From assembly GCA_030679145.1 (NCBI GenBank), contig JAUXTU010000036.1, forward strand, positions 86,480-150,479: a stretch of 64,000 nucleotides of DNA, written 5' to 3'. The position numbers and the translations under genes were made by a program. Shown here piece after piece: positions 1 to 64,000 of the stretch. The number at the start of each line of letters is the position of its first letter. Positions within the stretch are counted from its first letter, which is position 1. Under the pieces are notes generated by a model. The model saw only the letters and a list, made by a program, of their open reading frames with translations. It did no database searches and was not told the origin of the DNA. The DNA comes from Bacteroidota bacterium (GTDB taxonomy: Bacteria; Bacteroidota; Ignavibacteria; UBA10030; UBA8401).

Positions 1-596
<596 letters not shown>

Positions 597-925
597 TCAA
601 AAAAAATTGTGCTGCTGATGATCGTATTGTTCTCGAGTAGTTCACCCGGAAATCCTGTATTGCAGTGTAGTGTGAATTAAACTGACCATCTATCTGCAAA
701 TACATTGCCAGATTGATTTTGTAAGATTTATTGGAAATTTTTGCAAAACAGAGGGATTTTCAGCAGATTTTTATTAACTATTTTTCAGTTGTAGGAATGT
801 CGGAATTCGGAGTCTTATTTGTAAGAAAGGAAAAAAACGAGATTTCTGTCTGAGAAAAGGGAAACAGGATAAATCTATCCCGATTTCCTCGAAAAAGAAA
901 AATCCCCATAATTTGAAGAACCGAA

Positions 926-1462
926 TTAATGAATGAGTCTTTTGTAAGCAATCGCAATATGGTGCGGTTTCATGAGTTGCTTTTTGCGGGTTGTCCAATT
1001 ATGTATTTCTGATTGGATTTGTTCGACGGTATATTGTGGAAAGTTTTTCATAATAAAATCTACCGTTGCGAGTAATTCTATTCCATACGGGGATTCAAAT
1101 CCTTCAATTAACAACAGAACTTTTTCTATTCGTTCTCTTTGCTCCTGAGTTAAATTTCCTTTGACATATGCATCAACCATAGAAAGGTTTTCTTCATTCA
1201 TGGTTATTACCGTTGCAGGCTTATTATCTTCGTGTCTGAACTGAATAAACGTTCCATTCAGATGTTGAAGCAAATGGAGCAGTTGATGTGAATAGGGACC
1301 ATATTGACTTTTTTCAAATGTAATTCTATCAGTTCCTAAAAAATATGCAAGATATTGCGCAACTAAAGTATTTATGGAATAACCTAAGATACGATAACGG
1401 CTCATCACAAAGACCAGCATTGCTTGCTCGTTGGTTATTGCATAAGTATTGTGAATGCTCAT
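926..1462 (-). CDS. Hypothetical 178-aa protein, last gene of a 3-gene PIN operon.
   Basis: ORF track. It starts 21 nt downstream of the PIN gene on the same strand. I recognise no motif in it. Confidence 0.5.
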   Translation of the reverse strand: MSIHNTYAITNEQAMLVFVMSRYRILGYSINTLVAQYLAYFLGTDRITFEKSQYGPYSHQLLHLLQHLNGTFIQFRHEDNKPATVITMNEENLSMVDAYVKGNLTQEQRERIEKVLLLIEGFESPYGIELLATVDFIMKNFPQYTVEQIQSEIHNWTTRKKQLMKPHHIAIAYKRLIH

Positions 1463-1483
1463 ACCGTACGTTGTCGGTTACTA

Positions 1484-1993
1484 TTACAAATTTAAAATTC
1501 CGAATGTTTCGTGATGCGGAACAGAGAGATTAATAAACTGGAATTTTACGGGTGTATGTTGTTTTAGTAAATCGAAGATTTTTTCACTCTCACCATCGGA
1601 TGAAATATAGTAATCTATCGTAGGTTCAACATCAGCCCGCGCAAATAATTTTGTGTCATTAGGAATGATTGCGCGTTGAGTTACTTGAAGTGATTTTTTA
1701 TGATCGAAAACAATTCTTGCGAATTCACCGGTGCGTTTTGCATGATCTAAATTGAAGGGAAGTATTTGAACTGTTTTAAGAGGAAGTTCCTGAATTGTTC
1801 CGCGAACACAGTACTCGGCAATACTGATTGTGGACACCATCATCACAATATCTTTTTCCAAGAAATATTTGAAGTATCCATCGGCATTGTTAAATAATGG
1901 ATCGGCATCATTGAGGAAACGAAGAAAAAAACTTGTATCAAGCAACACCGATTTATGCGTCATATCCTCCTCGTAGTTCACGGAGCCAGCCAT
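1484..1993 (-). CDS. PIN-domain ribonuclease (VapC-like fold).
   Basis: LLDTSFF motif near the N-terminus, plus acidic residues at about 58 (IAEY), about 110 (IPNDT) and about 135 (SSDGES). This is the classic four-acidic-residue PIN signature. The gene overlaps the upstream gene by 41 nt, which suggests translational coupling. Confidence 0.7.
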   Translation of the reverse strand: MAGSVNYEEDMTHKSVLLDTSFFLRFLNDADPLFNNADGYFKYFLEKDIVMMVSTISIAEYCVRGTIQELPLKTVQILPFNLDHAKRTGEFARIVFDHKKSLQVTQRAIIPNDTKLFARADVEPTIDYYISSDGESEKIFDLLKQHTPVKFQFINLSVPHHETFGILNL

Positions 1994-2738
1994 CGGGGTT
2001 TTTCAACGCTCCAAGCCAGTTTTTTTTCGCCTTGTTTCGCAACGACGTTAAGTATCGGTCATCGTATTTTGGTTGATATTCAACCATTTCAAGAAATTGT
2101 AACGTAGATTTATCTATTTCTCCTGTCTCAGTATGCTGTTTTCCTTTTGCACGGATACCAAAGGTTTTATACAACATATTATCATCGTACGTTTCCAAAA
2201 ATGAGATCGGTGTTTCCACTCGAATAATTCCCTGATCTTCGGTATAGATATGAATATTCGCTTTTTCTTTCCCTCCGGCATTCGTTACTTTGCCGTAGAA
2301 ATAAAATTCAGCATCAGCCCATACTAATTCGGTGCGTTGGAAGTGTGTTGTCCTGTCAATGATTATTTCGTTTGAATTGAGAACTGAAGTAGAAAGTGTA
2401 AACGTGTAATTTTTTTTGACAGCAGTATCTTGAAATTCTTCTATAGCACGAGCGGTTGGGGCATCTAAAAAATCTATTGTTTGCGACTGGTTAATGGAAC
2501 CGATCAAAGCATTAAATCCGATGATGTATTGCAGGGAAGTTTTAAAAATATGGCGCACCGATCCCTCTTCAATTTTATAACTGATAAGAGGACGCTCCTT
2601 TTTTTCACCCGGATACAGAAGGTTTTCGGTTTTTTCCAACACCTCTTTTATTTCCCGAATGTCGTATGTTTCCGGTGAAAGGGGAATATTACCGTGTGAT
2701 CCTGTTATCCGTATTTCTATATAACCAGTTTTTTCCAT
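1953..2738 (-). CDS. Hypothetical 261-aa protein, first gene of the PIN operon.
   Basis: ORF track. No recognisable catalytic motif, and no Walker A motif. AT-rich promoter-like region upstream (2739-2907). Confidence 0.5.
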   Translation of the reverse strand: MEKTGYIEIRITGSHGNIPLSPETYDIREIKEVLEKTENLLYPGEKKERPLISYKIEEGSVRHIFKTSLQYIIGFNALIGSINQSQTIDFLDAPTARAIEEFQDTAVKKNYTFTLSTSVLNSNEIIIDRTTHFQRTELVWADAEFYFYGKVTNAGGKEKANIHIYTEDQGIIRVETPISFLETYDDNMLYKTFGIRAKGKQHTETGEIDKSTLQFLEMVEYQPKYDDRYLTSLRNKAKKNWLGALKNPDGWLRELRGGYDA

Positions 2739-2907
2739 ACACTCAATGTAATAAAAGTGAGTTTTGTTTCAAAGGTACGTCAAATATTGCCAGTAAAATC
2801 AGCAATTTTAAAACGCTATAAACTTCTCATCCAAATAATGCTTCAAATTCCATATCTTCATTACACTTACTTTTTACTATGTTTAATATAGTAATCATTT
2901 ATCGTTG

Positions 2908-3672
2908 TTAATAAATCTCTCCATCCAAGATCTTTCGCGCGATCAGCTTTGTATATTCCGAAAAATCTTTATCGAGCATCCATTTCACCATTCCAAGATT
3001 ATCGGCAACGGGCATTCCTTTGTTCTTGCCGAAGGTAAATATGATCTCACCGTTCTTATCGCGGGAAAATTTTCGATCGTAGTCCAGATATTCACTTTCC
3101 TGGAATGAATATTCGTGCAGCGCATCGGTGGTGGGAGTGATGTCGGAATATTTTTGTAATTGTCCGTTCAACACTTTGATCGTTGCTTCAACATCGGCTT
3201 CGGCGGAGTGGGCATTGATGATCTCTTCATTTGCGTAGAATTTCAATGCGGCGGCAAGATTTCGCGGTTCTTTTTTAAAATAAATGGAAACAGAATCGAT
3301 CACTTTTATTTTTTCAAACGGATTTCTTCCAAGTCCGGCGCGAAGCAATTCTTCCACAAGAAGGGGAATATCGAACTTCGCAATATTATATCCCGCAAGG
3401 TCGCAATCGGAGAAGAACGCAGCAATTTCATTTACCCGCTCACGAAAGGTCGGTTCGTTCACCAGCATTTCATCAGTGATTCCATGAATGGCAGTTGCAC
3501 CGGCAGGAATAGGCATTTCGGGATAGAATCGCTGTAACAACATTGCACGCGATTTATCAGGAAAAATTTTAATGGCGCACAGTTCAATGATCCGGTCTTT
3601 GGTAAGACTGATACCGGTGGTTTCAAGATCAAAAAAAATAAGCGGGCGTTGGAGAATAAGAGTTTCAAGCAT
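2908..3672 (-). CDS. DEDDh 3'-5' exonuclease (DnaQ/epsilon-like) with a C-terminal extension of about 90 aa.
   Basis: Exo I motif FFDLETTG, Exo II motif YNIAKFDIPLL, Exo III motif HSAEADVEAT. Confidence 0.8.
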   Translation of the reverse strand: MLETLILQRPLIFFDLETTGISLTKDRIIELCAIKIFPDKSRAMLLQRFYPEMPIPAGATAIHGITDEMLVNEPTFRERVNEIAAFFSDCDLAGYNIAKFDIPLLVEELLRAGLGRNPFEKIKVIDSVSIYFKKEPRNLAAALKFYANEEIINAHSAEADVEATIKVLNGQLQKYSDITPTTDALHEYSFQESEYLDYDRKFSRDKNGEIIFTFGKNKGMPVADNLGMVKWMLDKDFSEYTKLIARKILDGEIY

Positions 3673-3711
3673 AGTAAAATTGATTAACGATAGTACTGAT
3701 GATAGATAAAA

Positions 3712-3781
3712 CCGTCATGCCCGAATGCTCTTATCGGGCATCTATGTAATGGATTCCCGCTAGAAACATGCGGGAATGACG
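3712..3781. repeat. Palindromic intergenic repeat, CGTCATGCC…GGGAATGACG family. Two nested hairpins.
   Basis: Inverted repeats atgcccgaa/ttcgggcat and attcccgc/gcgggaat. Termini cgtcat…atgacg. Related copies occur at 6240, 11408, 21606, 23695, 24151 and 27474. Confidence 0.6.
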
Positions 3782-3990
3782 TGTATGTTATCCCATGAAT
3801 GATAAATGGGTTGTCGCAATTCTCAAAAGTGATGTCTTTGTCTTGTTTCATTACCGAAAAACACCCAAATTCTATAGAGCAATGGAATTTATCCTACGGT
3901 ACGATTGTTGAGTGATACTAAGACAACATAGAGAAAAAAAATTCATTTTTCTATCAAATTGTGATTCATCTATAATAAAGGAAATGGTGT

Positions 3991-6228
3991 ATGCTTCTGT
4001 TTGGAACATTTGCAATCTATCTTTCACTCTTTGCCGGTCTGCTGTCCATTCTCGGATATGTTCAGGCTGCGAACGGCAACAAGAAAAAATTAACCATCGG
4101 TCGAATTGGATTGAACATCAGTGCACTTGGAATATTTCTCGCGTCCGTTGCGCTAATGACGGATATTCTCCAACATAATTTTGAAAACGCGTACGTGTGG
4201 AGTTACAGTTCGCGCGATCTTTCCACCGCACTGTTGTTCTCTACATTCTGGGCAGGACAGGAAGGAAGTTTTTTATTTTGGACACTCTGCTCCGCACTGC
4301 TGAGTGTGTTTCTGTTATCATACACACGAAAACGAAAATTGGAAGCACACGTACTTCCGGTCTTTCTTGCTATTCAAACATTTTTAGTTGTTTTGCTTAT
4401 CGCAAAATCACCGTTCAAAACTATCTTTGAACAATTTCCCGGAGAACTTTCTCCCGGTCAATTGCCGCTCGACGGACGCGGATTGAATCCACTGCTGCAG
4501 AATTTCTGGATGGTGATCCATCCGCCGGTGTTATTCATCGGATTCGCTGCGGCTGCAATTCCTTTTAGTTTTGCAATTGCGGCGTTGTGGAGAAAAGAAT
4601 ATTCCTCGTGGCTGACGAATGCATTTCCGTGGGTGCTGTTTTCCGGTCTGACGCTTGGTGCAGGATTGATGCTGGGCGCATATTGGGCTTACGGTGTATT
4701 GGGTTGGGGTGGATATTGGGGCTGGGATCCGGTTGAAAATTCTTCGCTGATCCCATGGATCATCTCAATGGCATTGCTTCATACCATGCTTGCTCAATCA
4801 CGGACAGGAAATCTTGTACGAACGAATTTTATCTTTGCCATTCTTCAATTTGTTCTTGTTATCTATTCTACATTCTTAACACGAAGCGGAATTCTTGGCG
4901 AATCATCCGTTCATTCGTTCACCGATCCGGGAACGATCGTCTATAGTTTGTTGATGGTCTTCCTTGCAGGTTCAATCCTTCTCGGCGCCGGATTTTTATT
5001 TCTCCGCCGCGTTGAATTAAAAGCGATTGCAAAACCAATGCATTTTATGACACGCGAGTTTGCATTGTCGCTCGGATCATTCGTCTTGCTGGCTAGTGCA
5101 GCTATTATTTTTTTCGGAACAAGTCTTCCGATCGTTTCATCAACGCAGGTCGATCCGTCATTCTATAACAAGATGCATCTGCCGATTGCAATTTTAATGG
5201 CACTGCTGATCGGATACAGTCTGTTAGTGCGATGGGATATTGAAGATGGAAAAGATCTGCTGGTAAAAGCATGGAAATCATTGACCGCATCATTGGTTGG
5301 AACAGTAGCTATCGCATATTTCAGTATGTGGGAAGCTTCGTATCTGCTTTTCATCTTTGCATCGCTCTTTACATTGTTTGTGAATCTTGAGCAATTGATC
5401 CTGATCATCCGCGGAGACATTCGTATGATGGGAGGAAAAATTGCGCACATCGGCATGGGAATATTTTTGATCGGCGTGATCATCTCGGGATTATTCGATA
5501 AAAAAGAAACAGCAATGCTGGAATTGGGAACAACGCAAAATGTTCTCGGATATTCAGTGACCTACACAGGGAAGAACATTGTTGAAAAGAATAAAACAGC
5601 ATTCTCCGTTTCCGTACAAAAAGAGGGGAGCAACGCACTCCTTCTGCCGACAATGATGGAGACCGAAAACCAGGGAATGATGCGTAATCCCGATATTCAA
5701 TCGTTCTTCACACACGATTTTTATATTTCTCCCTCCGGAATTGAAGAACAGAAGATCGACGAACATGGACACATCACATTAGTGAAAGAAGAGACCGTTA
5801 CGATCGGTTCTGCGCGGGTGACATTTTCCGCGTTCGATATGACCGGACACAATGCAAAGAGTATGGAAGGCGGAACACGGATCGGCGTGAAGCTTGATAT
5901 CGTTTCGGGATATGAAAAAGAAACAGTGATACCGTATGTTATCAATAATGGACAGCAGCAAAAATATTTTGGAGTGAAATCAAAACTGCTCGGCGGAGAG
6001 ATCGAACTGCTGGCAATGAGTATCGGTGGAATGGGAGATGGAAAATCGGCAATTCAGATACAATTGAAAAAAGAGGGAGAAGTAATGCCCCCGATGCAGC
6101 ATAAAGAGGTATTAGTGGTTGAAGCAAGCGTAAAGCCATTCATCAATCTTGTCTGGGTTGGCACGGTACTGGTGCTGCTTGGATTCTTCATTGCAATCTT
6201 ACGAAGGAAACTTGCGGATAGTATATAG
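3991..6228 (+). CDS. Cytochrome c biogenesis heme lyase of the CcmF/CcsA/NrfE family.
   Basis: Polytopic membrane protein carrying the WWD tryptophan-rich motif WGGYWGWDPVENSSLIPW. 745 aa with a C-terminal periplasmic domain. Confidence 0.7.
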   Translation: MLLFGTFAIYLSLFAGLLSILGYVQAANGNKKKLTIGRIGLNISALGIFLASVALMTDILQHNFENAYVWSYSSRDLSTALLFSTFWAGQEGSFLFWTLCSALLSVFLLSYTRKRKLEAHVLPVFLAIQTFLVVLLIAKSPFKTIFEQFPGELSPGQLPLDGRGLNPLLQNFWMVIHPPVLFIGFAAAAIPFSFAIAALWRKEYSSWLTNAFPWVLFSGLTLGAGLMLGAYWAYGVLGWGGYWGWDPVENSSLIPWIISMALLHTMLAQSRTGNLVRTNFIFAILQFVLVIYSTFLTRSGILGESSVHSFTDPGTIVYSLLMVFLAGSILLGAGFLFLRRVELKAIAKPMHFMTREFALSLGSFVLLASAAIIFFGTSLPIVSSTQVDPSFYNKMHLPIAILMALLIGYSLLVRWDIEDGKDLLVKAWKSLTASLVGTVAIAYFSMWEASYLLFIFASLFTLFVNLEQLILIIRGDIRMMGGKIAHIGMGIFLIGVIISGLFDKKETAMLELGTTQNVLGYSVTYTGKNIVEKNKTAFSVSVQKEGSNALLLPTMMETENQGMMRNPDIQSFFTHDFYISPSGIEEQKIDEHGHITLVKEETVTIGSARVTFSAFDMTGHNAKSMEGGTRIGVKLDIVSGYEKETVIPYVINNGQQQKYFGVKSKLLGGEIELLAMSIGGMGDGKSAIQIQLKKEGEVMPPMQHKEVLVVEASVKPFINLVWVGTVLVLLGFFIAILRRKLADSI

Positions 6229-6239
6229 AGTGAATGAAG

Positions 6240-6293
6240 GTCATTGCGAGAGAGCGTAGCGAACGAAGCCTGCCTGACCGGCAGGCAATCTCC
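6240..6293. repeat. Palindromic intergenic repeat, GTCATTGCGAG…GCAATCTC type.
   Basis: gtcattgcgagagagcgtagcgaacgaagc followed by the hairpin ctgcctgaccggcaggc. Confidence 0.6.
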
Positions 6294-6321
6294 TTTAATC
6301 TAACAAATAAAATTACAAAAA

Positions 6322-6357
6322 AGCCTTGCAGAGAAAATTGTCTGCAAGGTTTTTTTA
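6322..6357 (+). terminator. Rho-independent terminator after the ccmF-like gene.
   Basis: Hairpin ccttgcaga-gaaaattg-tctgcaagg followed by TTTTTTT. Confidence 0.7.
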
Positions 6358-6577
6358 TTTTTAAAATAGTAGCAAATTTTTCATTTTCTTTAATTCGGTT
6401 TTGACTATTTTTGTATATAAGAAAACAAAGGAGAATATTAAATTAGTTGTAATGCTCTCATCGTAAGCTTTATTAAATTTAATAAATTCTTTTCAGGTTT
6501 TGAAATGTTAGCACAGATTAGTTTCAACCCTTTAGATCGCAATTGCATTATACAATTTTTCATGAAAGGATGACCAT

Positions 6578-8725
6578 ATGAAAAATATATTCCGATTTTT
6601 ATCAACAATAATTTTTTTATTTAATACTACAAACACCTTGGATGCTCAGTGGAAACAAACGAATGGACCTTATGGAGGCACTATTTGGGCACTTTTGGCA
6701 CACAACAATTATCTATTCGTCGGGGTTCCTGATAAAGGGATATATCGTTCCTCTGACAACGGACAAAGTTGGGTTTTATCGAACACGGGATTAAAAAGTT
6801 ATGGCATCACTTGTTTAACTACAAATGGAAACGATATTTATGCAGGTATTTTTAATGGCGGCGTATTTCGTTCTACCAACAATGGAGATACTTGGACAGA
6901 AAAGAATAGCGGCTTATCAAACATGTTTGTTATGTCACTTGCTGTAAGTGGAAATAGTGTTTTTGCAGGTTGCCAATTCTTTGGATCAAGCTATACCACC
7001 TTACTCTTTCGTTCTTCCAACAATGGGGACAGTTGGGAAAAAGCAGATTCAGGTTTGTATAAAACTGGTAATTTTCCACATTCCGTGAAATATATGGCTT
7101 TAAATGGAGCATTCGTTTTTGCTAGCACTGACTCTGGTGTGTACCGCTCTGTTATTAATGAAAGTAAATGGACGAAAATCATGAGTGGTAATTCCCAACC
7201 AATGCAACCAATTATTACGAAAGGTGATACAATCTTTCTAGGTGCATGGAACAAAGGCATTTTCCGATCAATAGATAATGGAAATAGTTGGGTTGCAGTC
7301 AACACTGGTATTCCTTATAACCCTTATCAGGGTTATTATGCAGCAAGCATTAAGTCGTTTGCTATAAGTAATGGCAATATATTTGCTGGTGGAAGTAATC
7401 AATTGTTTCGTTCAACTGATGGTGGAAATAGCTGGACAAATATTTTTGGGCAAAGTAACTATTATATTAATTGCATAGTTGTGCAAAGTAATTATTTTTA
7501 TTTAGGTACCCAGGCTGATGGTGTATTATTATTAACCAATAATGGCACCGATGTGAACTTGATAAACACGGGTATAATCAATACTAGTATACATTGCCTT
7601 ACAAGTCTTGGCAGTACCATTTTCGCAGGAGGTATGGGCCTATGTATTTCAACGAATAATGGAGATACATGGACAAATACTGCACCTATAGTCAATGGTC
7701 AAAATATTCTATGTTTAGCAACATATGGAAACATTATATATATGGGAACTAATAATTTTGTATATCGTTCCACAGATAATGGATCATATTGGAGTAAAAT
7801 CGGGCTATCTACAACTCATGCATATAATTGCTTTTCCATCTTAGTGAATAACAATGATATTTTCGTAGGGACTGCTGAAGCCGGAGTTTTTTATTCATCG
7901 AACAATGGAGAAATATGGAGCCAAGTTAATACAGGCTTAACCACATTAGACGTTCGTACTTTGATTTTGAGTGATAGCAATATTTTTGTTGGTACTTATG
8001 GTGGTGGAGTTTATCGTTCATCAAATAAGGGTGCCAGCTGGACACCAGTCAGCAATGGCTTGACTAACTCCAATATTCTATCATTAATAAATGCGAGCAA
8101 TACTATATTCGCTGGTACAGAGCATGATGGTGTTTTTCGATCCACAGACAAAGGAGGAAACTGGATAGATGTTTTTCAAGCAGTAAGGAATTACTACAGT
8201 CTGTATTCTTATTTTTATGCAAGGGCGTTTTTAATCGATAATGATAAAATTGTTTCAGTAGGTTCACCATATGGTGTGATTTATTCTACTGACCAAGGAA
8301 ATTCTTGGCAAAGCAAGAATTCTGGATTGTCTAACCCTGAGATTCAAACCATTACCAGGAATGATGAAAATGTCTTTATTGGCACAACCAGTTCGGGTGT
8401 ATGGAAGCGTCCCTTATCTGAGGTGTTAACTGAGGTTGAAAACAAAACAAACATAATTCCAACTGGTTTTATACTAAAACAAAACTATCCCAACCCCTTC
8501 AATCCAACAACAACAATTTCTTTCACTCTTCCATCCAAATCATTTGTCTCATTGAAAATATTTGATGTGATGGGAAGGGAAGTATCAATTTTGATAGATG
8601 AAGAATTATCTGCGGGAAAACAAACTCGACAATGGAATGCTGTTGATGTTGCGAGCGGTATGTATTTCTATCAATTAAAAGCCGGTTCATTTACCGAAAC
8701 AAAAAAACTTTTGTTACTAAGATAA
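6578..8725 (+). CDS. Secreted BNR/Asp-box repeat beta-propeller protein with a T9SS C-terminal sorting domain.
   Basis: Signal peptide. At least 11 S-x-D-x-G-x-(T/S)-W motifs (SSDNGQSW, STNNGDTW, STDGGNSW, and others). C-terminus LKQNYPNPFNPTTTISF…KKLLLLR. Confidence 0.75.
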   Translation: MKNIFRFLSTIIFLFNTTNTLDAQWKQTNGPYGGTIWALLAHNNYLFVGVPDKGIYRSSDNGQSWVLSNTGLKSYGITCLTTNGNDIYAGIFNGGVFRSTNNGDTWTEKNSGLSNMFVMSLAVSGNSVFAGCQFFGSSYTTLLFRSSNNGDSWEKADSGLYKTGNFPHSVKYMALNGAFVFASTDSGVYRSVINESKWTKIMSGNSQPMQPIITKGDTIFLGAWNKGIFRSIDNGNSWVAVNTGIPYNPYQGYYAASIKSFAISNGNIFAGGSNQLFRSTDGGNSWTNIFGQSNYYINCIVVQSNYFYLGTQADGVLLLTNNGTDVNLINTGIINTSIHCLTSLGSTIFAGGMGLCISTNNGDTWTNTAPIVNGQNILCLATYGNIIYMGTNNFVYRSTDNGSYWSKIGLSTTHAYNCFSILVNNNDIFVGTAEAGVFYSSNNGEIWSQVNTGLTTLDVRTLILSDSNIFVGTYGGGVYRSSNKGASWTPVSNGLTNSNILSLINASNTIFAGTEHDGVFRSTDKGGNWIDVFQAVRNYYSLYSYFYARAFLIDNDKIVSVGSPYGVIYSTDQGNSWQSKNSGLSNPEIQTITRNDENVFIGTTSSGVWKRPLSEVLTEVENKTNIIPTGFILKQNYPNPFNPTTTISFTLPSKSFVSLKIFDVMGREVSILIDEELSAGKQTRQWNAVDVASGMYFYQLKAGSFTETKKLLLLR

Positions 8726-8920
8726 ATCATTAAATATTTACTGGACGGGCTGGCACGTTGCAACGCAGCTTACTTGTCCGCCATCTTTTGCCTACACGAA
8801 GTGTTCACTGGGAATGGCATCACGTTGTGATTGGCGGAGCTCCAGTCTGTTAGAACATACGAATTACTTGTTGCGTGCTTACGCGAGTTAGGTGCAAGCC
8901 GAACTTCGACGAAATTTAAA

Positions 8921-11299
8921 ATGAGACAAACCTATCTAATCCTGATTTTTCTTTTTACTCTTTCACTGGTATTTTCACAAAACATAAATTTTTTTTCTGT
9001 AAATGGTTATGTACAGGATAAAGAAAGCGGCGAAAAATTAATCGGATGCTTTGTCTTTGATTCTGCCAGTAAAAAAAGTGTGATGACAAATGCTTTTGGT
9101 TACTTTAATATTTCCCTGAATGAAGGTGATTGCAAAATCCTTACACACTACCTTGGTTATGTTGACCAAGCAGTAAGCTTTAAAATAAATAAAGACACAA
9201 CCATTATAATAAAACTTGCCACTTCTCAGCCATTCAAATTAGGTGAAGTTACAATTGTTGGTTCCGGTTCCGAAGCCAAATTATCGCAAGCGCAAATGGG
9301 ACAAATGACCATGACCAATAAGGATGTTAAAGCATTACCTGTATTTCTGGGCGAGCCCGATGTTATGCGTTCGCTGCAAATATTGCCCGGTATTCAGGCA
9401 GCAAATGAAAGGAGCACAGGAATTAGTGTACGGGGAGGCGGTATTGATCAAAACCTTTTCTTGCTCGATGATGCACCTGTTTTTCAAATTTCTCACCTGA
9501 TGGGTTTTTTCTCCGTATTTAATAATGATGCTGTAAAAGATATAAAAATTTACAAGGGAGACATTCCTGCGAATTATGGTGGACGTTTGTCCTCGGTAGT
9601 TGATATAAGGCTCAAAGATGGAAACATGCAAAATTATGACGTGGCGGGAGGATTGGGACTTATTTGTTCCGATGTAAGTGTTGAAGGACCTATTGTTAAT
9701 GACCGTGCTTCTTTTATTGTATCTGCAAAGTATTCATATTTAAGTTTACTCTTCAAAAAAATAAATTCTAATATTGATTTAGGGTTTTACGACCTCAATT
9801 GTAAATTAAATGCAATTATAGACAGCAAAAACCGCATTTATATTTCTTCATACATTGGTCACGACGATGCCACGATAGGCTTAAATGCCAGTTACCATAA
9901 TAATACACTATCCGCACGTTGGAATCATGTTTACAATCCAGACCTCTTTAGCAATGTTTCCTTCATCTATAGTAATTACAAATACTCAAACGACTATAAT
10001 TTTTCCAATGGTAACAGCTCTATAGATTTTAGTTGGAACTCAGGAATTAAACAAATCACGTTGAAAGCAGAAAATAATTACTATCTGAATAACAATAACA
10101 CAATTGATTTTGGCGCATCGACAACGTATAAGAATTTTATGCCCGGTAAATTGGAAGGGAATGAAACAGCCATTGACAACATTACACAATCAGTGCCTTT
10201 CAGTAATCGGGTTGTTTCTGATCAAGGCGTTTTAGAGCATGCTGTGTATATTTCAAACCAGCAAAAAATATCTGAAGATTTATCTTTTAAATACGGCATA
10301 CGGGTGAGTCTATATCAAAATATCGGCGGACATTGGGTTTATAATTTAAAGAATTATCAGGTAGTCGATTCATTTTATGTTGCCGAAAACAAAACCTATG
10401 CAAATGCTTACAGTGTTGAACCAAGGCTTGGCATTAATTACAGGGTATCTGAAAATTCATCCTTAAAAGCGAGTTATACCTACACAACCCAACAAGACCA
10501 ATTGCTGATGAAAACAAATGGCGGAGGACCTCTCGATGTTTGGTTTCCATCAGACAATAATATAAAACCACAAACAGCATCGCAATACAGTTTAGGGTAT
10601 ACACAATATTTTTTAGATAATTTATTAGAAGCAAGTGTTGAGGGCTATTATAAAGACATGAACAATATTATTGATTATAAAGATGGTGCAACATTTTTGG
10701 AAAATAGCTCACCTTTTACAATTGATAAAACCAGTTATAATTTTGAAGAACAATTGCGAACTGGCAAAGGCTATACGTATGGTACGGAAGTGATGCTTAA
10801 AAGCGATTTTGATGAATTAAATGGTTTTGTCAGTTATACCTATGCACGAAGCTTTCGTAAAATACCCGATATTAACTTCGGGCAACCTTATCTTTCACCG
10901 TTCGATAAGCCGCATACTTACAATGTATTATTAAATTATAATATTTCAGAACGAGTAACAATTTCAACCAATTTTAGAAGCCAAAGCGGGCAGGTTACTA
11001 CTATTCCTATTTACGTAATGAGTCTATGGGGCAAAACATTATCGGGTTATTCAAACAGGAATGATTATCGGCTGCCGCCTTACCAAAGACTGGATATTAG
11101 TCTTACACTTAAGAGTATAGAGACAGAGGGAGAGCATTTTCACAACGAATGGAATTTTTCCATTATCAATGTTCTAAACCACGCCAATATTCAATATGTT
11201 GATTTCGTCGCTTCGAAAGATAATCCCAACATTATCAATGCTAAAGGTGTATCTATGTTAGGTTTTATACCTTCTGTTTCGTATCGTTTTAATTTTTAA
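8921..11299 (+). CDS. TonB-dependent outer-membrane receptor with an N-terminal carboxypeptidase-regulatory-like domain.
   Basis: Signal peptide MRQTYLILIFLFTLSLVFSQ. Plug region (…GISVRGGGIDQNLFLLDDAPVF…). C-terminal beta-barrel ending SYRFNF. I chose the start at the internal ATG 8921 rather than the track start at 8831. Confidence 0.75.
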   Translation: MRQTYLILIFLFTLSLVFSQNINFFSVNGYVQDKESGEKLIGCFVFDSASKKSVMTNAFGYFNISLNEGDCKILTHYLGYVDQAVSFKINKDTTIIIKLATSQPFKLGEVTIVGSGSEAKLSQAQMGQMTMTNKDVKALPVFLGEPDVMRSLQILPGIQAANERSTGISVRGGGIDQNLFLLDDAPVFQISHLMGFFSVFNNDAVKDIKIYKGDIPANYGGRLSSVVDIRLKDGNMQNYDVAGGLGLICSDVSVEGPIVNDRASFIVSAKYSYLSLLFKKINSNIDLGFYDLNCKLNAIIDSKNRIYISSYIGHDDATIGLNASYHNNTLSARWNHVYNPDLFSNVSFIYSNYKYSNDYNFSNGNSSIDFSWNSGIKQITLKAENNYYLNNNNTIDFGASTTYKNFMPGKLEGNETAIDNITQSVPFSNRVVSDQGVLEHAVYISNQQKISEDLSFKYGIRVSLYQNIGGHWVYNLKNYQVVDSFYVAENKTYANAYSVEPRLGINYRVSENSSLKASYTYTTQQDQLLMKTNGGGPLDVWFPSDNNIKPQTASQYSLGYTQYFLDNLLEASVEGYYKDMNNIIDYKDGATFLENSSPFTIDKTSYNFEEQLRTGKGYTYGTEVMLKSDFDELNGFVSYTYARSFRKIPDINFGQPYLSPFDKPHTYNVLLNYNISERVTISTNFRSQSGQVTTIPIYVMSLWGKTLSGYSNRNDYRLPPYQRLDISLTLKSIETEGEHFHNEWNFSIINVLNHANIQYVDFVASKDNPNIINAKGVSMLGFIPSVSYRFNF

Positions 11300-11407
11300 T
11301 TTCTGAAAACACTATGATACTTTATCGCACCATGATGTTTCAAAAATATATCTACAAGACAGAAAGAATAATTTCTATTAGAAGCCATCTCAAAAATCCC
11401 AAATCTG

Positions 11408-11494
11408 TGTCATTCCGAGGAGCAGAGCGACGAGGAATCTCGTTTTTAATCTCAAGAAGAAAAACAAGATTCTTCGCTTCGCTCAGAATGACAA
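11408..11494. repeat. MITE-like element. Two copies of the GTCATTC(C/T)GAG…GAATCT motif lie in inverted orientation and flank a 26-bp core.
   Basis: tgtcattccgaggagcagagcgacgaggaatct at 11408-11440. The reverse complement of 11467-11494 is tgtcattctgagcgaagcgaagaatct. It lies inside the 5' end of track ORF 11314. Confidence 0.6.
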
Positions 11495-11511
11495 TAAAAG
11501 GTATTTTTGAG

Positions 11512-12420
11512 ATGGCTTGTAATAATTTACTTCTTTGTTTCGGTCTTATAATATTAGCTTTCTTTTTAAACTCGTGCGAACAAAATTTAAATATTGAAAT
11601 TAAAACAAATGATAAACGGTTACTGGTTGATGGCGCATTTACAAATGATACAGTTGTGCACAGTATACGATTATATTGTGCAGGCAGCCTAATTACCGGC
11701 AAGCCACAAACAACTGTTTCAGGTGCTAAAATATATGTAACTGACGGCATAGAAACATTCGATTACATTGAAAATAAAGACATGCTTGGATTATATCAAA
11801 CAGCAGGCAACGTTGGAGGTAAAGGCGGGCATCATTATACTTTGTCTATAACAAATATTGATATAGATAACGATGGAAAAATGGAATCATACACAGCAAA
11901 TAGTTTAATGCCGGTGCCGATTAAATTTGATTCCTTATTGTCTTATCGTGGAATTAATGGTGATGGTCCAAAAGTAATTAATAAAGCGTATTATAAATTA
12001 TTTTTCGATGGCCCCGGTTATGTATATCCTTTTGCTTTAGCCAATAATTATATACGATATGGGACAATTACAGATAGACTAGGCACTGGAGAATTGACAA
12101 GGTTTGAAAGTTGGTTAAAAGTTGCCAAAGTTCTTTATCCTGATTCAATAATAAATCTTTATGCTTATTTTACAATAAATTCTTCCGATGTAAAAATTGG
12201 CGATACCATAAATTTTATTTGTTTTGGTTTTACTTCTGAACAATACGAGTTCTTAAAAAAATTTGATAACAATACCAATAGCCAATTTAATAGTGATAAT
12301 ATTTATGACCAATTAAAAATACCAAGTAACCTACCGACCAACATTGAACCCGCCGATAAAGCTGCAGGGTATTTCTTTGTTTACTCTGTATCAAAGATTA
12401 GCAAAGTGTTCAATGAATAA
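11512..12420 (+). CDS. Lipoprotein, DUF4249-like partner of the TonB-dependent receptor.
   Basis: Lipoprotein signal MACNNLLLCFGLIILAFFLNSC. The start was moved downstream of the repeat element, from the track start 11314 to 11512. DUF4249 lipoproteins commonly follow CarbopepD_reg-type TonB receptors in Bacteroidetes (established knowledge). Confidence 0.5.
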   Translation: MACNNLLLCFGLIILAFFLNSCEQNLNIEIKTNDKRLLVDGAFTNDTVVHSIRLYCAGSLITGKPQTTVSGAKIYVTDGIETFDYIENKDMLGLYQTAGNVGGKGGHHYTLSITNIDIDNDGKMESYTANSLMPVPIKFDSLLSYRGINGDGPKVINKAYYKLFFDGPGYVYPFALANNYIRYGTITDRLGTGELTRFESWLKVAKVLYPDSIINLYAYFTINSSDVKIGDTINFICFGFTSEQYEFLKKFDNNTNSQFNSDNIYDQLKIPSNLPTNIEPADKAAGYFFVYSVSKISKVFNE

Positions 12421-12498
12421 ATACAATATTAAATGAGGTATTTAAATTCTTAACAGTTGCCTTGTAGCAATATTTTATTTCTTAATCAAAAAATTTAC

Positions 12499-12640
12499 CT
12501 TGTTCCCAACGTCTCGTTGGGAGCGCAACGTAGCGAAGTTCCACTTCGTAATGAAGTATGCGAAATGGAGTTTCATATCATTCTCGTTCCCAAACACCTG
12601 CCCGACTGCGTTTGGCAGGCGGGGAGTTTGGGAACGAGAT
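12499..12640 (+). promoter_or_regulatory. Highly structured leader upstream of the pentapeptide-repeat gene. It has two hairpins that reuse the CGTTCCCAA(A)C sequence.
   Basis: 7-bp stem tcccaac/gttggga at 12502-12520. Perfect 14-bp stem tctcgttcccaaac/gtttgggaacgaga (12583-12596 paired with 12627-12640) enclosing an inner stem cctgcc/ggcagg. Alternative pairings between the four copies are possible. Confidence 0.4.
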
Positions 12641-12665
12641 ATACTTCTTCTTCTACGCTAAATCG

Positions 12666-13250
12666 ATGAAAAGCAGAACAATCAAAACCATTATTGAACA
12701 ACAAACATTTACGGGAATTGATTTTTCGAAGAATGGATTTCCGAAAGATGATTATGAGAATTGCAGTTTTCTCAACTGTAATTTGTCGAACGCAGATTTA
12801 TCGGGAATTAAATTTATTGAATGCACATTTAGAGGATGCAATCTCAGCGTGTCGAAACTGGATGGCACAACATTTAGGGATGCTCACTTCGTTGATTGCA
12901 AATTATCAGGAATGCAGTTTGGAAATTGCAATGAGATATTGTTTTCCGTTGATTTCGAGAACTGCAATCTTACCCTTGCAAGCTTTTATGCGTTGAACGT
13001 TAAAAAGACACGCTTTAAGAACTGCATACTTCACGAAGTTGATTTTACGCAGAGCGATTTGAGCGGCTCACTGTTTGATAATTGTGATTTTGCCAGAGCA
13101 AAATTTGATCGAACGAATTTGATAAAAACAGATCTTCGTAATTCCTATAATTATTCTATTGATCCTGAAGAGAATAAAGTGAAGAAGGCAAAATTTTCAG
13201 CAGTAGGAATTATCGGATTGCTAGGTAAGTACGATATTGATGTGGAATAA
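12666..13250 (+). CDS. Pentapeptide-repeat protein (Qnr/MfpA-like).
   Basis: Tandem A(D/N)LxG-type repeats throughout (NADLSGIKFIECTFRGCNLSVSKLDGTTF…). Start placed at MKSRTIK. Confidence 0.7.
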   Translation: MKSRTIKTIIEQQTFTGIDFSKNGFPKDDYENCSFLNCNLSNADLSGIKFIECTFRGCNLSVSKLDGTTFRDAHFVDCKLSGMQFGNCNEILFSVDFENCNLTLASFYALNVKKTRFKNCILHEVDFTQSDLSGSLFDNCDFARAKFDRTNLIKTDLRNSYNYSIDPEENKVKKAKFSAVGIIGLLGKYDIDVE

Positions 13251-13278
13251 AAAACAGACGTGATCGTTCTATTCAACT

Positions 13279-16200
13279 TTATTCAACTCTATTCAATTCT
13301 ATCGTAAACGTGCTTCCCATCGGCGGTGTGCTATTCACGTAAATTTTTCCACCGTGTGCATCAACGGTCTCTTTTACAATTGCAAGACCAAGTCCGGTTG
13401 CAGTCTCATCGCCTGTTGGTTTTGCAGATAAAACACGGAATTTTTTGAACAACTCATTTCGTTCACCCGCAGAAATACCGGGACCCTCGTCAGTGATCCA
13501 AAACTGTACCTTATCGTTGTGTCGGTACACACCGGCTTGAATCGCTGAATGCAGCGGGGAATATTTGATCGCATTGCTGACAAGATTTTCGATCGCATCC
13601 TGAATACGGGCGATGTCTGCCATGACCATGACAGTATCAAATTCATCAACAACAAAAGTCAATGTTTGTTCTTTTTTCTCCGCAAGAAATTTATAACTGT
13701 CGATAACCATTCCGGCAATTTCAGCAAGGTTTACTTTTTCAAATTGAAAGCTGATCGCGCCGCTTTCCATACCGGAGAGATTCAGCAGGTTATTGATCAC
13801 CTTGATCATTCCATCGGAGCTGTTTCGGATCATCTTCAAATATTTTTTTGAAACACTATCCAATGCTCCGCTTTGTTCAATCTGTTTTGTCAATCCGGTA
13901 ATGGATATCAGCGGACTTTTCACATGGTGCGTTACCATATCGAGCAGTTGAGATTTTACGGCATTGGCATTTTCCGCTTTTACTTTTTCCTGTTCGGTAA
14001 GATCAAGAAGTTGTTTGATCGTTTCTTGTTCTCCCTGCAGATCTTTTGTGCGGGTCTCAACAAGATGTTTCAATTTTTGTTCGCGGCGTTGTATTTGATG
14101 GACGCGTGCACGGTACACCCCAACCATACTTGACAGCACCAACAGGATCATGCCAACAATAAACAGATCTGTTTCATAAAAATATCCTTTTTTTACAAAT
14201 GTGATCGCTACACCGGTCGAGTCCCATACACCGTCACTATTTGCGGCAACGATACGGAATGTATATTTGCCGGGAGGCAAATGCGTATAATTTGTTGTAC
14301 GACGAGTATCAAGATCGTACCACTTCTTATCATATCCGTCAAGCATTGCTTTGAACCGAATTTTTTTCGGACTGACAAAACTCAATCCCGTAAAATGGAT
14401 TTCGATACGCTGGTTTTCCGCCGGCACAATAAATTCTTTATTGAATGATATCGGCTGATTGTCGATCAAGAACTGTTCGATCACTACTTTCGGTGATCTC
14501 TGGTTTGTAACGACCTTTTTTGGATTAACAATGGTAACGCCGCCGGCAGTTGAGAACCACAATGTTCCATCATGTACCTTCCAACCAGCGGGCTGAACGC
14601 CGCCGCTGTTTTCCATATTGATCATACCATGCTCTCTGCCATACACAGCGCATGTGATACTGTTTAATCCGGCGTAAAAGAATTTCATCACATCGAACTT
14701 ATCAACATAAAAAATGCCTTTGTTGGATGTCATCCATAATCGCCCCATATCATCTTCAAGAATGCTGAAAATAACATCATCAAATAAACCATTAACGGAT
14801 GTCAGCGTGAAGAATTTTTCACTCGTATAGCAGATCAATCCGCCGCCAAAAGTACCGATCCAGATGGAGTTATCATTGGTGACGTACATTGAACGAATGA
14901 AATTATTCGTCAATCCATTTTCGGTTGTGTACGATGTTATTCCATCATCGCCGATAACCGATATACCTGCACCGTCTGTTCCAACCCAAATATTTCCGCG
15001 GAAATCTTCGATGACACAGCTGGTGTAATTGCTTGCCAATCCTTGTGCGGTTGTGATCTGTTTGACTGTGCCGTTTTCGAATAGATAAATACCTTCTCCG
15101 GAAGAAGTAACCCACATGCGACCTTTGCTGTCGGCAAAAATATGTGAAGAGATCAATCCTTTGGTCTTTTCAACCGGCTGCACCGGTTTAACTTTACCAT
15201 TCTCAATGATATTCAATCCGCTGGCTGTTGCAACCCATATTCTGTCCGAATCGTCTTCGGCAACAGAATAGATCTCGTTATCTCGCATTCCTTCTTTTTC
15301 TGAATACCGCACAAACGTTTGCGGTGATTTGTAATTCATCTTCGCCAACCCGCTGTCAGTACCAATCCACATGTTGCGCATATAATCTTCCATGATTGTA
15401 TGTACTGCATTGGAAGGGAGTCCTTCCTTTGCGGTGTAGTTGGTAAACAATCTTTTGCGCAGAATTTCAAGTCCGCGTCCATCAGCTCCGATCCAAATAT
15501 TTTCTTCGGAATCGATGAACAGTGACATTACATGACCATATCGCTGACCGTCTTTATTTGTAAGGGATGAAATAATTCCGCGATCGATACGGGCAACACC
15601 GCTCTTTGTTCTCACCCACACAGCTTCATTTTTATCGATAAAGATCGAATAGACAATTCGGCTTGGCAAACCGTTCTTTTCCGTGAAGGTAAGGAACCGG
15701 CTCTTATCTTTGAAATCTATCAACACATTCATTAACCCGTCGTTGGTACCAATCCACATTGTACCATTTGAAGCTTCACGCAGTGAAGTAACGGTATTGT
15801 TTACCAATCCATCAGCAATAGTTAGATTATTGATCAATCCATTGTTGTAAATGGAAATTCCAACCTCTGTTCCAATCCAGACCTTCCCCTGAAGATCTTG
15901 ACTGAAACAGAGGACATCATTGGAAATCAATCCAGTAGTTTTATTAATTACCGTAAATGTCGAATCTTTCATCGTGATGACACCATGTTCACGAAGAGCT
16001 ATCCAGAGTGTTGCTTTAGTGTCTTGGAAAATTGCGCGTACGTGGCCGTGTGAAAGCTGGGGAATATGATCAATATGTGTGAAAACGCCGTTTTGATATT
16101 TTGTTAATCCGCCGTTATATGTTCCTATCCATAATATTCCATTGCGGTCTACATATAAAACGGTGATAAAATTATTGTTTATTGCAGGGGTATTTTTCTT

Positions 16201-16449
16201 GTTGAAAACGGTAAATGTAACGCCATCAAAACGAACAAGACCTTCCTGTGTTCCCATCCATAAATAGCCGTCGTTTGTTTGTACGATATTATTAATGGAA
16301 TTCTGCGGAAGTCCGTCGTCAGTGGTCCACGTTTCATGTGTAAACTGCGAAAATTCCTTATAGACCTCTTCATTAGCCTGATTTTGGGCTAAAAGAAGCG
16401 ATAAGAAACAAACGCTAATAACAAGATATGTGGAAAAGTGTTTTACCAT
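13279..16449 (-). CDS. Sensor histidine kinase with a periplasmic two-component-regulator beta-propeller (Reg_prop repeats plus Y_Y_Y domain), one transmembrane segment, then HisKA and HATPase_c domains. It has no receiver or HTH domain.
   Basis: Repeated …DGxLWIGTxxGL… propeller motifs. H-box DMVTHHVKSPL, N-box NLVSNAIKYS, G-boxes DEGPGI and GTGLGLAIV. ATG start at 16449 (MVKHF…, signal peptide); the track start at 16467 is a GTG codon. Confidence 0.8.
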   Translation of the reverse strand: MVKHFSTYLVISVCFLSLLLAQNQANEEVYKEFSQFTHETWTTDDGLPQNSINNIVQTNDGYLWMGTQEGLVRFDGVTFTVFNKKNTPAINNNFITVLYVDRNGILWIGTYNGGLTKYQNGVFTHIDHIPQLSHGHVRAIFQDTKATLWIALREHGVITMKDSTFTVINKTTGLISNDVLCFSQDLQGKVWIGTEVGISIYNNGLINNLTIADGLVNNTVTSLREASNGTMWIGTNDGLMNVLIDFKDKSRFLTFTEKNGLPSRIVYSIFIDKNEAVWVRTKSGVARIDRGIISSLTNKDGQRYGHVMSLFIDSEENIWIGADGRGLEILRKRLFTNYTAKEGLPSNAVHTIMEDYMRNMWIGTDSGLAKMNYKSPQTFVRYSEKEGMRDNEIYSVAEDDSDRIWVATASGLNIIENGKVKPVQPVEKTKGLISSHIFADSKGRMWVTSSGEGIYLFENGTVKQITTAQGLASNYTSCVIEDFRGNIWVGTDGAGISVIGDDGITSYTTENGLTNNFIRSMYVTNDNSIWIGTFGGGLICYTSEKFFTLTSVNGLFDDVIFSILEDDMGRLWMTSNKGIFYVDKFDVMKFFYAGLNSITCAVYGREHGMINMENSGGVQPAGWKVHDGTLWFSTAGGVTIVNPKKVVTNQRSPKVVIEQFLIDNQPISFNKEFIVPAENQRIEIHFTGLSFVSPKKIRFKAMLDGYDKKWYDLDTRRTTNYTHLPPGKYTFRIVAANSDGVWDSTGVAITFVKKGYFYETDLFIVGMILLVLSSMVGVYRARVHQIQRREQKLKHLVETRTKDLQGEQETIKQLLDLTEQEKVKAENANAVKSQLLDMVTHHVKSPLISITGLTKQIEQSGALDSVSKKYLKMIRNSSDGMIKVINNLLNLSGMESGAISFQFEKVNLAEIAGMVIDSYKFLAEKKEQTLTFVVDEFDTVMVMADIARIQDAIENLVSNAIKYSPLHSAIQAGVYRHNDKVQFWITDEGPGISAGERNELFKKFRVLSAKPTGDETATGLGLAIVKETVDAHGGKIYVNSTPPMGSTFTIELNRVE

Positions 16450-16466
16450 GACTATTTGTATGTGCA

Positions 16467-16502
16467 CTAATTTAATTTCACAAATTAAATTAGACTATAG
16501 TC
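16467..16502. promoter_or_regulatory. Two adjacent perfect palindromes immediately upstream of the histidine-kinase start. Candidate operator.
   Basis: ctaatttaattt-cac-aaattaaattag (12-bp perfect arms, 16467-16493) followed by gactatagtc (perfect 10-mer palindrome). Confidence 0.35.
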
Positions 16503-16780
16503 TGGCTAAATACAATTTAGAAACCCCTAATTAGAACTTTATCATTTTCAGGAAAATAAACGGAAAAAGACAAAATATGCCATTTCATGCGCAAAATGTA
16601 TTTAAAGGATGAAGAACATTTGATGCGAAATATCAAAGATTCATCGATCACTCTAAATCTTAAGATATTTAACAGGATAAAATAAAATGAGATTACCAAG
16701 GTATTTGGAATGTTTTTTTGTCGCTTTTCAAAGTCATTGTTTGAAAACCCTGAACAATAAAAACTATACTTGCTTCTTGT

Positions 16781-17782
16781 ATGAAGTTTCCTAACTTTAG
16801 CAACAACATGAGCACAGTATTTAAACATCTCGATCCACCGAACGCGAAACTCTTCTTTTCCCGCAACGATCAGTCCGATCCTCGAATGGGAGAGAGCGTG
16901 TTACGCGGCGAAAAGAACTTTATCGACGAAGTAAAGGTGGGAATTATCGGCGTTCCGACCGATGAAGGAGTGAAACGGAACGGCGGACGGGTTGGCGCAA
17001 AGGATGGACCGGATGCAATTCGAACAGAGTTCTATAAACGGACTTCATTTGTGATCGGGAAAGAAAAATCTCCCGTGGTGGTTCCGGTATTCGATTTTGG
17101 CAACATCAAGATTGGGAAAACACTCGAAGAAACACACGAAAAACTTGCAGAAGTTGTCCACTCATTGGTTTCGGCAGATATCGTTCCCATTGTGCTTGGC
17201 GGCGGACACGATATTGCATATCCAAACTTTGCCGGTTTCTCAAAAGGGAAACGGACCGTCGGTGTGATCAATATCGATACCCATCTTGATTACCGTAAAC
17301 CGATACCGAAACGGAACAGTGGAACATCATTCCGGCAGATGTTAGACCAGCATGGAAGTTCATTGAACGCAATGAATCTGGTGGAGATCGGGATCCAATC
17401 CTTTGCTAATTCAGCCGAGCATTATTCAGAATTGATCGAACGGGGTGCAACAGTTTTTTCGTTGCGTGACGTGCGTGTGGAAGGGATCACAAAGACGCTT
17501 GAACTTGCGTACGAACTTGCAACATCATCAACTGATTCGCTCTATATCAGTTTCGATCTGGATGCCGTGAACGGTACAGATGCTCCGGGTGTAAGTGCAC
17601 CTCTTCCGACCGGCTTATCCACGGAAGAATTCCTGACCGCCGCATTGTTTGCCGGAAAACGCCGCAAAACAAAACTGATCGATATTGTTGAACTCAATCC
17701 CAAATACGATGTTGATGGTCGAACCGCAAAACTTGCCGCGCTTGCATTGATGTATTTCCTCACCGGCGTAGCAAACCGATAA
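16781..17782 (+). CDS. Arginase-family metallohydrolase (formimidoylglutamase, agmatinase or arginase-like).
   Basis: Arginase-fold motifs GGGHDIAYP, DTHLD, SFDLDAVNGTDAPG. The segment is visibly more GC-rich than its surroundings. Confidence 0.7.
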   Translation: MKFPNFSNNMSTVFKHLDPPNAKLFFSRNDQSDPRMGESVLRGEKNFIDEVKVGIIGVPTDEGVKRNGGRVGAKDGPDAIRTEFYKRTSFVIGKEKSPVVVPVFDFGNIKIGKTLEETHEKLAEVVHSLVSADIVPIVLGGGHDIAYPNFAGFSKGKRTVGVINIDTHLDYRKPIPKRNSGTSFRQMLDQHGSSLNAMNLVEIGIQSFANSAEHYSELIERGATVFSLRDVRVEGITKTLELAYELATSSTDSLYISFDLDAVNGTDAPGVSAPLPTGLSTEEFLTAALFAGKRRKTKLIDIVELNPKYDVDGRTAKLAALALMYFLTGVANR

Positions 17783-17790
17783 TTGTTTTT

Positions 17791-18619
17791 GGTAATTAGG
17801 TAGAAACGTAACCAAAATAAATTTTAGTAAAAAGTTTTAATAAATTGTCTGATCTGTGGTTGAAACGATATTCCACTTCCTTTAGATACATCGGGAAGTG
17901 ATATTTTGAAACACCACGATAATTATATAACACATGTTTAGCAAACGACCAAAAGCCTTCGATACCGTTGATATGATTTTTCGTCTTGGGAAATTTCTTT
18001 CCATGGCTTATGGTATGATGTTTCCCAAATCGTTTCAACGAACGATAACTTCGAAAGGTGTCGGTAAAGTAAACGGATCCTTTTCTCGTATGCTTCTTGA
18101 TATGGTCCATCAATTCATCTGCCGATACCGAATCAACAACCTTGGTGTAAACGCGTCCATTGCGCTCCAGAAGGCCAAAAACAATGCTTTTTCCCGCAGC
18201 ACCTCGTCCTCGCTTGCCTTTGCGACGACCACCAAAATATGCTTCGTCAAGTTCGATTTCTCCCCTGAGCTTTCCGGACTCCAATTCACTCACGTGGTAG
18301 ATCGCCTCTCGAAGTTTTTGATATACTCGGGTGATCGTTTTATAATTTACTCCAAGATCACTTGCCAGGCGATACGCCGGTTGTTGCTGATAGAATCCAA
18401 GAATGATTTTCAACTCTCGGCGAAGAATCTTTGCACCTTTTTGTTTCTTACATTTATTGCACTTGATGTATCCGCGTTTCGTTCGACAGACCTTGAACGA
18501 TCCGCAGTAAACACACTTTTTTCCATCAAAAAAGTTGCCGTGGTAACTTATTTTACTGTAACCCATAGTAGTATAATATACTTACTAAAATCTTGAGGTT
18601 ACATTTATACCTAATTACC
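17791..18619 (-). mobile_element. IS1595-family insertion sequence (ISXO2-like transposase). 829 bp, 23-bp imperfect terminal inverted repeats, 8-bp target-site duplication TTGTTTTT.
   Basis: IRL ggtaattaggtagaaacgtaacc at 17791-17813. IRR, as the reverse complement of 18597-18619, is ggtaattaggtataaatgtaacc; 21 of 23 positions match. The direct repeat ttgttttt occurs at 17783-17790 and again at 18620-18627. Confidence 0.85.
17796..18566 (-). CDS. IS1595-family transposase (N-terminal zinc ribbon plus ISXO2-like DDE domain).
   Basis: Zinc ribbon CVYCGSFKVCRTKRGYIKCNKC. DDE region …IELDEAYFGGRRKGKRGRGAAGKSIVFGLLERNGRVYTKVV…FTDTFRSYRS…HINGIEGFWSFAK…. Confidence 0.85.
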   Translation of the reverse strand: MGYSKISYHGNFFDGKKCVYCGSFKVCRTKRGYIKCNKCKKQKGAKILRRELKIILGFYQQQPAYRLASDLGVNYKTITRVYQKLREAIYHVSELESGKLRGEIELDEAYFGGRRKGKRGRGAAGKSIVFGLLERNGRVYTKVVDSVSADELMDHIKKHTRKGSVYFTDTFRSYRSLKRFGKHHTISHGKKFPKTKNHINGIEGFWSFAKHVLYNYRGVSKYHFPMYLKEVEYRFNHRSDNLLKLFTKIYFGYVST

Positions 18620-18642
18620 TTGTTTTTTGTTCACTATAAAAT

Positions 18643-18673
18643 AAAAAAGACGGACCATGATCCGTCTTTTTTT
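18643..18673. terminator. Bidirectional rho-independent terminator.
   Basis: AAAAAA-agacgga-ccatga-tccgtct-TTTTTTT. Confidence 0.7.
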
Positions 18674-18722
18674 AATTATTTGTTGGGCACCATTTTGCCA
18701 ATATACATTTGCAAAGAATAGA

Positions 18723-19622
18723 TTATTGTCTGTCTATGGTTGCAATCGTAGTCACGCTGCCATCGGAAGAGACCTTCCGCACCCTTGGGAGCCATTCCCG
18801 TCTGTTCTCGTTTGCCGTATGAATGTACTCAAGCACGTACAAATTGTTGCCGGATACCGCAACTGCTGACGGCGACCACGGGCTTGATGCATGCAGAATG
18901 GTTGTTACCTTTTTATCTGTTGAAATTCGTAAGACGGCTCCGCATCCTGCGGCAGCCACATAGACAGTTCCTGCCGAATCAACCGCGATGCCTCGGCAGT
19001 ATGGACCAAGTTCAGGTTCAACACCTGCCGCAGAGCCACAACCAGGTACATTGAGATCACTGATAACAGTTGTCAGTTCACCCTCCGGCGAAATCTTTCT
19101 GACTGCTCTATCTTCCGTATAATAAATTGAACCATCGGATGTGACTGCAATGCCATTCCGCCAACGGAGCTCTCCACTCGGAGACCGTGCAGGCGGCAGC
19201 GTCTTAACGACTGTTGTATTTCCGGAAGGTGCAATGCGGAAGATTTGTACCTGTTGCTCTGAATTAACCCACGGGTAATACAGACTTCCATCCCGTCCGA
19301 CGCTGATTGGAAAGTCACTGGAGAGCAGCAGAGTTGGATTACTGCCAACCCGAGTGACAGTTGCATCTTCGGATGAAAAGTAAGGTAATTTTACATTTGC
19401 CAATCGTCCGTCAACATCGATTGCCATCCAGTGGTACGACGGTCCCGGTATGCGTGTGAGTTTGCCGGTCAGATCGATTTTCCAAACACCAGAACCGGTA
19501 TCTACGAAGTAAATGTTTCCCTGACGATCCACAACAATACCAGAACCTGGATGGGCGAAAACCTCACTGCCGATGAAAAAAAGTAAGACGGCAAGTAGAT
19601 TAATGAATGTCTGTTTACTCAT
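18723..19622 (-). CDS. Secreted six-bladed beta-propeller protein (NHL, SMP-30 or gluconolactonase-like).
   Basis: Signal peptide. Repeated …DGS(I/L)YY… and GIAVD motifs. Noticeably higher GC than neighbouring genes, and it sits next to the IS element. Confidence 0.55.
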   Translation of the reverse strand: MSKQTFINLLAVLLFFIGSEVFAHPGSGIVVDRQGNIYFVDTGSGVWKIDLTGKLTRIPGPSYHWMAIDVDGRLANVKLPYFSSEDATVTRVGSNPTLLLSSDFPISVGRDGSLYYPWVNSEQQVQIFRIAPSGNTTVVKTLPPARSPSGELRWRNGIAVTSDGSIYYTEDRAVRKISPEGELTTVISDLNVPGCGSAAGVEPELGPYCRGIAVDSAGTVYVAAAGCGAVLRISTDKKVTTILHASSPWSPSAVAVSGNNLYVLEYIHTANENRREWLPRVRKVSSDGSVTTIATIDRQ

Positions 19623-19646
19623 AAATCCTCCATGACAAAATGGCTA

Positions 19647-19689
19647 TAACGTTTTTGGGCTTGACGAAGTTGGCGATTTTTACCACAAA
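19647..19689 (-). promoter_or_regulatory. Conserved 43-nt upstream element, copy 1, ending 24 nt before the NHL gene ATG.
   Basis: Minus-strand reading: TTTGTGGTAAAAATCGCCAACTTCGTCAAGCCCAAAAACGTTA. About 35 of 43 positions match copy 2 at 20792-20834. Confidence 0.5.
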
Positions 19690-19804
19690 TGCTAATGTGG
19701 AGAACTACACTTTCTGTAACTACAAAACTGTTTGCGCAGCATGGAACCCCGCCTATTGCAAATGTGCTGTTACCTGCTGGTCCGCTTCATTGCAATTATG
19801 TCGT

Positions 19805-20779
19805 TTACAAATTAGGTCTCCAAACAGGTGTTTCATTTCGTTTTGGCTCAGTTGTTAAACGAATTTTTTTTCTTGTCTCAACATTAATTAACCAAACATC
19901 GTATTGGATTGAAGTTCCACTTGAATATGCAATCCATTTTCCGTCTGGTGACCAAGAAGGTGAGTAGTCTTCCAAAATGTCATTTGTTAGGTTAATAATG
20001 TTGCTGCCGTCAGAATTCATTAAAAATATTTCAAAATTTTTGTCCTCTGTAGGTCCGTAGAATGCAATCTTTTTTCCGTCAGGGGAAAATTTTGCGCCTG
20101 AGTCAAATCCTTTTTTAAATATTAATTGCTTTTCGTTCTTTCCATCTATATCCATAATGAAAATTTCACCATTAGCCGCATGTGATGTGTCGTCAGGTTC
20201 TTTAATTTGTCGTGTAAAAAGTATCTTGCTTCCATCTATTGTCCAAGTGGGAACCTCTTCAAAAAATTCATTGGTTGTTATCCGGATGATACCGGAACCA
20301 TCAATGTTCATGGTATAAATTTCTCTGCTTTTGTGGTCTCTGTCTGAAGTAAAGGCAATTTTTTTTCCATCTGGTGACCAGGTGGGCAGATAATCGTTAG
20401 ATGGATGGTTAGAAAGATTTATTGGATTTTTTCCGTCTGCATCCATTCTGTAAATTTCATTATTCCCGTCACGATTTGAATAAAATAAAATATATTTTCC
20501 ATCAGGGGACCAAGATGACCAAAAGTCCAAAGCCTTGTTATTTGTCAGGTTTGTTACATTTTGCCCATCGGCAGTCATTGAATAAATTTCAAAATTGCCG
20601 TCTCTTGTCGTTAGAAAAGTTAACACACCAACAGGTACCGTGTCATTGTCATTTATTGAGATAGCTTTTGAAGTTGTCTTACAAGCTTGGTTGCAAAACG
20701 CAATTAGCACGAAAAGGGAAATTGAAATTAAATGTCTATCCATAATATTAATAATGTTAAATTTATTTGAGTTCTTCAT
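19805..20779 (-). CDS. TolB-like PD40/WD40 beta-propeller lipoprotein.
   Basis: Lipoprotein signal …LIAFCNQAC. Repeated PD40 motifs (W)SPDGK(K/Y)I(A/L)F. Confidence 0.7.
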   Translation of the reverse strand: MKNSNKFNIINIMDRHLISISLFVLIAFCNQACKTTSKAISINDNDTVPVGVLTFLTTRDGNFEIYSMTADGQNVTNLTNNKALDFWSSWSPDGKYILFYSNRDGNNEIYRMDADGKNPINLSNHPSNDYLPTWSPDGKKIAFTSDRDHKSREIYTMNIDGSGIIRITTNEFFEEVPTWTIDGSKILFTRQIKEPDDTSHAANGEIFIMDIDGKNEKQLIFKKGFDSGAKFSPDGKKIAFYGPTEDKNFEIFLMNSDGSNIINLTNDILEDYSPSWSPDGKWIAYSSGTSIQYDVWLINVETRKKIRLTTEPKRNETPVWRPNL

Positions 20780-20791
20780 TAGGCTTGCGGC

Positions 20792-20834
20792 TAACGGTTT
20801 CGGGCTTGGCGCAGTGGCGGACTTTTAGCACAAA
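20792..20834 (-). promoter_or_regulatory. Conserved 43-nt upstream element, copy 2, ending 12 nt before the TolB-like gene ATG.
   Basis: Minus-strand reading: TTTGTGCTAAAAGTCCGCCACTGCGCCAAGCCCGAAACCGTTA. Confidence 0.5.
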
Positions 20835-20891
20835 AGTTTAATAGATGCACTTCAGCCGCCATATTGCCAAACCGATGTTAGTGGATCGTTG

Positions 20892-21407
20892 TTATTTAAA
20901 ATATTTTGTCTTAACAAAGTTGATATGATGCAAATTATGTCCCACCATTGCAAAACCAAGTGTCCTAGATGTAAATGCCTGTCCATTAGCAGTGCCTTTA
21001 AAGTCCAACATTTTTTCTGTCATATTTTTGTATAAATTAATGGTTGAATTTCTTACTGCTAAATAGTCTTCTTTTAAATCAGATAATTTTATTTCATTTT
21101 GTTTCACATTTTTTATATAGTCATTTTCTTCAACACTTGATAATTCTGTATTGTCAAAACGGGAAAACCGAAAGGCTCTATATTGGAAAATTCTTTCCAT
21201 ATCAATTATGTGTCTCAAGACCTCCTTAATCGTCCATTTGTTTGTCTCATAAGAATAGTTTTCTAATTCAGATGTAATTAGGTTGAAAATATTTAAAGTC
21301 AATTCTTTACTTTTTTCAAGTTCAGATAATAAATTGTTTGTTTGAACCAAATCAAAAAAATAGTAACAATACTCTGGAGCGTCCTTATAAATTTCTTTAT
21401 TTATCAT
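20892..21407 (-). CDS. DinB/YfiT-like (DinB_2) metal-dependent four-helix-bundle protein.
   Basis: Motifs VLRHIIDMERIF and VGHNLHH, typical of DinB_2 histidine triads. Confidence 0.6.
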   Translation of the reverse strand: MINKEIYKDAPEYCYYFFDLVQTNNLLSELEKSKELTLNIFNLITSELENYSYETNKWTIKEVLRHIIDMERIFQYRAFRFSRFDNTELSSVEENDYIKNVKQNEIKLSDLKEDYLAVRNSTINLYKNMTEKMLDFKGTANGQAFTSRTLGFAMVGHNLHHINFVKTKYFK

Positions 21408-21605
21408 AAATTATTTTATTATTAGATTTCTGAATTGGCGTTACAATGTCCGCTAACATAATTCTTTGCGCAATATCGCGCAAATTTTTCTTTAAATACT
21501 ATATTCATAGCGTAATAACCTTATTGTTTAAGATATTAAGTATTACGATAGGAAAAAGCAAGAATAAGGGAAGTATGTAGAAGTATCTCAAAAATACCAA
21601 ATCAT

Positions 21606-21722
21606 TGTCATTTCGATCCCGCCTTGGCGGGAGAGAAATCTTGTTTTTGCTTTCAATAAATAAAAAAAACCGCGAATGCTCGCGGTTTTTTATTCTGGAT
21701 TCCCGCTTTCGCGGGAATGACA
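21606..21722. repeat. Composite palindromic repeat carrying an embedded bidirectional terminator.
   Basis: Starts tgtcatttcgatcccgccttggcgggagagaaatct. Terminator AAAAAAAA-ccgcga-atgc-tcgcgg-TTTTTT at 21662-21693. Ends with the hairpin ggattcccgc-ttt-gcgggaat-gaca. Confidence 0.65.
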
Positions 21723-21726
21723 TATT

Positions 21727-22953
21727 TTATGCTTTTTTCAATGTCAACACCGTAATCTCTGAACGCGCACCAACGCGAACCGGCGGTCCCCAATAACCGG
21801 TTCCTTTACTTACATACGCCCAGGTTCTGTCGTTGTATTTGTTCAATCCCTTAATAAAAGGTTGACCGATGGTTGCCACAAGATTCCACGGAAAAAATTG
21901 TCCTCCGTGTGTATGTCCCATCAAGACAAGATCAAGATCGAGGTCGTTTACGTGGAACAATGTTCTTGGTTGATGTGCCAAAAGAATTTTTGCCAATTCT
22001 TTCGGTGCGCCGTTCAACGCTTTTGCAGGATCAGATTTGTGAGCAGGGGAGAATCCGCCGCCGCTGTAATCCGTAACACCTGCAAGGACGAACGATGCAC
22101 CGTTCTTTGTAACAAGACGATGTTCGTTCATCAACACATCGTATCCCATATCGCGTGCGTGTGTAACCCATTGTTCAACGCCGGAATAATATTCATGATT
22201 TCCGGTGATGAAGAATTTTCCATGAGGTGCATAGACATTGGCAAGTGGTTCAAGATCATTCTTCAAATGCGGAACCGATCCATCAGCCATATCACCCGTA
22301 AATGCGATCAGATCGGGAGAAAGATTTTTTACTTCTTCTGCGATTGTTTCAATAAAATCCCGTTTGATTGTCAACCCTGCGTGAATATCACTGATCTGAA
22401 CAATTCTAAATCCGTCAAATTCCTTCGGTAATTTTGCAATCGGGATTTCAACATTGACGATTCCGGGTTTCTTTCGTGCTTCATAAACGCCGTATGCGGT
22501 AAGTGTTCCGGCAACACCAAGCACGCCAAGATTTGTTGTTTGTAAAAGAAATTCCCGCTTTGCAGCATCAAATGTCTGTGGTGAAGAAGAGAACAATGAG
22601 AATAATTTTTGTCCTCCAAATCCAAGCATCCATGTAATATCTCGAAATAGTAGTGTGACAAAAACGAATGATAAAAATCCGAGTGAGATATAGCCAATCC
22701 AGGAAACAGCATCACTGTACTTTTCCGCGAAACGCATGACGATGAATGTGCTGAATGGAATGAGGAACATCAATGCAAGTCCGATCCATGCAAACTGTTT
22801 ATACGGTGACTGAAGCTGGAATGGAATAATGAGCCTCCATCCGATATATGAATAACCGATTCCATACACCGAAAGGATGATTGCCATCCAGATAAGATAC
22901 ATTGTTGTTTGAGACATACTGCTTCTATGGTTTGTTGATGAATGTTGTGGCAC
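21727..22953 (-). CDS. Membrane-anchored calcineurin-like metallophosphoesterase.
   Basis: N-terminal transmembrane helices. Phosphoesterase motifs GDMADG, GNHEY, GHTHGGQ. Confidence 0.7.
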   Translation of the reverse strand: MPQHSSTNHRSSMSQTTMYLIWMAIILSVYGIGYSYIGWRLIIPFQLQSPYKQFAWIGLALMFLIPFSTFIVMRFAEKYSDAVSWIGYISLGFLSFVFVTLLFRDITWMLGFGGQKLFSLFSSSPQTFDAAKREFLLQTTNLGVLGVAGTLTAYGVYEARKKPGIVNVEIPIAKLPKEFDGFRIVQISDIHAGLTIKRDFIETIAEEVKNLSPDLIAFTGDMADGSVPHLKNDLEPLANVYAPHGKFFITGNHEYYSGVEQWVTHARDMGYDVLMNEHRLVTKNGASFVLAGVTDYSGGGFSPAHKSDPAKALNGAPKELAKILLAHQPRTLFHVNDLDLDLVLMGHTHGGQFFPWNLVATIGQPFIKGLNKYNDRTWAYVSKGTGYWGPPVRVGARSEITVLTLKKA

Positions 22954-22974
22954 AAAACTTCCTATGACTGAATG

Positions 22975-23661
22975 TTACCGTACAATTTTAAATTGAAACA
23001 TCGGCGTTTGCAATATGCCGAACATTCTTACCCACAGCAGAAGATATGCTTCTGTTCCGCGCGCATTGGTAATGTCGCCCATGTCGAGGATGTTTTCAGC
23101 CTTCCATCCGAAAGTGTTCAACAGCGCAATAACTTTTTTCTTCGCATCAGCATCATTTCCACAAATCGGCAAAGAATGATCACCGTTGTTCACCAATGAC
23201 GGGTTCACCATCAACGGATTCGAAAGTGTATTGAGCGCTTTTACAACTTTCAGACTTGGAAATGCACGTTGGATCTGTTCGCCGATTGAATCAGTATTGG
23301 AAACGGAAAGCGACGGAGGAAATCCTTTTGAGAAATCGAGTGGATTAGAAATATCGATCATCACTTTTCCGGAAAGATTCTTTTCTCCCGCGGAGGTTAG
23401 AGCACTTAACGATCCCATACCGCTTGTTGCATTGACGAGCAATTCACCAAATGCGGCAGCATCGGCATACGTTGCTACTTTTACAGAAGCATTCTTTCCG
23501 ATCCATTCCTGAAAAGAGACATTACCCATAGCGTCTCCTTTCGATCTGCTTTTTGTTTCTTCAACATTTCGTGTTCCAAGTGTAACATTGTGTCCTAATG
23601 AAACAAGTTTTGCTGCGATTGCGCGTGCAACACCGCCGGTGCCAAAAATTCCGATGTTCAT
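22975..23661 (-). CDS. NADP oxidoreductase, F420-dependent NADP reductase (Npd) family, Rossmann fold.
   Basis: MNIGIFGTGGVARAIAAKL…GHNVTLGTRN Rossmann motif. Overall resemblance to NADPH-dependent F420 reductase-like proteins. Confidence 0.6.
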   Translation of the reverse strand: MNIGIFGTGGVARAIAAKLVSLGHNVTLGTRNVEETKSRSKGDAMGNVSFQEWIGKNASVKVATYADAAAFGELLVNATSGMGSLSALTSAGEKNLSGKVMIDISNPLDFSKGFPPSLSVSNTDSIGEQIQRAFPSLKVVKALNTLSNPLMVNPSLVNNGDHSLPICGNDADAKKKVIALLNTFGWKAENILDMGDITNARGTEAYLLLWVRMFGILQTPMFQFKIVR

Positions 23662-23694
23662 ATTTCCTCCGATGTATTTAAATGCTCCTTAAAA

Positions 23695-23760
23695 ACGTCA
23701 TGCCGAACTTGGTTCGGCATCTTTCCTAAATAAAGATGCTGACATTCGTCAGCATGACGT
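23695..23760. repeat. Palindromic intergenic repeat, ACGTCATGC…GCATGACGT type, with two hairpins.
   Basis: atgccgaac-ttgg-ttcggcat and atgctgac-attc-gtcagcat. The termini are mutually inverted. Confidence 0.6.
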
Positions 23761-23770
23761 AATTTCTTAA

Positions 23771-24148
23771 TTACAATTCTTTCTTTTCTTCGCCCGGATA
23801 ATATCCGCAGCGGCGTTTCCACTCTGCTTTAAACTCTTCGCGTTCTTCCGGAGTCATTGCCGCAAGTTTTTCTTCCATGCGATGTTTCCATCGGTGAGAT
23901 TTCCATCCCATTCTGCTGTGTCCGTGCCATCCGCGCACAAGAATGTGCGAGAGAAGAAGAAGTCCCATTGCCTGCCAGTACGTAACGGTCGGTCCTTGGA
24001 AAATATCCGGGATGAGCCAGTTCCATAATTGCATTACCGCAAAGCCGACCAATGCGATAATAGCGATTCCGAACACGATAAATTTTGCGATCTTTCCGAT
24101 CCACCAGTATTTCATGATTGTATCTCCTTGTATAATTTTCTTCTTCAT
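23771..24148 (-). CDS. Small membrane protein with two transmembrane helices and a His/Trp/Lys-rich cytoplasmic tail. Candidate anti-sigma factor.
   Basis: Lies directly downstream of the ECF sigma gene. Tail sequence GWHGHSRMGWKSHRWKHRMEEK. An alternative start at 24115 (MKYWW…) is possible. Confidence 0.45.
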   Translation of the reverse strand: MKKKIIQGDTIMKYWWIGKIAKFIVFGIAIIALVGFAVMQLWNWLIPDIFQGPTVTYWQAMGLLLLSHILVRGWHGHSRMGWKSHRWKHRMEEKLAAMTPEEREEFKAEWKRRCGYYPGEEKKEL

Positions 24149-24150
24149 TT

Positions 24151-24248
24151 GTCATTGCGAGGAGTCTCGTAAATTTTTTTATTGAGACGACGAAGCAATC
24201 TTCCTGTTGATTTAGGGGATTGCTTCATCCCGATAAATCGGGATTCGT
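24151..24248. repeat. Palindromic intergenic repeat, GTCATTGCGAGGAG…CGACGAAGCAATCT type, with an extra hairpin.
   Basis: gaagcaatc/gattgcttc 9-bp inverted repeat. atcccgat-aa-atcgggat hairpin. Confidence 0.6.
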
Positions 24249-24267
24249 AATAACATTGTATTAAAAT

Positions 24268-24879
24268 TTATTTATTGAACTCAAATTCGTCGTACAGTTC
24301 TTGAAGCTGTTCTCTCAGATATAATACCGCATATCGCTTTCGTGAAAGAAGTGTATTCTGCGGTTCGCCGGTGATCTCTGCGATCTCTTTAAAACTTTTT
24401 CCTTCCAGCTCATGCAACACGAATACTTGTTTCTGTTCTTCAGGTAATTCATCCAATGCTTCTGCCAATTCTGTCCAGACGAGAGAACGGGCATATACCT
24501 GGTCAGGATTTTGTGTCGGATCGTAGAGAATATCTTCAAGATTCAACGGCATCGAAGGATCGTTCAGATCGCGCGGAAGCGACTCGGGACGTTTCTTCCT
24601 GTACCAATCAATGATCTTATTGCGGGCAACAGTGAAAAGCCACGACGTCATCTTTTCGATCGGTTCAGTAACGCTGTAGCTGGAGATCAATTGATAGAAG
24701 ACATCGGAAAGGATATCTTCTGCATCTTCCTCCGTGCGCACACGCCGCCGAATAAAATCGAATAGACGTTTTCGTTCCGTTCGGAAGGTCTGTTCCGCGG
24801 CAAGATTTCCGGACGGTCGCTTTTCTAATGCTATCGCATGTACCACTGGTTGTTCCGTATTGTTATTGCTTGTGTTCAC
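24268..24879 (-). CDS. RNA polymerase ECF-type sigma-70 factor.
   Basis: Region 2 (…FDFIRRRV…DILSDVFYQL…) and region 4 HTH (…KSFKEIAEITGEPQNTLLSRKRYA…). Confidence 0.8.
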   Translation of the reverse strand: MNTSNNNTEQPVVHAIALEKRPSGNLAAEQTFRTERKRLFDFIRRRVRTEEDAEDILSDVFYQLISSYSVTEPIEKMTSWLFTVARNKIIDWYRKKRPESLPRDLNDPSMPLNLEDILYDPTQNPDQVYARSLVWTELAEALDELPEEQKQVFVLHELEGKSFKEIAEITGEPQNTLLSRKRYAVLYLREQLQELYDEFEFNK

Positions 24880-25081
24880 AATAGAAGACGATATACCTTT
24901 CGGAATATTGCATTAAGAGGCATCAATAAATTCATAAGTTAGCCATGGAGAACTGCTAATATTATTACGCTTTGCCCGCGGTCAGTCTGATTTTAGCGTA
25001 TCACTAATTTTTTTCAGGTGACTCATTAAAATTATTTTAAAGTATTAGAAAAACAGAAAAGAAATCCAAATAATTTTGAAA

Positions 25082-26569
25082 TTATTTGATATAAGGAAGC
25101 AATATAGTCTGTTGTGTATTACGGATATGCTGAGGAACATCAGGCGATCCGATTATATATACTGCATATCCGCTATCCTTTACATGCCGTAATTGATCCT
25201 GTGAGGGAATGAATGGATACGCTGTAGCATGTGAGTAAAACATTGCTTCAATATAATGGGGTGTATTAAAGATCACCGCTTTTTGATCTCCGATCATAAT
25301 ACTAAAATTCCGAAACTGTTGCGCCCATAAAGGATTTCTGTCGATCTCTTGGAACGGTTTTAATCGTTCAATGGAATATCGGATTGGTAATATGATGAGA
25401 AATAGAACAAGAGTAATGCGAATCCATTTTTTTGTGGAAACAGATTCTTTGATCTTCCAAATAGACCAAGCAAGAATAATAAAAACCGCCGGTGCACTGA
25501 ACATAACATAGCCCGGCATTTTTGTTGCGACAATTGAAAAGAAAAGATACGGAACAAAAATCCAGACGAATAACATGGCGCCATTTTTTGAAATTTGTTT
25601 TTGCGCAAGCATGTAGATGAACAACGTAAGCGGAAGATAAATCAATTCGCCAAAAATTCGCGGCATCATGGCAAAATGGTAGAAAAATGTTCCGTCATGC
25701 CCATCAAGCGCCTCAAAAATGTGCATGTAGTTAAAATAACTTTCCCAAGCGGCTTCTTTCGGAAAAGTGGAAAATATATATATTTGCCAAGGAACGAATA
25801 TGATGCATGAAATACAAACAACAATAAAGGAATATCGAAATGCAACGCGCCACGAATCTCTTTGAAACAGTATAAGAAAAAATATGCCGACAACGATAAA
25901 TGCTGGAAGCCATTTGACTAGCACCGCACATCCCATCGCCATTCCGATGAAAAGAAGGTAAATGTTTTTTCGATACTGTATAAATTGTATCGAGAGAAAA
26001 ATTCCCAGTTCTACAAAAAAAACGAATAAAATATCTGGATGATCTGTCGGCTCATGTCCTGAGGCAAGTTCGATCAAAAATCCATTGATCGCAAAAAAAA
26101 ATGAGGCAAGCAGTCCTGTTCTGCGGTCAAAGATGTATTTCCCAATGGAATATGTTAATAGAATGCTGATTGATGAAAGGATGATACTGGGAATTCTCAC
26201 GGCGATCTCGTGAGTGCCGAACAATTTTAAACTTGCCGCAATAAGCCACAATGTAAGAGGCGGTTTGTGAATCCAAATATGATTGTTAGTCCACTCACGA
26301 TAATCGTAATCGAACAACGGCTTATCGTACAACGTAGGAATTAGAAAATGCTCCAATAGATTTTTTGCAGCAAGCGCATGGTAACGTTCATCCCACGAAT
26401 TCAAGAAAAAATCTGCACCAAGATAAAAACGTAATAGCAATCCTGCCGCAAAGATCAATATCAGCGCATATTTATATTGTTCGTTTGTATAAAACCTATA
26501 TGCCGAATAGAAAAGAATGACTGAAACTACAATGACAGATGAACCGAAGAAAGGGTTTGGTATCGTCAT
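25082..26569 (-). CDS. GT-C membrane glycosyltransferase of the ArnT/PMT family (GT39/GT83-like).
   Basis: About 12 transmembrane segments. N-terminal DE-containing loop (…WDERYHA…) typical of polyprenyl-phosphate-sugar-dependent transferases. Confidence 0.65.
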   Translation of the reverse strand: MTIPNPFFGSSVIVVSVILFYSAYRFYTNEQYKYALILIFAAGLLLRFYLGADFFLNSWDERYHALAAKNLLEHFLIPTLYDKPLFDYDYREWTNNHIWIHKPPLTLWLIAASLKLFGTHEIAVRIPSIILSSISILLTYSIGKYIFDRRTGLLASFFFAINGFLIELASGHEPTDHPDILFVFFVELGIFLSIQFIQYRKNIYLLFIGMAMGCAVLVKWLPAFIVVGIFFLILFQRDSWRVAFRYSFIVVCISCIIFVPWQIYIFSTFPKEAAWESYFNYMHIFEALDGHDGTFFYHFAMMPRIFGELIYLPLTLFIYMLAQKQISKNGAMLFVWIFVPYLFFSIVATKMPGYVMFSAPAVFIILAWSIWKIKESVSTKKWIRITLVLFLIILPIRYSIERLKPFQEIDRNPLWAQQFRNFSIMIGDQKAVIFNTPHYIEAMFYSHATAYPFIPSQDQLRHVKDSGYAVYIIGSPDVPQHIRNTQQTILLPYIK

Positions 26570-26676
26570 GATAGTTGTGATATTATTTTTGATAAGTAAC
26601 TGATGGTACGCAAAGATTTATTTATGTTATAAAATGGTTCGACGCAGCGCAGAACCTATGATCATCATGACCGTTT

Positions 26677-27435
26677 TTATTGTTTTGTGTAACGTGAATA
26701 AGTAAATATTGATGACCTTAAAATACCCAGTTTATTCAACCTAAATTGTATCGCCGTTTTCAAACAGCCCAATCCATATTTTACGCTTCGTGAAAAATTG
26801 ATGGATGAAGCATCGGCAAAATATTTTGCTGGACAAGTGATCTCGCCGACTCGAAAATCGGCGTATAAAATCTGTGAAAGCATTTCATTGTCAAAAACAA
26901 AATCGTTCGAGTTTCCATTGAACGGGATCGATTCTAACACGGTGCGTGTGAATGCCCGATACCCGGTATGATATTCCGATAATTTTGCTCCCATCAATAG
27001 ATTCTGAACAAGAGTTAAAAACCGATTACTGATGTATTTATACAGAGGCATTCCGCCGCTCATTGCTTTTCCGCCAAGGATTCTTGATCCGAGGACAACA
27101 TCAAACTCTCCTGATTCAAGAAGGAATGACATCGCTGAGATCAATTTCGGTGTATACTGATAATCAGGATGAAGCATTACAATAATGTCGGCATGTTGTA
27201 ATAGCGCAGCATTATAACATGTTTTTTGATTACCACCGTACCCAAGATTTTTTTCGTGCTCAATAACCTGAATGGAAAGTTGTTTTGCAACGCTAACGGT
27301 ATTATCGTTGCTTGCATCATCAACCAGAATTACTTCGTCAACAATATCAAATGGGATTTCGCGATATGTAGTTTCAAGGGTTTTTGCCGCATTGTATGCA
27401 GGAAGAACCACGACAATTTTTTTATTTCTGATCAT
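26677..27435 (-). CDS. Family 2 glycosyltransferase, polyprenyl-phosphate sugar synthase (DPM1/ArnC-like).
   Basis: VVLPAYNAAKTL…VILVDDASNDNT…DxD-type motifs. Partnered with the downstream GT-C transferase. Confidence 0.75.
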   Translation of the reverse strand: MIRNKKIVVVLPAYNAAKTLETTYREIPFDIVDEVILVDDASNDNTVSVAKQLSIQVIEHEKNLGYGGNQKTCYNAALLQHADIIVMLHPDYQYTPKLISAMSFLLESGEFDVVLGSRILGGKAMSGGMPLYKYISNRFLTLVQNLLMGAKLSEYHTGYRAFTRTVLESIPFNGNSNDFVFDNEMLSQILYADFRVGEITCPAKYFADASSINFSRSVKYGLGCLKTAIQFRLNKLGILRSSIFTYSRYTKQ

Positions 27436-27473
27436 TTATTCACTATTGGGTCAAATATCCCGATACTTGCGTT

Positions 27474-27553
27474 GTCATTCCGGCGAAAGTCTACGAAGTG
27501 ATGCCTTCGGCACCGGAATCCAGAAACTGGATGCCAGCGTACGCTGGCATGAC
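27474..27553. repeat. Palindromic intergenic repeat, GTCATTCCGGCG…GGCATGACAA type.
   Basis: attccggcg…caccggaat and atgccagcg-tacg-ctggcat hairpins. Confidence 0.6.
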
Positions 27554-27676
27554 AAATACTCCGCAGCTTGTTGCGGAGATGGTTATTAAATAAAGAATTG
27601 AATAAAAGTTAATTTTTTGAAGACAATGTTGAGAGCCTCTTTCAAAAGATACAAAATAAAATCAAAGATATATATT

Positions 27677-30600
27677 CTATAATCGTACCCCAAACACAAT
27701 TCTCCACCGGTATTCAAATTCGTTATCATTTGGTCGAGCAGGATCCTTTATCCAAAGAGGGAAATATACCCCCATCCCAATATTGCCGCTGCGAAAAGAC
27801 GCAAGACGAATGGTTCCCAAATTCAGTTGCAATCCGACACCGGCATCATAGAAAAATTGTTTGAATCGTGTTTTGGTCGAATCCCACAACGTTCCGCCAT
27901 CAGCGAATAATACCACCGGACCTTTTGATACCGCAATATTCATCGTTGTCACATTTCTTGCAATAGTATCACGCTGCAGAAATAAATTTCCTCCTCCCGA
28001 GTTTATAAAGTTGTCACGAAGCGAACGCCCAACGACCGGTGTGCGATGGAACCAACTGTCAAAATTTTCCAGCGGTGTGGATTGTGTCAGGGAATGCGCC
28101 GTCTGCACAGGAACATTTCCAGTTGAGCTTCCGCCGAAGATTCTCCAGTTCATTTTCATGCCAAGAATTGAATAATCCAATTTTGCTTCCGCTGTTAATT
28201 TGGAATAACTGAATGTTGATGTTGGTGTTCCAAACTCATCATCCAATCGAGCGAAGAATTTTCCACCGGAGAAGTTCTCAAGATATTTCAAACTGATAAA
28301 TCCGGCATCAAGATTTCCCGTACGATTCCATTCAGCAGGATTAGCAAGATAACGGTCATCATTCACACGAATGGAAAGAATGCTGGTGGTGATGGTGAAT
28401 GTTTGTTGATAATTTTTCATTAAACTCTTTTTGTGTTCAAATGATTTTTCAATGATCCATTGCCAGCCGCTGAACCCGTCCAACCGAAACAACCGTGCGA
28501 ATGTCGTTAATTGAGGATCCCACAATCGAATCGGAGTAGAATAGGAAAGTTCATAATCGGGAACATCGCTTCGTGTTCCGTATTTTGTGTGGAGTGAAAT
28601 GGCGTGGTCGGTTGCCATATAACTGCCGCTGATGTTTGCTCCGATCTCAATCCCGTCGCGAAGATTGAATCCGAAAGCAGGTGCAGCGTTGATGCGATAC
28701 GCATCGAGTGGAAAAAGCAGAAGATTGGCAAGATTGAATCCATAATCGAACACCACAGGAGGCATGCACCACGAGTTATTCAAGCGGTTGATATCGGCAA
28801 GCTTAATGTCAGGATCGATAACGACATTCTGTATTGATGTAGGAAGCGAATCGATTACAATCTCTGCACGGCGCCCTTTATTCCAAACATTTTCTGAAAA
28901 ACGAATATCGCGGATTGTTCCGTCTGCAAGCGTAAGACGAAGTGTTGCTGGCATGATTGTTTGCTCTTTATTTTCAAGAACGATTGTAGAAATATTTATG
29001 CCATTGCTCTGTTCGTTACGAACATCAGCAACAGCAATATCCAGTTTCCATTTTTGATCGAACCATTGATTCCAGAACCAATCAAGATCTCGTTCCGAAA
29101 CATCTTCGATGGTGTTGAAAAAATCTTGCGGATACGGATGTTTGAACAGCCAGCGGTTATAATATTCCACCATTGCCTTGGAAAATATTTCTGCGCCGAG
29201 AACATCTTCTAACATAACAAGTACAGCTGCCGGTTTTTGATATGCCATTACACCAAATTGGGAATACGATATAGAATACGGATGAGACATGATTGTCGCT
29301 TCATTGTTTGTCAACGCAAAGAGCAGGTAAAATCGTTGTTCAAATAATCGTTCATTCGATTCGGGAAGATTCATCCATGAATATTTTTTCAGAAAATCCT
29401 TATGGATAAGGCCGTTATCACCATTATGATCTTCAACAGCTTTTGAGGTGACAAAGGTATTGAAGCCTTCATCCATGAACGGGTAATTTGTTTCGTTGCT
29501 TCCGATCATCATTGGATACCATTCATGACCGAGTTCATGGGCAATCACGTGATAGAGAAGATTGGTCACCGGATCACCCGAACTTGCATAGATCATCATC
29601 GGATATTCCATTCCATCAACTGGACCGGAAACAACAGTCGCCTGCGGATACACATAGCTGCCGAAATGTTTTGAATTATGCTCAATGACATGCTTTGCCA
29701 TCTGTGCCCCTTCATCCCAATTCGATGCGTCACTCATCAACAATGGAAATGAAGCACGGAATTCATTTGGATGATAGAACGCATAGATGCGAACGCCGTT
29801 ATTCGTCATCGTTCCATCCCATACAAAGTTTGCCGAAGCGGCAAATGCAAAATCACGGATATTCTCCGCAATGAATTTCCAAACCGCTTTTTCTTCATTG
29901 ATGCTGTCTGCAGTCGCCTTAATTTCATCGGGAAGAATAATTCGTGTTGTTGAGTCGCGTGAGAGTGAGTTAAACCGGTGCAATTGCGAAGGAGTAAGAA
30001 CGTCGTTCGGATTAGTCAGTGTTCCCGTTGAGGCGATGACGAAATTTTTCGGCACCGTGATCTCAACGTCCCAGTTTCCATATTCAAGGTAGAATTCAGA
30101 GATTCCTAAGTATGGGGTTCTATTCCAGCCGCGCTGATCGTCATATACCGCGATTTGCGGATACCATTGGCTGATGCCAAAATCATTCCCCGAACGTCCC
30201 GTACGAAGCGAAGGATCTTTTGGAATATCATATCTCCACGTGACCGTAATAGTCGTTGATGTATTGGGAAGCAGTGATGATGGAAGTTCAGTTTCCATCA
30301 ATGTTTCATCAATTTTGATGGATGGTTTTATTCCATTAATAGAAATGTCTTCGATGGTGATACCCTCTGTTGTTGCAACGATTCGGCTCAACTCTTCATT
30401 GTTTTTTCTAGGAGAAGAATCTTTGCGAAAAATATTTTGATAAAGATGCCACACTAACGTTTTCAACGTGTCGGGTGAATTGTTATAATAGACGATTGTT
30501 CCCGTTCCCCGTAATTCATTCTTTTCAGGAAAAAGTTCTGCCTTCATAGAATAATCCACCCGTTGTTGCCAATATGAAGACGATGGTGATCCGTTGGAAA

Positions 30601-30679
30601 GGCGCGTTTGGTCTTTTGCGAAAAATGATTGGAAACAAAAAAATGAGAGGATGGTAAAAAAGAAAAGAGAAGTTTTCAT
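27677..30679 (-). CDS. M1-family zinc aminopeptidase domain fused to a C-terminal region of about 400 aa predicted to be an Omp85/Bac_surface_Ag-like beta-barrel.
   Basis: Signal peptide. GMEYP (a GAMEN variant) followed by HELGH-x18-E, the gluzincin signature. The C-terminal region is rich in alternating hydrophobic residues and ends …FYDAGVGLQLNLGTIRLASFR…YRWRIVFGVRL. Confidence 0.6.
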   Translation of the reverse strand: MKTSLFFFTILSFFCFQSFFAKDQTRLSNGSPSSSYWQQRVDYSMKAELFPEKNELRGTGTIVYYNNSPDTLKTLVWHLYQNIFRKDSSPRKNNEELSRIVATTEGITIEDISINGIKPSIKIDETLMETELPSSLLPNTSTTITVTWRYDIPKDPSLRTGRSGNDFGISQWYPQIAVYDDQRGWNRTPYLGISEFYLEYGNWDVEITVPKNFVIASTGTLTNPNDVLTPSQLHRFNSLSRDSTTRIILPDEIKATADSINEEKAVWKFIAENIRDFAFAASANFVWDGTMTNNGVRIYAFYHPNEFRASFPLLMSDASNWDEGAQMAKHVIEHNSKHFGSYVYPQATVVSGPVDGMEYPMMIYASSGDPVTNLLYHVIAHELGHEWYPMMIGSNETNYPFMDEGFNTFVTSKAVEDHNGDNGLIHKDFLKKYSWMNLPESNERLFEQRFYLLFALTNNEATIMSHPYSISYSQFGVMAYQKPAAVLVMLEDVLGAEIFSKAMVEYYNRWLFKHPYPQDFFNTIEDVSERDLDWFWNQWFDQKWKLDIAVADVRNEQSNGINISTIVLENKEQTIMPATLRLTLADGTIRDIRFSENVWNKGRRAEIVIDSLPTSIQNVVIDPDIKLADINRLNNSWCMPPVVFDYGFNLANLLLFPLDAYRINAAPAFGFNLRDGIEIGANISGSYMATDHAISLHTKYGTRSDVPDYELSYSTPIRLWDPQLTTFARLFRLDGFSGWQWIIEKSFEHKKSLMKNYQQTFTITTSILSIRVNDDRYLANPAEWNRTGNLDAGFISLKYLENFSGGKFFARLDDEFGTPTSTFSYSKLTAEAKLDYSILGMKMNWRIFGGSSTGNVPVQTAHSLTQSTPLENFDSWFHRTPVVGRSLRDNFINSGGGNLFLQRDTIARNVTTMNIAVSKGPVVLFADGGTLWDSTKTRFKQFFYDAGVGLQLNLGTIRLASFRSGNIGMGVYFPLWIKDPARPNDNEFEYRWRIVFGVRL

Positions 30680-30882
30680 AAATTCAACTCTAAATTAAGA
30701 AATGGACAGTATTTACATTGGTTTAGACTTCTAAAAAGTAAAAAGGGTTGCTTAAAATAGGGAAAATCTATCGGGTATAAAACATAAGTTCTTTTGATTT
30801 GAACTGTTTCTAATCCCGAAACCCTCTTAAAAATCCTTTCCTTGCACTTCCTTTCTATAATTAGTATTTTGACTATAGAAAA

Positions 30883-30918
30883 CCCGCCAATCAGCACTTT
30901 CGGCGGGATTTTTTTTGA
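30883..30918 (+). terminator. Terminator-like hairpin plus U-run in the divergent intergenic region upstream of lepA.
   Basis: cccgcc-aatcagcactttc-ggcggg followed by ATTTTTTTTT. Confidence 0.4.
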
Positions 30919-30948
30919 GGCTTGTTGAACATTGAATACTTAGAATAA

Positions 30949-32754
30949 ATGAATCAAATCAGAAATTTCTGCATAATTGCTCACATTGACCACGGTAAAT
31001 CTACGTTGGCTGACCGCTTGCTCGAATTTACAGGTCGTATCACCAAACGGGATCTGACGACAAATCAGGTTCTGGATGATATGGATTTGGAACAGGAACG
31101 CGGAATAACGATTAAGTTGCACGCCATTCAGATGGAATACAAGGCAAAAAACGGCGAAACATATACTCTCAACCTTATTGATACACCCGGGCACGTTGAC
31201 TTTACATATGAAGTTTCGCGTTCGCTGGCTGCATGCGAGGGAGCAATTCTTGTTGTTGATGCGTCTCAAGGAGTAGAGGCACAGACGATCAGCAATTTGT
31301 ATCTGGCGATCGATTCGGGTTTGGAAATTATTCCGGTGATGAATAAGATCGATCTTCCTTCAGCAGCAACAATGATGAATACTGTTAGAGATGAAGTGAT
31401 CGGTCTGATGGGATGTAAAGATGAAGAGATTATCCGCGCAAGCGCAAAAGCAGGAATTGGTATTGAAGATATTCTTGAAGCAGTGGTGCATAGAATTCCT
31501 GCACCGAAAGGTGATCCGGAAAAACCGCTGCGCGCGTTGATCTTCGATTCAAAGTTCGATGTCTATCGCGGTGCGGTTGCATATGTGCGCGTTGTTGACG
31601 GCGTGTTGAAAGAAAAAGAAAAGATCAAATTCATCAACAACGGCAACACTGCGGAAATTGAAGAATGCGGCGTACTCTATATGAATAAGAGCCGCACCAA
31701 AGAATTGACAGCAGGAAATGTCGGCTATGTAATTGCGGGATTGAAAAATGTGCGCGATACAAAAGTGGGCGATACGATCACCACACAATATCATGGTGCA
31801 ACGGAAGCGCTTGCAGGATACAAAGTAGTGAAGCCAATGGTCTTCAGCGGATTGTATCCGACGAACAGCGATGAGTTTGCGGAACTTCGCGACTCGCTCG
31901 AAAAACTTGCACTCAATGATTCGTCTCTTATTTACGTCCCTGAATCATCCGGTGCGCTGGGATTTGGTTTTCGTTGCGGATTTCTTGGATTGCTTCATAT
32001 GGAAATCATTCAGGAACGATTGGAACGCGAGTTCAATCAATCGCTCATTACTACGGTACCGAATGTGGAATTTCGAGTGATCCTCACGAGCGGCGAAATG
32101 ATAACTGTGGATAATCCTGCCGATATGCCGGATCCAACAAAGATAGAACGAGTAGAAGAACCGTTCATTAAAGCACAGATCATTACGCCAACGGAATATA
32201 TTGGTAACATCATGAAACTGGCGACTGACCGACGCGGCATTTGGAAAAACACCAGTTATCTCGATCCAACCCGTGCAGATATAACATATGAATTTCCATT
32301 GTCTGAAATTATTTTTGATTTCTACGATAAATTAAAATCATTAACGCGCGGTTATGCATCGCTTGATTATGAATATCTGGATTACAGGGAATCGAATCTT
32401 GTGAAGTTGGATATCTTGCTCAATGCTGAACAAGTTGATGCCTTATCAACCATTGTTCATCACGATAAAGCATTTGAAACGGGAAAAAAACTGTGCGTGA
32501 AACTAAAGGAACTTATCCATCGTCAAATGTTTGAAGTGGCAATTCAGGCGGCGATTGGAAGTAAGATTATTGCTCGAACATCGATCTCTGCAATGCGGAA
32601 GAATGTAATAGCAAAATGTTATGGCGGTGATATTTCCCGAAAGCGCAAACTTCTTGAAAAACAAAAAGAGGGAAAAAAACGTATGAAACAGGTCGGACGG
32701 GTTGAGCTGCCGCAGGAAGCATTTCTCGCCGTATTGAAAATGGGGGATGACTAA
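30949..32754 (+). CDS. lepA: Elongation factor 4 (LepA).
   Basis: [26 protein letters not shown]…, a canonical LepA N-terminus and GTPase motifs. 601 aa. Confidence 0.95.
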
Positions 32755-32827
32755 TAGAAAGTTAAAAATGTAAAGTATAAAGTGAAAAACTTGAAAAGCC
32801 AATTTGACACCTTAAAGTTAAACGCCG

Positions 32828-33325
32828 ATGAGTAATCCAATCATAAAACAAGAAAACATTGTTTCACAAATTCACTTTATTCGCGGAGAGAAAGTTATTA
32901 TCGATGTGGATTTAGCGATACTGTATGGTGTTGAGACAAAAGTATTGAAACAAGCAGTTAAAAGAAATATTAAACGCTTTCCAGTTGATTTCATGTTTCA
33001 ATTGTCTAATGAAGAATTTCAAATCTTGAGGTCACAATTTGTGACCTCAAGTTGGGGTGGTGCGAGATACCGCCCTTTTGCTTTTACTGAACAAGGTGTC
33101 GCAATGCTTTCTGGAATTTTAAACAGCAAACGTGCAATAGAAGTGAATGTTGAAATAATGCGCACGTTTGTAAAATTGCGCCAGTGGCTTTCTTCGCACA
33201 AAGAGTTAGAACGGAAACTTGATTCAATGGAAAAGAAATACGACGGACAGTTTAAGGTAGTGTTTGAAGCGATACGGTTATTGATGAAAGAAGAAGTAAA
33301 ACCAAAACACAAATTAGGATTCTAA
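32828..33325 (+). CDS. ORF6N-domain (KilA-N-like DNA-binding) protein.
   Basis: Conserved ORF6N stretch …[58 protein letters not shown]…. Confidence 0.7.
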
Positions 33326-34336
33326 ATGGCAAAAGAAAATAAAGAAAACAAAGCAAAAGAAACCGAAAAGACGCTTACATGGAAAGAAAACATGGTAGCA
33401 CAGGTGAAGGAATTCATTATTGTGTTTGGCGGATTTTTACTGCTCAATAATTTTGTCATCGCCTCATTTCTTGTGCCGACCGGTTCAATGGAAAAAGAAG
33501 TTCTCACGGGTGATTTTTTAATGGTGAATAAGTTCATCTATGGTCCTTCCACTCCCCGCAATATCATGTTCACCGATATTCGTCTCCCTTGGACAACGCT
33601 TCCGGGATTTAAAGATGTGCAGCGCGGCGACGTGATCGTATTTGAATTTCCCGGAATGAGAGAAGAAGTAAAACCCGATGCATTTACATTCTATCTAAAG
33701 CGGTGTATGGCGCTTGGCGGCGATACACTTGAGATTAAAAATCGTGTTGTGTATATCAACGGACAGCCCGCACCGATTCCAAAAAATATGCATTTCGATC
33801 AAATGCGGATTATTCCTCCATCATATCAGGATGAACGTTCATTTCCTCCAACCGCTGGATTCAACGAAGATAATTACGGACCGCTTGTTGTTCCCCAAAA
33901 AGGAATAACAATGACGATCACTCCGGAAAATTTTGCATTATGGGAAACGTTCATTAAACGCGACGGACATACTCCCGCATTGAGCTCAGACGGTACCGTA
34001 ACGATCGATGGAAAAACTACGAACACATATATTGTTGAAAAAGATTACGTCTTCGGTATGGGAGATCATCGTGACAATTCATTGGACAGCCGTTTCTGGG
34101 GATTTATTCCGCGGGAAAATATTGTCGGCACACCGATGTTTGTTTATTTTTCAGTTGAGTTGACGGATGAATATCGTGCAGAGCTTGCAATGAAAGGTGA
34201 ATCGATGAGAATGGAATGGATCTATACTTCCTTCTCGGGACACAATATGATTCTTGATATTTTAACGAAGATCGTCATAACAGTATTCAATCCCGAAACG
34301 ATCCGCTTCAGCCGTATCGGCACGGTTATCGGTTAG
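33326..34336 (+). CDS. lepB: Signal peptidase I (S26 family), copy 1.
   Basis: Catalytic Ser box PTGSMEKEVLTGDFLMVNKFIYG. Lys box region GDHRDNSLDSRFWGFIP. Confidence 0.85.
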   Translation: MAKENKENKAKETEKTLTWKENMVAQVKEFIIVFGGFLLLNNFVIASFLVPTGSMEKEVLTGDFLMVNKFIYGPSTPRNIMFTDIRLPWTTLPGFKDVQRGDVIVFEFPGMREEVKPDAFTFYLKRCMALGGDTLEIKNRVVYINGQPAPIPKNMHFDQMRIIPPSYQDERSFPPTAGFNEDNYGPLVVPQKGITMTITPENFALWETFIKRDGHTPALSSDGTVTIDGKTTNTYIVEKDYVFGMGDHRDNSLDSRFWGFIPRENIVGTPMFVYFSVELTDEYRAELAMKGESMRMEWIYTSFSGHNMILDILTKIVITVFNPETIRFSRIGTVIG

Positions 34337-34339
34337 GAA

Positions 34340-35089
34340 GTGACGACAATGTGGCGAACGATCCGTGACGGCACGATCATTGTTTTTTTTACGTTATTCT
34401 TCGCCACATGCCTGAAATCCTGTATCATTGATGCATATAAAATTCCTACTGCATCGATGAGTGAAACACTTGTTGCCGGAGATTTTCTTCTTGTAAACAA
34501 GTTCATTTACGGCGCGCGGACACCCCAAAAATTCCTGTACATTTCACTTCCGCATTTTCAATTTCCAAAACTTGCAGGGATCCATCGAGGAGATGTGATC
34601 GTATTTGAATTTCCCGGTGAGCCAAACGAGGCAATCCCTGTGCGAAATTTATTTCTCGTAAAACGGTGTATCGGACTGCCGGGTGATACAATCGATATTA
34701 CAAATGGAACGGTTCATTTAAATGGATTAAACGCCGGAGCATTGCAAAAAGCATCTAAAGATTTTCCAATTACTGTCATTCCATCAAAAGGAATGATGAT
34801 CAATCTTGATTCGACAACATTTACAAAATGGAAAGTTTTTATTCAGCGCGAGGGAAGTTCTGTTGAACAACACGGGAACATCATTTTGATAGACGGGCAA
34901 GAGCTTTCTTCGTACGTTGTAAAGAAGAATTATTATTTTGCACTTGGCGATAACATCAATAATAGCGCAGACAGCCGCGCGTGGGGATTCATTCCCGAAG
35001 AAAATGTTGTGGGAAAAGCAATGGTGATCTATTGGTCGAAAACAGACGATGGGATCCAATGGAATAGAATTGGAACACTAATCAGATAA
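34340..35089 (+). CDS. lepB: Signal peptidase I (S26 family), tandem paralog.
   Basis: PTASMSETLVAGDFLLVNKFIYG and GDNINNSADSRAWGFIP. Confidence 0.85.
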   Translation: MTTMWRTIRDGTIIVFFTLFFATCLKSCIIDAYKIPTASMSETLVAGDFLLVNKFIYGARTPQKFLYISLPHFQFPKLAGIHRGDVIVFEFPGEPNEAIPVRNLFLVKRCIGLPGDTIDITNGTVHLNGLNAGALQKASKDFPITVIPSKGMMINLDSTTFTKWKVFIQREGSSVEQHGNIILIDGQELSSYVVKKNYYFALGDNINNSADSRAWGFIPEENVVGKAMVIYWSKTDDGIQWNRIGTLIR

Positions 35090-35091
35090 TA

Positions 35092-36252
35092 ATGGCAAGT
35101 CTGTACTTACATATTCCGTTCTGCGAACACAAATGCATTTATTGCGACTTCTATTCCATTGAGAATATGAGTTCAAAGGATCATTTTCTTTCTGCTTTAG
35201 AGTTAGAAATTGTTCGCCGTGCAGAAATGTTCTCTTCAGAAGAAACAATCGAAACGATCTTCTTTGGGGGCGGAACACCGTCGCTTCTTTCCGCACAGCA
35301 ATTTGAAAAAATATTTTCTCTCATCCATAAACATTTTCGTATTCAGACTGATGCAGAGATCACCTGCGAATCGAATCCCGGAACTGTTGAATTGAATAAA
35401 CTCAATGAATTCCGTTCTGTCGGATTCAATCGAGTCAGCTTCGGAATTCAATCATTTCATGATGACGATCTGAAATTTTTAACACGCATTCATTCTGCAG
35501 AAGAAGCTGAACGTGCCGTTGAAAGTGCATATCGTGCGGGATTTGACAATGTGAGTTGTGATCTGATCTTTGCGTTACCCAATCAAACTCCGTCAAGATG
35601 GAAAGAGAACCTAAGGCGCGCGATAGCATTGCAGCCAAAACATATTTCCGCGTATGCACTCATCGTTGAAGATCAGACGCCGCTTGCAACAATGGTGAAG
35701 AATAAATTGGTCGCGCCGCTTCCGGATGAAGAAGATGCTGAGTTATATGAAATAACGATCGACACTCTCCGTTCAAATGGATATGAGCAGTATGAAGTTT
35801 CAAATTTTGCAAAACCGGGGTTTTATTCCCGCCATAATTTCAATTATTGGAATCACGCGAATTATATCGGGCTTGGTCCATCAGCGCATTCATTCTGGAA
35901 AGATTCGTCGACAACCGGAAAACCCGCCACGTCGGGCAAGCGTTGGTGGAATGTTCGGAGTATTCAAAGTTATTGCGAGATGCTGGAACGGGGAGAATAT
36001 CCTGTTGTTGGCGGCGAAGAGATTGATTCCAAAAAATTTTTTAATGAAGAGATATTTTTAGGATTACGAAGCAAGGGTATCGATCTGAAAAAACTGTACC
36101 CACTCTACGGAGAAGATGTTTTTTCCATGAAACAGGTGATTCTTGTCGAGATGGAACAGGAGGGATTGCTTTTTCGTCAAAACAACATCATTTCACTCAC
36201 GTCTAAAGGTTATGCTGTGTGCGATGAAGTGGCAGCAAAATTGATCTTCTGA
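35092..36252 (+). CDS. hemW: Radical-SAM heme chaperone HemW (coproporphyrinogen III oxidase-like).
   Basis: LYLHIPFCEHKCIYCDFYS, a CxxxCxxC radical-SAM motif in the HemW/HemN context. Confidence 0.85.
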   Translation: MASLYLHIPFCEHKCIYCDFYSIENMSSKDHFLSALELEIVRRAEMFSSEETIETIFFGGGTPSLLSAQQFEKIFSLIHKHFRIQTDAEITCESNPGTVELNKLNEFRSVGFNRVSFGIQSFHDDDLKFLTRIHSAEEAERAVESAYRAGFDNVSCDLIFALPNQTPSRWKENLRRAIALQPKHISAYALIVEDQTPLATMVKNKLVAPLPDEEDAELYEITIDTLRSNGYEQYEVSNFAKPGFYSRHNFNYWNHANYIGLGPSAHSFWKDSSTTGKPATSGKRWWNVRSIQSYCEMLERGEYPVVGGEEIDSKKFFNEEIFLGLRSKGIDLKKLYPLYGEDVFSMKQVILVEMEQEGLLFRQNNIISLTSKGYAVCDEVAAKLIF

Positions 36253-36339
36253 TTTTCTTTTGAAAATCGGCACTTTCAAAGTATATTTACACACTATTGT
36301 ACTATATAGTACGTTGTTTTTCCCACTAAAGAGGTAGTA

Positions 36340-39108
36340 ATGGAACATACTAAATTGAATAAATTTGTTGCCGGATTTGTTTTTCTTGCAACATTGATCG
36401 CATATATTTTAACGCTGGCTGATACAGTTGTATTTTGGGACGTTGGTGAATTTATTTCAGCAACATATTTACTGCAAGTTCCGCATCCGCCGGGATCGCC
36501 GCTATTCCTGCTGGTTGGAAAAGTGATCGGCATGGTTCCATTCTACAAAGATCTAGCGGTTCGTATTCATTTTATCTCCGCTCTTTCCAGTGCGTTGACA
36601 GCGTTGTTTTTATATCTTTCTCTGGTAAAATTGATAATTTTATGGCGTCCGCGTACTGATGATGTGTGGAATAAGATCTCTCTCTATACTTCTGCAGCAG
36701 TCGGGGCTTTCTCACTTTCGTTCAGCACAACGTTTTGGTTCAATGCGGTGGAAGCAGAAGTGTATGGTATCAGCATGTTGTTTGTAGGATTGGTGACATG
36801 GCTTGCGCTTCGATGGAATGAACGGGCAGACTCACCGACACACCAACGATATATATTTTTGATCGCGTATCTTATCGGATTGTCGCTTGGTGTTCACTTG
36901 TTGGCGCTGCTTGTTATTTTTCCGTTCCTTATCATCGTCTTTTTCCGCAGGTATGAATTTTCAATTCGCAATTACATCATCTTTGGTTTAATTGCGATAG
37001 GAATTTTTGCAATTGTCTATCCCGGAATCGTCAAAATGCTTCCAAACCTGCTTGACGGCGAATATGCCATCGGCAGCGGAGCAGAATCGAAAAGCATTTT
37101 CTGGACGATGATCCCAATCGCCGCGATTCTTGCTGCAATTTATGGTGTTTGGTATTCCATTAAAAATAAAAAAGAACTCTTGAATCTTGCTTCATTGTCG
37201 TTTCTCTTGATCATTCTTGGATATTCGACGTATGCAATGGTGATCATTCGTGCGAATGCAAATACACCGATGAATGAAAATGATCCAAGCACACTGAAAA
37301 AATTAGTATCCTATCTTAATCGTGAACAGTACGGCGATTCGCCCATCATGAAACGCCGCCACAGCCAGGAACCGCAGCATCAAGGAATTTATACAAACTA
37401 TAAAAGTGATACGGACTACTTCATGCGTTATCAGATGTATGAAATGTTTGGACGATATTTCTTATGGCAGTATGCGGGACGCGAAGGAGATTTTCAGGGT
37501 GCCGAAGTGAATTGGAAACAATTGTGGGGCATACCGTTATTCTTTGGTTTATTCGGAGTCTTTTATCATTGGAAAAAAGATCGTCAAATGTGGTGGGTCT
37601 TCTTCAACTTTTTCATATTGATGGGATTCATTATGGCGGTCTATTTTAATATGCAGAATCCGCAGCCTCGTGAGCGTGATTATTTTTACGTCGGCGCATT
37701 CTTCGTTTTTTCAATTTGGATTGGAATTGGAACGATTGGATTTTTTGATACGATCCGCGATGCAATGAAGAACGACCAAATGAAAAAATATCTTTCAATG
37801 GCGGCATTATTATTTGCTGTTGTGTTTGTCCCGATCAATATGGCATACACCAACTTCAAAGTTTCGGATCGAAGCGGTGATTATGTTGCATGGGATTATT
37901 CATACAATCTGCTTCAATCGTGCGAACCGGATGCAATTCTTTTTACCAATGGTGACAACGATACATTCCCGTTATGGTATCTTCAGGATGTTGAAGGTGT
38001 TCGCCGTGATATTCGAATTGTCAATCTTAGTTTGGTGAATACATCGTGGTATATTCGTCAACTAAAACATCAAGAACCACACGGTGCAAAAAAGGTTGCG
38101 ATCAGTTTAACGGATCCGGAGATCGAACAGATCGGTCCGATGCAATGGGAACCAAGAGAAATGACGATTCCTGTTCCTGCTGATGTCATGAAAGAGTATG
38201 AACAATTCTCTGATAAACCAAAACAACCAAAGATGAAGAATGATACAGCGGGCAAAGCAGGAGAAGTTCGATTCGTTCTTCCGAATACGATGTCATTCCC
38301 GCAAGCAGGCGGAGAAGTGATCAAAGCGATCCGCGCACAGGATATTATGGCATATGATATTATTCGTTCCAATAATTGGATTCGACCAATCTATATGGCT
38401 GTAACATCAACACCGGATTCGAAGATCGGACTCGATCGTTTCTTCCGTATGGATGGATTGGCGATGAAATTGATTCCGTATGCTACTCCGACGGATGAAG
38501 GCGTTATCGATCCGAAAATTCTTTCAGCAAATTTGTTGAACGAACCTGTTGAACCAAATTTACATTTTCAACGCGGATATCGGTATCGGGGATTGCAAGA
38601 TACCACAGTTCATTATGATGAAAATGTAACCCGTCTTGCAATGAATTATCGCAATGCATTCATGCGTCTGGCATTATATTACATCAATACCACCCATGAA
38701 AATGCAAAAGCTGTTGCAACACTTGATTCAATGATGGTGAAATTGCCCACCTCGGTACTTCCGATGGATTATCGTGTGGAATTTGATATCACCAACTTCT
38801 ATCATTTTGCAGGTGCCAAAGAACGATATGAAACAATGACGCAAAATCTGGAAACTAAATTGCTTGATATCGTTTCAAAACCGGGATTAGAGCCGTTCAC
38901 AAACCAATATCATCCGTATTATATGTTGTATACAATGTATCAAAACCGCGGACGATACGATAAAGCAATCGAAACCCTCGATCGGATCAGTGCAGCGTAT
39001 GCAACCACCCAAGGATTACCGCAATGGATTGAAATGCAAAAAGGCCAGATGCAGGCGCAGTTAGCATTGAGTGGTGCGGGTAAAAAAGATTCAATAGCAA
39101 AAAAATAA
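36340..39108 (+). CDS. DUF2723-family GT-C-like membrane protein with a large C-terminal TPR-like domain.
   Basis: N-terminal multi-transmembrane region with DxxE-like motifs (WDVGEF…). 922 aa. GGAGG-like Shine-Dalgarno (aaagaggtagtaATG). Confidence 0.55.
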   Translation: MEHTKLNKFVAGFVFLATLIAYILTLADTVVFWDVGEFISATYLLQVPHPPGSPLFLLVGKVIGMVPFYKDLAVRIHFISALSSALTALFLYLSLVKLIILWRPRTDDVWNKISLYTSAAVGAFSLSFSTTFWFNAVEAEVYGISMLFVGLVTWLALRWNERADSPTHQRYIFLIAYLIGLSLGVHLLALLVIFPFLIIVFFRRYEFSIRNYIIFGLIAIGIFAIVYPGIVKMLPNLLDGEYAIGSGAESKSIFWTMIPIAAILAAIYGVWYSIKNKKELLNLASLSFLLIILGYSTYAMVIIRANANTPMNENDPSTLKKLVSYLNREQYGDSPIMKRRHSQEPQHQGIYTNYKSDTDYFMRYQMYEMFGRYFLWQYAGREGDFQGAEVNWKQLWGIPLFFGLFGVFYHWKKDRQMWWVFFNFFILMGFIMAVYFNMQNPQPRERDYFYVGAFFVFSIWIGIGTIGFFDTIRDAMKNDQMKKYLSMAALLFAVVFVPINMAYTNFKVSDRSGDYVAWDYSYNLLQSCEPDAILFTNGDNDTFPLWYLQDVEGVRRDIRIVNLSLVNTSWYIRQLKHQEPHGAKKVAISLTDPEIEQIGPMQWEPREMTIPVPADVMKEYEQFSDKPKQPKMKNDTAGKAGEVRFVLPNTMSFPQAGGEVIKAIRAQDIMAYDIIRSNNWIRPIYMAVTSTPDSKIGLDRFFRMDGLAMKLIPYATPTDEGVIDPKILSANLLNEPVEPNLHFQRGYRYRGLQDTTVHYDENVTRLAMNYRNAFMRLALYYINTTHENAKAVATLDSMMVKLPTSVLPMDYRVEFDITNFYHFAGAKERYETMTQNLETKLLDIVSKPGLEPFTNQYHPYYMLYTMYQNRGRYDKAIETLDRISAAYATTQGLPQWIEMQKGQMQAQLALSGAGKKDSIAKK

Positions 39109-39212
39109 ATTGTGAATACGATAGTAGAAGAATAAAGAACAAAGGGTGAAAATCATTTTTCATCCTTTTTCTTTTTGAACGGTGTGAATAATAACTGCGG
39201 TAAAGGGAAATC

Positions 39213-39980
39213 ATGAAAGAATCTCGTCTAGAACATTGGGACAATTTTTGGGAAGAGAAAAAAGAATTCAAGGAAGTCTATTCCAATTCGGATCGTGTTG
39301 TTCGCAATCTTGTAAAAGTGACCGATGTAAAAGGAAAAAAGATTCTTGAAATTGGTGCGGGAACGGGACGGGACAGCTTTCCGTTGGTGGAACGAGGTGC
39401 GGAAGTGTATCAGCTTGATTATTCGATGAACTCGCTGAAGATCATGAAACGAATTGCGGAAGAAGAGAAGATGGATGTTACCATTATCGGTGGTGATACA
39501 TTTCAGCTTCCGTTCAAAGATGAATCTTTTGATATTATTTTTCACCAGGGATTGCTCGAACATTTTCGTCATGAAAAAGCAACAGCATTATTGCAGGAAA
39601 ATATCCGCGTTCTTAAAAAAGGCGGGTTGCTTTGTGTTGATGTGCCGCAGCGATATCATATCTATACTTTGATCAAGACATTTCTGATCGCCATTGACAA
39701 GTGGTTTGCTGGATGGGAACGTTCATTCTCTGTTCCCGAATTGAAGAATGAAATGGAAAAACTCGGCTTACAAACTGTTCATACGTACGGCGAATGGATG
39801 TATCCGAGTCTGTTCTATAGAATGACGCGAGAGGCATTGCGCGTTGTTGGAATAAAGATTCCGCTCAATCCAAAGATTCCGTTTTTATACAATATTCGAA
39901 AAGCGCTTCGTGACTCATTAAAAGATACCACGTTGACAACCTATACCGCGTTGTCGATGGGAGTGATAGGTAAAAAGTAA
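39213..39980 (+). CDS. Class I SAM-dependent methyltransferase.
   Basis: Motif I ILEIGAGTGRDS, acidic motif II YQLDYS. Confidence 0.75.
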   Translation: MKESRLEHWDNFWEEKKEFKEVYSNSDRVVRNLVKVTDVKGKKILEIGAGTGRDSFPLVERGAEVYQLDYSMNSLKIMKRIAEEEKMDVTIIGGDTFQLPFKDESFDIIFHQGLLEHFRHEKATALLQENIRVLKKGGLLCVDVPQRYHIYTLIKTFLIAIDKWFAGWERSFSVPELKNEMEKLGLQTVHTYGEWMYPSLFYRMTREALRVVGIKIPLNPKIPFLYNIRKALRDSLKDTTLTTYTALSMGVIGKK

Positions 39981-40106
39981 GAATTATGAAGGATGAAATA
40001 TGAAAAATTGTTTGATCTCCAATTTCATTCTTTGTAAAACAATGAATCTGCAAACTGGTTATTGCAATTTGTATCATTCATCCTTCATCATTCATCTTTC
40101 ATCTTT

Positions 40107-41222
40107 ATGAAGATTCTTATTCTTAACTGGCAAGATCTCTCTCATCCGCTTGCCGGAGGTGCTGAAGTGCATCTCCACGAAACATATTCCCGCATTGCCA
40201 AGATGGGACACGATGTAACGCTCTTTTGTTCATCATACGAAGGAGCAAAACCTACAGAAGAGAATAACGGTATCAAGATCATTCGTGAAGGAGGGCGGTT
40301 CCTCTTTAATTTTGTTGTGATGAAAAAGTATTTCACTACGTTCAAAGATCAGAAGTTCGATCTGATCGTTGATGATGTGAATAAGATTCCTTTCTATACT
40401 CCGTCATATGTAAAAGAGCCGGTGCTTGGAGAACTTCACCATCTGTTTGGTACGAGCGTCTTCAAAGAGATAATGTTTCCATTAGCATCATACGTATATC
40501 TTGCGGAACGCGCATCCCTCCCGATGTATAGAAAAATTCATTTCATGATCCATTCTCCCAGCACTCAGATTGAAGTGAAAGAGAATGGATTTTCTCCTGA
40601 GCGAATCCATTATGTCCCCTATGGAATGAATCACCGGCTCTTCCGTCAAACCGGTATCCCAAAATTTTCTGAACCGCTGATCGGTGCACTCGGTCGTTTA
40701 AAAAAATATAAATCAATTGATCATCTTATTGAAGCATTTGTTATTGTGAAACAAATAATTTCAAATGCTAAACTGGTGATCGTTGGCGACGGTGATGACA
40801 AATCGAGGTTGGTGGAATTGGTCACTGCGCTCAGATTGAATGACAGCGTAACATTTACCGGATTTGTCAGCGAGGAAGAAAAAGTTCAATGGCTGAACAA
40901 AATGCACGTTGCCGTTAATACATCGGCAAAAGAAGGATGGGGATTGACAGCGATCGAAGCAAATGCATGCGGAACAACAACAGTCTCCAGCAACGTACAG
41001 GGACTGCGTGATGCTGTGCTTGATGAATGGACCGGATTGTTGTATGAATATGGAAATCGTGAAAAACTTGCGGAAAAAATTATTCTGCTGCTGCGCGATA
41101 AAAACCTTCGCGAACGTTTGGCAAATCAAGCGCTGATCCGTTCAAAAGAATTTGACTGGCAGACCGGAGCAGAGAAGACGATGGAAGTGATCGAGCAAGT
41201 GGTGAAGGAAAAGAAACAATGA
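40107..41222 (+). CDS. Family 4 glycosyltransferase (GT-B fold).
   Basis: MKILILNWQDLSHPLAGGAEVH… N-terminal domain. C-terminal E-x7-E region …GWGLTAIEANACGTTTVSS…. Confidence 0.75.
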   Translation: MKILILNWQDLSHPLAGGAEVHLHETYSRIAKMGHDVTLFCSSYEGAKPTEENNGIKIIREGGRFLFNFVVMKKYFTTFKDQKFDLIVDDVNKIPFYTPSYVKEPVLGELHHLFGTSVFKEIMFPLASYVYLAERASLPMYRKIHFMIHSPSTQIEVKENGFSPERIHYVPYGMNHRLFRQTGIPKFSEPLIGALGRLKKYKSIDHLIEAFVIVKQIISNAKLVIVGDGDDKSRLVELVTALRLNDSVTFTGFVSEEEKVQWLNKMHVAVNTSAKEGWGLTAIEANACGTTTVSSNVQGLRDAVLDEWTGLLYEYGNREKLAEKIILLLRDKNLRERLANQALIRSKEFDWQTGAEKTMEVIEQVVKEKKQ

Positions 41223-42103
41223 AAAATATATTTCTTGTAATATCTATCCTAATGACGGGCTTGGAATTTATATTTCCTCAATCACTTTTGGATAGGTATT
41301 CTCATTTTGGTGAAATGTTTGTACCGCAATTTTCCTCAGCTCCATTTCCTCATCCCGAACGCGCAAACGGAAGACTCTATAACAATCAAACATTCTCCGC
41401 GCAGGAGCATTACAGCGACAGCAGTGTTGCTATTTTTATTCCAAAAGGATTCAAACCAACAGCAAAAATAAATATTGTTGTCTACTTTCATGGATGGTAT
41501 AACAATATCGACACTGCATGCGCCCAATTTAAATTGATAGAACAGTTTTCGGAAAGCGAGAAGAATGCGATTTTTATTTTTCCGGAAGGTCCGAAGAATT
41601 CCCCTGATTCATTTGGCGGACGAATGGAAGAGAAGGATGGGCTGAAGAATCTTGTTGCTGATGTTCTGAAGTTTTTGAAACAACAACAAAAGATCAAATC
41701 AGAAAAAGCCGGAAATATCATTCTTGCAGGACACAGCGGTGCATTTCGTGTAATTTCGTTTTGTCTGATGCGTGGAGGATTGACGAAGAATATTTCTGAT
41801 GTTATTTTATTTGACGCACTTTATGGCCAAACGGAAAAGTATTCATATTGGATCGATCATTATCAAGGAAGGTTCATCAATATTTATACAAATGATGGCG
41901 GCACGAAAAATGAAACCGAAAATCTCATGGCTGATCTTGATGCGTGGGAAATCCCGTATATCATGAGAGAAGAAGATGAACTAACTGAAACTGATCTAAA
42001 GAAAAATCGGATTGTATTTATCCACTCATCATTGTCGCACAATGAAGTGATTGTAGCAAAAAATCAATTCTATAGATTTCTTTCAACAAGCAGCCTGAAG
42101 TAA
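41219..42103 (+). CDS. Secreted alpha/beta-hydrolase-like esterase.
   Basis: Signal peptide. Nucleophile elbow GHSGA. Overlaps the GT4 stop codon by 4 nt. Confidence 0.5.
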   Translation: MKNIFLVISILMTGLEFIFPQSLLDRYSHFGEMFVPQFSSAPFPHPERANGRLYNNQTFSAQEHYSDSSVAIFIPKGFKPTAKINIVVYFHGWYNNIDTACAQFKLIEQFSESEKNAIFIFPEGPKNSPDSFGGRMEEKDGLKNLVADVLKFLKQQQKIKSEKAGNIILAGHSGAFRVISFCLMRGGLTKNISDVILFDALYGQTEKYSYWIDHYQGRFINIYTNDGGTKNETENLMADLDAWEIPYIMREEDELTETDLKKNRIVFIHSSLSHNEVIVAKNQFYRFLSTSSLK

Positions 42104-42131
42104 TACTACATTTAAGAAAGCGAGTTCTTCC

Positions 42132-42548
42132 ATGTCAAAAAAACTTACATCTTCTAAAGACGTACAATCTCTTTCGCTTCTCGGAAAAGATTCTATAGCA
42201 CAAAAAAAATTGGAAGTATTCCCCAATCATCACGTTAACCGAAATTATACAATAACATTAAGAACGGATGAGTTTACAACGCTTGGTCCCGTAAATCGCC
42301 AGCCCGATTTTGCAACACTCGAAATTGAATATGTTCCGGATCGATTTATCATTGAATCAAAATCACTGAAGTTATATTTGCAGACATTTCGCAACGAAGA
42401 AACATTCTATGAGCATGTCGTTAATGTCATTCTTGATGATCTTGTTGCGGTGCTCAAGCCTCGTCGCTGCAAAGTAACCGCCGCGTATGCAGTTCGCGGA
42501 GGTATTGCGATGACAGTAGAAACAGAATACAATCATAAGAAATCATGA
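42132..42548 (+). CDS. queF: NADPH-dependent 7-cyano-7-deazaguanine reductase QueF (short YkvM type).
   Basis: QueF motif E(S/T)KSLKLYL (IIESKSLKLYLQTFRNE) and the catalytic Cys region. Confidence 0.8.
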   Translation: MSKKLTSSKDVQSLSLLGKDSIAQKKLEVFPNHHVNRNYTITLRTDEFTTLGPVNRQPDFATLEIEYVPDRFIIESKSLKLYLQTFRNEETFYEHVVNVILDDLVAVLKPRRCKVTAAYAVRGGIAMTVETEYNHKKS

Positions 42549-42856
42549 TCAACGCATTCATTCCACTGATTGATTTTATCTTTAAAATAATCTTGTATTA
42601 TTTTGCACTCAAACTACGAAAACTAGAGCCTCGTTTGATAACATGCGCGATGTGTGCAGGGGCTTCAATATTAACGGGATTAATTCCGTTTCCGGAAATG
42701 CTGCATCTGATGTTGACAATCGCTATCGCAGGTTTTTTTCTTGTGAAAAACACCGATACAGAAATATATCCGAATGGAATCTTTATCCCTCTTGCGGTAG
42801 AAGTTGTTGATGCGTTTATGATGAGTTATGCAGTAATGCCATTGATCGGAAGGTAA
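42545..42856 (+). CDS. Small hypothetical membrane protein.
   Basis: Three predicted transmembrane helices. 4-nt overlap with queF. Confidence 0.4.
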   Translation: MINAFIPLIDFIFKIILYYFALKLRKLEPRLITCAMCAGASILTGLIPFPEMLHLMLTIAIAGFFLVKNTDTEIYPNGIFIPLAVEVVDAFMMSYAVMPLIGR

Positions 42857-42904
42857 TAAAACACCAGTCCAATGGTTTTAATCCCATCGGACTGGCGTAA
42901 TTAA

Positions 42905-45229
42905 TTATTTTTGTAACAACAATTTCTTTGTCTGCATAAAGTTATCAGATTGCATTCGATAAAAATATACACCGCTTGATAATTTTCCACCTTTGAACGG
43001 TACCGAATAAAATCCCTCCTTCTTTTCTTCATTCAATAGTGTCGCAACTTCACGACCGAGAATGTCGAATATTTTTATTGTTACCAACGATTGCTTTGGT
43101 ATTGCAAACGATATAGTTGTAGTCGGATTAAATGGATTCGGATAATTTTGATATAATTGAAATTGAGTTGGCATTTGATTAATTACAGTTTCCTCTTCTA
43201 ACGATGTAAATTGACTTATCCGGAAATCAAATAATCCATCAATAAAAGATAAGGCGTAAACAGTATCTGCAATTGCTACTAATTTATTTATGCCAATACT
43301 ATCCATTCCAGCATACGTCCAAAGTAGGCCATTATTTTTTGTAAAATATAATCCACGAGGTCGATACAATGGATCTGTTGCATCAAATACTGAAAGCCAT
43401 AAGTTGTTCTTACTATCAAACGCGTAATAGTTTTGGAAATAAATATCTGGGGTTAAAGGAAAATTCGGCAACGGTATTTCAACAAGCTGGTTTGCTGTTT
43501 TCTTAAACAGTTTCAATTTATTTTGCGCTGTAGCAAAAACATAAAGGAGACTGTCATTGTCCATTATAATATCTTGAATAAAAAATTTACTTAATCCGGA
43601 AGAATCAATTTTCCAAATACCGTCAGGGAGAGTTTTTTTGTAGATAAATAATTTTTCTCCGGGAAATTGAAATTCGTTTTTTAAGAAATATCCAGTAACA
43701 CCATCCGATAAATATCTATTTGGTTTATCATAAGAAACAGCTAATTTCAATCCCGTTGAATCAACTTTCCATCCGGTATCTTTTGTTCTGAAGTATGGCA
43801 AATGTTTTGTAAAACTAAATAAATATTGATTTCCATTATTATCAACATAGTATTTATCGTTAGTCGACAAAGTAATATTATTTGTTTTCAAACCAGCGGT
43901 GTCCAATATCCAAGTAGTTCCTTTATCAGAGGATTTCCAGATTGTTGAGGAACTCTCATTCTTACTTTTTGGTGCGACGACATAAATATTTCCCGCACCA
44001 TCATTTTGTATACTTAAATTTGAAAAATATCCATTAACAGGAAATATTTTTTTAAAAACAGTATCACCGTCCATTACTCTATATAGTCCAAGATTAGTCG
44101 ATATAAAATGATGATTTCCAGCACGAGCCAAGCTATAGAATCTATTGGGATTAAATTGAAATTCTTTTGGCATTATAGTCCACGTATCACCAAAGTCGGT
44201 GCTTTGAAAATTTCCGTATTTAGTTGCAGCATATACAAGTGAATCGCCCTGTACGTTTGAAAATAGATCAGTTGGATTCATTGAATAATCAAGCGAATTT
44301 ATTCCTTGTGAAATATCGATCCACGGTTCTGTCCCGCCGTTTGATCTATACGCACCATAGTACGTTACAGCGTAAATATTTCCATACGCATCATCTCCAT
44401 AACTATCAGCATATTTATTTTGGGGAATACTTTGAAACGTTTTCCACGTTGTCCCTTTGTCGGTTGATACATAATTGCTAAAATAATCGGAAACATAAAT
44501 CCTTCCACGGCGATCTATGAAAATAACCTCACATGAAAAAGCGGGGAAGCTTAAAACCTTATTCCAGACACTTGAATCCGGATGTTGTTTATATAATCCC
44601 TTATTGGTAGCAGTGTAAACATAATGAGAAGAATCTTCAGCAATATCATAAATAGTATTTATCCCTAATCCGGTAGAATCTAATTTCCAGGTTTGTCCAT
44701 CATCACGGCTGACATAGACAGTACTATTGCCAACGACATAAAGGGCATCTCCAATTATTTTCTTAAAATATAAATATTGCAAGGGAGAAATAATTTGCCC
44801 TGCGTATTTTTGAGTAAATGTACTCTTTAAAGGATCATAAATAATTACTGCTATCTCTCCGTTTGAAAATAGAACAAAGTAATAATTTGGAATGTTGCTT
44901 TTTTGTGTAACATCAATTATTGAAATTTCTGGAGGAGCTTCTAAACGAAACCACCCAGCAGGATGGACCGCATCGCCTTGATAGTATGGTATCATTACTA
45001 ATAATTTTTCATTAAACATTGTAAATATTTCAAGATTGTCCGCAACATTTTTTTTGAATGCTTTCGTGGACACCTCGCCTACCAAATATGCCGATGCTTC
45101 ATAATTAAAAAATGATTCTGCATTAAATTGTGAATAAGCAGAGTTGCTAAAAAAAAGGAATAAAGTTGTCATAAAGGAAACAACCTTGAACAATTTTTTT
45201 GGTATGGTGAAAATGTCTTGAGTTTTCAT
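42905..45229 (-). CDS. T9SS-secreted BNR/Asp-box repeat protein.
   Basis: Asp-box motifs (SRDDGQTW, STDKGTTW, STDFGDTW, SSDKGTTW). C-terminus FQLYQNYPNPFNPTTTISF…KKLLLQK. Confidence 0.7.
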   Translation of the reverse strand: MKTQDIFTIPKKLFKVVSFMTTLFLFFSNSAYSQFNAESFFNYEASAYLVGEVSTKAFKKNVADNLEIFTMFNEKLLVMIPYYQGDAVHPAGWFRLEAPPEISIIDVTQKSNIPNYYFVLFSNGEIAVIIYDPLKSTFTQKYAGQIISPLQYLYFKKIIGDALYVVGNSTVYVSRDDGQTWKLDSTGLGINTIYDIAEDSSHYVYTATNKGLYKQHPDSSVWNKVLSFPAFSCEVIFIDRRGRIYVSDYFSNYVSTDKGTTWKTFQSIPQNKYADSYGDDAYGNIYAVTYYGAYRSNGGTEPWIDISQGINSLDYSMNPTDLFSNVQGDSLVYAATKYGNFQSTDFGDTWTIMPKEFQFNPNRFYSLARAGNHHFISTNLGLYRVMDGDTVFKKIFPVNGYFSNLSIQNDGAGNIYVVAPKSKNESSSTIWKSSDKGTTWILDTAGLKTNNITLSTNDKYYVDNNGNQYLFSFTKHLPYFRTKDTGWKVDSTGLKLAVSYDKPNRYLSDGVTGYFLKNEFQFPGEKLFIYKKTLPDGIWKIDSSGLSKFFIQDIIMDNDSLLYVFATAQNKLKLFKKTANQLVEIPLPNFPLTPDIYFQNYYAFDSKNNLWLSVFDATDPLYRPRGLYFTKNNGLLWTYAGMDSIGINKLVAIADTVYALSFIDGLFDFRISQFTSLEEETVINQMPTQFQLYQNYPNPFNPTTTISFAIPKQSLVTIKIFDILGREVATLLNEEKKEGFYSVPFKGGKLSSGVYFYRMQSDNFMQTKKLLLQK

Positions 45230-45240
45230 AACGAACCTTC

Positions 45241-47574
45241 CTATTTTAGCAATAATAATTTTCTTGATGCACTGTAATTTCCAGTTTTCAACGAATAAAT
45301 ATATACCCCTGTTGAAAGTTTCGATGCATCGAATTGAACCGAATGTAATCCTGCATTTCGCTCTTCATTAATAAGCACTGCAACTTCCCGCCCGAGAATG
45401 TCGTGCACTTTCAATGATGTGAAACCTGAAGTCTGAAGCATGAACCGTATCGTCGTTGTCGGATTGAACGGATTTGGATAATTCTGAAACAACTCGTACG
45501 AATCTGCAATCTGCGGTTTGGTATTCTCAACCGAAGTTGGTTCTGAGGCCGTTGTGAATCGATAAACACCATCGATGAATGTTACCGCATAGACACCTGG
45601 TAACGAAGATGATCCGGAACTTTTCATGAATGAAGTGGATGAATCATCAACCGCATTCAGGAATTTGATGCCGACGCCGTTCAATCCAACATATTTCCAC
45701 GTTGTACCATTATCTGTAGTAAAGTGAACTCCTTTGTTAGAGCCACCCGCGAAGAACACCGCCCAAATAACTCCATTTTTATCTATCGTTAAAGGATACG
45801 GCGAAGGTGAAGATCCAATTGTTGTAGGAAGCGGTGTCTCAGCCCAGGTGCTTCCGTTGTATCGCCAGATTTTTTCGGGACTAGAAAAAGCTTTTACCAT
45901 AATATTTCCATCTTGATCGCTCGATAATATACCATCACCGGCGGCAAGGATGCTGGTATTGACAATCTTCCAGGCGGAATCATTTATTGTCTTGCTATAG
46001 ATGAACAACTTAAGACTTCCTGAAAACACCACCCTGCTTACATAAATAATTCCTTTCTTGTTATTCAAGGTGACGGCTTTTATATATTGATTTGCTTGCA
46101 TGCCCAATCCCGCAGTGTCGAGCTTCCACGCTTGTCCCGGTTTTTTAGTTAAGAATCTGGCGTTACCACCTAAATATTGTGTGCCCTGTCTGTCTACCCA
46201 AAAATCATACGTCTGCGTTCCGGCAGTGATCCCTAGTGCTTTTTGTCCGGCTGTATCCGGGATCCAGGTATCGCCGTGATCGGTCGATTTAACGGTGTAA
46301 AAGAGCCAAGAGGAAGGACCAGTCTTTATAGGAAGATTCCCATAAACATTTCCAACGGAGTCGGATGTTATGACATTTATTCCCCAGACAAACCCCTGTT
46401 TTGGAAATACTTTTTCCGATATCGTATCTCCTACGGCAACCCGATAAATACCAAGGTTTGTTGAGATGAAATAATAATTTCCACCCTTTACAACACCGGT
46501 ATAAAAATTATGTGCCCGCGATTGTGAACTGATAGGTGAGTGTACCCAGTTCGTTCCAAAATTTGTGCTTTGAAACATTCCATATTTTGTAGAAGCAAAA
46601 AGCACGCTGTCGCCGCTTATGGTATTGATAATTTTTTCGCTTGAAGGAAGATACTTCTGTGCGTTGAGCGAATCGCTGATAGATTCCCACGGGGGAGTAA
46701 GATTTGAAAGCCGGTATGCGCCAGAACTTGTTCCCACCGCGTAAATATTTCCAAACGCGTCATCTCCAAACGAAGCGATTCCTTCAACAACACCTGAAGA
46801 AATATTTGTAAACGTAACACCGCCGTCGGTTGACATTACTACTCTTCCTTGAGCGACTGATGCTGTAGTGTAGATGAACATTCGTCCTTTTCGATCAACA
46901 AAAATTTTACGAGGGAATCCTGTTGTTTTAAATGAGGTATCCTTACGCCAAATATTTGAATCTGGATGTTGGTAATACAAATTACGGCTTTCCGTTACTA
47001 CCCAGCCGTAATGATTTGTATCAACCGCAATATCATTCACAGATTCGCTGCCAATATTTGTTGTATCGAGCAACCAAGTTTTTGCCGTGTCCCAACTTGC
47101 ATAGACCTTTCCCGATCCAAGCGCATACACTGCATCCCCGATAATTTTATTAAAAATTGGAAACCCAATTACGGTAATGGGTATTGTTGCACCAACTTCC
47201 CAATGGCTGCCAAGTTGAGTCTGAATATATTTAAGCACTGTTACCATACCATTAGAAAATAATACAAAAGCAATATCAGGATTATCTGACTTAAAATTAG
47301 CCGACACAATTTTTTTTTCAAAGGGAGCCTTTACGACTACTCCACTACCACCGTCATCGCCGCCAAAGAGTCTCGTCGTTATTGATGCTACTCCACATTC
47401 TTTTTCAGTATAATAAAGGTGATGTATATTTTCATATGCGCCCCTATCAATCCGTCGGCTAATGTCTGCAAGCACAGTTTCACCAAATATGGTAACTCTA
47501 CTTTGCGAATACATCCGTGTAGGAATCATACATAAAATCATTACAAACAATAGTGTAGAAAAAAACTTTGACAT
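45241..47574 (-). CDS. T9SS-secreted BNR/Asp-box repeat protein, tandem paralog of the gene at 42905-45229.
   Basis: Collinear similarity to the upstream paralog (…QHPDSNIWRK… against …QHPDSSVWNK…; …STKYGMFQSTNFGTNW… against …ATKYGNFQSTDFGDTW…). Start set at MSKFF (signal peptide) with a GGAGG Shine-Dalgarno. Confidence 0.7.
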   Translation of the reverse strand: MSKFFSTLLFVMILCMIPTRMYSQSRVTIFGETVLADISRRIDRGAYENIHHLYYTEKECGVASITTRLFGGDDGGSGVVVKAPFEKKIVSANFKSDNPDIAFVLFSNGMVTVLKYIQTQLGSHWEVGATIPITVIGFPIFNKIIGDAVYALGSGKVYASWDTAKTWLLDTTNIGSESVNDIAVDTNHYGWVVTESRNLYYQHPDSNIWRKDTSFKTTGFPRKIFVDRKGRMFIYTTASVAQGRVVMSTDGGVTFTNISSGVVEGIASFGDDAFGNIYAVGTSSGAYRLSNLTPPWESISDSLNAQKYLPSSEKIINTISGDSVLFASTKYGMFQSTNFGTNWVHSPISSQSRAHNFYTGVVKGGNYYFISTNLGIYRVAVGDTISEKVFPKQGFVWGINVITSDSVGNVYGNLPIKTGPSSWLFYTVKSTDHGDTWIPDTAGQKALGITAGTQTYDFWVDRQGTQYLGGNARFLTKKPGQAWKLDTAGLGMQANQYIKAVTLNNKKGIIYVSRVVFSGSLKLFIYSKTINDSAWKIVNTSILAAGDGILSSDQDGNIMVKAFSSPEKIWRYNGSTWAETPLPTTIGSSPSPYPLTIDKNGVIWAVFFAGGSNKGVHFTTDNGTTWKYVGLNGVGIKFLNAVDDSSTSFMKSSGSSSLPGVYAVTFIDGVYRFTTASEPTSVENTKPQIADSYELFQNYPNPFNPTTTIRFMLQTSGFTSLKVHDILGREVAVLINEERNAGLHSVQFDASKLSTGVYIYSLKTGNYSASRKLLLLK

Positions 47575-47623
47575 AATGCCTCCGATTATGTGATAAGAGC
47601 TGAAAAATATTTTCAGCATATTG

Positions 47624-50600
47624 TTACTTCATTAACAATAGTTTCTTCGAAGCAACAAAATTTCCTGTCCGCAAAGCATAAATATAAACTCCTGTTGAAA
47701 AACTTGATCCATCAAATCGAATCGAATGTAATCCTGCTTTTCGTTCTTCGTTGATCAATGTTGCTACTTCACGACCAAGCATATCATACACACGCAAGGT
47801 CACCCAGCTTGTTACCGGAAGACCAAACTTGATTGTGGTGGAAGGATTGAAAGGATTTGGATAGTTTTGTTGCAGCAAGTATGTTTCCGGAATCTCATTC
47901 GTTTCGCTGCCAACAGCCAATACGTTTGGAACAAGTGCTGTGTCAACTGCATGGTTGTTTAACAGATCGAAATCAAAAGTTAATGCACTTGCATACGCTT
48001 TGTTAAGAATAGAGCCAATTGAATCAACCTTAGCAACCAATACTACATTTACTTTTTCTCCCGGTTCCATCAAGCCGACCGTAACGGTGAGAATACCATC
48101 AGCAAACAGAATGCTTCCCTTTGAAGAAGAATCTGCAATAAATGTAAGATGCTTGGACAATGTATCTTTTAATGTAACTTGTTTTGCAGAGTCCGGACCA
48201 TTATTCTGAAGCGTAATAAGATAAACAAGAGTATCTGTTTTTTTCAGTGTATCCGCATTTGCTTTAACTGTTACTGCTATGTCCGCAACTACATTAGAGA
48301 CTTTTACTTCAATACATTTCGAAAATTCAGATGTGTTACCATTGTTATCTGTAGCTGTTGCGGAAATAAATGTTCCGGAAGCGACCGGAATGATGAGTGC
48401 TTCATTGATGGAAGCAAATCCAGTCGAATCTGTACCAATTGTCGTTGAAATGAGAAATTTCTTTCCCTCACCATATTTTGTTGAATCAGAAACACCCGCG
48501 TCAAAGAATTCCAGTGTGTATGTCTCATTCGGCTTACCGAACATCATACCCAGGACGCGGAACGGAAAGGGCCCATCGGCAAAAGTAATTACCGGAAAAT
48601 TTTGCAGATCATTTGCACCGGCATCCGAATCAGTTTCATCGTTCGGAGTGACCCCAAAAAAACCGGAATAGAGATCGATGCCAAGTTCTCCATTATCGTA
48701 AATAGAGTTTGCTGATATTCTGTTTTGATTGCTGTCCCCTACGATCACTCCACTATATTTATTGGATGTGATGATATTTTCAGCACCGGCTTTTCCTATA
48801 GTTGTCCGGTTTGCACCGGAATAAATTTGAATACCATCCTCTTCATTCCCAAATTTTTTGGTGAGGGTATAATCAGTTCCAATCCCATTATTGTATATTT
48901 TATTTCCCGTTGAGGAATTTGCTAAAATAATACCGGCGAGTTTGTTGCCGGAAATTGTATTTCCACCTCCTGCTTGGTCACCGCCAATAATATTGTAATC
49001 AGAACTGTCCACTGCAACCCCATTATCGCCATTGGCAATAATTTTCGTCTGCAAAATATCCAAGCCGATAACGTTTCCGTACACCGAATTGCTATCGGAA
49101 CCGTAAAGATATATACCACCATATAAATTGCCCGACACTAGATTATATGCCCAATCTTCAACCCCTCCTATTGTATTTCTATTCGAATATGAAATTAGAA
49201 TTCCTCTATAGTTGGGAATTGCTTTATCCCCGAAGCCATCGGTACCAATGGTATTTCCCCGAATCAAATTTCCTCTTGACATATCTCCGAAAACGTAAAC
49301 ACCATTACCGATATTTCCCGATATAATGTTGCCTGAATCACTGCCTGCGCCCCCAATACGTGTATTTCGAGCATTATTAATGAATACTCCATTATCGGTA
49401 TTTGGAAGTTTGAGCGAATTAGTAATATCCAATCCAATGGTGTTGGCAATAATAACATTTCCGTTAGGTGTCAGGTTGGAATTGGTTTCAACAGTAACCC
49501 CATTACGACCGTTACCGGAAATGAAGTTTCGTTGGATGACATTATTGGATGCCGATTGATCGATCAATACACCGTCGGTAGTATTAGGAAGTGAATAATA
49601 TCCGGTCCAATCTGTTCCGATAAGATTATATTTGATCGTATTTCCTGAAGATGGACCCGAAATCAATATGCCTTGTCCGATGTTGCCGGAGATAAGATTT
49701 TTATCAATGAATGCTGAACCACCAAAAATATTATCTGAACCGGCAAGAATATAAATTCCTCTGTCATTATTTGATAATGATTGCGACCCAAAGATATTTG
49801 TTCCGATGAAATTGTTTGAAAAAACATTTCGAGTTGGTCCGGCGCCAAACGGCTGTAAGAAAATTCCATAATGTTGATTTCCGGAAAGAAGATTCTTGCG
49901 GACAAAATTACTATCAACATTTCCTTGCATTGAAATACCGGAATGATTGGGAATACGTGTCATTCCGGTCTTGTTTGTCCCGATATAATTATTCTCAATG
50001 ACATTCCCTTGTACATAATTCGGCTTTGAACCTCCCGGAAAAAAGATCGTAAATCCGCCGAACATTTCAATGCCGTAATTCCCGTTTCCGGAAATAATAT
50101 TTCCATCGTTTTGATCTGGACCGCCAATAACATTATTATCGCACAATATATTTATTCCGGAACCGCTGTTTCCCCAATCAAGAGTTCCGGTCGGATCGAC
50201 CCCGATATAATTTCTTTTAACCACAACACCGCCGTTGCCGGTAATGTGAATTCCGGAACCAGTATTGCAGCTGACGGTATTATATTCGATCACGACCTGT
50301 GTTCCAAGGATCTGCATCCCGCCGAATCTGTTTCCGAACAAACTATCAAGTGTTACATTTGAGCCGATCAAGTTGGTTCCGATGTACGCTTGAGAGGATT
50401 GACCTAACACGGTAATGCCGTATCCATTCCCGCTGATATAATTGTCGATGATAGAATCGTTATCAGCAAACGTGGAGATACCGTCATACATATTCGGCAG
50501 TTTTCCTATTCCTAAATTATCCAACCCGATGTAATTTCCCTGAACCAGTGTTTTTTTGGAAAATTCTCCGATCTCTAAACCGCTGTCGTTATTTCCGGAG

Positions 50601-51460
50601 ATAAGATTCTTTAATACTTTGTTCCGTTCACCGAGCACATATATTCCGGAATACGTATTTGGCGATGCTGTAAATCCGTCTTTCGTGCCGCAAAAATTAT
50701 CGATGATGGAATTATCATTTGCAAAGACAATATCAATTCCATCCTGCGTATTACCATGAGCAAAATTTCTAACATCCGGTAAATCGCCGCCAATAAGTGT
50801 TCCGGCGGCATTGACATTTAATCCAATCTTGTTAAGTGTAAATTCATTTCGCTGAATGGTTGAATTGACTGCCCCGCTGGCAAGACCAAGTCCAACGCTC
50901 TTCCACGATTTAAAGATCATGTTTTTTACAACGGAGGTGCCTGCAAGAGTAAGACCGTAGGTTCCGGTTGAAGCAGAGCCGTCCAATATTACTTTTCCTG
51001 CTGCAACAGTACCGTCAATATTCAACGTGACAGTAACTGTCGGAAGCTGCGTAGCCGGAGTAATGACCGATATCCCCGAAGCAAATGCAATGGCATGCGA
51101 ACCGCCTAATTTATTTGCATTCTGAATTGCCGAGCGCAATGTTGCAGGAGAATACACTCCATCATCAATATCAAAATCTGCGTCGTCTCCCGCATTCGAC
51201 ACAACAAATGTTACCATTGCGCTTGACATCTTTGTAATGCTTGACTTCATTTGTGATTGAGATACAGATGATTGCAAAAACTCATCGCGCACACTTTTCG
51301 GCAGTTCATTGAAAGAACGATATTGACCGTCCGCTGAACGAGTGATGTGTGAATAACCATCAACCTGAATAATTGTAAATTTCTGAGGTGATTTAATCTC
51401 AGGTTGTGCAGCAAGCATTGAAATGAATAAAGTGACGGCAACAAAGAAATGAATACACAT
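47624..51460 (-). CDS. Giant T9SS-secreted protein, about 1280 aa, with parallel beta-helix (PbH1) repeats and a DUF11/CARDB-like domain.
   Basis: Dozens of N-x-(I/L)-x-G-N-xx-G(I/V) repeats. DUF11-like segment …DIAVTVKANADTLKKTDTLVYLITLQNNGPDSAKQVTL…. C-terminus LLQQNYPNPFNPSTTIKF…KKLLLMK. Start set at MCIHFF (signal peptide). Confidence 0.7.
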   Translation of the reverse strand: MCIHFFVAVTLFISMLAAQPEIKSPQKFTIIQVDGYSHITRSADGQYRSFNELPKSVRDEFLQSSVSQSQMKSSITKMSSAMVTFVVSNAGDDADFDIDDGVYSPATLRSAIQNANKLGGSHAIAFASGISVITPATQLPTVTVTLNIDGTVAAGKVILDGSASTGTYGLTLAGTSVVKNMIFKSWKSVGLGLASGAVNSTIQRNEFTLNKIGLNVNAAGTLIGGDLPDVRNFAHGNTQDGIDIVFANDNSIIDNFCGTKDGFTASPNTYSGIYVLGERNKVLKNLISGNNDSGLEIGEFSKKTLVQGNYIGLDNLGIGKLPNMYDGISTFADNDSIIDNYISGNGYGITVLGQSSQAYIGTNLIGSNVTLDSLFGNRFGGMQILGTQVVIEYNTVSCNTGSGIHITGNGGVVVKRNYIGVDPTGTLDWGNSGSGINILCDNNVIGGPDQNDGNIISGNGNYGIEMFGGFTIFFPGGSKPNYVQGNVIENNYIGTNKTGMTRIPNHSGISMQGNVDSNFVRKNLLSGNQHYGIFLQPFGAGPTRNVFSNNFIGTNIFGSQSLSNNDRGIYILAGSDNIFGGSAFIDKNLISGNIGQGILISGPSSGNTIKYNLIGTDWTGYYSLPNTTDGVLIDQSASNNVIQRNFISGNGRNGVTVETNSNLTPNGNVIIANTIGLDITNSLKLPNTDNGVFINNARNTRIGGAGSDSGNIISGNIGNGVYVFGDMSRGNLIRGNTIGTDGFGDKAIPNYRGILISYSNRNTIGGVEDWAYNLVSGNLYGGIYLYGSDSNSVYGNVIGLDILQTKIIANGDNGVAVDSSDYNIIGGDQAGGGNTISGNKLAGIILANSSTGNKIYNNGIGTDYTLTKKFGNEEDGIQIYSGANRTTIGKAGAENIITSNKYSGVIVGDSNQNRISANSIYDNGELGIDLYSGFFGVTPNDETDSDAGANDLQNFPVITFADGPFPFRVLGMMFGKPNETYTLEFFDAGVSDSTKYGEGKKFLISTTIGTDSTGFASINEALIIPVASGTFISATATDNNGNTSEFSKCIEVKVSNVVADIAVTVKANADTLKKTDTLVYLITLQNNGPDSAKQVTLKDTLSKHLTFIADSSSKGSILFADGILTVTVGLMEPGEKVNVVLVAKVDSIGSILNKAYASALTFDFDLLNNHAVDTALVPNVLAVGSETNEIPETYLLQQNYPNPFNPSTTIKFGLPVTSWVTLRVYDMLGREVATLINEERKAGLHSIRFDGSSFSTGVYIYALRTGNFVASKKLLLMK

Positions 51461-51655
51461 ACCCACCTCAGAATAATTGAGAAATGATTGTAATTTTGTC
51501 CTGTTATTATATAGTTCTCTTAACAATGAAAAACTTTCAGTCAATTCTGTCTGATTTACAATATGTAAACCAGGTCACTTGTTGTCAAATGCAAAATTTT
51601 TGCAAACTTGCCAATGGTGTGGAAAATCGCTTAATTTCTAATAAAACAGACCATT

Positions 51656-54600
51656 ATGGTACAATCAAATTTCCATACATTTTCTAGGACGAAAACTTCA
51701 GCATTAGTATTGATGCTTTGTACAATATTACTTTATAGCAAAACTCATAGCTATCAACTTTACAATACTCAAGCTGATTCTTCCGCTGCCCACTCTTTCT
51801 TTGTTCACGCAATAGACTTTCAAAAGAGAGCACAATACGACAGTGCTATAGTGTTCTTTGATACGGCGGGAACGATCTATGCTACACTAAACAAGATCGA
51901 TGATCAGGTTCGCTGCATTACCAAGAAAGCAGAATGTCTGCAATCCAAAGGAAATTATGCCAAGGCGATTGCTTCTCTGCAAATTGATAAAGCAACAGAG
52001 CAAAAATTATTGAAAGAAGCACCTTTGATAGCAGCGCAACGCTTGATGATGTTTGGATCATTGTATAGGGAGCAAGGGAAATATGATACCGCACTTGTTG
52101 TTGCACACAATGCATTAGATATCCTACAAAACAATCCTTCTTTAAGTGTTGATCTGGAGTGGGATATGTACACTCTCTTTGCCGGGATATTTTTTAGCGT
52201 TGGAGAGTACGACAGCTCACTTGCGTACAATCATCGTGCTTTGAAACTCTTTCCCGCAGCGCAGGGAGAACAGCAATTAAAAATAAGCGCTTCTTACAAC
52301 GGCATAGCGGGCACTTATGAAACACGCGGAGATTATCAAAAAGCACTCGACTATTTTTCCCGATCGCTTGAAATACGCAAACTCGTACTTGGCGAAAAGC
52401 ATCCTGATATTGCAAATCTGTATAACAATGTGGCTGCGATTTATTTTCGTTCCGGAGATTATGACCTTGCATTGGAATATTATTTGAAGTCACTTTCAAT
52501 TATGAATGAAACGTTACCGATCGATCATCCGTCGTTTGGGATTAGATATAATAATATCGCAATGGCGTACCGAGGCAAAAAAGAATTTGATAAAGCACTC
52601 GAATTCGGATCACAATCCAAATTCATTTTTGTAAAGAAACTTGGCGATAAACATCCAAACGTTGCAGGTGTTGTTAACAATATTGGGCGCACGTATTCCG
52701 ATATGAAACAATACGACCGAGCACTTGAATCATATCAACAGGCGCTTTCAATTTGGAAAGAGAAATTTGGAGAAAAACATGTGAATGTAACACAGAGCTT
52801 CTTCAACATCGGCGAAGCGTATGGTAACTTGAAAGAATATGAAAAAGCAAAAATGTGGCTCGAGAAATCTTTGCTTATTCGCCGTGAAATGCTTGGTGAA
52901 AATAATGTGAAAGTTGCGCAATCATATAATGCGCTGGGATCTGTATATACAGATTGGAATAAGCTAGATTCTGCTCTTCAGTTTTATCAAAAAGCGATTT
53001 ATACGCTTGTCGAAAGTCCGAAAGACTCAAATTTATATGATATCCCCATAACGATTAAAAGCATATCAGACTTTGATCTATTGGTATCATTATCCGGAAA
53101 AGCAAAAGTACTGTTCATGCAAGGAATCATACAGAAAAATATTTCAGATCTACGAACATCATTGAATACATATGAACACGCTCTAGAACTTGTCGACAAC
53201 ATTCGTCGGGGATTTGGTACTGAAGGATCGAAAATGCAACTTAGTCAAATGTCGTTTGATATATATGAGCAGACAATTTCTGTTGCCTTAAAACTTTTTG
53301 AATTCACAAAAGATGACTTATATACTTCCAAGGCGTTTTCAGTCGCAGAGCGAAGCAAGGCAAATATACTTCTGGATGCAGTTTCCGAATTGAACGCAAA
53401 ACAATTTGCAGGCATTCCTGATAGTCTGCTTGAACAAGAATCGGCATTGAAGATCGATCTAACATTCAAAGAAACTCAGCTTCAGAAAGAAAAAGATAAA
53501 AAAGAGAAGGCAAGCAAAACAAAAAGTGAGCAATTGGAGAATACACTATTCGATCTAAAACGTCAGTATGAGCGCTTGATCGTTAAATTTGAGAAAGAAT
53601 ATCCTGATTATTATTCACTCAAACATCAATCGGAAAATGTTTCAGTCCGCGATATTCAAGAACATTTACCTGACAATAAAACAGCAATATTAGAATACGT
53701 TGTTGGTGACAGTACGGTAACGATCTTTTTGGTGACGAAAAACAGATGTATTGTCAAATCACAGCGCAGCACTTCTTTAACATCGTTGGTCAAGCAATTC
53801 CGCCGTTCAATTCAGAACGTAGAATCTGAGGAATATGTAAATCTTTCATATAGACTATATACTCAACTGCTTGCACCCGTCCAAACCAGTCTCAAAGGAA
53901 TTCAAAAATTATATATCATTCCCGATGGCATACTGAATTATCTTCCATTTGAAGCATTGATAACAAAGAGCCATTCTAAAACGGCACCGGTAAATTTTGC
54001 TGCTATTCCGTATCTGATCAAGCAATATGAGATAAGCTATCAAGTATCCGCCCGATTTTTTCATGACGAGCAAAGAAAAAAACAAATCGATGAAAATTAC
54101 TCCTTTATAGGCATGGCACCGGTATTTTCAGATAGACCTTCTCATTCAAAAAATATCTATACAACTTCTGTAGATCGAATTACACGATCGAGGACAGTTG
54201 ATGGTGAACAATTTGTTGAATTGAAAGAATCTGAGAATGAAGTAAAAATTATTTTCAATTTGTTTAACGTTCGGAAAAAATCAGCCAAAGTTTTTCTACA
54301 CAACGAAGCAAAAGAATCCAATCTTAAATCAAACGATATTCAACAATATCGCTTCATCCATATTGCAACACATGGAATTATCAACGAAGAGAAGCCCAAC
54401 CTTTCAGGTATTATCTTCTCTGCTCCCGAAAATAATTCATCGGAAGACGGCGTTCTTTATTCCGGCGAAATTTACAACCTTCGGCTCAATGCTGATCTTG
54501 TTGTTCTGAGTGCGTGTGAAACAGGTCTCGGAACAATAGTCAAAGGAGAGGGAATTTTAGGATTCACAAGAGGCTTTATGTATTCCGGAGCTCAAAATCT

Positions 54601-54784
54601 TTTAGTTTCGCTTTGGCAGGTGGCCGATAAATCAACAGCAGAGTTGATGGTACAGTTTTATCAAAATATTTTCAAAAAACAATCGTATCCAACTGCTCTA
54701 CGAAATGCAAAACTTGAGATGATTAAACAGGGGAAATATGCTCATCCCGTAGAGTGGAGTCCGTTTGTGTTGACAGGAAAGTAA
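51656..54784 (+). CDS. Secreted TPR-repeat protein with a C-terminal CHAT (caspase-like) protease domain.
   Basis: Signal peptide. At least 8 TPR units (…YNNVAAIYFRSGDYDLALEYYLKSL…). CHAT His/Cys dyad context FIHIATHG…ADLVVLSACETG. Confidence 0.75.
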   Translation: MVQSNFHTFSRTKTSALVLMLCTILLYSKTHSYQLYNTQADSSAAHSFFVHAIDFQKRAQYDSAIVFFDTAGTIYATLNKIDDQVRCITKKAECLQSKGNYAKAIASLQIDKATEQKLLKEAPLIAAQRLMMFGSLYREQGKYDTALVVAHNALDILQNNPSLSVDLEWDMYTLFAGIFFSVGEYDSSLAYNHRALKLFPAAQGEQQLKISASYNGIAGTYETRGDYQKALDYFSRSLEIRKLVLGEKHPDIANLYNNVAAIYFRSGDYDLALEYYLKSLSIMNETLPIDHPSFGIRYNNIAMAYRGKKEFDKALEFGSQSKFIFVKKLGDKHPNVAGVVNNIGRTYSDMKQYDRALESYQQALSIWKEKFGEKHVNVTQSFFNIGEAYGNLKEYEKAKMWLEKSLLIRREMLGENNVKVAQSYNALGSVYTDWNKLDSALQFYQKAIYTLVESPKDSNLYDIPITIKSISDFDLLVSLSGKAKVLFMQGIIQKNISDLRTSLNTYEHALELVDNIRRGFGTEGSKMQLSQMSFDIYEQTISVALKLFEFTKDDLYTSKAFSVAERSKANILLDAVSELNAKQFAGIPDSLLEQESALKIDLTFKETQLQKEKDKKEKASKTKSEQLENTLFDLKRQYERLIVKFEKEYPDYYSLKHQSENVSVRDIQEHLPDNKTAILEYVVGDSTVTIFLVTKNRCIVKSQRSTSLTSLVKQFRRSIQNVESEEYVNLSYRLYTQLLAPVQTSLKGIQKLYIIPDGILNYLPFEALITKSHSKTAPVNFAAIPYLIKQYEISYQVSARFFHDEQRKKQIDENYSFIGMAPVFSDRPSHSKNIYTTSVDRITRSRTVDGEQFVELKESENEVKIIFNLFNVRKKSAKVFLHNEAKESNLKSNDIQQYRFIHIATHGIINEEKPNLSGIIFSAPENNSSEDGVLYSGEIYNLRLNADLVVLSACETGLGTIVKGEGILGFTRGFMYSGAQNLLVSLWQVADKSTAELMVQFYQNIFKKQSYPTALRNAKLEMIKQGKYAHPVEWSPFVLTGK

Positions 54785-54790
54785 AACTGA

Positions 54791-55498
54791 TCATCGAATC
54801 ACAACGAACTTTCCAACCTGCACAAGTTTTTCATTCGCCTCTAACTTCAGATAGTAGAGTCCAGGTTCAAGTCTATCTTTCAAGATAATTTCTGCTGAAG
54901 GAACTGTTTTCTTCCATTTCTCTACATTCTTGTTGTCAACAATTGTCAACGTATATTTTTCTTCTTTTTGTCCTTCCCATTTGATCGTAAACGGTGTTGT
55001 GATTGTATCTCCGATTGTTGGAGCTAGCAGAGTTACATTTGAAGAAGAACGGACCGTTCTTTCAATAAAATTTTCCAAAGCCTGATTTGGAATAAATTTT
55101 GTAGTGTCCAGTTCTATTACTGCAAGAGGCTTTTCAAAAAGAATCTCTCGTGAGGCAGTCTTTTTTTGCTGAAAATCTTGAAGAACAAAAATGATTGCAG
55201 ATCCAACGGCGACGATCAATATTGCCGCAATTGCATAACGGAAAATATTTGGAGAGAAGCCAAAAATTTTCCCTTGTTGTTCTCTGGTTCCCGCAAACTC
55301 AAAATCATCCACTTCTTGCATGCGCGCCGAACATGCGGGACACACAGCAAGGTGAGCTTTGAAGAATGTTATTTCTTTTTGACTCAATTCATCGGCAAAA
55401 TTGCGATAGACTGAAAAAGAAGCGTAACTTAAATGCTTCCCTGAGTCATCAAGAAATTTTGAATAATCGATCAAGAAATTCGATTCATTATTTGTCAT
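54791..55498 (-). CDS. Membrane anti-sigma factor with an N-terminal ZAS (H-x3-C-x2-C) zinc motif and an extracytoplasmic C-terminal domain.
   Basis: HLAVCPAC motif. Single transmembrane helix YAIAAILIVAVGSAIIFVL. Lies immediately downstream of the ECF sigma gene. Confidence 0.65.
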   Translation of the reverse strand: MTNNESNFLIDYSKFLDDSGKHLSYASFSVYRNFADELSQKEITFFKAHLAVCPACSARMQEVDDFEFAGTREQQGKIFGFSPNIFRYAIAAILIVAVGSAIIFVLQDFQQKKTASREILFEKPLAVIELDTTKFIPNQALENFIERTVRSSSNVTLLAPTIGDTITTPFTIKWEGQKEEKYTLTIVDNKNVEKWKKTVPSAEIILKDRLEPGLYYLKLEANEKLVQVGKFVVIR

Positions 55499-55589
55499 CG
55501 TCTATCTCTGTTCATATAAACTGCATCTGTATACATAGTTCATAAATTCGATAAAAACTTTCGGAACATATTTGTTTATTCTTTAAAGA

Positions 55590-56177
55590 CTAACTGAATC
55601 GACTCAATCCTTTATGGATATACCCAAGACGATTGAGATAATCAGCTAATTTCATTCGTAACCGTCTGATATTCGTATCGAGCGTATTTAAATTTATTCC
55701 TAAGATTTTTGCGATTTCAGATCGTTCTGTCTCATCGATAAGGAAATTCAATAAACGGATATCATTCTCTTTCAAATGATTTTTGAAAAGATTGATCTGC
55801 ACCAATAATTCCGATCCTTCAATTTCCTGCAGCTGTTCGTTATGCGCAGTAAATAATTGCTGGTCCAGATTCTTTTCATTGTTACCACCTTCTTGATTTC
55901 CTTCATTCTTCACAACAATCGCCTTCTGCTTTATCGCTTTATCGAGTAAAGACCAGCATTGAAGTTTGATTGCCCGCAATATATAATGTTCTAGATTTCG
56001 AACGTTATCAAAGTTTGATTTTGAAAGAGAAAGGAAGACCTCATGTAAAACATCATTAATATCAATTAGGCTTGTAGTTACAAGCACATCGGAGTATCGT
56101 GCATAGAATTTTCGGATGATAGCATATCCCGCAGTTCCTTCTTGCAAATATTCTGTATGTAAGGTTTGGCTATTCAA
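55590..56177 (-). CDS. ECF-type sigma-70 factor.
   Basis: Sigma-70 region 2-like N-terminus. Region 4 HTH …RSEIAKILGINLNTLDTNIRRLRMKL…. Confidence 0.7.
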   Translation of the reverse strand: MNSQTLHTEYLQEGTAGYAIIRKFYARYSDVLVTTSLIDINDVLHEVFLSLSKSNFDNVRNLEHYILRAIKLQCWSLLDKAIKQKAIVVKNEGNQEGGNNEKNLDQQLFTAHNEQLQEIEGSELLVQINLFKNHLKENDIRLLNFLIDETERSEIAKILGINLNTLDTNIRRLRMKLADYLNRLGYIHKGLSRFS

Positions 56178-56330
56178 GGAAAATCTAAATCCTCGCGAAT
56201 TAAAATTAATGTTAATGACATCGGTAAAGAAAGATAGAGACTTTGTCTCGTTTAGGCAAGGGTATTAGATTAACAGGGAGTCAATAAACTATAATGTAAA
56301 AAACTGAAACTATTGAAAAGTAATTCAATC

Positions 56331-56837
56331 TTATTTTCGAGTCAGTTTTTCGATCAATGCCTTATGTTGCGGGAATAGTTTTATCAATTTGCCTTTATTT
56401 GCCAACTCAAAATCATCAAAATCGAATCCAGGAGCGACAACACATCCAACTAATGCAAACGATTCAGATTTATCAACAGTTCCGCCGAACCAATTTCCAT
56501 GCGGAACAACTGCGTAAGGAAATTCTCCGGCCTCAAAATTTTTTCCAATATAATGTTTCGAGTAATTTCCTGTTGGATCGATCGAATGGATCGTTAACGC
56601 ACATCCATCAATATGGAACCATTGTTCATCGGAATGTAATCGATGCAGTGAAGAAAAATCACCACTCTCCAAAAGATAATAGATCGCGGTTGAATACGCG
56701 CGTCCTCCGCTGAATCTCATCGGCAGATTTAGCTGCGAGATGATTCCTTCCGCACGGTAAATTTCTTTAAAGTATCCTCCCTCGGGGTGAGGCTGTAATT
56801 TTAAACGTTTGGTCCAATTTTTAGCATCTAAATTCAT
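56331..56837 (-). CDS. Cupin-superfamily protein (DUF985/YML079-like).
   Basis: …HPEGGYFKEIYRA…SDEQWFHIDG… cupin motifs. Confidence 0.55.
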   Translation of the reverse strand: MNLDAKNWTKRLKLQPHPEGGYFKEIYRAEGIISQLNLPMRFSGGRAYSTAIYYLLESGDFSSLHRLHSDEQWFHIDGCALTIHSIDPTGNYSKHYIGKNFEAGEFPYAVVPHGNWFGGTVDKSESFALVGCVVAPGFDFDDFELANKGKLIKLFPQHKALIEKLTRK

Positions 56838-56865
56838 AATGCATAACTCATAACATATAATGGTT

Positions 56866-57228
56866 TTATCTTCGACTTTTGGCGGTCAATATAGAACGTT
56901 TAAGAAGTCTTATTATTTCTTCTGCTTCAGAATAAATAGAAGAAAATTCAATTTCAGAGAGATAAGAAGTTTCTTTCAGTAGTTCAAGCCAATATAATGT
57001 TTCGTCTATTTCTTTTTGACTTATCGATAGTTTGTGAATGAAATCTGCCTTTGATTCTGCGCTATTTGCTTCTCTTACATTTGCCCCCACTGATGTTCCG
57101 GAGCGAAGTAATTGTTTGCTCAGAGTAAATTCTTTTTTCTGTTCTGTAAGGTATTTATAGAGATTTATAATCCTAACGGCAAAGGAAAATGTTTTAGATC
57201 TTAAAATATTTTCTTTTTTATTTTCCAT
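56866..57228 (-). CDS. Four-helix-bundle protein of the 23S rRNA intervening-sequence family.
   Basis: …LRSGTSVGANVREANSAESKADFIHKLSISQKEIDETLYWLELL…, characteristic of PF05635-type proteins. Confidence 0.7.
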   Translation of the reverse strand: MENKKENILRSKTFSFAVRIINLYKYLTEQKKEFTLSKQLLRSGTSVGANVREANSAESKADFIHKLSISQKEIDETLYWLELLKETSYLSEIEFSSIYSEAEEIIRLLKRSILTAKSRR

Positions 57229-57262
57229 TATGCATTATAAATTAATCATTATGCATTAGAAG

Positions 57263-58249
57263 TTACACCGCACCAATTAAAACGTTTATCGCTGTTGTGT
57301 TTACAATATCTTCAACCGAACACCCGCGTGAAAGATCGAACGCCGGTTTTTTTAATCCTTGAACGATCGGACCGATTGCTTCTGCTCCGCCAAGACGCTG
57401 TGCAAGTTTATATCCGATATTTCCCGCATCGAGATCCGGAAATACTAAAACGTTTGCGATTCCCGCAACCGTACTTCCCGGCGCTTTCGATGCTCCGACT
57501 TTTGGAACGATCGCTGCATCAAGCTGCATTTCGCCATCAAGTTTTAAGGATGGATTTTTCTTTTGCGCCAATTGTGTTGCCTTTACAACTTTTTCAACAT
57601 GAGGATGATTTGCGCTTCCTTTGGTGGAGAATGAAAGCATTGCAACGCGTGCTTCTTCGCCGGTCAGTTTTGCATGATTTTCAGCTGTGGTTAATGCTAT
57701 ATCAGCAAGCTGCTCTGCGGTCGGATCAGGAACAACAGCGCAGTCAGCAAATGAAAATAGTTGTGTAGGGAATACCATTATAAAAAAGCTTGATACAACA
57801 CTGATTCCTTCTTTTACACCTATTACCTGAATTCCGGCGCGCATCACATCTCCGGTGGTGGAAAACGAACCGGCAACACTTCCGTCCGCCAATCCTTCGC
57901 GAACCATCATTGCGCCAAAGAAGAGCGGTTTCTTCATCGTCACAGTTGCCTCAGTAAGTTGAATTCCTTTTGTTTTTCGAAGTTCATAGAATTTTTCTGA
58001 AAATGATTTCAATAATTCAGATTTTTCCGGATCGATGATTTTTATTCCACTGAGTGATATTTTTTCTTCACCCGCTAATTTATTTACTGCTTCTGTATTA
58101 CCAATCAATAGCGGTGTTGCAATCCCCTCATCAGCTATGATTCTTGCCGCTTTTATTGTGCGTGGATCTGTGGCATCCGGAAGGACGATTGTTTTTTTAA
58201 GTTGTTTGGCTTTAGCTCTGACTTCTGAAATGAAATTTTGGGGATTCAT
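57263..58249 (-). CDS. pta: Phosphate acetyltransferase.
   Basis: …[34 protein letters not shown]… and the C-terminal …[15 protein letters not shown]… phosphotransacetylase signatures. 328 aa. Confidence 0.85.
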
Positions 58250-58457
58250 AGAGGTTTTTTCCTATAAAATTCGCTGTTCTTAAAATGTGGATAACTGTTG
58301 CGTAAAAACGTACTATTTTTTTCCTCAGTAAGCAATTAACTGACAAAACGGCAAGAAAGATTAACATTAAAATCCATTAATAATGCCTGTATGGATTAAA
58401 TTTCATTAATAGAAAGACTTTCGATTGTCCAAATGTCAGCAGGTCGGTATATTTGTA

Positions 58458-59786
58458 ATGCAAATGATTGAAAAAACTAAAAAAATTTATGTGGAAACCT
58501 ATGGATGTCAGATGAATGTGGCTGATACCGAGGTTGTGCTAAGTGTAATGGATGGAATTGGTTACAAACTTACTCAGCAGGCAGATCAGGCTGATGTAAT
58601 TTTTGTAAACACATGCAGCGTAAGAGATAATGCGGAAGCTCGCGTAAAACAACGCGTGTCTGAATTAAAAAACCATAAACGAAATAATCCCGAAGTGCTG
58701 ATTGGAATTCTTGGCTGTATGGCTGAGCGGTTACGCACAGAGTTAATTGATAAAAATAATGTTGTCGATCTGGTTGTTGGTCCCGATGAATATCGTAAAC
58801 TTCCAAAATTGATCGAAGATGCACAAGCGGGTTTACGCGGCATTGCGGTAAAACTTTCCCGCGTAGAAAATTATGATGATATCACTCCGCTACGCACAGA
58901 AGGGATCAGTGCGTGGCTTTCGGTAATGCGCGGTTGTGATAAGTTTTGCACATTCTGCGTTGTTCCGTTCACTCGCGGACGTGAACGAAGCAGAAGTTTG
59001 AACAGCGTTGTTGAAGAAGTTTGCAAATTAAGTGCGCAAGGATTTAAAGAAGTTACACTGCTGGGGCAAAATGTTAACTCGTATCACGATGGAAGAAATG
59101 ATTTCTCTGATCTATTGAAATCTGTTGCGGAAGTTGACAGCACGATACGAGTTCGATATATGACCTCTCATCCCCAGGATATGGATGACAAACTGATCGA
59201 GACGATCGCGTCACATAAGAATATTTGCAAATATGTTCATTTACCGGTTCAATCCGGTTCAAACAGAATTTTGAAACTGATGAATCGTACGTATACCATT
59301 GAACATTATCTTGGCTTGATGAGCAAAATAAAACGAGCGATGCCGGAAGCGAGTTTTTCTACCGATTTTATCGCCGGCTTCCCGACGGAAACAAAAGAAG
59401 ATCATCAGATGACGTTGGATATCATGAAAGAAGTTCGATACGATGGGGCGTTCATGTTCAAATATTCTCCGCGTGAAAATACGAAAGCGTGGGATATGGG
59501 TGATGATGTTCCTGAAGAATTGAAAGTAGAACGGTTAAGTGAGATCATTGAAATACAGAGCATAATATCACAAGAAATAAATCAATCAATGATTGGAAAA
59601 GAAGTTGAAGTGTTGATCGAGCGGGACAGTTCGCGTTCTGCAGATGATCTGCTTGGACGAACAGATACGAATAAAAAAACTCTTTTCGCAAGAGAAGATG
59701 CCACAGTTGGTCAGTATCGTAAAGTAAAAATTGAACGAACTAATGCACAAACATTGTTCGGTAAACTTATTTCAAACGTAAATTGA
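58458..59786 (+). CDS. miaB: tRNA-i6A37 methylthiotransferase MiaB.
   Basis: KIYVETYGCQMNVADTEV (MTTase N domain), radical-SAM CDKFCTFC motif, TRAM domain at the C-terminus. Start placed at MQMIEK. Confidence 0.85.
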   Translation: MQMIEKTKKIYVETYGCQMNVADTEVVLSVMDGIGYKLTQQADQADVIFVNTCSVRDNAEARVKQRVSELKNHKRNNPEVLIGILGCMAERLRTELIDKNNVVDLVVGPDEYRKLPKLIEDAQAGLRGIAVKLSRVENYDDITPLRTEGISAWLSVMRGCDKFCTFCVVPFTRGRERSRSLNSVVEEVCKLSAQGFKEVTLLGQNVNSYHDGRNDFSDLLKSVAEVDSTIRVRYMTSHPQDMDDKLIETIASHKNICKYVHLPVQSGSNRILKLMNRTYTIEHYLGLMSKIKRAMPEASFSTDFIAGFPTETKEDHQMTLDIMKEVRYDGAFMFKYSPRENTKAWDMGDDVPEELKVERLSEIIEIQSIISQEINQSMIGKEVEVLIERDSSRSADDLLGRTDTNKKTLFAREDATVGQYRKVKIERTNAQTLFGKLISNVN

Positions 59787-60532
59787 ACGGAAAGAATATG
59801 AAATCACAATCCATCTCTAAAGCTTATCATACGCAATTGATTGGAATGTTTCTTCTTTCAACATCATTCCTTGCCGCACAATTGAGCGAACAAGATGTCC
59901 GCCAACGGCTTGATTTGATCCATTCCGGAAAGATCGCAGAAGTTCGCATAGAAGTACAGTCACTTCTCAGTCAGATTCCAAGCGACCCCGGTGTGCAATA
60001 TCTTGATGCGTATGTAACAGAAAGCGGCGACCAAGCGGTAAAAAAATATCAAACATTTGTTGATACATACCCGAGCAATGAGTGGGCGGATGATGCGTTG
60101 TATAAGGTTTATCAATACTATTATGCTGTCGGACTGTACAAAACGGCGGATGCAAAATTGAATTTGTTGAATGAGCAGTATCCAAATTCTATCTATGCAA
60201 AACGAGAAGTAAAACCGGAAGCAAAACCTGTTGTGAAAACCGAAACAACTCCCGTAGTTGAAGAGAAGAAAGAAGTTGTTATTCCTACTCCTATCACCGG
60301 TAATTTTGTGGTGCAAATTGGTGTGTATTCACAGGAAGTAAAAGCACAGCAGCAAGCAGCGGAATTATCGACAACGGTTGGTAAGCAAGCAATTGTTTTC
60401 GCTAAACAAAGCGGTGAAAAAACAGTGTATGCTGTAGGATTTGAAAGTTTCACAGATGAACAATCAGCAAGAGCATTTGGGGCAGAATTACAATCAAAGT
60501 TCAATCTTGAATGGTTTTTGGTGAAACGGTGA
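59783..60532 (+). CDS. SPOR-domain protein with an N-terminal TPR-like region.
   Basis: C-terminal SPOR-like …FVVQIGVYSQEVKAQQQAAEL…AIVFAKQSGEKTVYAVGFESFTDEQSARAFGAEL…. Confidence 0.6.
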   Translation: MNGKNMKSQSISKAYHTQLIGMFLLSTSFLAAQLSEQDVRQRLDLIHSGKIAEVRIEVQSLLSQIPSDPGVQYLDAYVTESGDQAVKKYQTFVDTYPSNEWADDALYKVYQYYYAVGLYKTADAKLNLLNEQYPNSIYAKREVKPEAKPVVKTETTPVVEEKKEVVIPTPITGNFVVQIGVYSQEVKAQQQAAELSTTVGKQAIVFAKQSGEKTVYAVGFESFTDEQSARAFGAELQSKFNLEWFLVKR

Positions 60533-61665
60533 ACGGAGTTCAAGTGCCTGAGACATTGAACAGAAAAGAATTTCAGCGACAATTTGGAATTATCGGTGAA
60601 TCGCTTGAGATGCAGGAACTTGTACAAGTGATCCAGCATGTTGCGCCTACGGATATTACGGTGCTTGTAACTGGTGAAAGCGGCGTTGGAAAAGAAGTAG
60701 TTGCGCAGGCAATCCACGGTGCAAGTAAACGAGCAAAAAAGTCCATGGTGACGGTGAATTGCGGAGCTATTCCTGAAGGGATCATCGAATCAGAATTGTT
60801 CGGACACGAGAGAGGTTCCTTTACAGGTGCGAGCGGAGAACGCAAAGGATATTTTGAACTGGCAGACGGCGGAACGATTTTTCTTGACGAGATTGGTGAA
60901 CTTCCGCTGGCAACACAAGTAAAATTCCTTCGCATTTTAGAAAATGGAGAGTTTTTACGTGTTGGTTCTTCTGTTGCACGTAAAGTTGATGTGCGAGTTA
61001 TCGCCGCAACGAATAAGGATCTGGAGGCAGAAGTGCGGAACGGAAACTTCAGACAGGATCTATTTTATCGGCTTCGTTCTGTGAATGTACGAATTCCGGC
61101 GTTACGAGAACGAAAAGAAGATATTCCATTGCTCTTTGAAAAATTTATTGAAGAATTTTCTGCAAAAAATGGAATTAGATTCGGCGGAATGACACCTGCA
61201 GCAAAAGATTTTATTCAACATTATTATTGGCAGGGAAATGTTCGAGAACTCCGCAACGTAGTCGAAAGTATGCTCGTACTCGAACGAGGGAAGAAGTTGG
61301 ATGTCGACGATATTAAAAAATATCTTCGCATTCCATCCGATGAACGAAATCTTCCTGTGCTTGTATCAAAAACAAATGATTTTGATGAACGACAATTGTT
61401 ATATCGTGCATTGATCGAATTGAAGAACGACATGCTCGACGTAAAGAATATTTTGAAAAATGTGATCGGGATGAACGGTGCATCCGGCGGTAATCAAAAC
61501 AGTTCGCCTAATGCAATTCAAGAGAACATGTCGCTTGCAGAGATGGAGCGGAGAATGATCGAAACAGCGCTAAAAAAATACCATAATAACAGAAGACTCG
61601 CCGCTGATGAGTTGAAGATTTCCGAGCGGACATTGTATCGTAAAATAAAAGAATACGGGATATAA
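60511..61665 (+). CDS. Sigma-54-dependent transcriptional activator with an AAA+ domain and Fis-type HTH. It has no receiver or sensor domain.
   Basis: Walker A GESGVGKE, GAFTGA-like ERGSFTGASGE, Walker B GGTIFLDEIGEL, C-terminal HTH SERTLYRKIKEYGI. Confidence 0.8.
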   Translation: MVFGETVNGVQVPETLNRKEFQRQFGIIGESLEMQELVQVIQHVAPTDITVLVTGESGVGKEVVAQAIHGASKRAKKSMVTVNCGAIPEGIIESELFGHERGSFTGASGERKGYFELADGGTIFLDEIGELPLATQVKFLRILENGEFLRVGSSVARKVDVRVIAATNKDLEAEVRNGNFRQDLFYRLRSVNVRIPALRERKEDIPLLFEKFIEEFSAKNGIRFGGMTPAAKDFIQHYYWQGNVRELRNVVESMLVLERGKKLDVDDIKKYLRIPSDERNLPVLVSKTNDFDERQLLYRALIELKNDMLDVKNILKNVIGMNGASGGNQNSSPNAIQENMSLAEMERRMIETALKKYHNNRRLAADELKISERTLYRKIKEYGI

Positions 61666-62196
61666 TTGAAAATGAACAATGGAAAATTGACAATTGAAAA
61701 AATACCAAAAGCGATTCTGCTTTCATTGCTCATTGTCAATTTTCAATTGTCAATTGGCTGTTACAGTTTCACCGGTGCATCGGTTCCTGCACACTTAAAA
61801 ACTGTAGCGATTCCTTTATTTGAAGATGTCAGCGGTTTTGGCGAGCCGGGATTGCGCGAGAAGTTCACCCAAAAGTTGATCGAACTGTTCCGCAACGACA
61901 ATAATCTGGAAATAGGCGAACGCTTAACCGCAGATTCGATTGTTGAAGGGACAATTACTTCGGTGATAGATGCTCCGCAGGTTATCGGCGGAAACAATAT
62001 CATTACAACGCGCAAAATTACCATTACCATTCACGCATCATATACTGATATGAAATTGAGGAAGAAAATCTGGGAGAGAGATTTTTCTGCGTGGGGAGAA
62101 TATACGCAGGGGCAACAGATCCGCGACGTTGCATTAACAGAAGCGGTCAATAAAGCAGCCGAAGATATTTTATTGGAAACAGTATCCGGCTGGTAA
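61666..62196 (+). CDS. LptE-like LPS-assembly lipoprotein.
   Basis: Lipoprotein signal …LSIGCYSF. Its position directly after a sigma-54 activator is a pairing conserved in Bacteroidetes (established knowledge). Modest sequence resemblance. Confidence 0.45.
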   Translation: MKMNNGKLTIEKIPKAILLSLLIVNFQLSIGCYSFTGASVPAHLKTVAIPLFEDVSGFGEPGLREKFTQKLIELFRNDNNLEIGERLTADSIVEGTITSVIDAPQVIGGNNIITTRKITITIHASYTDMKLRKKIWERDFSAWGEYTQGQQIRDVALTEAVNKAAEDILLETVSGW

Positions 62197-62251
62197 TATT
62201 TATTTCGCAAACAAAGAACACTATATAATTCATACTTAATCATTTACTACT

Positions 62252-63751
62252 ATGGAACAATTTATACTCATTTCGTACATCATCTGCTTAAGCATCTTGT
62301 TTATCTTCGGTGCTCACGGTTTTGTCATGGTCTATCATTATTATCGTCATCGCAACGAAGTTGAAGGTGATCTACCGTTGAATGAAACACCGATGGTGAC
62401 CATTCAACTTCCTCTCTACAATGAGATGTATGTGGTGCGCCGATTGATCGATGCATCGTGCGTGATCGAGTATCCGAATGACAAACTTGAGATTCAGGTG
62501 CTTGATGATTCGACCGATGAAACAGTTGATCTTGTTGCCAGTATCGTTCGTGAAAAACAGGCGCAAGGTTACAACATCCATCATGTCCGCCGATCAAATC
62601 GTCAGGGATTCAAAGCCGGCGCTTTGAAAGAGGGACTAACAACCGCAAAAGGTGAATTTGTTGCGATCTTTGATGCTGATTTCATCCCCAAACCTGAGTT
62701 TTTACGGAAGACGATTCCATATTTTTTCCAAGATGAAAAAATTGGAATGGTGCAGACGCGTTGGGAACATTTGAACGGCGACTATTCTTTGATGACACGA
62801 ACGCAAGCAATGGCATTAGATGGACATTTTGTGATTGAACAGAATATTCGGAATAAAGCCGGATACTTCATCAATTTTAACGGAACGGGAGGAGTATGGA
62901 GAAAAGCTACCATAATCGATGCGGGAAACTGGCAGGCTGATACATTGACAGAAGATCTTGATTTGAGCTATCGTTCGCAGTTACGAGGATGGAAATTTAA
63001 ATTCCTTCGCGATGTAACCTCTCCGGCAGAACTTCCGGCAGAGATTAATGCGTTGAAGTCACAGCAGTTCCGCTGGACGAAAGGCGCAATTGAAACTGCG
63101 CGCAAACTTCTTCCAATGGTATGGAAGTCGAATATTCCATTCCGGATTAAATTTCACAGTACGTTCCATTTAACGAATAATATCGTATTTCCATTTATCA
63201 TTCTTGCAAGTATTTTGAATGTTCCGCTGACATTCATTAAGCATGGCGGTCAATTCAATGCATACTTCGATTTTATGTCAGTGTTTGTTCTTGCGTTCAT
63301 CGGTTCGTTCCTATTCTATTTGTATTCACAGAAGGATATTTATACAGATTGGCGAAAACGCATTATGTTGTTTCCAGTGTTTATGGCAGGAAGCATGGGT
63401 TTTGCAGTGAACAACAGTAAAGCAGTGCTCGAAGGATTGTTCAAACGAAAAAGTGAATTTGTTCGCACGCCAAAATATGGTATCGAAGGAAAAAAACAAT
63501 CCTGGAACGATAAAAAATATGTTCCGATCAAATTTAGCTGGATGGTTATCGTAGAAGTTGTTCTTGCATTGTACTGTTTCTTTGGAGTTCTTTCCTCACT
63601 ATACTATCTAGAAATTGCAGCTGTTCCATTTCAATTGCTCTTTACCGCGGGTTATGGTTTTGTAGCAATGCTTTCTGTTCAGCAAGTGTTTGAAGCGCGC
63701 CGCATAAAAATGGCGCAGCTGAATTTGGTAGTTGAACCTCTTGCAGTATAA
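62252..63751 (+). CDS. Processive family-2 glycosyltransferase (cellulose synthase or NodC-like).
   Basis: D, DxD (FDADF), TED and Q(Q/R)xRW (SQQFRWTKG) motifs. N- and C-terminal transmembrane helices. Confidence 0.75.
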   Translation: MEQFILISYIICLSILFIFGAHGFVMVYHYYRHRNEVEGDLPLNETPMVTIQLPLYNEMYVVRRLIDASCVIEYPNDKLEIQVLDDSTDETVDLVASIVREKQAQGYNIHHVRRSNRQGFKAGALKEGLTTAKGEFVAIFDADFIPKPEFLRKTIPYFFQDEKIGMVQTRWEHLNGDYSLMTRTQAMALDGHFVIEQNIRNKAGYFINFNGTGGVWRKATIIDAGNWQADTLTEDLDLSYRSQLRGWKFKFLRDVTSPAELPAEINALKSQQFRWTKGAIETARKLLPMVWKSNIPFRIKFHSTFHLTNNIVFPFIILASILNVPLTFIKHGGQFNAYFDFMSVFVLAFIGSFLFYLYSQKDIYTDWRKRIMLFPVFMAGSMGFAVNNSKAVLEGLFKRKSEFVRTPKYGIEGKKQSWNDKKYVPIKFSWMVIVEVVLALYCFFGVLSSLYYLEIAAVPFQLLFTAGYGFVAMLSVQQVFEARRIKMAQLNLVVEPLAV

Positions 63752-63769
63752 ACCATTTTATTCCGTAAA

Positions 63770-63804
63770 AACAACAAAGCCGGTTAAAAGCCGGCTTTGT
63801 TGTT
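63770..63804. terminator. Hairpin terminator. On the minus strand it is followed by a T-run.
   Basis: aacaacaaagccgg-ttaaaa-gccggctttgttgtt. The minus-strand reading continues with TTTTT. Confidence 0.55.
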
Positions 63805-63825
63805 ACAAAAGAAATTATCAAATAT

Positions 63826-64000
63826 TTATAAACCCAGTTTATGTAGCACAAAATCAATTTTGCTCTTTATTCCAAGCTTATAACCAAATCTGGAGGCAGT
63901 ACCTCTTCCGAGATGATGGATATAGTTTTCAATTGGAAAATTAAGAAATTTAAATCCAAGTCTATGAGCATCCGTAAAGTTTTTTAATGTTGGAAGCCCG
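63826..64000 (-). CDS. C-terminal fragment of an unidentified protein. The gene starts beyond the window edge.
   Basis: Reverse-strand frame reads …GLPTLKNFTDAHRLGFKFLNFPIENYIHHLGRGTASRFGYKLGIKSKIDFVLHKLGL*. It is followed by the hairpin terminator. Confidence 0.35.
   Translation of the reverse strand, partial: GLPTLKNFTDAHRLGFKFLNFPIENYIHHLGRGTASRFGYKLGIKSKIDFVLHKLGL

Follow-up and report, generated by a model that had tools for sequence, protein, structure and literature searches.

The window, which is the whole stretch of 64,000 nt that was analysed, carries four minus-strand genes near its start (Table 1). In the initial annotation these genes were taken together as one compact nuclease module. 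The open reading frames were all present where they had been placed (2908-3672, 1953-2738, 1484-1993 and 926-1462 as longest-ORF coordinates), and the location of the block between PFOR, which starts at 573, and ccmF was also correct. The genes are called here, in that order, the exonuclease gene, geneA, geneB and geneC.

Table 1. Features at the locus, in window coordinates.
Feature	Position	Strand	Description
PFOR (pyruvate:ferredoxin oxidoreductase), 5' end	1-573	minus	Backbone; identified by sequence
Terminator-like hairpin and T-rich tract	865-882	minus	44 nt past the geneC stop, at the right insertion edge
Inserted block	~880-2907		~2.03 kb; holds the cassette promoter region, geneA, geneB and geneC
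geneC	926-1462	minus	178 aa; standalone DarG C-terminal DarT-sequestering antitoxin domain, possibly distantly Panacea-like
geneB	1484-1963	minus	159 aa; VapC-like PIN-domain nuclease (predicted); conserved start Met11 at 1963
geneA stop/geneB start overlap	1953-1963	minus	11 nt, ATGACGCATAA; from sequence
geneA	1953-2738	minus	261 aa; N-terminal alpha/beta domain, OB fold and basic C-terminal tail
Basic C-terminal tail of geneA	1956-2072	minus	Residues 223-261; pI 9.8
OB-fold domain of geneA	2073-2333	minus	Residues ~136-222; acidic, pI 4.8
geneA upstream region	2739-2907	minus	GC 0.27; holds the promoter boxes
DnaQ-like DEDDh 3'-5' exonuclease	2908-3672	minus	Backbone gene, outside the A-B cassette
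ccmF	3991-6228		Flanking gene

Gene content of the locus

The reading of the first gene as a DEDDh exonuclease was borne out by its matches to Pfam RNase_T (E 3.7e-24, 86.5 bits against a cutoff of 24) and to the PADLOC DEDDh model (4.7e-29), and by the Exo I-III motifs FFDLETTG, NIAKFDIPLL and HSAEADVEA (H-x4-D = HSAEAD) in the translation. Its PADLOC matches were limited to generic DEDDh-type models, and in the source annotations it appears either as "3'-5' exonuclease" or as "DNA polymerase III subunit epsilon". It is an ordinary housekeeping-type DnaQ-like gene.

The longest ORF of geneB reaches 1993 and encodes 169 aa, and the start conserved in the family is Met11, which gives the protein of 159 aa. 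The AF2 model of this protein (pLDDT 82, pTM 0.81) was compared with the PDB using Foldseek, and the top 20 or more matches were all VapC toxins, with a TMt of 0.6-0.74; they included VapC15 (4chg_A, E 7e-5, TMt 0.73) and the entries of the VapC D7A and D98N mutants. The full acidic tetrad that the initial annotation assigned to this PIN domain was retained on alignment, since D9, E50, D103 and D123 (159-aa numbering) were invariant in 34 close sequences and also in 13 sequences including the most distant members. The model and the invariant tetrad together point to a PIN nuclease with an intact D-E-D-D active site. The match to Pfam PIN (PF01850) was sub-threshold (15.1 bits against a cutoff of 23.6, E 0.036), no match was obtained in NCBIfam or, for PADLOC, at E <= 1, and PDB sequences gave none with either the single sequence or the profile.

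The product of geneA had no match in Pfam at threshold and none in NCBIfam, PADLOC (E <= 1) or the PDB sequences, and its deep alignment, used as a profile against the PDB, yielded chance matches to designed proteins only. The family falls into about 1,800 clusters when grouped at 90% identity and 620 at 50%, with lengths of 250-265 aa in nearly all clusters. The AF2 model was of moderate quality (pLDDT 73, pTM 0.51), with low confidence in the tail, and the OB fold was supported by two methods. The tail ends in a conserved W..WL..(I/L)RG motif in which Arg256 is nearly invariant, and in the deep alignment A3 the C-terminal Arg was conserved in at least 90% of the sequences down to 23-28% identity. 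By analogy with the tails of VapB proteins, we propose that this segment may neutralise the PIN domain, and geneA is regarded as a putative antitoxin or sensor. The possibility that geneA is a divergent DarT was rejected, as it had no Pfam DarT match and a different fold.

The 178-aa product of geneC, described before as unknown, is a recognisable DarG C-terminal antitoxin domain. It matched NCBIfam antitoxin_DarG (3e-36, model positions 163-338 of 338, below the full-length cutoff), PADLOC DarG (8.8e-36, positions 159-325 of 329) and PDB 7yk3_B (9e-13). All invariant residues of the family were kept and the motifs YGPYSH and IEGFESPYG-ELLATVDF were present, and the near-invariant QRLGEP loop was shortened. 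No Pfam Macro match was found in geneC and no macrodomain remnant upstream of it, where geneB ends 21 nt before geneC. Pfam DarT (PF14487) was matched by none of the four proteins, three DarT sequences searched by tblastn across the whole window gave chance matches only (E >= 0.9), and no remnant of DarT or of a macrodomain was detected anywhere in the window. The locus is therefore not a DarTG system: it shares with DarTG a homologue of the C-terminal part of DarG, the domain that sequesters DarT by binding it, whereas the window lacks both DarT and the macrodomain glycohydrolase, and geneC stands alone. The relatives of geneC sit in DarT-DarG loci, often decaying ones. Its dN/dS was 0.25 over 86 codons, a value resting on just 27 substitutions, which indicates moderate constraint that is clearly weaker than the constraint on geneA and geneB. 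geneC is most likely an orphan antitoxin remnant whose macrodomain and DarT toxin have been lost. The DarG C-terminal domain alone neutralises DarT through binding (PMC7003065), and geneC may possibly have been retained as immunity against incoming DarT.

Insertion of geneA, geneB and geneC beside a backbone exonuclease

The genomes of close relatives divided the block. In the empty-site relatives L112-L115, blastn homology stopped at the stop codon of the exonuclease gene (~2908-2918) and restarted at ~873-879, and the gene maps displayed the order ccmF-exonuclease-PFOR with 95-270 nt between the last two genes; the PFOR counterpart is annotated there as POR_N/PFOR_II/POR. Since these close relatives have nothing between the exonuclease gene and PFOR, the corresponding segment of the window is an insertion of 2.03 kb, and since the exonuclease gene lies directly beside PFOR in them, it is a backbone gene whose synteny with ccmF and PFOR is retained where geneA, geneB and geneC are missing. 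Neither a target-site duplication nor terminal inverted repeats were found at the insertion borders.

The palindromic repeats said to bound the block could not be confirmed: no inverted repeat spanned the block beyond chance-level matches of 70-80%, and the local hairpins had stems of merely 8-10 bp. The repeat pair at 3717-3777 belongs to the backbone, and the hairpin listed in Table 1 is terminator-like, its downstream half being kept in the empty-site relatives; terminator-like sites in the region were no more numerous than in shuffled sequence. An Rfam scan of window positions 1-6000 gave no match. The description of the block as AT-rich was weak, since the GC content was 0.363 in the insertion and averaged 0.394 (sd 0.026) over the window; AT-richness was rejected as an island signature, the value lying at the 13th percentile of same-sized windows.

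A single nuclease defence system of the exonuclease, geneA, the PIN protein and geneC, as originally envisaged, would fit the common strand and close spacing seen in the window and in relatives that are 91% identical, and the PADLOC matches of the exonuclease to generic DEDDh models. These 91%-identical relatives of the same genome were the only places where the exonuclease gene and geneC lay beside geneA and geneB, so the arrangement counts as one evolutionary event. Against it, the exonuclease gene adjoins PFOR in relatives without the other three genes, 169 nt holding a candidate promoter of the cassette lie between it and geneA, and the co-occurrence check recorded the exonuclease gene and geneC each in 0 of the 99 other loci with geneA and geneB. 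The identification of geneC as a DarG C-terminal domain also counts against it. A third recurrent neighbouring family was likewise absent from around the pair, the best case occurring in 6 of 80 loci. The empty sites and the missing co-occurrence refute the four-gene system, and we consider it extremely improbable.

A narrower unit, in which geneC was recruited in this lineage as a second antitoxin or regulator of geneA and geneB and acts as an ssDNA mimic, with the PIN nuclease or the OB fold of geneA as its target, also has some points in its favour. geneC lies on the same strand in the same insertion with no terminator between it and geneB, its invariant family residues are all kept, and its dN/dS is 0.25. 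The DarG C-terminal domain is reported to mimic ssDNA (Deep et al. 2023). Like the PanAT systems, the locus encodes a mid-sized antitoxin-type domain beside a toxin-type gene, and weak similarity of the DarG C-terminal family to Pfam SocA_Panacea (PF13274) recurred: geneC itself scored 14.4 bits against a cutoff of 25.7, and 3 of 20 family members matched, with a best E of 6.7e-4. Remote homology is plausible, and Panacea antitoxins neutralise many toxin types, PIN/VapC-like toxins included (PMC10440598). Unlike PanAT, however, the similarity of geneC is sub-threshold, geneA already serves geneB as a universal partner, and the presence of geneC beside the pair is restricted to this lineage. 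Its absence from the 99 other loci, the membership of its close relatives in DarT-DarG loci and its weaker constraint all argue against the three-gene unit, which we judge distinctly improbable.

The region is instead three separate things, namely a backbone exonuclease, a mobile cassette of geneA and geneB (A-B) and a geneC remnant, and not one system. Tight spacing on the same strand did not define a system here; what looked like an operon was resolved into these parts, geneC being an orphaned antitoxin half, by the comparison with empty sites and by the co-occurrence check. Of the three, the two-gene A-B pair is the actual candidate for a novel system.

The A-B cassette

In 98 of the 99 other loci, geneA was directly followed by a geneB homologue, at identities as low as about 30%. 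The two were adjacent by tblastn in 79 of 80 genome loci and in all 19 distant or viral loci, and in the latter they diverged in step. geneA and geneB are an obligate pair. The last three genes of the block had been described as overlapping or abutting by 41 and 21 nt. The first figure applies to the longest ORF of geneB only and becomes 11 nt when counted from Met11, and geneB and geneC are close as described, with the 21 nt being a gap and not an overlap. An overlap of about 8 nt plus the stop codon recurred in most of the 80 genome loci, and the 11-nt overlap implies that translation of the two genes is likely to be coupled.

Upstream of geneA, an exact Bacteroidota-type -7 promoter box, TACCTTTG, was located at 2777-2770. 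The conserved proximal box of the family is present in degraded form, TACATTGA, at 2750-2743. Among 81 upstream regions, 55 TAnnTTTG matches were positioned 11-20 nt before the geneA start codon. By consensus match, the pair has its own candidate promoter. An Rfam scan of six loci with a conserved 3' element gave no match.

The A-B family is concentrated in Bacteroidota, its members are annotated only as "hypothetical protein", and the close subfamily was present in at least 477 species genomes; the metagenome scan for geneA used a three-sequence alignment as the query. Mean identity was 80.3% within orders and 79.2% between orders, and some pairs from different orders were 95-98% identical. 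The distribution was patchy, and the copies lay beside unrelated, variable housekeeping genes. The pair was also carried by temperate phages, in one contig (L097) between the large terminase and portal genes and in another (L096) beside the Erf/RecE recombination genes. A-B is a widespread, horizontally mobile two-gene cassette. With its own candidate promoter inside these phages it resembles the toxin-antitoxin (TA) or exclusion "moron" cassettes of prophages; it differs from them in that it was found in only 7 of 2.9 million viral contigs, most copies being chromosomal and without an adjacent integrase.

In ~12 of the 77 loci that could be assessed, geneB carried a frameshift or an interruption or was missing altogether next to a geneA of full length, a count biased by the selection of loci via an intact geneA. 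Such loss of geneB is the decay path expected of a toxin.

Both genes were under very strong purifying selection (dN/dS 0.017 for geneA and 0.044 for geneB), and geneA was conserved over its full length down to 28% identity without domain loss. These properties would suit a two-subunit nucleic-acid-processing enzyme outside TA and defence functions, in which the OB protein would recognise substrates and pass them on to the PIN nuclease, and which would be carried as accessory cargo benefiting hosts or phages, for example in RNA/DNA-end processing or recombination. OB folds usually bind nucleic acids, and the phage copy beside Erf/RecE and the lack of a PADLOC match for A-B are consistent with this alternative. 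However, the OB domain of geneA is acidic, the nearest folds of geneB are VapC toxins and not FEN or processing nucleases, and disruptions of geneB next to an intact geneA are frequent. The patchy distribution, the transfer between orders, the variable housekeeping neighbours and the position of the L097 pair between terminase and portal also argue against the processing enzyme, which we regard as unlikely.

Comparison with VapBC and proposed function of A-B

A-B resembles VapBC in several respects. The predicted fold of geneB is VapC-like, and the spacing of its acidic residues is much as in Shigella VapC (D7/E42/D98/E119). The two genes overlap in a bicistronic operon in which the partner precedes the PIN gene, and the small cassette is self-contained, horizontally mobile and located in variable contexts. 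The differences from VapBC lie mainly in the partner, and the earlier view that it is not a canonical VapB of about 80 aa was right. With 261 aa, geneA is about three times larger than the ~70-90 aa of VapB proteins; it has an OB fold and no RHH, AbrB, HTH or Phd DNA-binding domain recognisable by Pfam; and it is more conserved than geneB, as the dN/dS values above indicate. geneB also departs from VapC in falling below the Pfam PIN threshold and in matching no NCBIfam model or PDB sequence. The pair received no assignment from PADLOC (compared as PADLOC-DB v2 HMMs), Pfam or NCBIfam, in agreement with the earlier statement that no described defence system was matched, and a literature search for a two-gene system of a PIN and an OB-fold protein found no matching description.

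Our preferred explanation, which we hold to be probable, combines the backbone exonuclease with a mobile TA or abortive-infection cassette of geneA and geneB and an orphan antitoxin half in geneC. A-B itself is most likely a new VapBC-like TA or abortive-infection module, whose large OB-fold partner is unusual. In the proposed mechanism, geneB would be a Mg2+-dependent RNase toxin, and geneA would bind it in such a way that the basic, Arg-bearing C-terminal tail occludes the acidic active site. A second function, such as trigger sensing or substrate choice, would reside in the large and strongly conserved N-terminal and OB body of geneA, and the nuclease would be set free once geneA is lost or displaced. 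Several observations were counted against the TA reading. Antitoxins usually evolve faster than their toxins, and conservation as strong as that of A-B is unusual for arms-race genes; here geneA is large, has no recognisable DNA-binding domain and is the more conserved of the two. In addition, the acidic character of the OB domain argues against simple nucleic-acid binding, and the sampled A-B neighbourhoods were not obvious defence islands.

If A-B works in TA or abortive infection, it would represent a structurally new partner class for PIN/VapC toxins, a 260-aa OB-fold protein more conserved than its toxin. Defence and TA systems have been less studied in Bacteroidota than in Proteobacteria, and the movement of A-B between orders together with its carriage by temperate phages makes it relevant to the annotation of gut and environmental Bacteroidota genomes.

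A more specific version, which we consider unlikely, is that A-B serves as an undescribed, Bacteroidota-wide anti-phage abortive-infection system with geneA as the sensor. The tail of geneA would hold the PIN protein inactive, and engagement of geneA with a phage ssDNA intermediate or a phage SSB- or recombinase-type protein would trigger its release. Such a role would account for the large size of the "antitoxin", for its several domains and for its being better conserved than the toxin. In the lineage of the window, the ssDNA-mimicking DarG C-terminal domain would perhaps have been co-opted as an additional tuner.

Linkage and spread of the geneA-geneB pair

The genes geneA and geneB (A-B), encoding an OB-fold protein and a VapC-like PIN nuclease with its active site intact, form an obligate, mobile and self-promoted two-gene cassette. 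Homologues of each gene fell into about 1,800-2,400 clusters at 90% identity, all unnamed, and carried neighbouring locus tags on common contigs, the close subfamily being present in 477 genomes (one-genome-per-species contigs). By tblastn, geneB lay directly downstream of geneA in 79 of 80 retrieved loci, as well as in all 19 further loci (12 distant metagenome and 7 viral), and the scores of the two proteins dropped in step across these distant loci. The four minus-strand ORFs that the initial annotation had read as one module were all recovered (see table). Neither the exonuclease nor geneC was found in any of the 99 other A-B loci. Clustering of the flanking ORFs revealed no third recurrent neighbour family, the best being an ABC-F ATPase at 6 of 80 loci. 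The tight packing held for geneA and geneB, which overlap, but by 11 nt (ATGACGCATAA) when counted from the conserved geneB start; geneC does not overlap geneB and lies 21 nt away from it. The supposedly AT-rich block was only mildly so (GC 0.363 versus a window mean of 0.394, 13th percentile).

Features of the window and of the compared loci
Feature	Sequence	Position	Strand	Remark
Exonuclease ORF (254 aa)	window	2908-3672	-	ORF call
geneA (261 aa)	window	1953-2738	-	ORF call
geneB, longest ORF (169 aa)	window	1484-1993	-	ORF call; conserved start Met11 at 1963 gives 159 aa
geneC (178 aa)	window	926-1462	-	ORF call
Insertion (2.03 kb)	window	880-2907		
Proximal -7 box, TACATTGA	window	2750-2743	-	degraded; 1-nt deletion
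Exact -7 box match, TACCTTTG	window	2777-2770	-	
Hairpin stretch (~95 nt)	window	3693-3787		hairpins 3717-3741, 3753-3777
Palindrome (~37 nt)	window	6315-6356		just beyond ccmF end
Repeat-rich protein (715 aa)	window	6578-8725	+	
A-B region, viral contig	L097	3567-12273		
A-B region, viral contig	L096	4171-10583		
Conserved 3' stretch (~140 nt)	L018	9258-9400		
geneC relative	L118	1938-3558		
geneC relative	L119	2688-3582		
geneC relative	L120	301-1118		

The mean identity of geneA was 80.3% within orders and 79.2% between them, and many between-order pairs reached 95-98%. This near absence of order-level structure, together with the highly similar between-order pairs, indicates horizontal transfer. 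The neighbours of A-B were unrelated housekeeping genes, without an integrase. Of the seven viral contigs with A-B, L096 and L097 are bona fide temperate-phage contigs: in L097 the pair lay between the large terminase and portal genes, with genes for integrase, protease and major capsid in the vicinity, and in L096 it was flanked by DNA methyltransferase/HNH genes on one side and Erf/RecE recombination genes on the other.

The Bacteroidota -7 promoter box TAnnTTTG was concentrated 11-20 nt upstream of the geneA start, with 55 matches in that bin across 81 upstream regions, and the conserved box ended only ~6-12 nt before the start codon, often GTG. Such proximity implies that A-B would be transcribed from a promoter of its own into an mRNA that is leaderless or nearly so. 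In the window the proximal box was degraded, and an exact match was present further upstream. Conservation of A-B stopped 20-35 nt beyond the geneB stop. Directly 3' of this stop, a conserved non-coding stretch of ~140 nt without an Rfam match was observed at 8 of 76 A-B loci, which came from different orders (L013, L016, L018, L026, L027, L031, L041, L048); its position in the window is taken by geneC. Candidate explanations for the stretch are a 3' UTR element, a small RNA or a sequence connected with mobility.

The exonuclease locus and geneC

The 254-aa protein was a DnaQ-like DEDDh exonuclease (Pfam RNase_T 3.7e-24, PADLOC DEDDh 4.7e-29), as first annotated, and its names in public sources were "3'-5' exonuclease" or "DNA polymerase III subunit epsilon". 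In contigs of close relatives, whose exonuclease had at least 90% protein and about 83-87% DNA identity, the order was ccmF(-), exonuclease(+), a 95-270-nt spacer, PFOR(+), DHODH and Rrf2, without geneA, geneB or geneC. Homology to the window broke off with the stop codon of the exonuclease (~2908) and restarted at ~879, so that the intervening segment is an insertion and, by this comparison of sequences, the exonuclease belongs to the backbone. The insertion borders showed neither a target-site duplication nor terminal repeats. The order exonuclease-geneA-geneB-geneC was common to two contigs 91% identical in DNA and so counts as one lineage-specific event; the original model uniting all four genes is highly improbable.

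No meaningful palindromic repeats were present at the block edges, where they had been reported. Within the exonuclease-ccmF spacer, two similar GC-rich hairpins, each of 8 bp and with a 9-nt loop, were observed in a stretch that aligned with the close-relative contigs L112/L113, not L115/L116, and which may be a small indel resembling a REP or MITE. The palindrome beyond ccmF was kept in L115, had blastn matches in both orientations, and is probably a bidirectional terminator.

The 178-aa protein, previously called unknown, consists of a DarG C-terminal domain standing alone, which accompanies A-B only in this lineage. It matched NCBIfam antitoxin_DarG (3e-36, model positions 163-338 of 338), PADLOC DarG (8.8e-36, positions 159-325 of 329) and, among solved structures, the C-terminal domain of M. 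tuberculosis DarG (7yk3_B, 9e-13), and kept all invariant family residues, with a shortened QRLGEP loop. The family was small (21 matches in the searchable database, best 52% identity), and no DarT or macrodomain remnant was present in the window. The contexts of seven relatives were examined. L085 and L086 carried a full DarT, then DarG; L081 carried a truncated DarT ahead of the relative; and L082 had an adjoining MNT/HEPN pair without DarT. DarG appeared split or decaying in L118 (DarT, Macro and C-terminal domain each encoded by a gene of its own), L120 (a C-terminal-domain gene overlapped by a Macro fragment) and L119 (a DUF433 gene, then a 36%-identical C-terminal-domain-like protein, with a transposase near and without DarT).

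Weak Pfam SocA_Panacea matches in 3 of 20 family members (best E 6.7e-4) hint that the DarG C-terminal domain may be a distant Panacea relative; besides Macro, this was the sole Pfam family recurring with sub-0.01 E-values among the aligned relatives. The DarG C-terminal domain by itself suffices to bind DarT and prevent its toxicity (PMC7003065), and Panacea antitoxins partner many toxins, PIN types included (PMC10440598). Recruitment of geneC to A-B as a lineage-specific three-gene unit is quite unlikely. Against the 91% relative, dN/dS was 0.017 for geneA, 0.044 for geneB and 0.25 for geneC (first 86 codons), and we infer that geneC is an orphan antitoxin half with some constraint remaining.

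Predicted structures and possible function of A-B

Pfam PIN matched geneB below threshold (E 0.036), and nothing matched among PDB sequences. The top Foldseek matches of its AF2 model (pLDDT 82, pTM 0.81) were VapC PIN toxins throughout (e.g. VapC15 4chg_A, E 7e-5, TMt 0.73), and D9, E50, D103 and D123 were invariant in close homologues and in the most distant recovered. This fold and these residues identify geneB as a PIN nuclease whose active site is intact, in agreement with the full acidic tetrad described earlier. The gene geneB was disrupted (frameshift, interruption, N-terminal truncation or absence) beside full-length geneA at about 12 of 77 assessable loci (L006, L011, L014, L042, L050, L051, L053, L057, L058, L062, L066, L072), a count biased by the choice of loci via intact geneA and possibly inflated by MAG sequencing errors, which is suggestive of toxin decay.

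No match to geneA was found in Pfam, NCBIfam, PADLOC, PHROGs or PDB sequences. Its predicted model was moderate (pLDDT 73, pTM 0.51), and the N-terminal ~135 residues had no clear match. The OB segment was acidic (pI 4.8) and the last 39 residues were basic (pI 9.8), with a terminal motif W..WL..(I/L)RG whose Arg was nearly invariant in a family reaching down to 23-28% identity. Among its 620 clusters at 50% identity (profile search), nearly all of 250-265 aa, no informative fusions were seen.

The evidence on A-B is purely computational, and from it we infer that the pair may act as a type II toxin-antitoxin or abortive-infection module, in which the tail of geneA, basic and carrying the Arg, would occlude the acidic PIN site of geneB and the conserved body of geneA would contribute sensing or targeting. 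Counting against such a role are the large size of geneA, unusual for an antitoxin, its stronger conservation than that of the toxin, the acidity of its OB domain and the absence of an apparent DNA-binding domain; a two-subunit processing nuclease is a less favoured, rather unlikely explanation. For the toxin-antitoxin or abortive-infection reading, VapBC is the closest system in working, but A-B lacks its small DNA-binding antitoxin and geneB lacks sequence-level PIN family membership. Many candidate pairs of this kind exist. A-B was absent from PADLOC v2, Pfam 2025, NCBIfam 2026 and the literature searched, and represents a large, strongly conserved, unannotated family associated with phages and horizontal transfer.

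Elsewhere in the window, the 715-aa protein contained many "...S.D.G..W..." repeats and the C-terminal sequence NYPNPFNPTTTISF..., a putative type IX secretion sorting domain; if so, it would fit a Bacteroidota-type genome.

Follow-up and report, generated by a model that had tools for sequence, protein, structure and literature searches.

Gene locus and protein features

The window, i.e. the whole stretch of 64,000 nucleotides that was analyzed, provides the position numbers used throughout. At 27677-30679, the ORF list and its translation gave a single open reading frame of 1000 aa with an ATG start on the minus strand (Table 1). The plus-strand reading of the same positions yielded only stops on translation, so the gene was assigned to the minus strand. 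It is followed on that strand by a GT2 gene (26677-27435) and then a PMT_2/ArnT-like gene (25082-26569), and the first-pass annotation was thus correct in placing it upstream of an ArnC-like GT2 and ArnT-like pair. A functional link to this pair was considered and rejected, as the pair is missing in close relatives and distant members have no common neighbors. The fusion gene may form its own transcription unit, as tentatively suggested by a terminator-like hairpin located ~100 nt past the stop codon, ahead of the GT2 gene. Elsewhere, the window encodes four proteins with a Por_Secre_tail, the C-terminal sorting domain (CTD) of type IX secretion (T9SS).

Table 1. Features of the fusion gene and its downstream hairpin, with positions in the window
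Feature	Residues (aa)	Position	Strand	Basis
Whole gene, M1 peptidase-Omp85 barrel fusion	1-1000 + stop	27677..30679	-	ORF list, translation; full-length homologs of ~1000 aa
Signal peptide (MKTSLFFFTILSFFCFQSFFA, followed by KD), SPI-type, without lipobox	1-21	30617..30679	-	From sequence; homologs' signal peptides align
Domain I, M1 N-terminal beta domain	22-320	29720..30616	-	AF2 secondary structure; Foldseek to ERAP1/IRAP/PepN; conservation
Domain II, thermolysin-like catalytic domain	321-545	29045..29719	-	PF01433; PDB sequence matches; helical in AF2
GMEYP, GxMEN variant (N to Y)	356-360	29600..29614	-	G356, M357, E358, Y359, P360 invariant in 47 homologs
Zinc-binding HELGH-x18-E (H381, E382, H385, E404)	HELGH 381-385; E404	29468..29539	-	Columns invariant in 47 homologs
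Tyr480, YxK context	480	29240..29242	-	Y480 and K482 invariant; within phmmer-aligned stretch to Tricorn F3
Domain III, all-beta sandwich, ending in DPD...D-x-NR-x-NN-x-W	546-637	28769..29044	-	AF2 strands 548-621; barrel-less short forms stop nearby
Fusion-specific linker	638-660	28700..28768	-	AF2: short strand 642-646, helix 650-654
16-stranded Omp85-type beta-barrel	661-1000	27680..28699	-	AF2, Foldseek, weak BamA matches, PF01103 in homologs
Long loop between strands 11 and 12 (Omp85 L6 position)	855-908	27956..28117	-	AF2; motif alignment
LFADGG on strand 13, FxDxG-type Omp85 motif	924-929	27893..27910	-	F925 and D927 conserved in at least 90% of homologs
Terminator-like hairpin		27559..27578	-	Consensus scan only

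The N-terminal signal peptide, which had been claimed before, was found and aligns with the signal peptides of homologs; AF2 placed a helix at residues 2-19 of this region with low pLDDT. The full-length AF2 model reached a pLDDT of 89.5 and a pTM of 0.87.

M1 peptidase unit

The M1 zinc-aminopeptidase unit spans residues 22-637 (~615 aa) and is complete, with domains I-III. Its completeness agrees with the first-pass annotation, but it is larger than the ~470 aa given there. Pfam Peptidase_M1 (PF01433) was matched at aa 375-539 with 58.9 bits (cut-off 27.7) and in all 47 aligned homologs (29-79% identity), over which conservation was scored. Both previously named motifs, GMEYP and HELGH-x18-E, are present, and their residues are invariant in the 47 homologs. 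In the former, G, M, and E of the GxMEN exopeptidase motif are kept and a Tyr, itself invariant, takes the place of Asn, giving GMEY(P). The YWQQ stretch of domain I (aa 36-39) is near-invariant as well, while Tyr480 is presumably the transition-state-stabilizing Tyr, as judged from general knowledge of M1 enzymes. By sequence, domain II matched F3, PSA, ERAP1/2, and PepN in the PDB, the nearest solved structure reaching an E-value of only 6e-7. By structure, the three-domain M1 core was aligned by Foldseek to ERAP1, IRAP, ERAP2, and PepN over ~650 columns with E-values of ~1e-21.

The alpha-helical ERAP1_C domain (domain IV), which M1 enzymes usually have but which does not define the family, is missing, as had been noted: it gave no Pfam match, and after residue 621 the AF2 model contains strands and three helices of 4-5 residues, without a helical C-terminal domain. 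The possible POTRA-like segment suggested at first pass was not borne out. The POTRA fold is beta-alpha-alpha-beta-beta; residues 548-621 are all-beta in AF2, no Pfam POTRA match occurred anywhere in the protein, and 23 residues separate the end of the enzyme from strand 1 of the barrel. The segment corresponds to the M1 beta-sandwich domain III and lies within the columns aligned to ERAP1, IRAP, and PepN. The linker had a pLDDT of 78-95 in the full-length model and 45-69 in the model without the enzyme, i.e. it is predicted to be ordered only with the enzyme present.

Omp85-type barrel

Two independent AF2 runs both predicted 16 long strands in the C-terminal region, with a barrel pLDDT of 85-90. 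When the C-terminal model was searched against the PDB with Foldseek, the top 50 matches were all BamA or TamA (E-values of 2e-9 to 1.6e-7, probability 1.00), with TM-scores of only 0.36-0.49. The membrane beta-barrel resembling Omp85 that had been proposed for this half is thus supported. Neither a helical, ERAP1_C-like fold nor a soluble beta-sandwich, the two outcomes set against that proposal, was seen in the AF2 model. Alternating hydrophobicity was not distinguishable between the barrel strands (1.25/-0.91) and soluble control strands (1.36/-0.80).

At the sequence level, the query barrel gave weak BamA matches in NCBIfam (E 0.004) and in a PDB profile search (E 0.44). The part aligning to BamA in both searches was the stretch of LFADGG and the following YDAGVG (aa 944-949, strand 14). 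PF01103 (Omp85) was not matched by the query at E<=0.1 in the Pfam scan. Its gathering cut-off of 24 was passed by P0061 (34.1 bits), P0083 (40.7), P0146 (35.0), and P0195 (24.2), homologs 32-34% identical to the query being among those above it. P0061 and P0083 align to the query over its full length (E 2e-147 and 5e-137, respectively; 94-96% query coverage), while P0146 and P0195 (the latter with 407 aa) are N-terminally truncated fusions found with the barrel profile. The Pfam check advised for the C-terminal half consequently had a divided outcome, with the query below the Omp85 cut-off, P0061 and P0083 above it, and no POTRA. The Omp85 membership of the query rests on its fold and on transitive homology, direct sequence matches being below threshold.

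The loop at the L6 position comprises 54 residues, among which R879 and GGGN (894-897) are invariant. The L6 motif (V/I)RG(Y/F) is missing in the query and its close clade, which carry GGGN[LMV]F-L at that position, whereas the canonical GGGxxRG[YF], together with a terminal Phe, persists in a distant clade of the family. The beta-rich region 661-1000 ends in ...FYDAGVGLQLNLG...YRWRIVFGVRL, and beta-signal-like ends with a terminal Phe or Leu occur in family members.

An M1 zinc peptidase and an Omp85-type barrel are almost certainly combined in one protein, given the Pfam M1 match, the invariant motifs, the AF2 model, the M1 structural alignment, the BamA/TamA matches, PF01103 in homologs, the FxDxG motif, and the L6 motif of the distant clade. 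The original proposal of an M1 gluzincin joined to an Omp85-like outer-membrane barrel is supported by Pfam M1, AF2, Foldseek, and the Omp85 scores of homologs.

Distribution of the family and gene neighborhood

More than 7800 homologs were found, and 98 of the best 120 had at least 900 aa, so the fusion is not a chance product. The same fusion, which was to be looked for in related genomes, is widespread in Ignavibacteria, Bacteroidota, and relatives. At E<=1e-10, the fusion family comprised 468 clusters of 50% identity from Ignavibacteriota, Bacteroidota, Kryptoniota, and Longimicrobiales. No Omp85 annotation was present among these 468 clusters. Annotations of the members read no more than "M1 family metallopeptidase", "aminopeptidase N", or "hypothetical protein", so their outer-membrane location has been missed. 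The cluster look-up gave no cultured host, the named members all being MAGs or Candidatus Kryptonium, whose homolog is CUS81453.1, and a literature search for an M1-Omp85 fusion returned nothing relevant. As a separate observation, at least one publicly annotated start codon cuts off the signal peptide.

Both parts of the fusion also occur as separate proteins. Barrel-less, orthologue-like short forms (n=69) carry SPI-type signal peptides and stop right after domain III, 1-10 residues past NNxW, with tails of 0-28 aa and no added C-terminal domain. Conversely, P0229 and P0236 are enzyme-less proteins made of a signal peptide and a barrel that starts at the PDAWYN motif of strand 1. Barrel matches of 500-800 aa were considered as carriers of new N-terminal domains, and all seven that were tested turned out to be N-terminally truncated M1 fusions.

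Across the homolog loci compared, no conserved partner genes were found. An ECF sigma gene lies directly after the fusion at L001, L002, and L004, and the distant loci L081-L083 have no neighbors in common. At two of the homolog loci, peptidase genes are located near the fusion, namely an S8 gene at L081 and S9/S15 genes at L083.

Orientation and function of the enzyme

The protein is best read as an outer-membrane-anchored, periplasm-facing zinc aminopeptidase, with a probability of roughly 0.6. From the combined evidence, we infer that the enzyme faces the periplasm and that the barrel anchors it, and likewise the range of its aminopeptidase substrates. The precursor would be exported through Sec and lose its SPI-type signal peptide. 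The M1 unit, consisting of domains I-III without the helical domain IV, would remain periplasmic, and the 23-residue linker would keep it right beneath the barrel. There it may trim N-terminal residues off oligopeptides that reached the periplasm, the barrel being chiefly its anchor in the membrane, or a scaffold, rather than a translocation pore.

Since the 69 short forms have an SPI signal peptide and no extra C-terminal domain, the ancestral enzyme was most simply periplasmic, although a signal peptide alone leaves other secretion routes possible for these forms. Strand 1 of known Omp85 proteins begins on the periplasmic side, and the short linker, predicted to be structured, more probably than not counts for a periplasmic orientation of the enzyme; if extended, however, its 23 residues could span the membrane. 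The pTM of 0.87 for a two-body protein of 620+340 residues suggests a confidently predicted docking of enzyme and barrel, but the barrel face contacting the enzyme is judged from chain topology. The RG[YF] motif of L6 is linked to Omp85 function, and its loss in the query clade would fit an anchor role, while against this stands the distant clade, which has the canonical RG[YF] and terminal Phe as in functional Omp85 translocases. T9SS is a known route for surface enzymes in the host's group, and the four T9SS-type CTD proteins of the window probably also speak for a periplasmic M1 unit. The aminopeptidase autotransporter AaaA (PMC3426542), in contrast, is a type V precedent for peptidase passengers. 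By analogy with PlpD (PMC11116518), the M1 enzyme probably sits in the periplasm, beneath the barrel. Hanson et al. 2024 showed that the patatin domain of PlpD stays periplasmic, and passage of a folded domain through an Omp85 barrel that is closed is regarded as energetically implausible (PMC11116518).

It appears somewhat unlikely that the enzyme is instead displayed on or released from the surface, with the barrel, alone or as a BamA hybrid, exporting the M1 unit for the digestion of extracellular peptides and their uptake. The enzyme-then-barrel order would match type Va and Vd layouts, but the passenger-POTRA-barrel layout of type Vd is not reproduced as the POTRA is missing, and a beta-helical passenger is missing as well. 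AaaA offers a precedent for a peptidase passenger; here, the passenger would be a three-domain zinc enzyme of ~615 residues behind a short linker that AF2 predicts to be structured. The canonical RG[YF] kept in the distant clade and the nearby S8 (L081) and S9/S15 (L083) peptidase genes would be consistent with display, whereas the loss of RG[YF] in the query clade and the four T9SS-type CTD proteins argue against it. Both topologies have been raised for enzyme-Omp85 chimeras (Heinz & Lithgow 2014, PMC4104836). The type-V-like self-export proposed in the first-pass annotation was modeled on PlpD, a premise that is now outdated, because this sole model for the route has been shown to have a periplasmic patatin domain (PMC11116518).

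A barrel that is a working partner of the enzyme is quite improbable. It would either import peptides in a step coupled to trimming or capture misfolded OMPs bearing a beta-signal for degradation by M1 (quality control). The rigid docking of enzyme and barrel predicted at a pTM of 0.87 and the enzyme cleft, which without the domain IV cap is open to what sits above it, would suit such a role, yet the abundant short forms without barrel or cap indicate that the enzyme can exist without both. As general knowledge, L6 normally blocks Omp85 lumens, and conserved partner genes were not found at the compared loci. A functional enzyme-barrel interaction in PlpD counts in favor (PMC11116518).

That the C-terminal domain is a soluble beta-domain resembling Omp85 by chance is hardly credible, since the query score under the Pfam Omp85 cut-off, the TM-scores of just 0.36-0.49, and an alternating hydrophobicity not distinguishable from that of soluble beta domains are set against 16 long strands with an L6-position loop, BamA or TamA in all top 50 PDB matches, homologs passing PF01103, the FxDxG, RG[YF], and terminal Phe/Leu beta-signal-like features, and the existence of relatives with only a signal peptide and a barrel.

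For a long time, Omp85 proteins were assumed to act solely in protein insertion or translocation and to have POTRA domains in every case. With PlpD, it was shown that the Omp85 scaffold can instead keep an enzyme in the periplasm (PMC11116518). The M1-Omp85 family adds a second, unrelated, and far larger enzyme cargo on a POTRA-less barrel, conserved in several FCB phyla, which suggests a recurrent design, and not a one-off, in which Omp85 barrels tether enzymes beneath them. The soluble short form, the barrel-only protein, and the fusion provide a natural three-way comparison of what the barrel contributes. It is unlikely that the POTRA-less barrel and the capless M1 unit at its mouth form a new outer-membrane machine, either a self-contained device for surface display or export that does not depend on T9SS or type V rules, or a peptide-conducting pore directly coupled to an exopeptidase. 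If true, either machine would give the Omp85 scaffold a third function, next to insertion and translocation.

Comparison with known systems

Among known systems, the patatin-like Omp85 proteins PlpD and FplA, formerly "type Vd autotransporters", likewise combine a signal peptide, an N-terminal hydrolase, and a C-terminal 16-stranded Omp85 barrel in one polypeptide. They differ in their cargo, a patatin lipase of ~31 kDa compared to the M1 zinc peptidase of ~615 aa described here, in the POTRA between enzyme and barrel, which is missing here, and in their hosts, which are Proteobacteria and Fusobacteria in contrast to the FCB group. The Omp85 "Metallo" subfamily (PMC4104836) is also an enzyme-Omp85 chimera, of unknown topology, but its N-terminal domain is PF00149 and not Peptidase_M1. 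POTRA-less barrels, as in the fusion, P0229, and P0236, characterize the "noNterm" subfamily (PMC4104836), and such proteins are recognized Omp85 members (PMC4104836; PMC11358297). The M1 fusion is unmentioned among the 10 Omp85 subfamilies of Heinz & Lithgow 2014, in whose text "peptidase" and "aminopeptidase" occur zero times (PMC4104836).

With BamA and TamA, the fusion protein shares the barrel fold of 16 strands, the long L6, and the FxDxG-type motif on strand 13. Unlike them, it has no POTRA, the query clade is without the L6 RG[YF], and the query resembles them in sequence only below threshold; nothing points to the fusion protein working as an insertase. Canonical M1 enzymes (PepN, ERAP1/2, IRAP, Tricorn F3, and LTA4H) have domains I-III, HExxH-x18-E, GxME, and the catalytic Tyr in common with the M1 unit, while the helical domain capping their active site (ERAP1_C or Leuk-A4-hydro_C) is missing here and GxMEN is changed to GMEY. 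AaaA of Pseudomonas aeruginosa is reportedly a surface-exposed type Va aminopeptidase autotransporter with an M28 peptidase and a 12-stranded barrel. In AaaA, too, an aminopeptidase is joined covalently to an outer-membrane barrel at its C-terminal side, whereas the protein described here pairs M1 with a 16-stranded Omp85 barrel.

Reading frame and M1 catalytic unit

The fusion is encoded by a single ATG-initiated ORF on the minus strand, 1000 codons long; the plus-strand frame for 27677-30679 was rejected, as it contains stops throughout. The gene occurs as a single copy within the window, with a G+C of 0.42 vs 0.39 for the window itself. A public protein identical to the query (P0001, "MAG: M1 family metallopeptidase [Bacteroidota bacterium]") is only 956 aa long and begins at Met45 (MKAELFPEK), by which the signal peptide and a near-invariant YWQQ motif, retained by all 1000-aa homologues, are lost. 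Its start codon was probably mis-called.

Peptidase_M1 was the sole Pfam match of the query, while NCBIfam matches to aminopeptidase N and LTA4 hydrolase were both sub-threshold. G356-M-E-Y-P360, H381, E382, H385, E404, Y480, and K482 are invariant in the 47-sequence alignment. The zinc site (HELGH-x18-E) and the catalytic Tyr are thus preserved, and the exopeptidase motif is present as the variant GxME(N to Y), in agreement with the M1 zinc aminopeptidase named in the first-pass annotation. Judging from M1 enzymology, the unit is predicted to be active and not a pseudo-enzyme. Foldseek aligned the full-length model to ERAP1, IRAP, ERAP2, and PepN at E ~1e-21 across ~650 columns, corresponding to M1 domains I-III; the query is a bona fide M1 peptidase without domain IV. 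A possible POTRA-like segment, also proposed in the first pass, had to be abandoned, as AlphaFold2 secondary structure and the Foldseek alignment to M1 structures identify it as the all-beta sandwich of M1 domain III.

Omp85-type barrel

The full-length AlphaFold2 model, with the 47-sequence alignment as input, reached a mean pLDDT of 89.5 and a pTM of 0.87. The C-terminal region formed a sixteen-stranded barrel, which was recovered by a separate run on residues 625-1000 (pLDDT 85.0, pTM 0.81). The best 50 PDB matches of this C-terminal model were all BamA/TamA barrels (E 1.9e-9 to 1.6e-7, probability 1.00), with modest TM-scores of 0.36-0.49. The loop between strands 11 and 12 sits where L6, the long barrel loop, is found in Omp85 proteins (BamA and FhaC structures).

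In the Pfam search, the query did not reach the PF01103 cut-off, while four family members exceeded the Omp85 gathering score of 24 bits, so that Omp85 membership of the query rests on fold and transitive homology. NCBIfam matched the last BamA strands weakly (E 0.004), and a profile from 19 barrel segments searched against PDB sequences returned one match only, a non-significant BamA (E 0.44). LFADGG on strand 13 (FxDxG type) is conserved. In the distant clade of the family, the long loop bears GGGxxRG[YF], the hallmark (V/I)RG(Y/F) of Omp85 L6, and the protein ends in Phe; in the query clade this motif is replaced by GGGN[LMV]F-L (query GGGNLF-L) and the last residue is Leu. One Omp85 hallmark motif has degenerated in the query lineage. 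The distant clade also has ~20 residues inserted after strand 12, before strand 13, and these differences may reflect clades that have diverged in function. The C-terminal part is a POTRA-less Omp85-type barrel, and the overall architecture of M1 peptidase plus barrel, as first proposed, is held with very high confidence.

Features of the fusion protein, its homologues, and the window
Feature	Residues (aa)	Window position	Strand	Source	Score
Fusion ORF	1-1000	30679-27680	minus		
Stop codon		27677-27679	minus		
First 44 codons, absent from P0001	1-44	30548-30679	minus		
Signal-peptide helix	2-19			AlphaFold2	
Beta-rich N-terminal domain	up to ~320			AlphaFold2	
Helical catalytic domain	321-541			AlphaFold2	
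Peptidase_M1	375-539			Pfam	58.9 bits (cut-off 27.7)
Six-stranded beta-sandwich	548-621			AlphaFold2	
DPxxxxPDxNRxNNxW	624-637				
Short strand and helix	642-654			AlphaFold2	
Sixteen long strands	661-996			AlphaFold2	
54-residue loop, strands 11/12	855-908	27956-28117	minus	AlphaFold2	
Match to last BamA strands	911-963			NCBIfam	E 0.004
C-terminal end (Leu)		27680-27700			
GT2/ArnT-like pair		25082-27435	minus		
TMEM260-like protein O-mannosyltransferase		36340-39108			
TPR-CHAT protein		51656-54784	plus		
Por_Secre_tail proteins		6578-8725; 42905-45229; 45241-47619; 47624-51544			
P0061, full-length homologue				Pfam Omp85	34.1 bits
P0083, full-length homologue				Pfam Omp85	40.7 bits
P0146, N-terminally truncated fusion				Pfam Omp85 (from barrel profile search)	35.0 bits
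P0195, N-terminally truncated fusion				Pfam Omp85 (from barrel profile search)	24.2 bits

Distribution and fusion point

More than 7800 homologues were found among 5.8 billion proteins, originating from Bacteroidota, Ignavibacteria, Kryptoniota, and Longimicrobiales MAGs. The same fusion is present in related genomes: 98 of the 120 best homologues were at least 900 aa long, and most aligned over 96-100% of the query, with identities of 30-79%. They are named "M1 family metallopeptidase/aminopeptidase", "aminopeptidase N", or "hypothetical protein", and none of their source annotations mentions Omp85.

Among 80 loci kept from a scan of GTDB species representatives, 11 carried the fusion and 69 a barrel-less short form, the latter including the cultured Prolixibacter bellariivorans. 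Most short forms have SPI-type signal peptides. Their match to the family profile extends to position 625-632, where domain III ends, and they stop 1-10 residues (max ~28) past the conserved DPxxxxPDxNRxNNxW, which places the fusion point after W637, followed by a fusion-specific linker (638-660) and strand 1 from 661. One Gemmatimonadales locus encodes two short-form paralogues on the same strand, ~1 kb apart (5731-7866 and 8841-10802).

Among 1.84 billion entries, 891 representatives (50% clusters) matched the barrel profile at E<=1e-3, of which 468 passed the stricter E<=1e-10; most are ~1000 aa long with a C-terminal barrel. Other architectures were sought among mid-length matches, and 7/7 tested were truncated M1 fusions. 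Two proteins, P0229 (418 aa) and P0236 (416 aa), carry nothing but a signal peptide and this type of barrel (barrel-profile E ~1e-30); they may descend from, or be related to, the donor of the fusion's barrel (POTRA-less "noNterm" Omp85). Their L6 motif is canonical (GLRGY/NLRGY).

Genomic context

A GT2 gene (polyprenyl-phosphate sugar synthase-like; PpgS/ArnC-like) and a PMT_2/ArnT-like gene follow downstream on the same strand, as noted in the first pass, and an ECF sigma gene lies beyond them. This adjacency stands, but the pair is not a conserved neighbour, since the sigma gene directly follows the fusion in three relatives (L001, L002, and L004; 60-71% identity). It separates the fusion and sigma genes in this genome only and is most simply a lineage-specific two-gene insertion. 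A terminator-like hairpin (consensus match only) lies ~100 nt past the fusion stop codon, and the fusion gene was treated as stand-alone.

Three distant members (L081-L083) shared no neighbours with the window or among themselves. In L083, a Longimicrobiales MAG, the fusion has a Peptidase_S9/S15 gene (4380-5945) immediately upstream, and in L081 (GCA_900174565.1) a Peptidase_S8 gene (12731-13975) lies near it; these are suggestive of peptide catabolism, though not conserved. The window also encodes a TMEM260-like protein O-mannosyltransferase and a 1042-aa protein with many TPR repeats followed by a caspase-like CHAT domain. Its four large proteins with Por_Secre_tail, the type IX C-terminal sorting domain, include BNR/sortilin-like and beta-helix/DUF11 types and fit an FCB-group organism using the T9SS for surface proteins.

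Orientation of the M1 unit

In the best-supported reading, the aminopeptidase would be anchored in the outer membrane by its barrel and face the periplasm, where it may trim imported oligopeptides; we assign this orientation a probability of roughly 60%. It is favored by the periplasmic appearance of the short forms, the absence of a POTRA and a beta-helical passenger, the loss of L6 RG[YF] in the query clade, and the type IX sorting-domain proteins in the same window. The linker is only 23 residues long and structured in the model, ordered only with the enzyme present, and enzyme-barrel docking is confident (pTM 0.87). The first pass drew its analogy from PlpD as a self-exporting type Vd system, but the patatin domain of PlpD has since been shown to remain periplasmic (Hanson et al. 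2024, PMC11116518). In that study, export of folded domains through a closed Omp85 barrel was argued to be energetically implausible, and the Omp85 scaffold was proposed as reused for new functions.

Surface display of the M1 unit is less likely. In its favor, the L6 motif is intact in the distant clade, the linker, if extended, could span the membrane, and AaaA, reportedly an aminopeptidase autotransporter, is a precedent. Self-export is the most exciting reading, yet a less likely one. Functional coupling of barrel and enzyme, as a peptide conduit or in OMP quality control, is speculative and improbable.

Comparison with known systems

Omp85 architectures were surveyed in 2014 (PMC4104836). 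Patatin, "Metallo" (PF00149), and "noNterm" are among the subfamilies given there, but an M1 fusion is not, and full-text literature searches found no description of it. The M1-Omp85 fusion is real, widespread, and unannotated. It would work like the PL-Omp85 chimeras (patatin-Omp85 fusions such as PlpD), but differs from them in both its enzyme and its POTRA status and is therefore not a member of that family.

Follow-up and report, generated by a model that had tools for sequence, protein, structure and literature searches.

A link between TPR-CHAT proteins and the control of sigma factors has been described in two systems. M. xanthus DdvA fuses a ZAS anti-sigma factor to a periplasmic TPR-CHAT region proposed to be its own site-1 protease, although even for DdvA this role is an unproven proposal (PMC11506125). 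In Craspase, cleavage of Csx30 by the TPR-CHAT subunit Csx29 relieves inhibition of an ECF sigma factor (PMC10028731). CHAT genes also occur with subtilase and carboxypeptidase genes in the conserved context of ECF54 in Actinobacteria (PMC8999054, PMC7826278). These reports precede the present analysis, and the statement of an earlier note on this DNA that no such arrangement had been described must be withdrawn. An ECF-type sigma factor, a membrane anti-sigma factor and an exported TPR-CHAT caspase-like protease constitute a conserved gene switch in Ignavibacteria and Bacteroidota-like bacteria, encoded here within a 64-kb stretch of DNA (the window). The trio, a split, two-gene counterpart of the recently described DdvA system, appears to govern an operon for surface proteins exported by type IX secretion (T9SS).

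The likeness to DdvS/DdvA includes an ECF-type sigma factor, an N-terminal HxxxCxxC domain, one transmembrane helix and a periplasmic TPR-CHAT region with a canonical His/Cys dyad (PMC11506125, PMC6061681), and extends to the proposed logic, in which CHAT makes the site-1 cut and RseP acts next. In predicted fold, the window TPR-CHAT protein matches DdvA structures 8rw5 and 8rot (E ~1e-11). No significant sequence similarity was found between the window proteins and DdvA/DdvS, the CHAT half has no match among PDB sequences at E<=10, and the sigma family profile does not match DdvS. As DdvA joins ZAS, transmembrane helix and TPR-CHAT in one chain, it provides a Rosetta-stone case for partnership between the separate CHAT and anti-sigma proteins. 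In contrast to DdvA, the window TPR-CHAT is an independent, Sec-exported protein encoded by a convergent gene, the anti-sigma factor ends in a small CTD-like β-sandwich, the predicted output is T9SS cargo rather than CBASS/CRISPR, and the host belongs to the FCB group rather than to Myxococcota. The fused DdvA type is reported to be rare, whereas the split arrangement recurs across several phyla.

In type III-E Craspase (Cas7-11, Csx29, Csx30, CASP-sigma/RpoE) a TPR-CHAT protease cuts a sigma-factor inhibitor, as we infer for the window module, and the fold of Csx29 (8eey_B) is matched with a TM-score of 0.51 (normalised to target length). However, Craspase is cytoplasmic, RNA-guided and sited in a CRISPR locus with a soluble Csx30, whereas the window CHAT protein has a signal peptide, its anti-sigma factor is membrane-bound and cas genes are absent. 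Canonical RIP systems (E. coli DegS/RseA/RseP and B. subtilis PrsW/RsiW/RasP) share the single-pass anti-sigma factor and a proposed extracytoplasmic site-1 trigger. They differ in the type of enzyme: DegS is a serine protease and PrsW a metalloprotease, whereas the candidate site-1 protease of the window is a caspase-like clan CD CHAT protein with a TPR sensor, encoded beside its presumed substrate. ECF54 is similar in its conserved neighbouring CHAT-domain protein and proposed proteolytic control, but comes from another phylum and has no recognisable anti-sigma factor.

All three open reading frames lie where the earlier note placed them. Domain matches, alignment, signal-peptide inspection and an AlphaFold model (pLDDT 82.8) identify the first (51656–54784, + strand; 1042 aa) as a Sec-exported TPR-CHAT caspase-like protease. 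A signal peptide (aa 1 to ~32) is followed by a TPR superhelix (~43–451; about 22 TPR-type helices in the model, aa 43–451), a helical middle region (~472–670) and the CHAT domain (733–1041), with Pfam matches to TPR_12 in 6 stretches (2.6e-76) and to CHAT PF12770 (3.4e-67). The earlier note had read an intact dyad from the motifs HIATHG and LSACETG, and both residues, His906 (nt 54371–54373, + strand) and Cys954 (nt 54515–54517, + strand), proved invariant in an alignment of 30 homologues with identity down to 33%. An n-h-c signal peptide is found in ~27 of the 30, many with a typical AxA|Q cleavage site, and the likely site predicted for the window protein is THS|YQ; delivery to the periplasm via Sec is supported at this level of sequence inspection. 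Model confidence is low in the loop following Cys954 (aa 955–966) and in an insert at aa 826–851. The top PDB matches of the model are separase, DdvA (8rw5/8rot) and Csx29 (8eey_B). TPR-CHAT proteins are abundant in these phyla, with 811 matches in one search and > 600 genomic matches in another.

Only 6 nt (54785–54790) part the stop codon of the CHAT gene from that of a tail-to-tail gene for a single-pass ZAS anti-sigma factor (54791–55498, − strand; 235 aa), assigned from domain matches, alignments and a model. Its cytoplasmic anti-sigma domain (aa ~20–72) carries the ZAS residues H49-x3-C53-x2-C56 (nt 55331–55354, − strand) and is followed by a transmembrane helix (~83–113), a disordered, variable linker (114–131), a conserved FxPNQxLENFIERTVRS segment (135–151) and a β-sandwich (156–233). 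The model contains both helix and β-sandwich, while the linker is modelled with low confidence and differs in length among homologues. The match to Pfam zf-HC2 (21.2 bits) falls marginally short of the 22.2 cut-off, and 22 of 28 family members match the NCBIfam 'anti-sigma factor' model. For the anti-sigma domain the best PDB sequence match, RsiW, is non-significant (E=0.089), and comparison with the DdvA N-terminus gives E=0.72. The orthologue at locus L005 has lost the ZAS cysteines, which shows that the module can do without sensing of zinc or redox state. The periplasmic domain consistently, if weakly, resembles a T9SS C-terminal sorting domain, a likeness that is new here. The third gene (55590–56177, − strand; 195 aa, TTG start) encodes a divergent ECF-type sigma factor, assigned by NCBIfam TIGR02937 (aa 18–181, 3.8e-9; 36.4 bits against a cut-off of 42.9), by a family profile that matches sigma-H 3mzy (1.1e-8) and by 10 homologues of 40–85% identity, each adjoining an anti-sigma gene.

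Linkage was searched in both directions, from CHAT homologues and from sigma homologues, and the neighbourhood conservation called for by the earlier note was borne out each way. The order sigma, anti-sigma and convergent CHAT is retained in at least 9 distinct metagenomic lineages (syntenic loci: the window, L001, L004, L005/6, L089, L091, L092, L093/96, L095 and L097), across which CHAT identity falls from 85% to 42%. As the outer flanks of these lineages are unrelated, linkage of CHAT to the sigma/anti-sigma pair is not due to chance. The trio is complete at all sigma-side loci with sufficient DNA, and 9 pairs of CHAT and anti-sigma homologues come from contigs of equal size. Linkage, dyad and signal peptide, any of which could have undone the earlier proposal by failing, are all upheld.

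At the syntenic loci CHAT is also divergent from T9SS cargo; a divergent cargo gene is present at all loci compared, and the trio stays constant while the cargo type changes between β-helix and propeller. In the window, cargo gene 1 (47624–51460, − strand), the predicted regulon output, encodes a β-helix/NosD/DUF11 protein with a Por_Secre_tail CTD. Although its longest reading frame starts at TTG 51544, the more likely start is ATG 51460, for which both a Shine-Dalgarno sequence and a signal peptide are present. Cargo gene 2 (45241–47574, − strand), for a BNR/Sortilin-like propeller protein with the same CTD, begins 4 nt past the end of gene 1, a spacing from which the two are probably one operon. 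Its paralogue, cargo gene 3 (42905–45229, − strand), again with a Por_Secre_tail CTD, begins 11 nt past the end of gene 2 and is the final gene on that strand. The divergent cargo operon, the promoter motif described below and the CTD-like anti-sigma domain are points absent from the earlier note.

A bipartite ECF-type promoter motif, GAAAGTTTT-N12-AACTAT, has exactly 2 matches in the 64-kb window (0 expected), one 5′ of the anti-sigma gene and one 5′ of the cargo operon. It recurs at these two positions from locus to locus, is absent from 80 unrelated loci and was not found 5′ of the CHAT or sigma genes. The first copy (GAAAGTTTTTATCGAATTTATGAACTAT; 55535–55562, − strand) lies 36 nt 5′ of the anti-sigma ATG and is also found at L004, L005, L087, L088, L089, L091, L093, L095, L096 and L097, with variants of 1–2 mismatches at L001 and L092. 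The second (GAAAGTTTTTCATTGTTAAGAGAACTAT; 51511–51538, − strand) lies 50 nt 5′ of the likely operon start (ATG 51460) and also occurs at L001, L004, L005, L089, L093, L096 and L097; at L005 a third copy precedes the second cargo gene. From this co-occurrence we infer that the window sigma factor reads the motif, whose restriction to the anti-sigma gene and cargo operon likely defines the regulon; such a shared mark is likewise new. The 91-nt gap between the sigma and anti-sigma genes contains the motif, and thus co-transcription of the pair, as the earlier note had it, is retained as possible read-through, in addition to which the anti-sigma gene has a promoter of its own. The promoter-like pattern 5′ of the sigma gene, TTGCC-N18-TATCTTTC (56229–56259, − strand), is kept in the window, L001, L087, L088, L089 and L092, with a looser form at L004 and L090; unlike the ECF-type motif, it resembles the Bacteroidota −33 TTTG / −7 TAnnTTTG housekeeping consensus. 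A further promoter-like element 5′ of the CHAT gene (TTGCCAATGGTGTGGAAAATCGCTTAATTT; 51608–51637, + strand), kept in the window, L001, L004 and L089, looks like the same −33/−7 type.

There is, in our judgement, about an even chance that the trio is an envelope-signalling module in which CHAT cleaves the anti-sigma factor and the freed sigma factor transcribes the cargo operon and the anti-sigma gene. At rest, the sigma factor would be made from its housekeeping-like promoter, and the ZAS anti-sigma factor would tether it to the inner membrane. CHAT, made from its own housekeeping-like promoter, would be exported and meet the periplasmic part of the anti-sigma factor, comprising the flexible linker, the FxPNQxLENFIERTVRS segment and the CTD-like β-sandwich. 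On sensing of a signal by the TPR region, the His906/Cys954 dyad could make the site-1 cut there, a plausible though putative role, after which intramembrane and cytoplasmic proteases would complete the breakdown. The freed sigma factor would then drive the motif promoters of the divergent β-helix and propeller operon and of the anti-sigma gene, the latter providing negative feedback.

A less probable reading, although one that deserves weight, is that CHAT belongs to the switch without being its site-1 protease, either binding the anti-sigma factor as a sensor or co-anti-sigma factor, or releasing the true signal by cleavage of some other protein in the periplasm while a different protease cuts the anti-sigma factor. 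TPR arrays are binding modules, the bulky TPR-CHAT domain of DdvA also blocks RseP sterically, and synteny indicates partnership rather than catalysis on the anti-sigma factor. However, invariance of the dyad argues that catalysis has been kept, and at the loci compared the module has no second conserved gene for a protease. It is rather improbable that CHAT instead processes the adjacent T9SS cargo, through maturation, CTD removal or periplasmic quality control, with the sigma pair nearby through shared products. CHAT is divergent from the cargo operon at each locus and belongs to protease clan CD together with PorU (family C25), the peptidase that acts on T9SS CTDs; but the CHAT gene has no regulon motif, and its tail-to-tail junction with the anti-sigma gene persists although cargo genes change. 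In Acidobacteriota and Clostridia, moreover, which are not known to have a T9SS, distant TPR-CHAT genes are paired with ECF/anti-sigma genes.

It is very unlikely that the trio is an anti-phage regulator of the DdvA/Craspase kind, sensing infection and switching on defence genes. Both characterised TPR-CHAT/sigma systems are linked to defence, as the earlier note hinted for this one, and the window sigma factor weakly matches the NCBIfam type III-E sigma model (1.3e-4; 22 bits, cut-off 100); however, unrelated ECFs give the same weak match, CHAT is exported whereas Csx29 is not, the motif-bearing genes are T9SS cargo, the module encodes no defence proteins, whether of CRISPR, CBASS or any other kind, and PADLOC returned only a generic TPR match. 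Fortuitous or purely historical adjacency is strongly disfavoured, since, common as TPR-CHAT genes are, and although relatives at <= 37% identity frequently have no sigma/anti-sigma pair, linkage holds at all orthologous loci and ECF genes are enriched beside distant TPR-CHAT genes too. This enrichment is new here: pairs of ECF and single-pass membrane protein genes adjoin distant TPR-CHAT genes at 19 of 80 loci in other phyla and are 5.6 times denser there than in further flanks (p=1e-4).

The TPR-CHAT gene and its two convergent neighbours constitute a new form, split and T9SS-linked, of the TPR-CHAT/anti-sigma/ECF kind of module. The TPR-CHAT gene (51656-54784, plus strand) encodes a protein of 1042 aa and runs towards the genes for a 235-aa anti-sigma factor (54791-55498, minus strand) and a 195-aa ECF-like sigma factor (55590-56177, minus strand), all three reading frames being confirmed where the earlier note had placed them. 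A gap of 6 nt (54785-54790), free of any terminator-like hairpin, divides the convergent stop codons of CHAT and the anti-sigma gene. The CHAT transcript must overlap with that of sigma/anti-sigma at the 3' end, which makes antisense interference possible. In most orthologous metagenomic loci the same spacing is 6-13 nt, extending to 47 nt in L093 and 199 nt in L097.

The earlier note had claimed an intact catalytic dyad and export for the TPR-CHAT protein, and both claims hold on alignment. Pfam places TPR_12 on six stretches of the protein (2.6e-76) and the clan CD domain CHAT (PF12770) on aa 733-1041 (3.4e-67; 227.3 bits, cut-off 24). In the AlphaFold model (mean pLDDT 82.8), approximately 22 TPR-type helices occupy aa 43-451 and lead through a helical middle to a CHAT domain of alpha/beta type. 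H906 of HIATHG and C954 of LSACETG are invariant across an alignment of 30 homologues with identity down to 33%, and this dyad together with the profile match identifies the protein as a putative CHAT clan CD protease. A signal-peptide-like N-terminus, comprising a short basic stretch, a hydrophobic core of 10-14 residues and a small-residue site, often AxA↓Q, is present in approximately 27 of the 30 homologues, on which basis the family is probably Sec-exported. The window protein aligns with these signal peptides at its own N-terminus, with likely cleavage at THS↓YQ. The CHAT domain is not followed by a T9SS sorting domain, so the protein is expected to reside in the periplasm. A PDB sequence search with the CHAT half gave no match at E<=10 and one with the full-length protein gave TPR proteins only, so kinship to DdvA, the fused anti-sigma factor of M. 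xanthus, to Csx29, the TPR-CHAT subunit of type III-E Craspase, and to separase is visible only at the level of fold, where the model resembles all three about equally (DdvA 8rw5/8rot; E approximately 1e-11 to 1e-13). In one orthologous locus (L094) CHAT is split into two reading frames (11446-12795 and 12942-14660, minus strand) and is intact in the otherwise matching L093 and L096; the split represents either a pseudogene or an assembly or frameshift error.

In the structural model of the anti-sigma factor, helices (aa 25-72) are followed by a transmembrane segment (about aa 83-113), a disordered region (aa 114-131) and a confidently modelled beta-sandwich (aa 156-233). The motif H49-x3-C53-x2-C56 falls within the N-terminal helical domain of this model, which points to a zinc-binding (ZAS) class of anti-sigma factor. 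Profile matches to the family are weak: zf-HC2 scores 21.2 bits, just below its cut-off of 22.2, the NCBIfam anti-sigma factor model NF052375 matches 22 of 28 members with a best value of 2.5e-6 and all under its cut-off, and a PDB profile search yields 13 weak matches at E<=10, none significant, headed by RsiW (E 0.089) and including RslA, the DdvA N-terminus and ChrR. All 28 aligned sequences retain H49, C53 and C56; HxxxCxxC is gone in the L005 orthologue, and loss of these His/Cys zinc ligands indicates that zinc or redox sensing is dispensable for the module. The L005 (9089-10120, minus strand) and L097 (9095-10045, minus strand) orthologues, at 316-343 aa, carry an insertion of approximately 85 aa between anti-sigma domain and transmembrane segment. 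The family is small, with 30 proteins of 159-352 aa in a collection of 5.8 billion, and none of these 30 homologues is fused to TPR-CHAT.

By its profile matches the sigma factor clearly belongs to the sigma-70 family and is ECF-like yet divergent. TIGR02937 covers aa 18-181 (3.8e-9) with a score of 36.4 bits, under the cut-off of 42.9, Pfam gives a weak Sigma70_r4_2 match only, and the family profile gives a match to sigma-H (3mzy) at 1e-8 and a weak one to SigW. Context is also that of an ECF factor, with an anti-sigma gene directly downstream of sigma in all loci and a bipartite promoter-like motif in the spacer between the two.

The linkage of CHAT to the sigma/anti-sigma pair, which the earlier note had proposed for the window, is found from both search directions. 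The layout, with T9SS cargo gene(s) reading away from CHAT and the anti-sigma and sigma genes reading towards it, is kept in loci with CHAT identity of 85%, 58%, 56%, 44%, 43% and 42%, and membership of the neighbours in the module families was confirmed in the orthologous loci. A metagenome scan with sigma returned eight loci, and all five that reach beyond the anti-sigma gene have anti-sigma and then convergent CHAT. A sixth (L087) has sigma and anti-sigma, with no CHAT reading frame recognised in its last 520 nt, and in the remaining two the contig stops at sigma. For nine pairs of CHAT and anti-sigma homologues, the contigs of the two partners are of equal length. The sigma/anti-sigma pair is missing beside a CHAT relative of 37% identity, which places the orthogroup boundary near 40% identity. 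Genes outside the module differ for each locus and include cupin/pta, DLH/aldehyde dehydrogenase, Omp85/GcvP, Yip1, PALP and a histidine kinase. In the window, a gene for a 120-aa '23S rRNA-intervening sequence protein' (PF05635, 3.7e-28; 56866-57228, minus strand) sits between cupin_5 and pta; since these two are directly adjacent in the closest relative (L001, CHAT 85%), it represents a recent insertion/deletion difference. Two contigs from a single metagenome sample (ERZ25039549; L005, 254,920 bp, and L006, 12,000 bp) each carry the CHAT/anti-sigma/sigma block with differing gene orders beyond sigma, and reflect either a duplicated module or strain or assembly variants.

Alignment of intergenic regions across loci reveals a bipartite motif of fixed spacing, (T/G)GAAAGTTTT-N11-12-(G/A)AACTAT. 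In its relaxed form, GAAAGTTTT-N10-14-AACTAT, it has exactly two matches in the 64-kb window and never appears in 100 shuffles. One copy (55535-55562, minus strand) falls between sigma and anti-sigma, 36 nt upstream of the anti-sigma ATG, and the other (51511-51538, minus strand) lies 50 nt upstream of the likely start, ATG 51460, of a beta-helix cargo gene. The motif recurs at the same two positions in other loci, as near-matches in the sigma/anti-sigma spacer of L001 and L092, and L005 has a third copy ahead of a second cargo gene; it was found in 0 of 80 unrelated loci. Its layout, in which a -35-like GAAAG leads into a run of T and, 16-17 nt on, a -10-like element, fits an ECF-type promoter. 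The motif is absent upstream of both sigma and CHAT. Sigma autoregulation from it was considered and ruled out, as in all loci it follows the sigma stop codon. Different elements, conserved across loci, precede sigma (TTGCC-N18-TATCTTTC, 56229-56259) and CHAT (TTGCCAATGG...CTTAATTT, 51608-51637), and presumably resemble the Bacteroidota -33/-7 housekeeping promoter; this reading is tentative because TTGCC-N17-20-TANNTTTC has four matches in the window, a single one of them relevant. A generic scan for sigma-70 promoters and terminators yielded counts that did not differ from those of shuffles and was set aside.

The shared motif defines a likely regulon, predicted from sequence, of the anti-sigma gene and the T9SS cargo operon. 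Sigma and CHAT would be made constitutively, with one sigma-dependent promoter driving the anti-sigma gene in negative feedback and a second driving the three-gene cargo operon. These cargo genes, a beta-helix/NosD/DUF11 protein (47624-51460) and two BNR/Sortilin-like proteins (45241-47574 and 42905-45229), all lie on the minus strand with gaps of 4 and 11 nt and all end in a Por_Secre_tail sorting domain. Cargo type varies among loci as the trio stays constant. The start at ATG 51460 has a GAGGTG Shine-Dalgarno sequence, and translation from it or from ATG 47574 yields a normal signal peptide. The longest-ORF starts at TTG 51544 and ATG 47619, which add 51461-51544 and 47575-47619 (minus strand), are probably artefacts, TTG 51544 being doubtful because the conserved motif would fall inside the coding region. 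A further protein with a T9SS C-terminal sorting domain (CTD) is encoded 36 kb away (6578-8725, plus strand) and matches BNR-like cargo by phmmer (7e-31); no copy of the promoter motif precedes this gene.

To our knowledge, DdvA is the only studied anti-sigma factor with a periplasmic TPR-CHAT. It combines a ZAS domain, a transmembrane helix and a periplasmic TPR-CHAT in one chain, the TPR-CHAT blocking RseP and the dyad facing the flexible linker of the partner protomer, and the site-1 step is proposed to be a self-cleavage (PMC11506125). The fused form is reported in some Myxococcota and one Comamonas only (PMC11506125). Unlike DdvA, the window has two separate convergent genes in place of one polypeptide, and whereas DdvA controls a CBASS/CRISPR defence island, the motif-bearing genes here encode T9SS cargo. 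Csx29 differs further, being cytoplasmic and accompanied by Cas7-11, Csx30 and a CRISPR array, whereas the window CHAT has a signal peptide and T9SS cargo, cupin and pta as neighbours. CHAT proteins are also on record among the conserved neighbours of Actinobacterial ECF54 (PMC8999054; PMC7826278), the only earlier mention of the split arrangement in the literature searched. The arrangement, put forward in the earlier note as undescribed, is therefore less novel than claimed, as DdvA fuses the same parts and CHAT occurs in the ECF54 context.

The most economical reading is that the module may be a split version of DdvA. With the parts of DdvA divided between two always-adjacent genes whose products both face the periplasm, it presents a Rosetta-stone case for physical and functional interaction. 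Cleavage of the anti-sigma factor by CHAT as site-1 protease is plausible and is strengthened by the comparative evidence; the variable disordered linker at aa 114-131 would be a candidate cleavage site and the highly conserved segment FxPNQxLENFIERTVRS a candidate docking site. A role for CHAT as a non-cleaving sensor or co-anti-sigma factor is a less probable rival. Less probable again is a role as processing enzyme for the neighbouring T9SS cargo, against which stand the lack of the regulon motif upstream of CHAT, an anti-sigma junction that is invariant although the cargo changes, and the fact that phyla lacking T9SS also have distant TPR-CHAT genes paired with ECF/anti-sigma genes. As a third rival, a defence role for the trio was tried and set aside on the PADLOC result, since no defence genes are present, PADLOC returned a generic TPR match only and the regulon genes are those of T9SS cargo. 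For the site-1 protease model, DdvA presents the obstacle of a protease and a substrate joined in a single chain. Here protease and putative substrate are separate genes open to independent expression, mutation and mixing, and protease, substrate, predicted reporter promoter and output operon are separable and defined.

The periplasmic domain of the anti-sigma factor probably resembles the T9SS type A CTD, as judged from several sub-threshold similarities. TIGR04183 matches aa 175-233 of the window protein (0.0023, 17.9 bits, cut-off 23) and 19 of 28 family members (best 1.9e-4), all under cut-off. An HMM of cargo CTDs matches the anti-sigma C-termini with a best value of 2.6e-6; the reverse search, with the anti-sigma C-terminus against cargo, found no cargo. 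Comparison by hhalign of the C-termini with 14 cargo CTDs of these loci gives P=0.0027 at a probability of just 11%, and Foldseek on the beta-sandwich returns generic Ig/FN3-like matches only. By eye, YTLTIVDNKNVE...LEPGLYYLKLEANEKLVQVGKFVVIR of the anti-sigma factor lies in register to the final residue with VTLRVYDMLGREV...FSTGVYIYALRTGNFVASKKLLLMK of cargo. Through the module, ECF signalling is tied to the cargo of type IX secretion, and such a CTD-like sensor domain may provide the connection. A bolder and rather unlikely extension is that the anti-sigma factor mimics T9SS cargo and that TPR-CHAT recognises and clips this decoy CTD, sigma activity then being set by periplasmic cargo-CTD level or T9SS availability. 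The C25 peptidase PorU, which removes genuine T9SS CTDs, offers an analogy. Were it true, secretion-load feedback via a protease and a decoy sorting signal would represent a new sensing principle, the module would provide the first genetically separable proof of a CHAT protease acting as site-1 protease for an ECF anti-sigma factor, and split TPR-CHAT/ECF/anti-sigma modules would form a widespread signalling class in Bacteroidota, Acidobacteriota and Clostridia.

Beyond the orthologous loci, a genome-contig scan with the CHAT alignment returned distant relatives only (26-40% identity), and the window's sigma/anti-sigma family was found beside none of them. These loci served as motif control and as a survey of distant linkage, the survey set comprising 80 species-representative TPR-CHAT loci from Bacteroidota, Acidobacteriota, Cyanobacteria and Clostridia. 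An ECF-type sigma gene lies within 3 kb of TPR-CHAT in 19 of the 80, at a density of 5.0 per 100 kb compared with 0.9 per 100 kb at 3-9 kb (binomial p=1e-4). All ten survey neighbours checked against NCBIfam match ECF-sigma families, four of them over the TIGR02937 cut-off, and Pfam finds Sigma70_r2 in 3 of 5. Given this linkage and the reported rarity of the fused form, the split arrangement seems the commoner. The survey suggests that exported TPR-CHAT with ECF/anti-sigma recurs in several phyla as a signalling arrangement that is essentially undescribed; if so, the pairing would give a role to some of the bacterial CHAT proteins, a very large family that is mostly uncharacterised. Single-pass membrane proteins adjoin the survey ECF genes, with HxxxCxxC in L074 and L075 and a YLLGELSEEE-type N-terminus in others. 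A different layout recurs in five Acidobacteriota and Clostridia loci (L046, L052, L068, L078 and L082), where TPR-CHAT, ECF sigma and a single-pass membrane protein follow one another on one strand, these membrane proteins lacking HxxxCxxC, measuring 307-392 aa and sharing a conserved (R)YLLGELSEEE... start.
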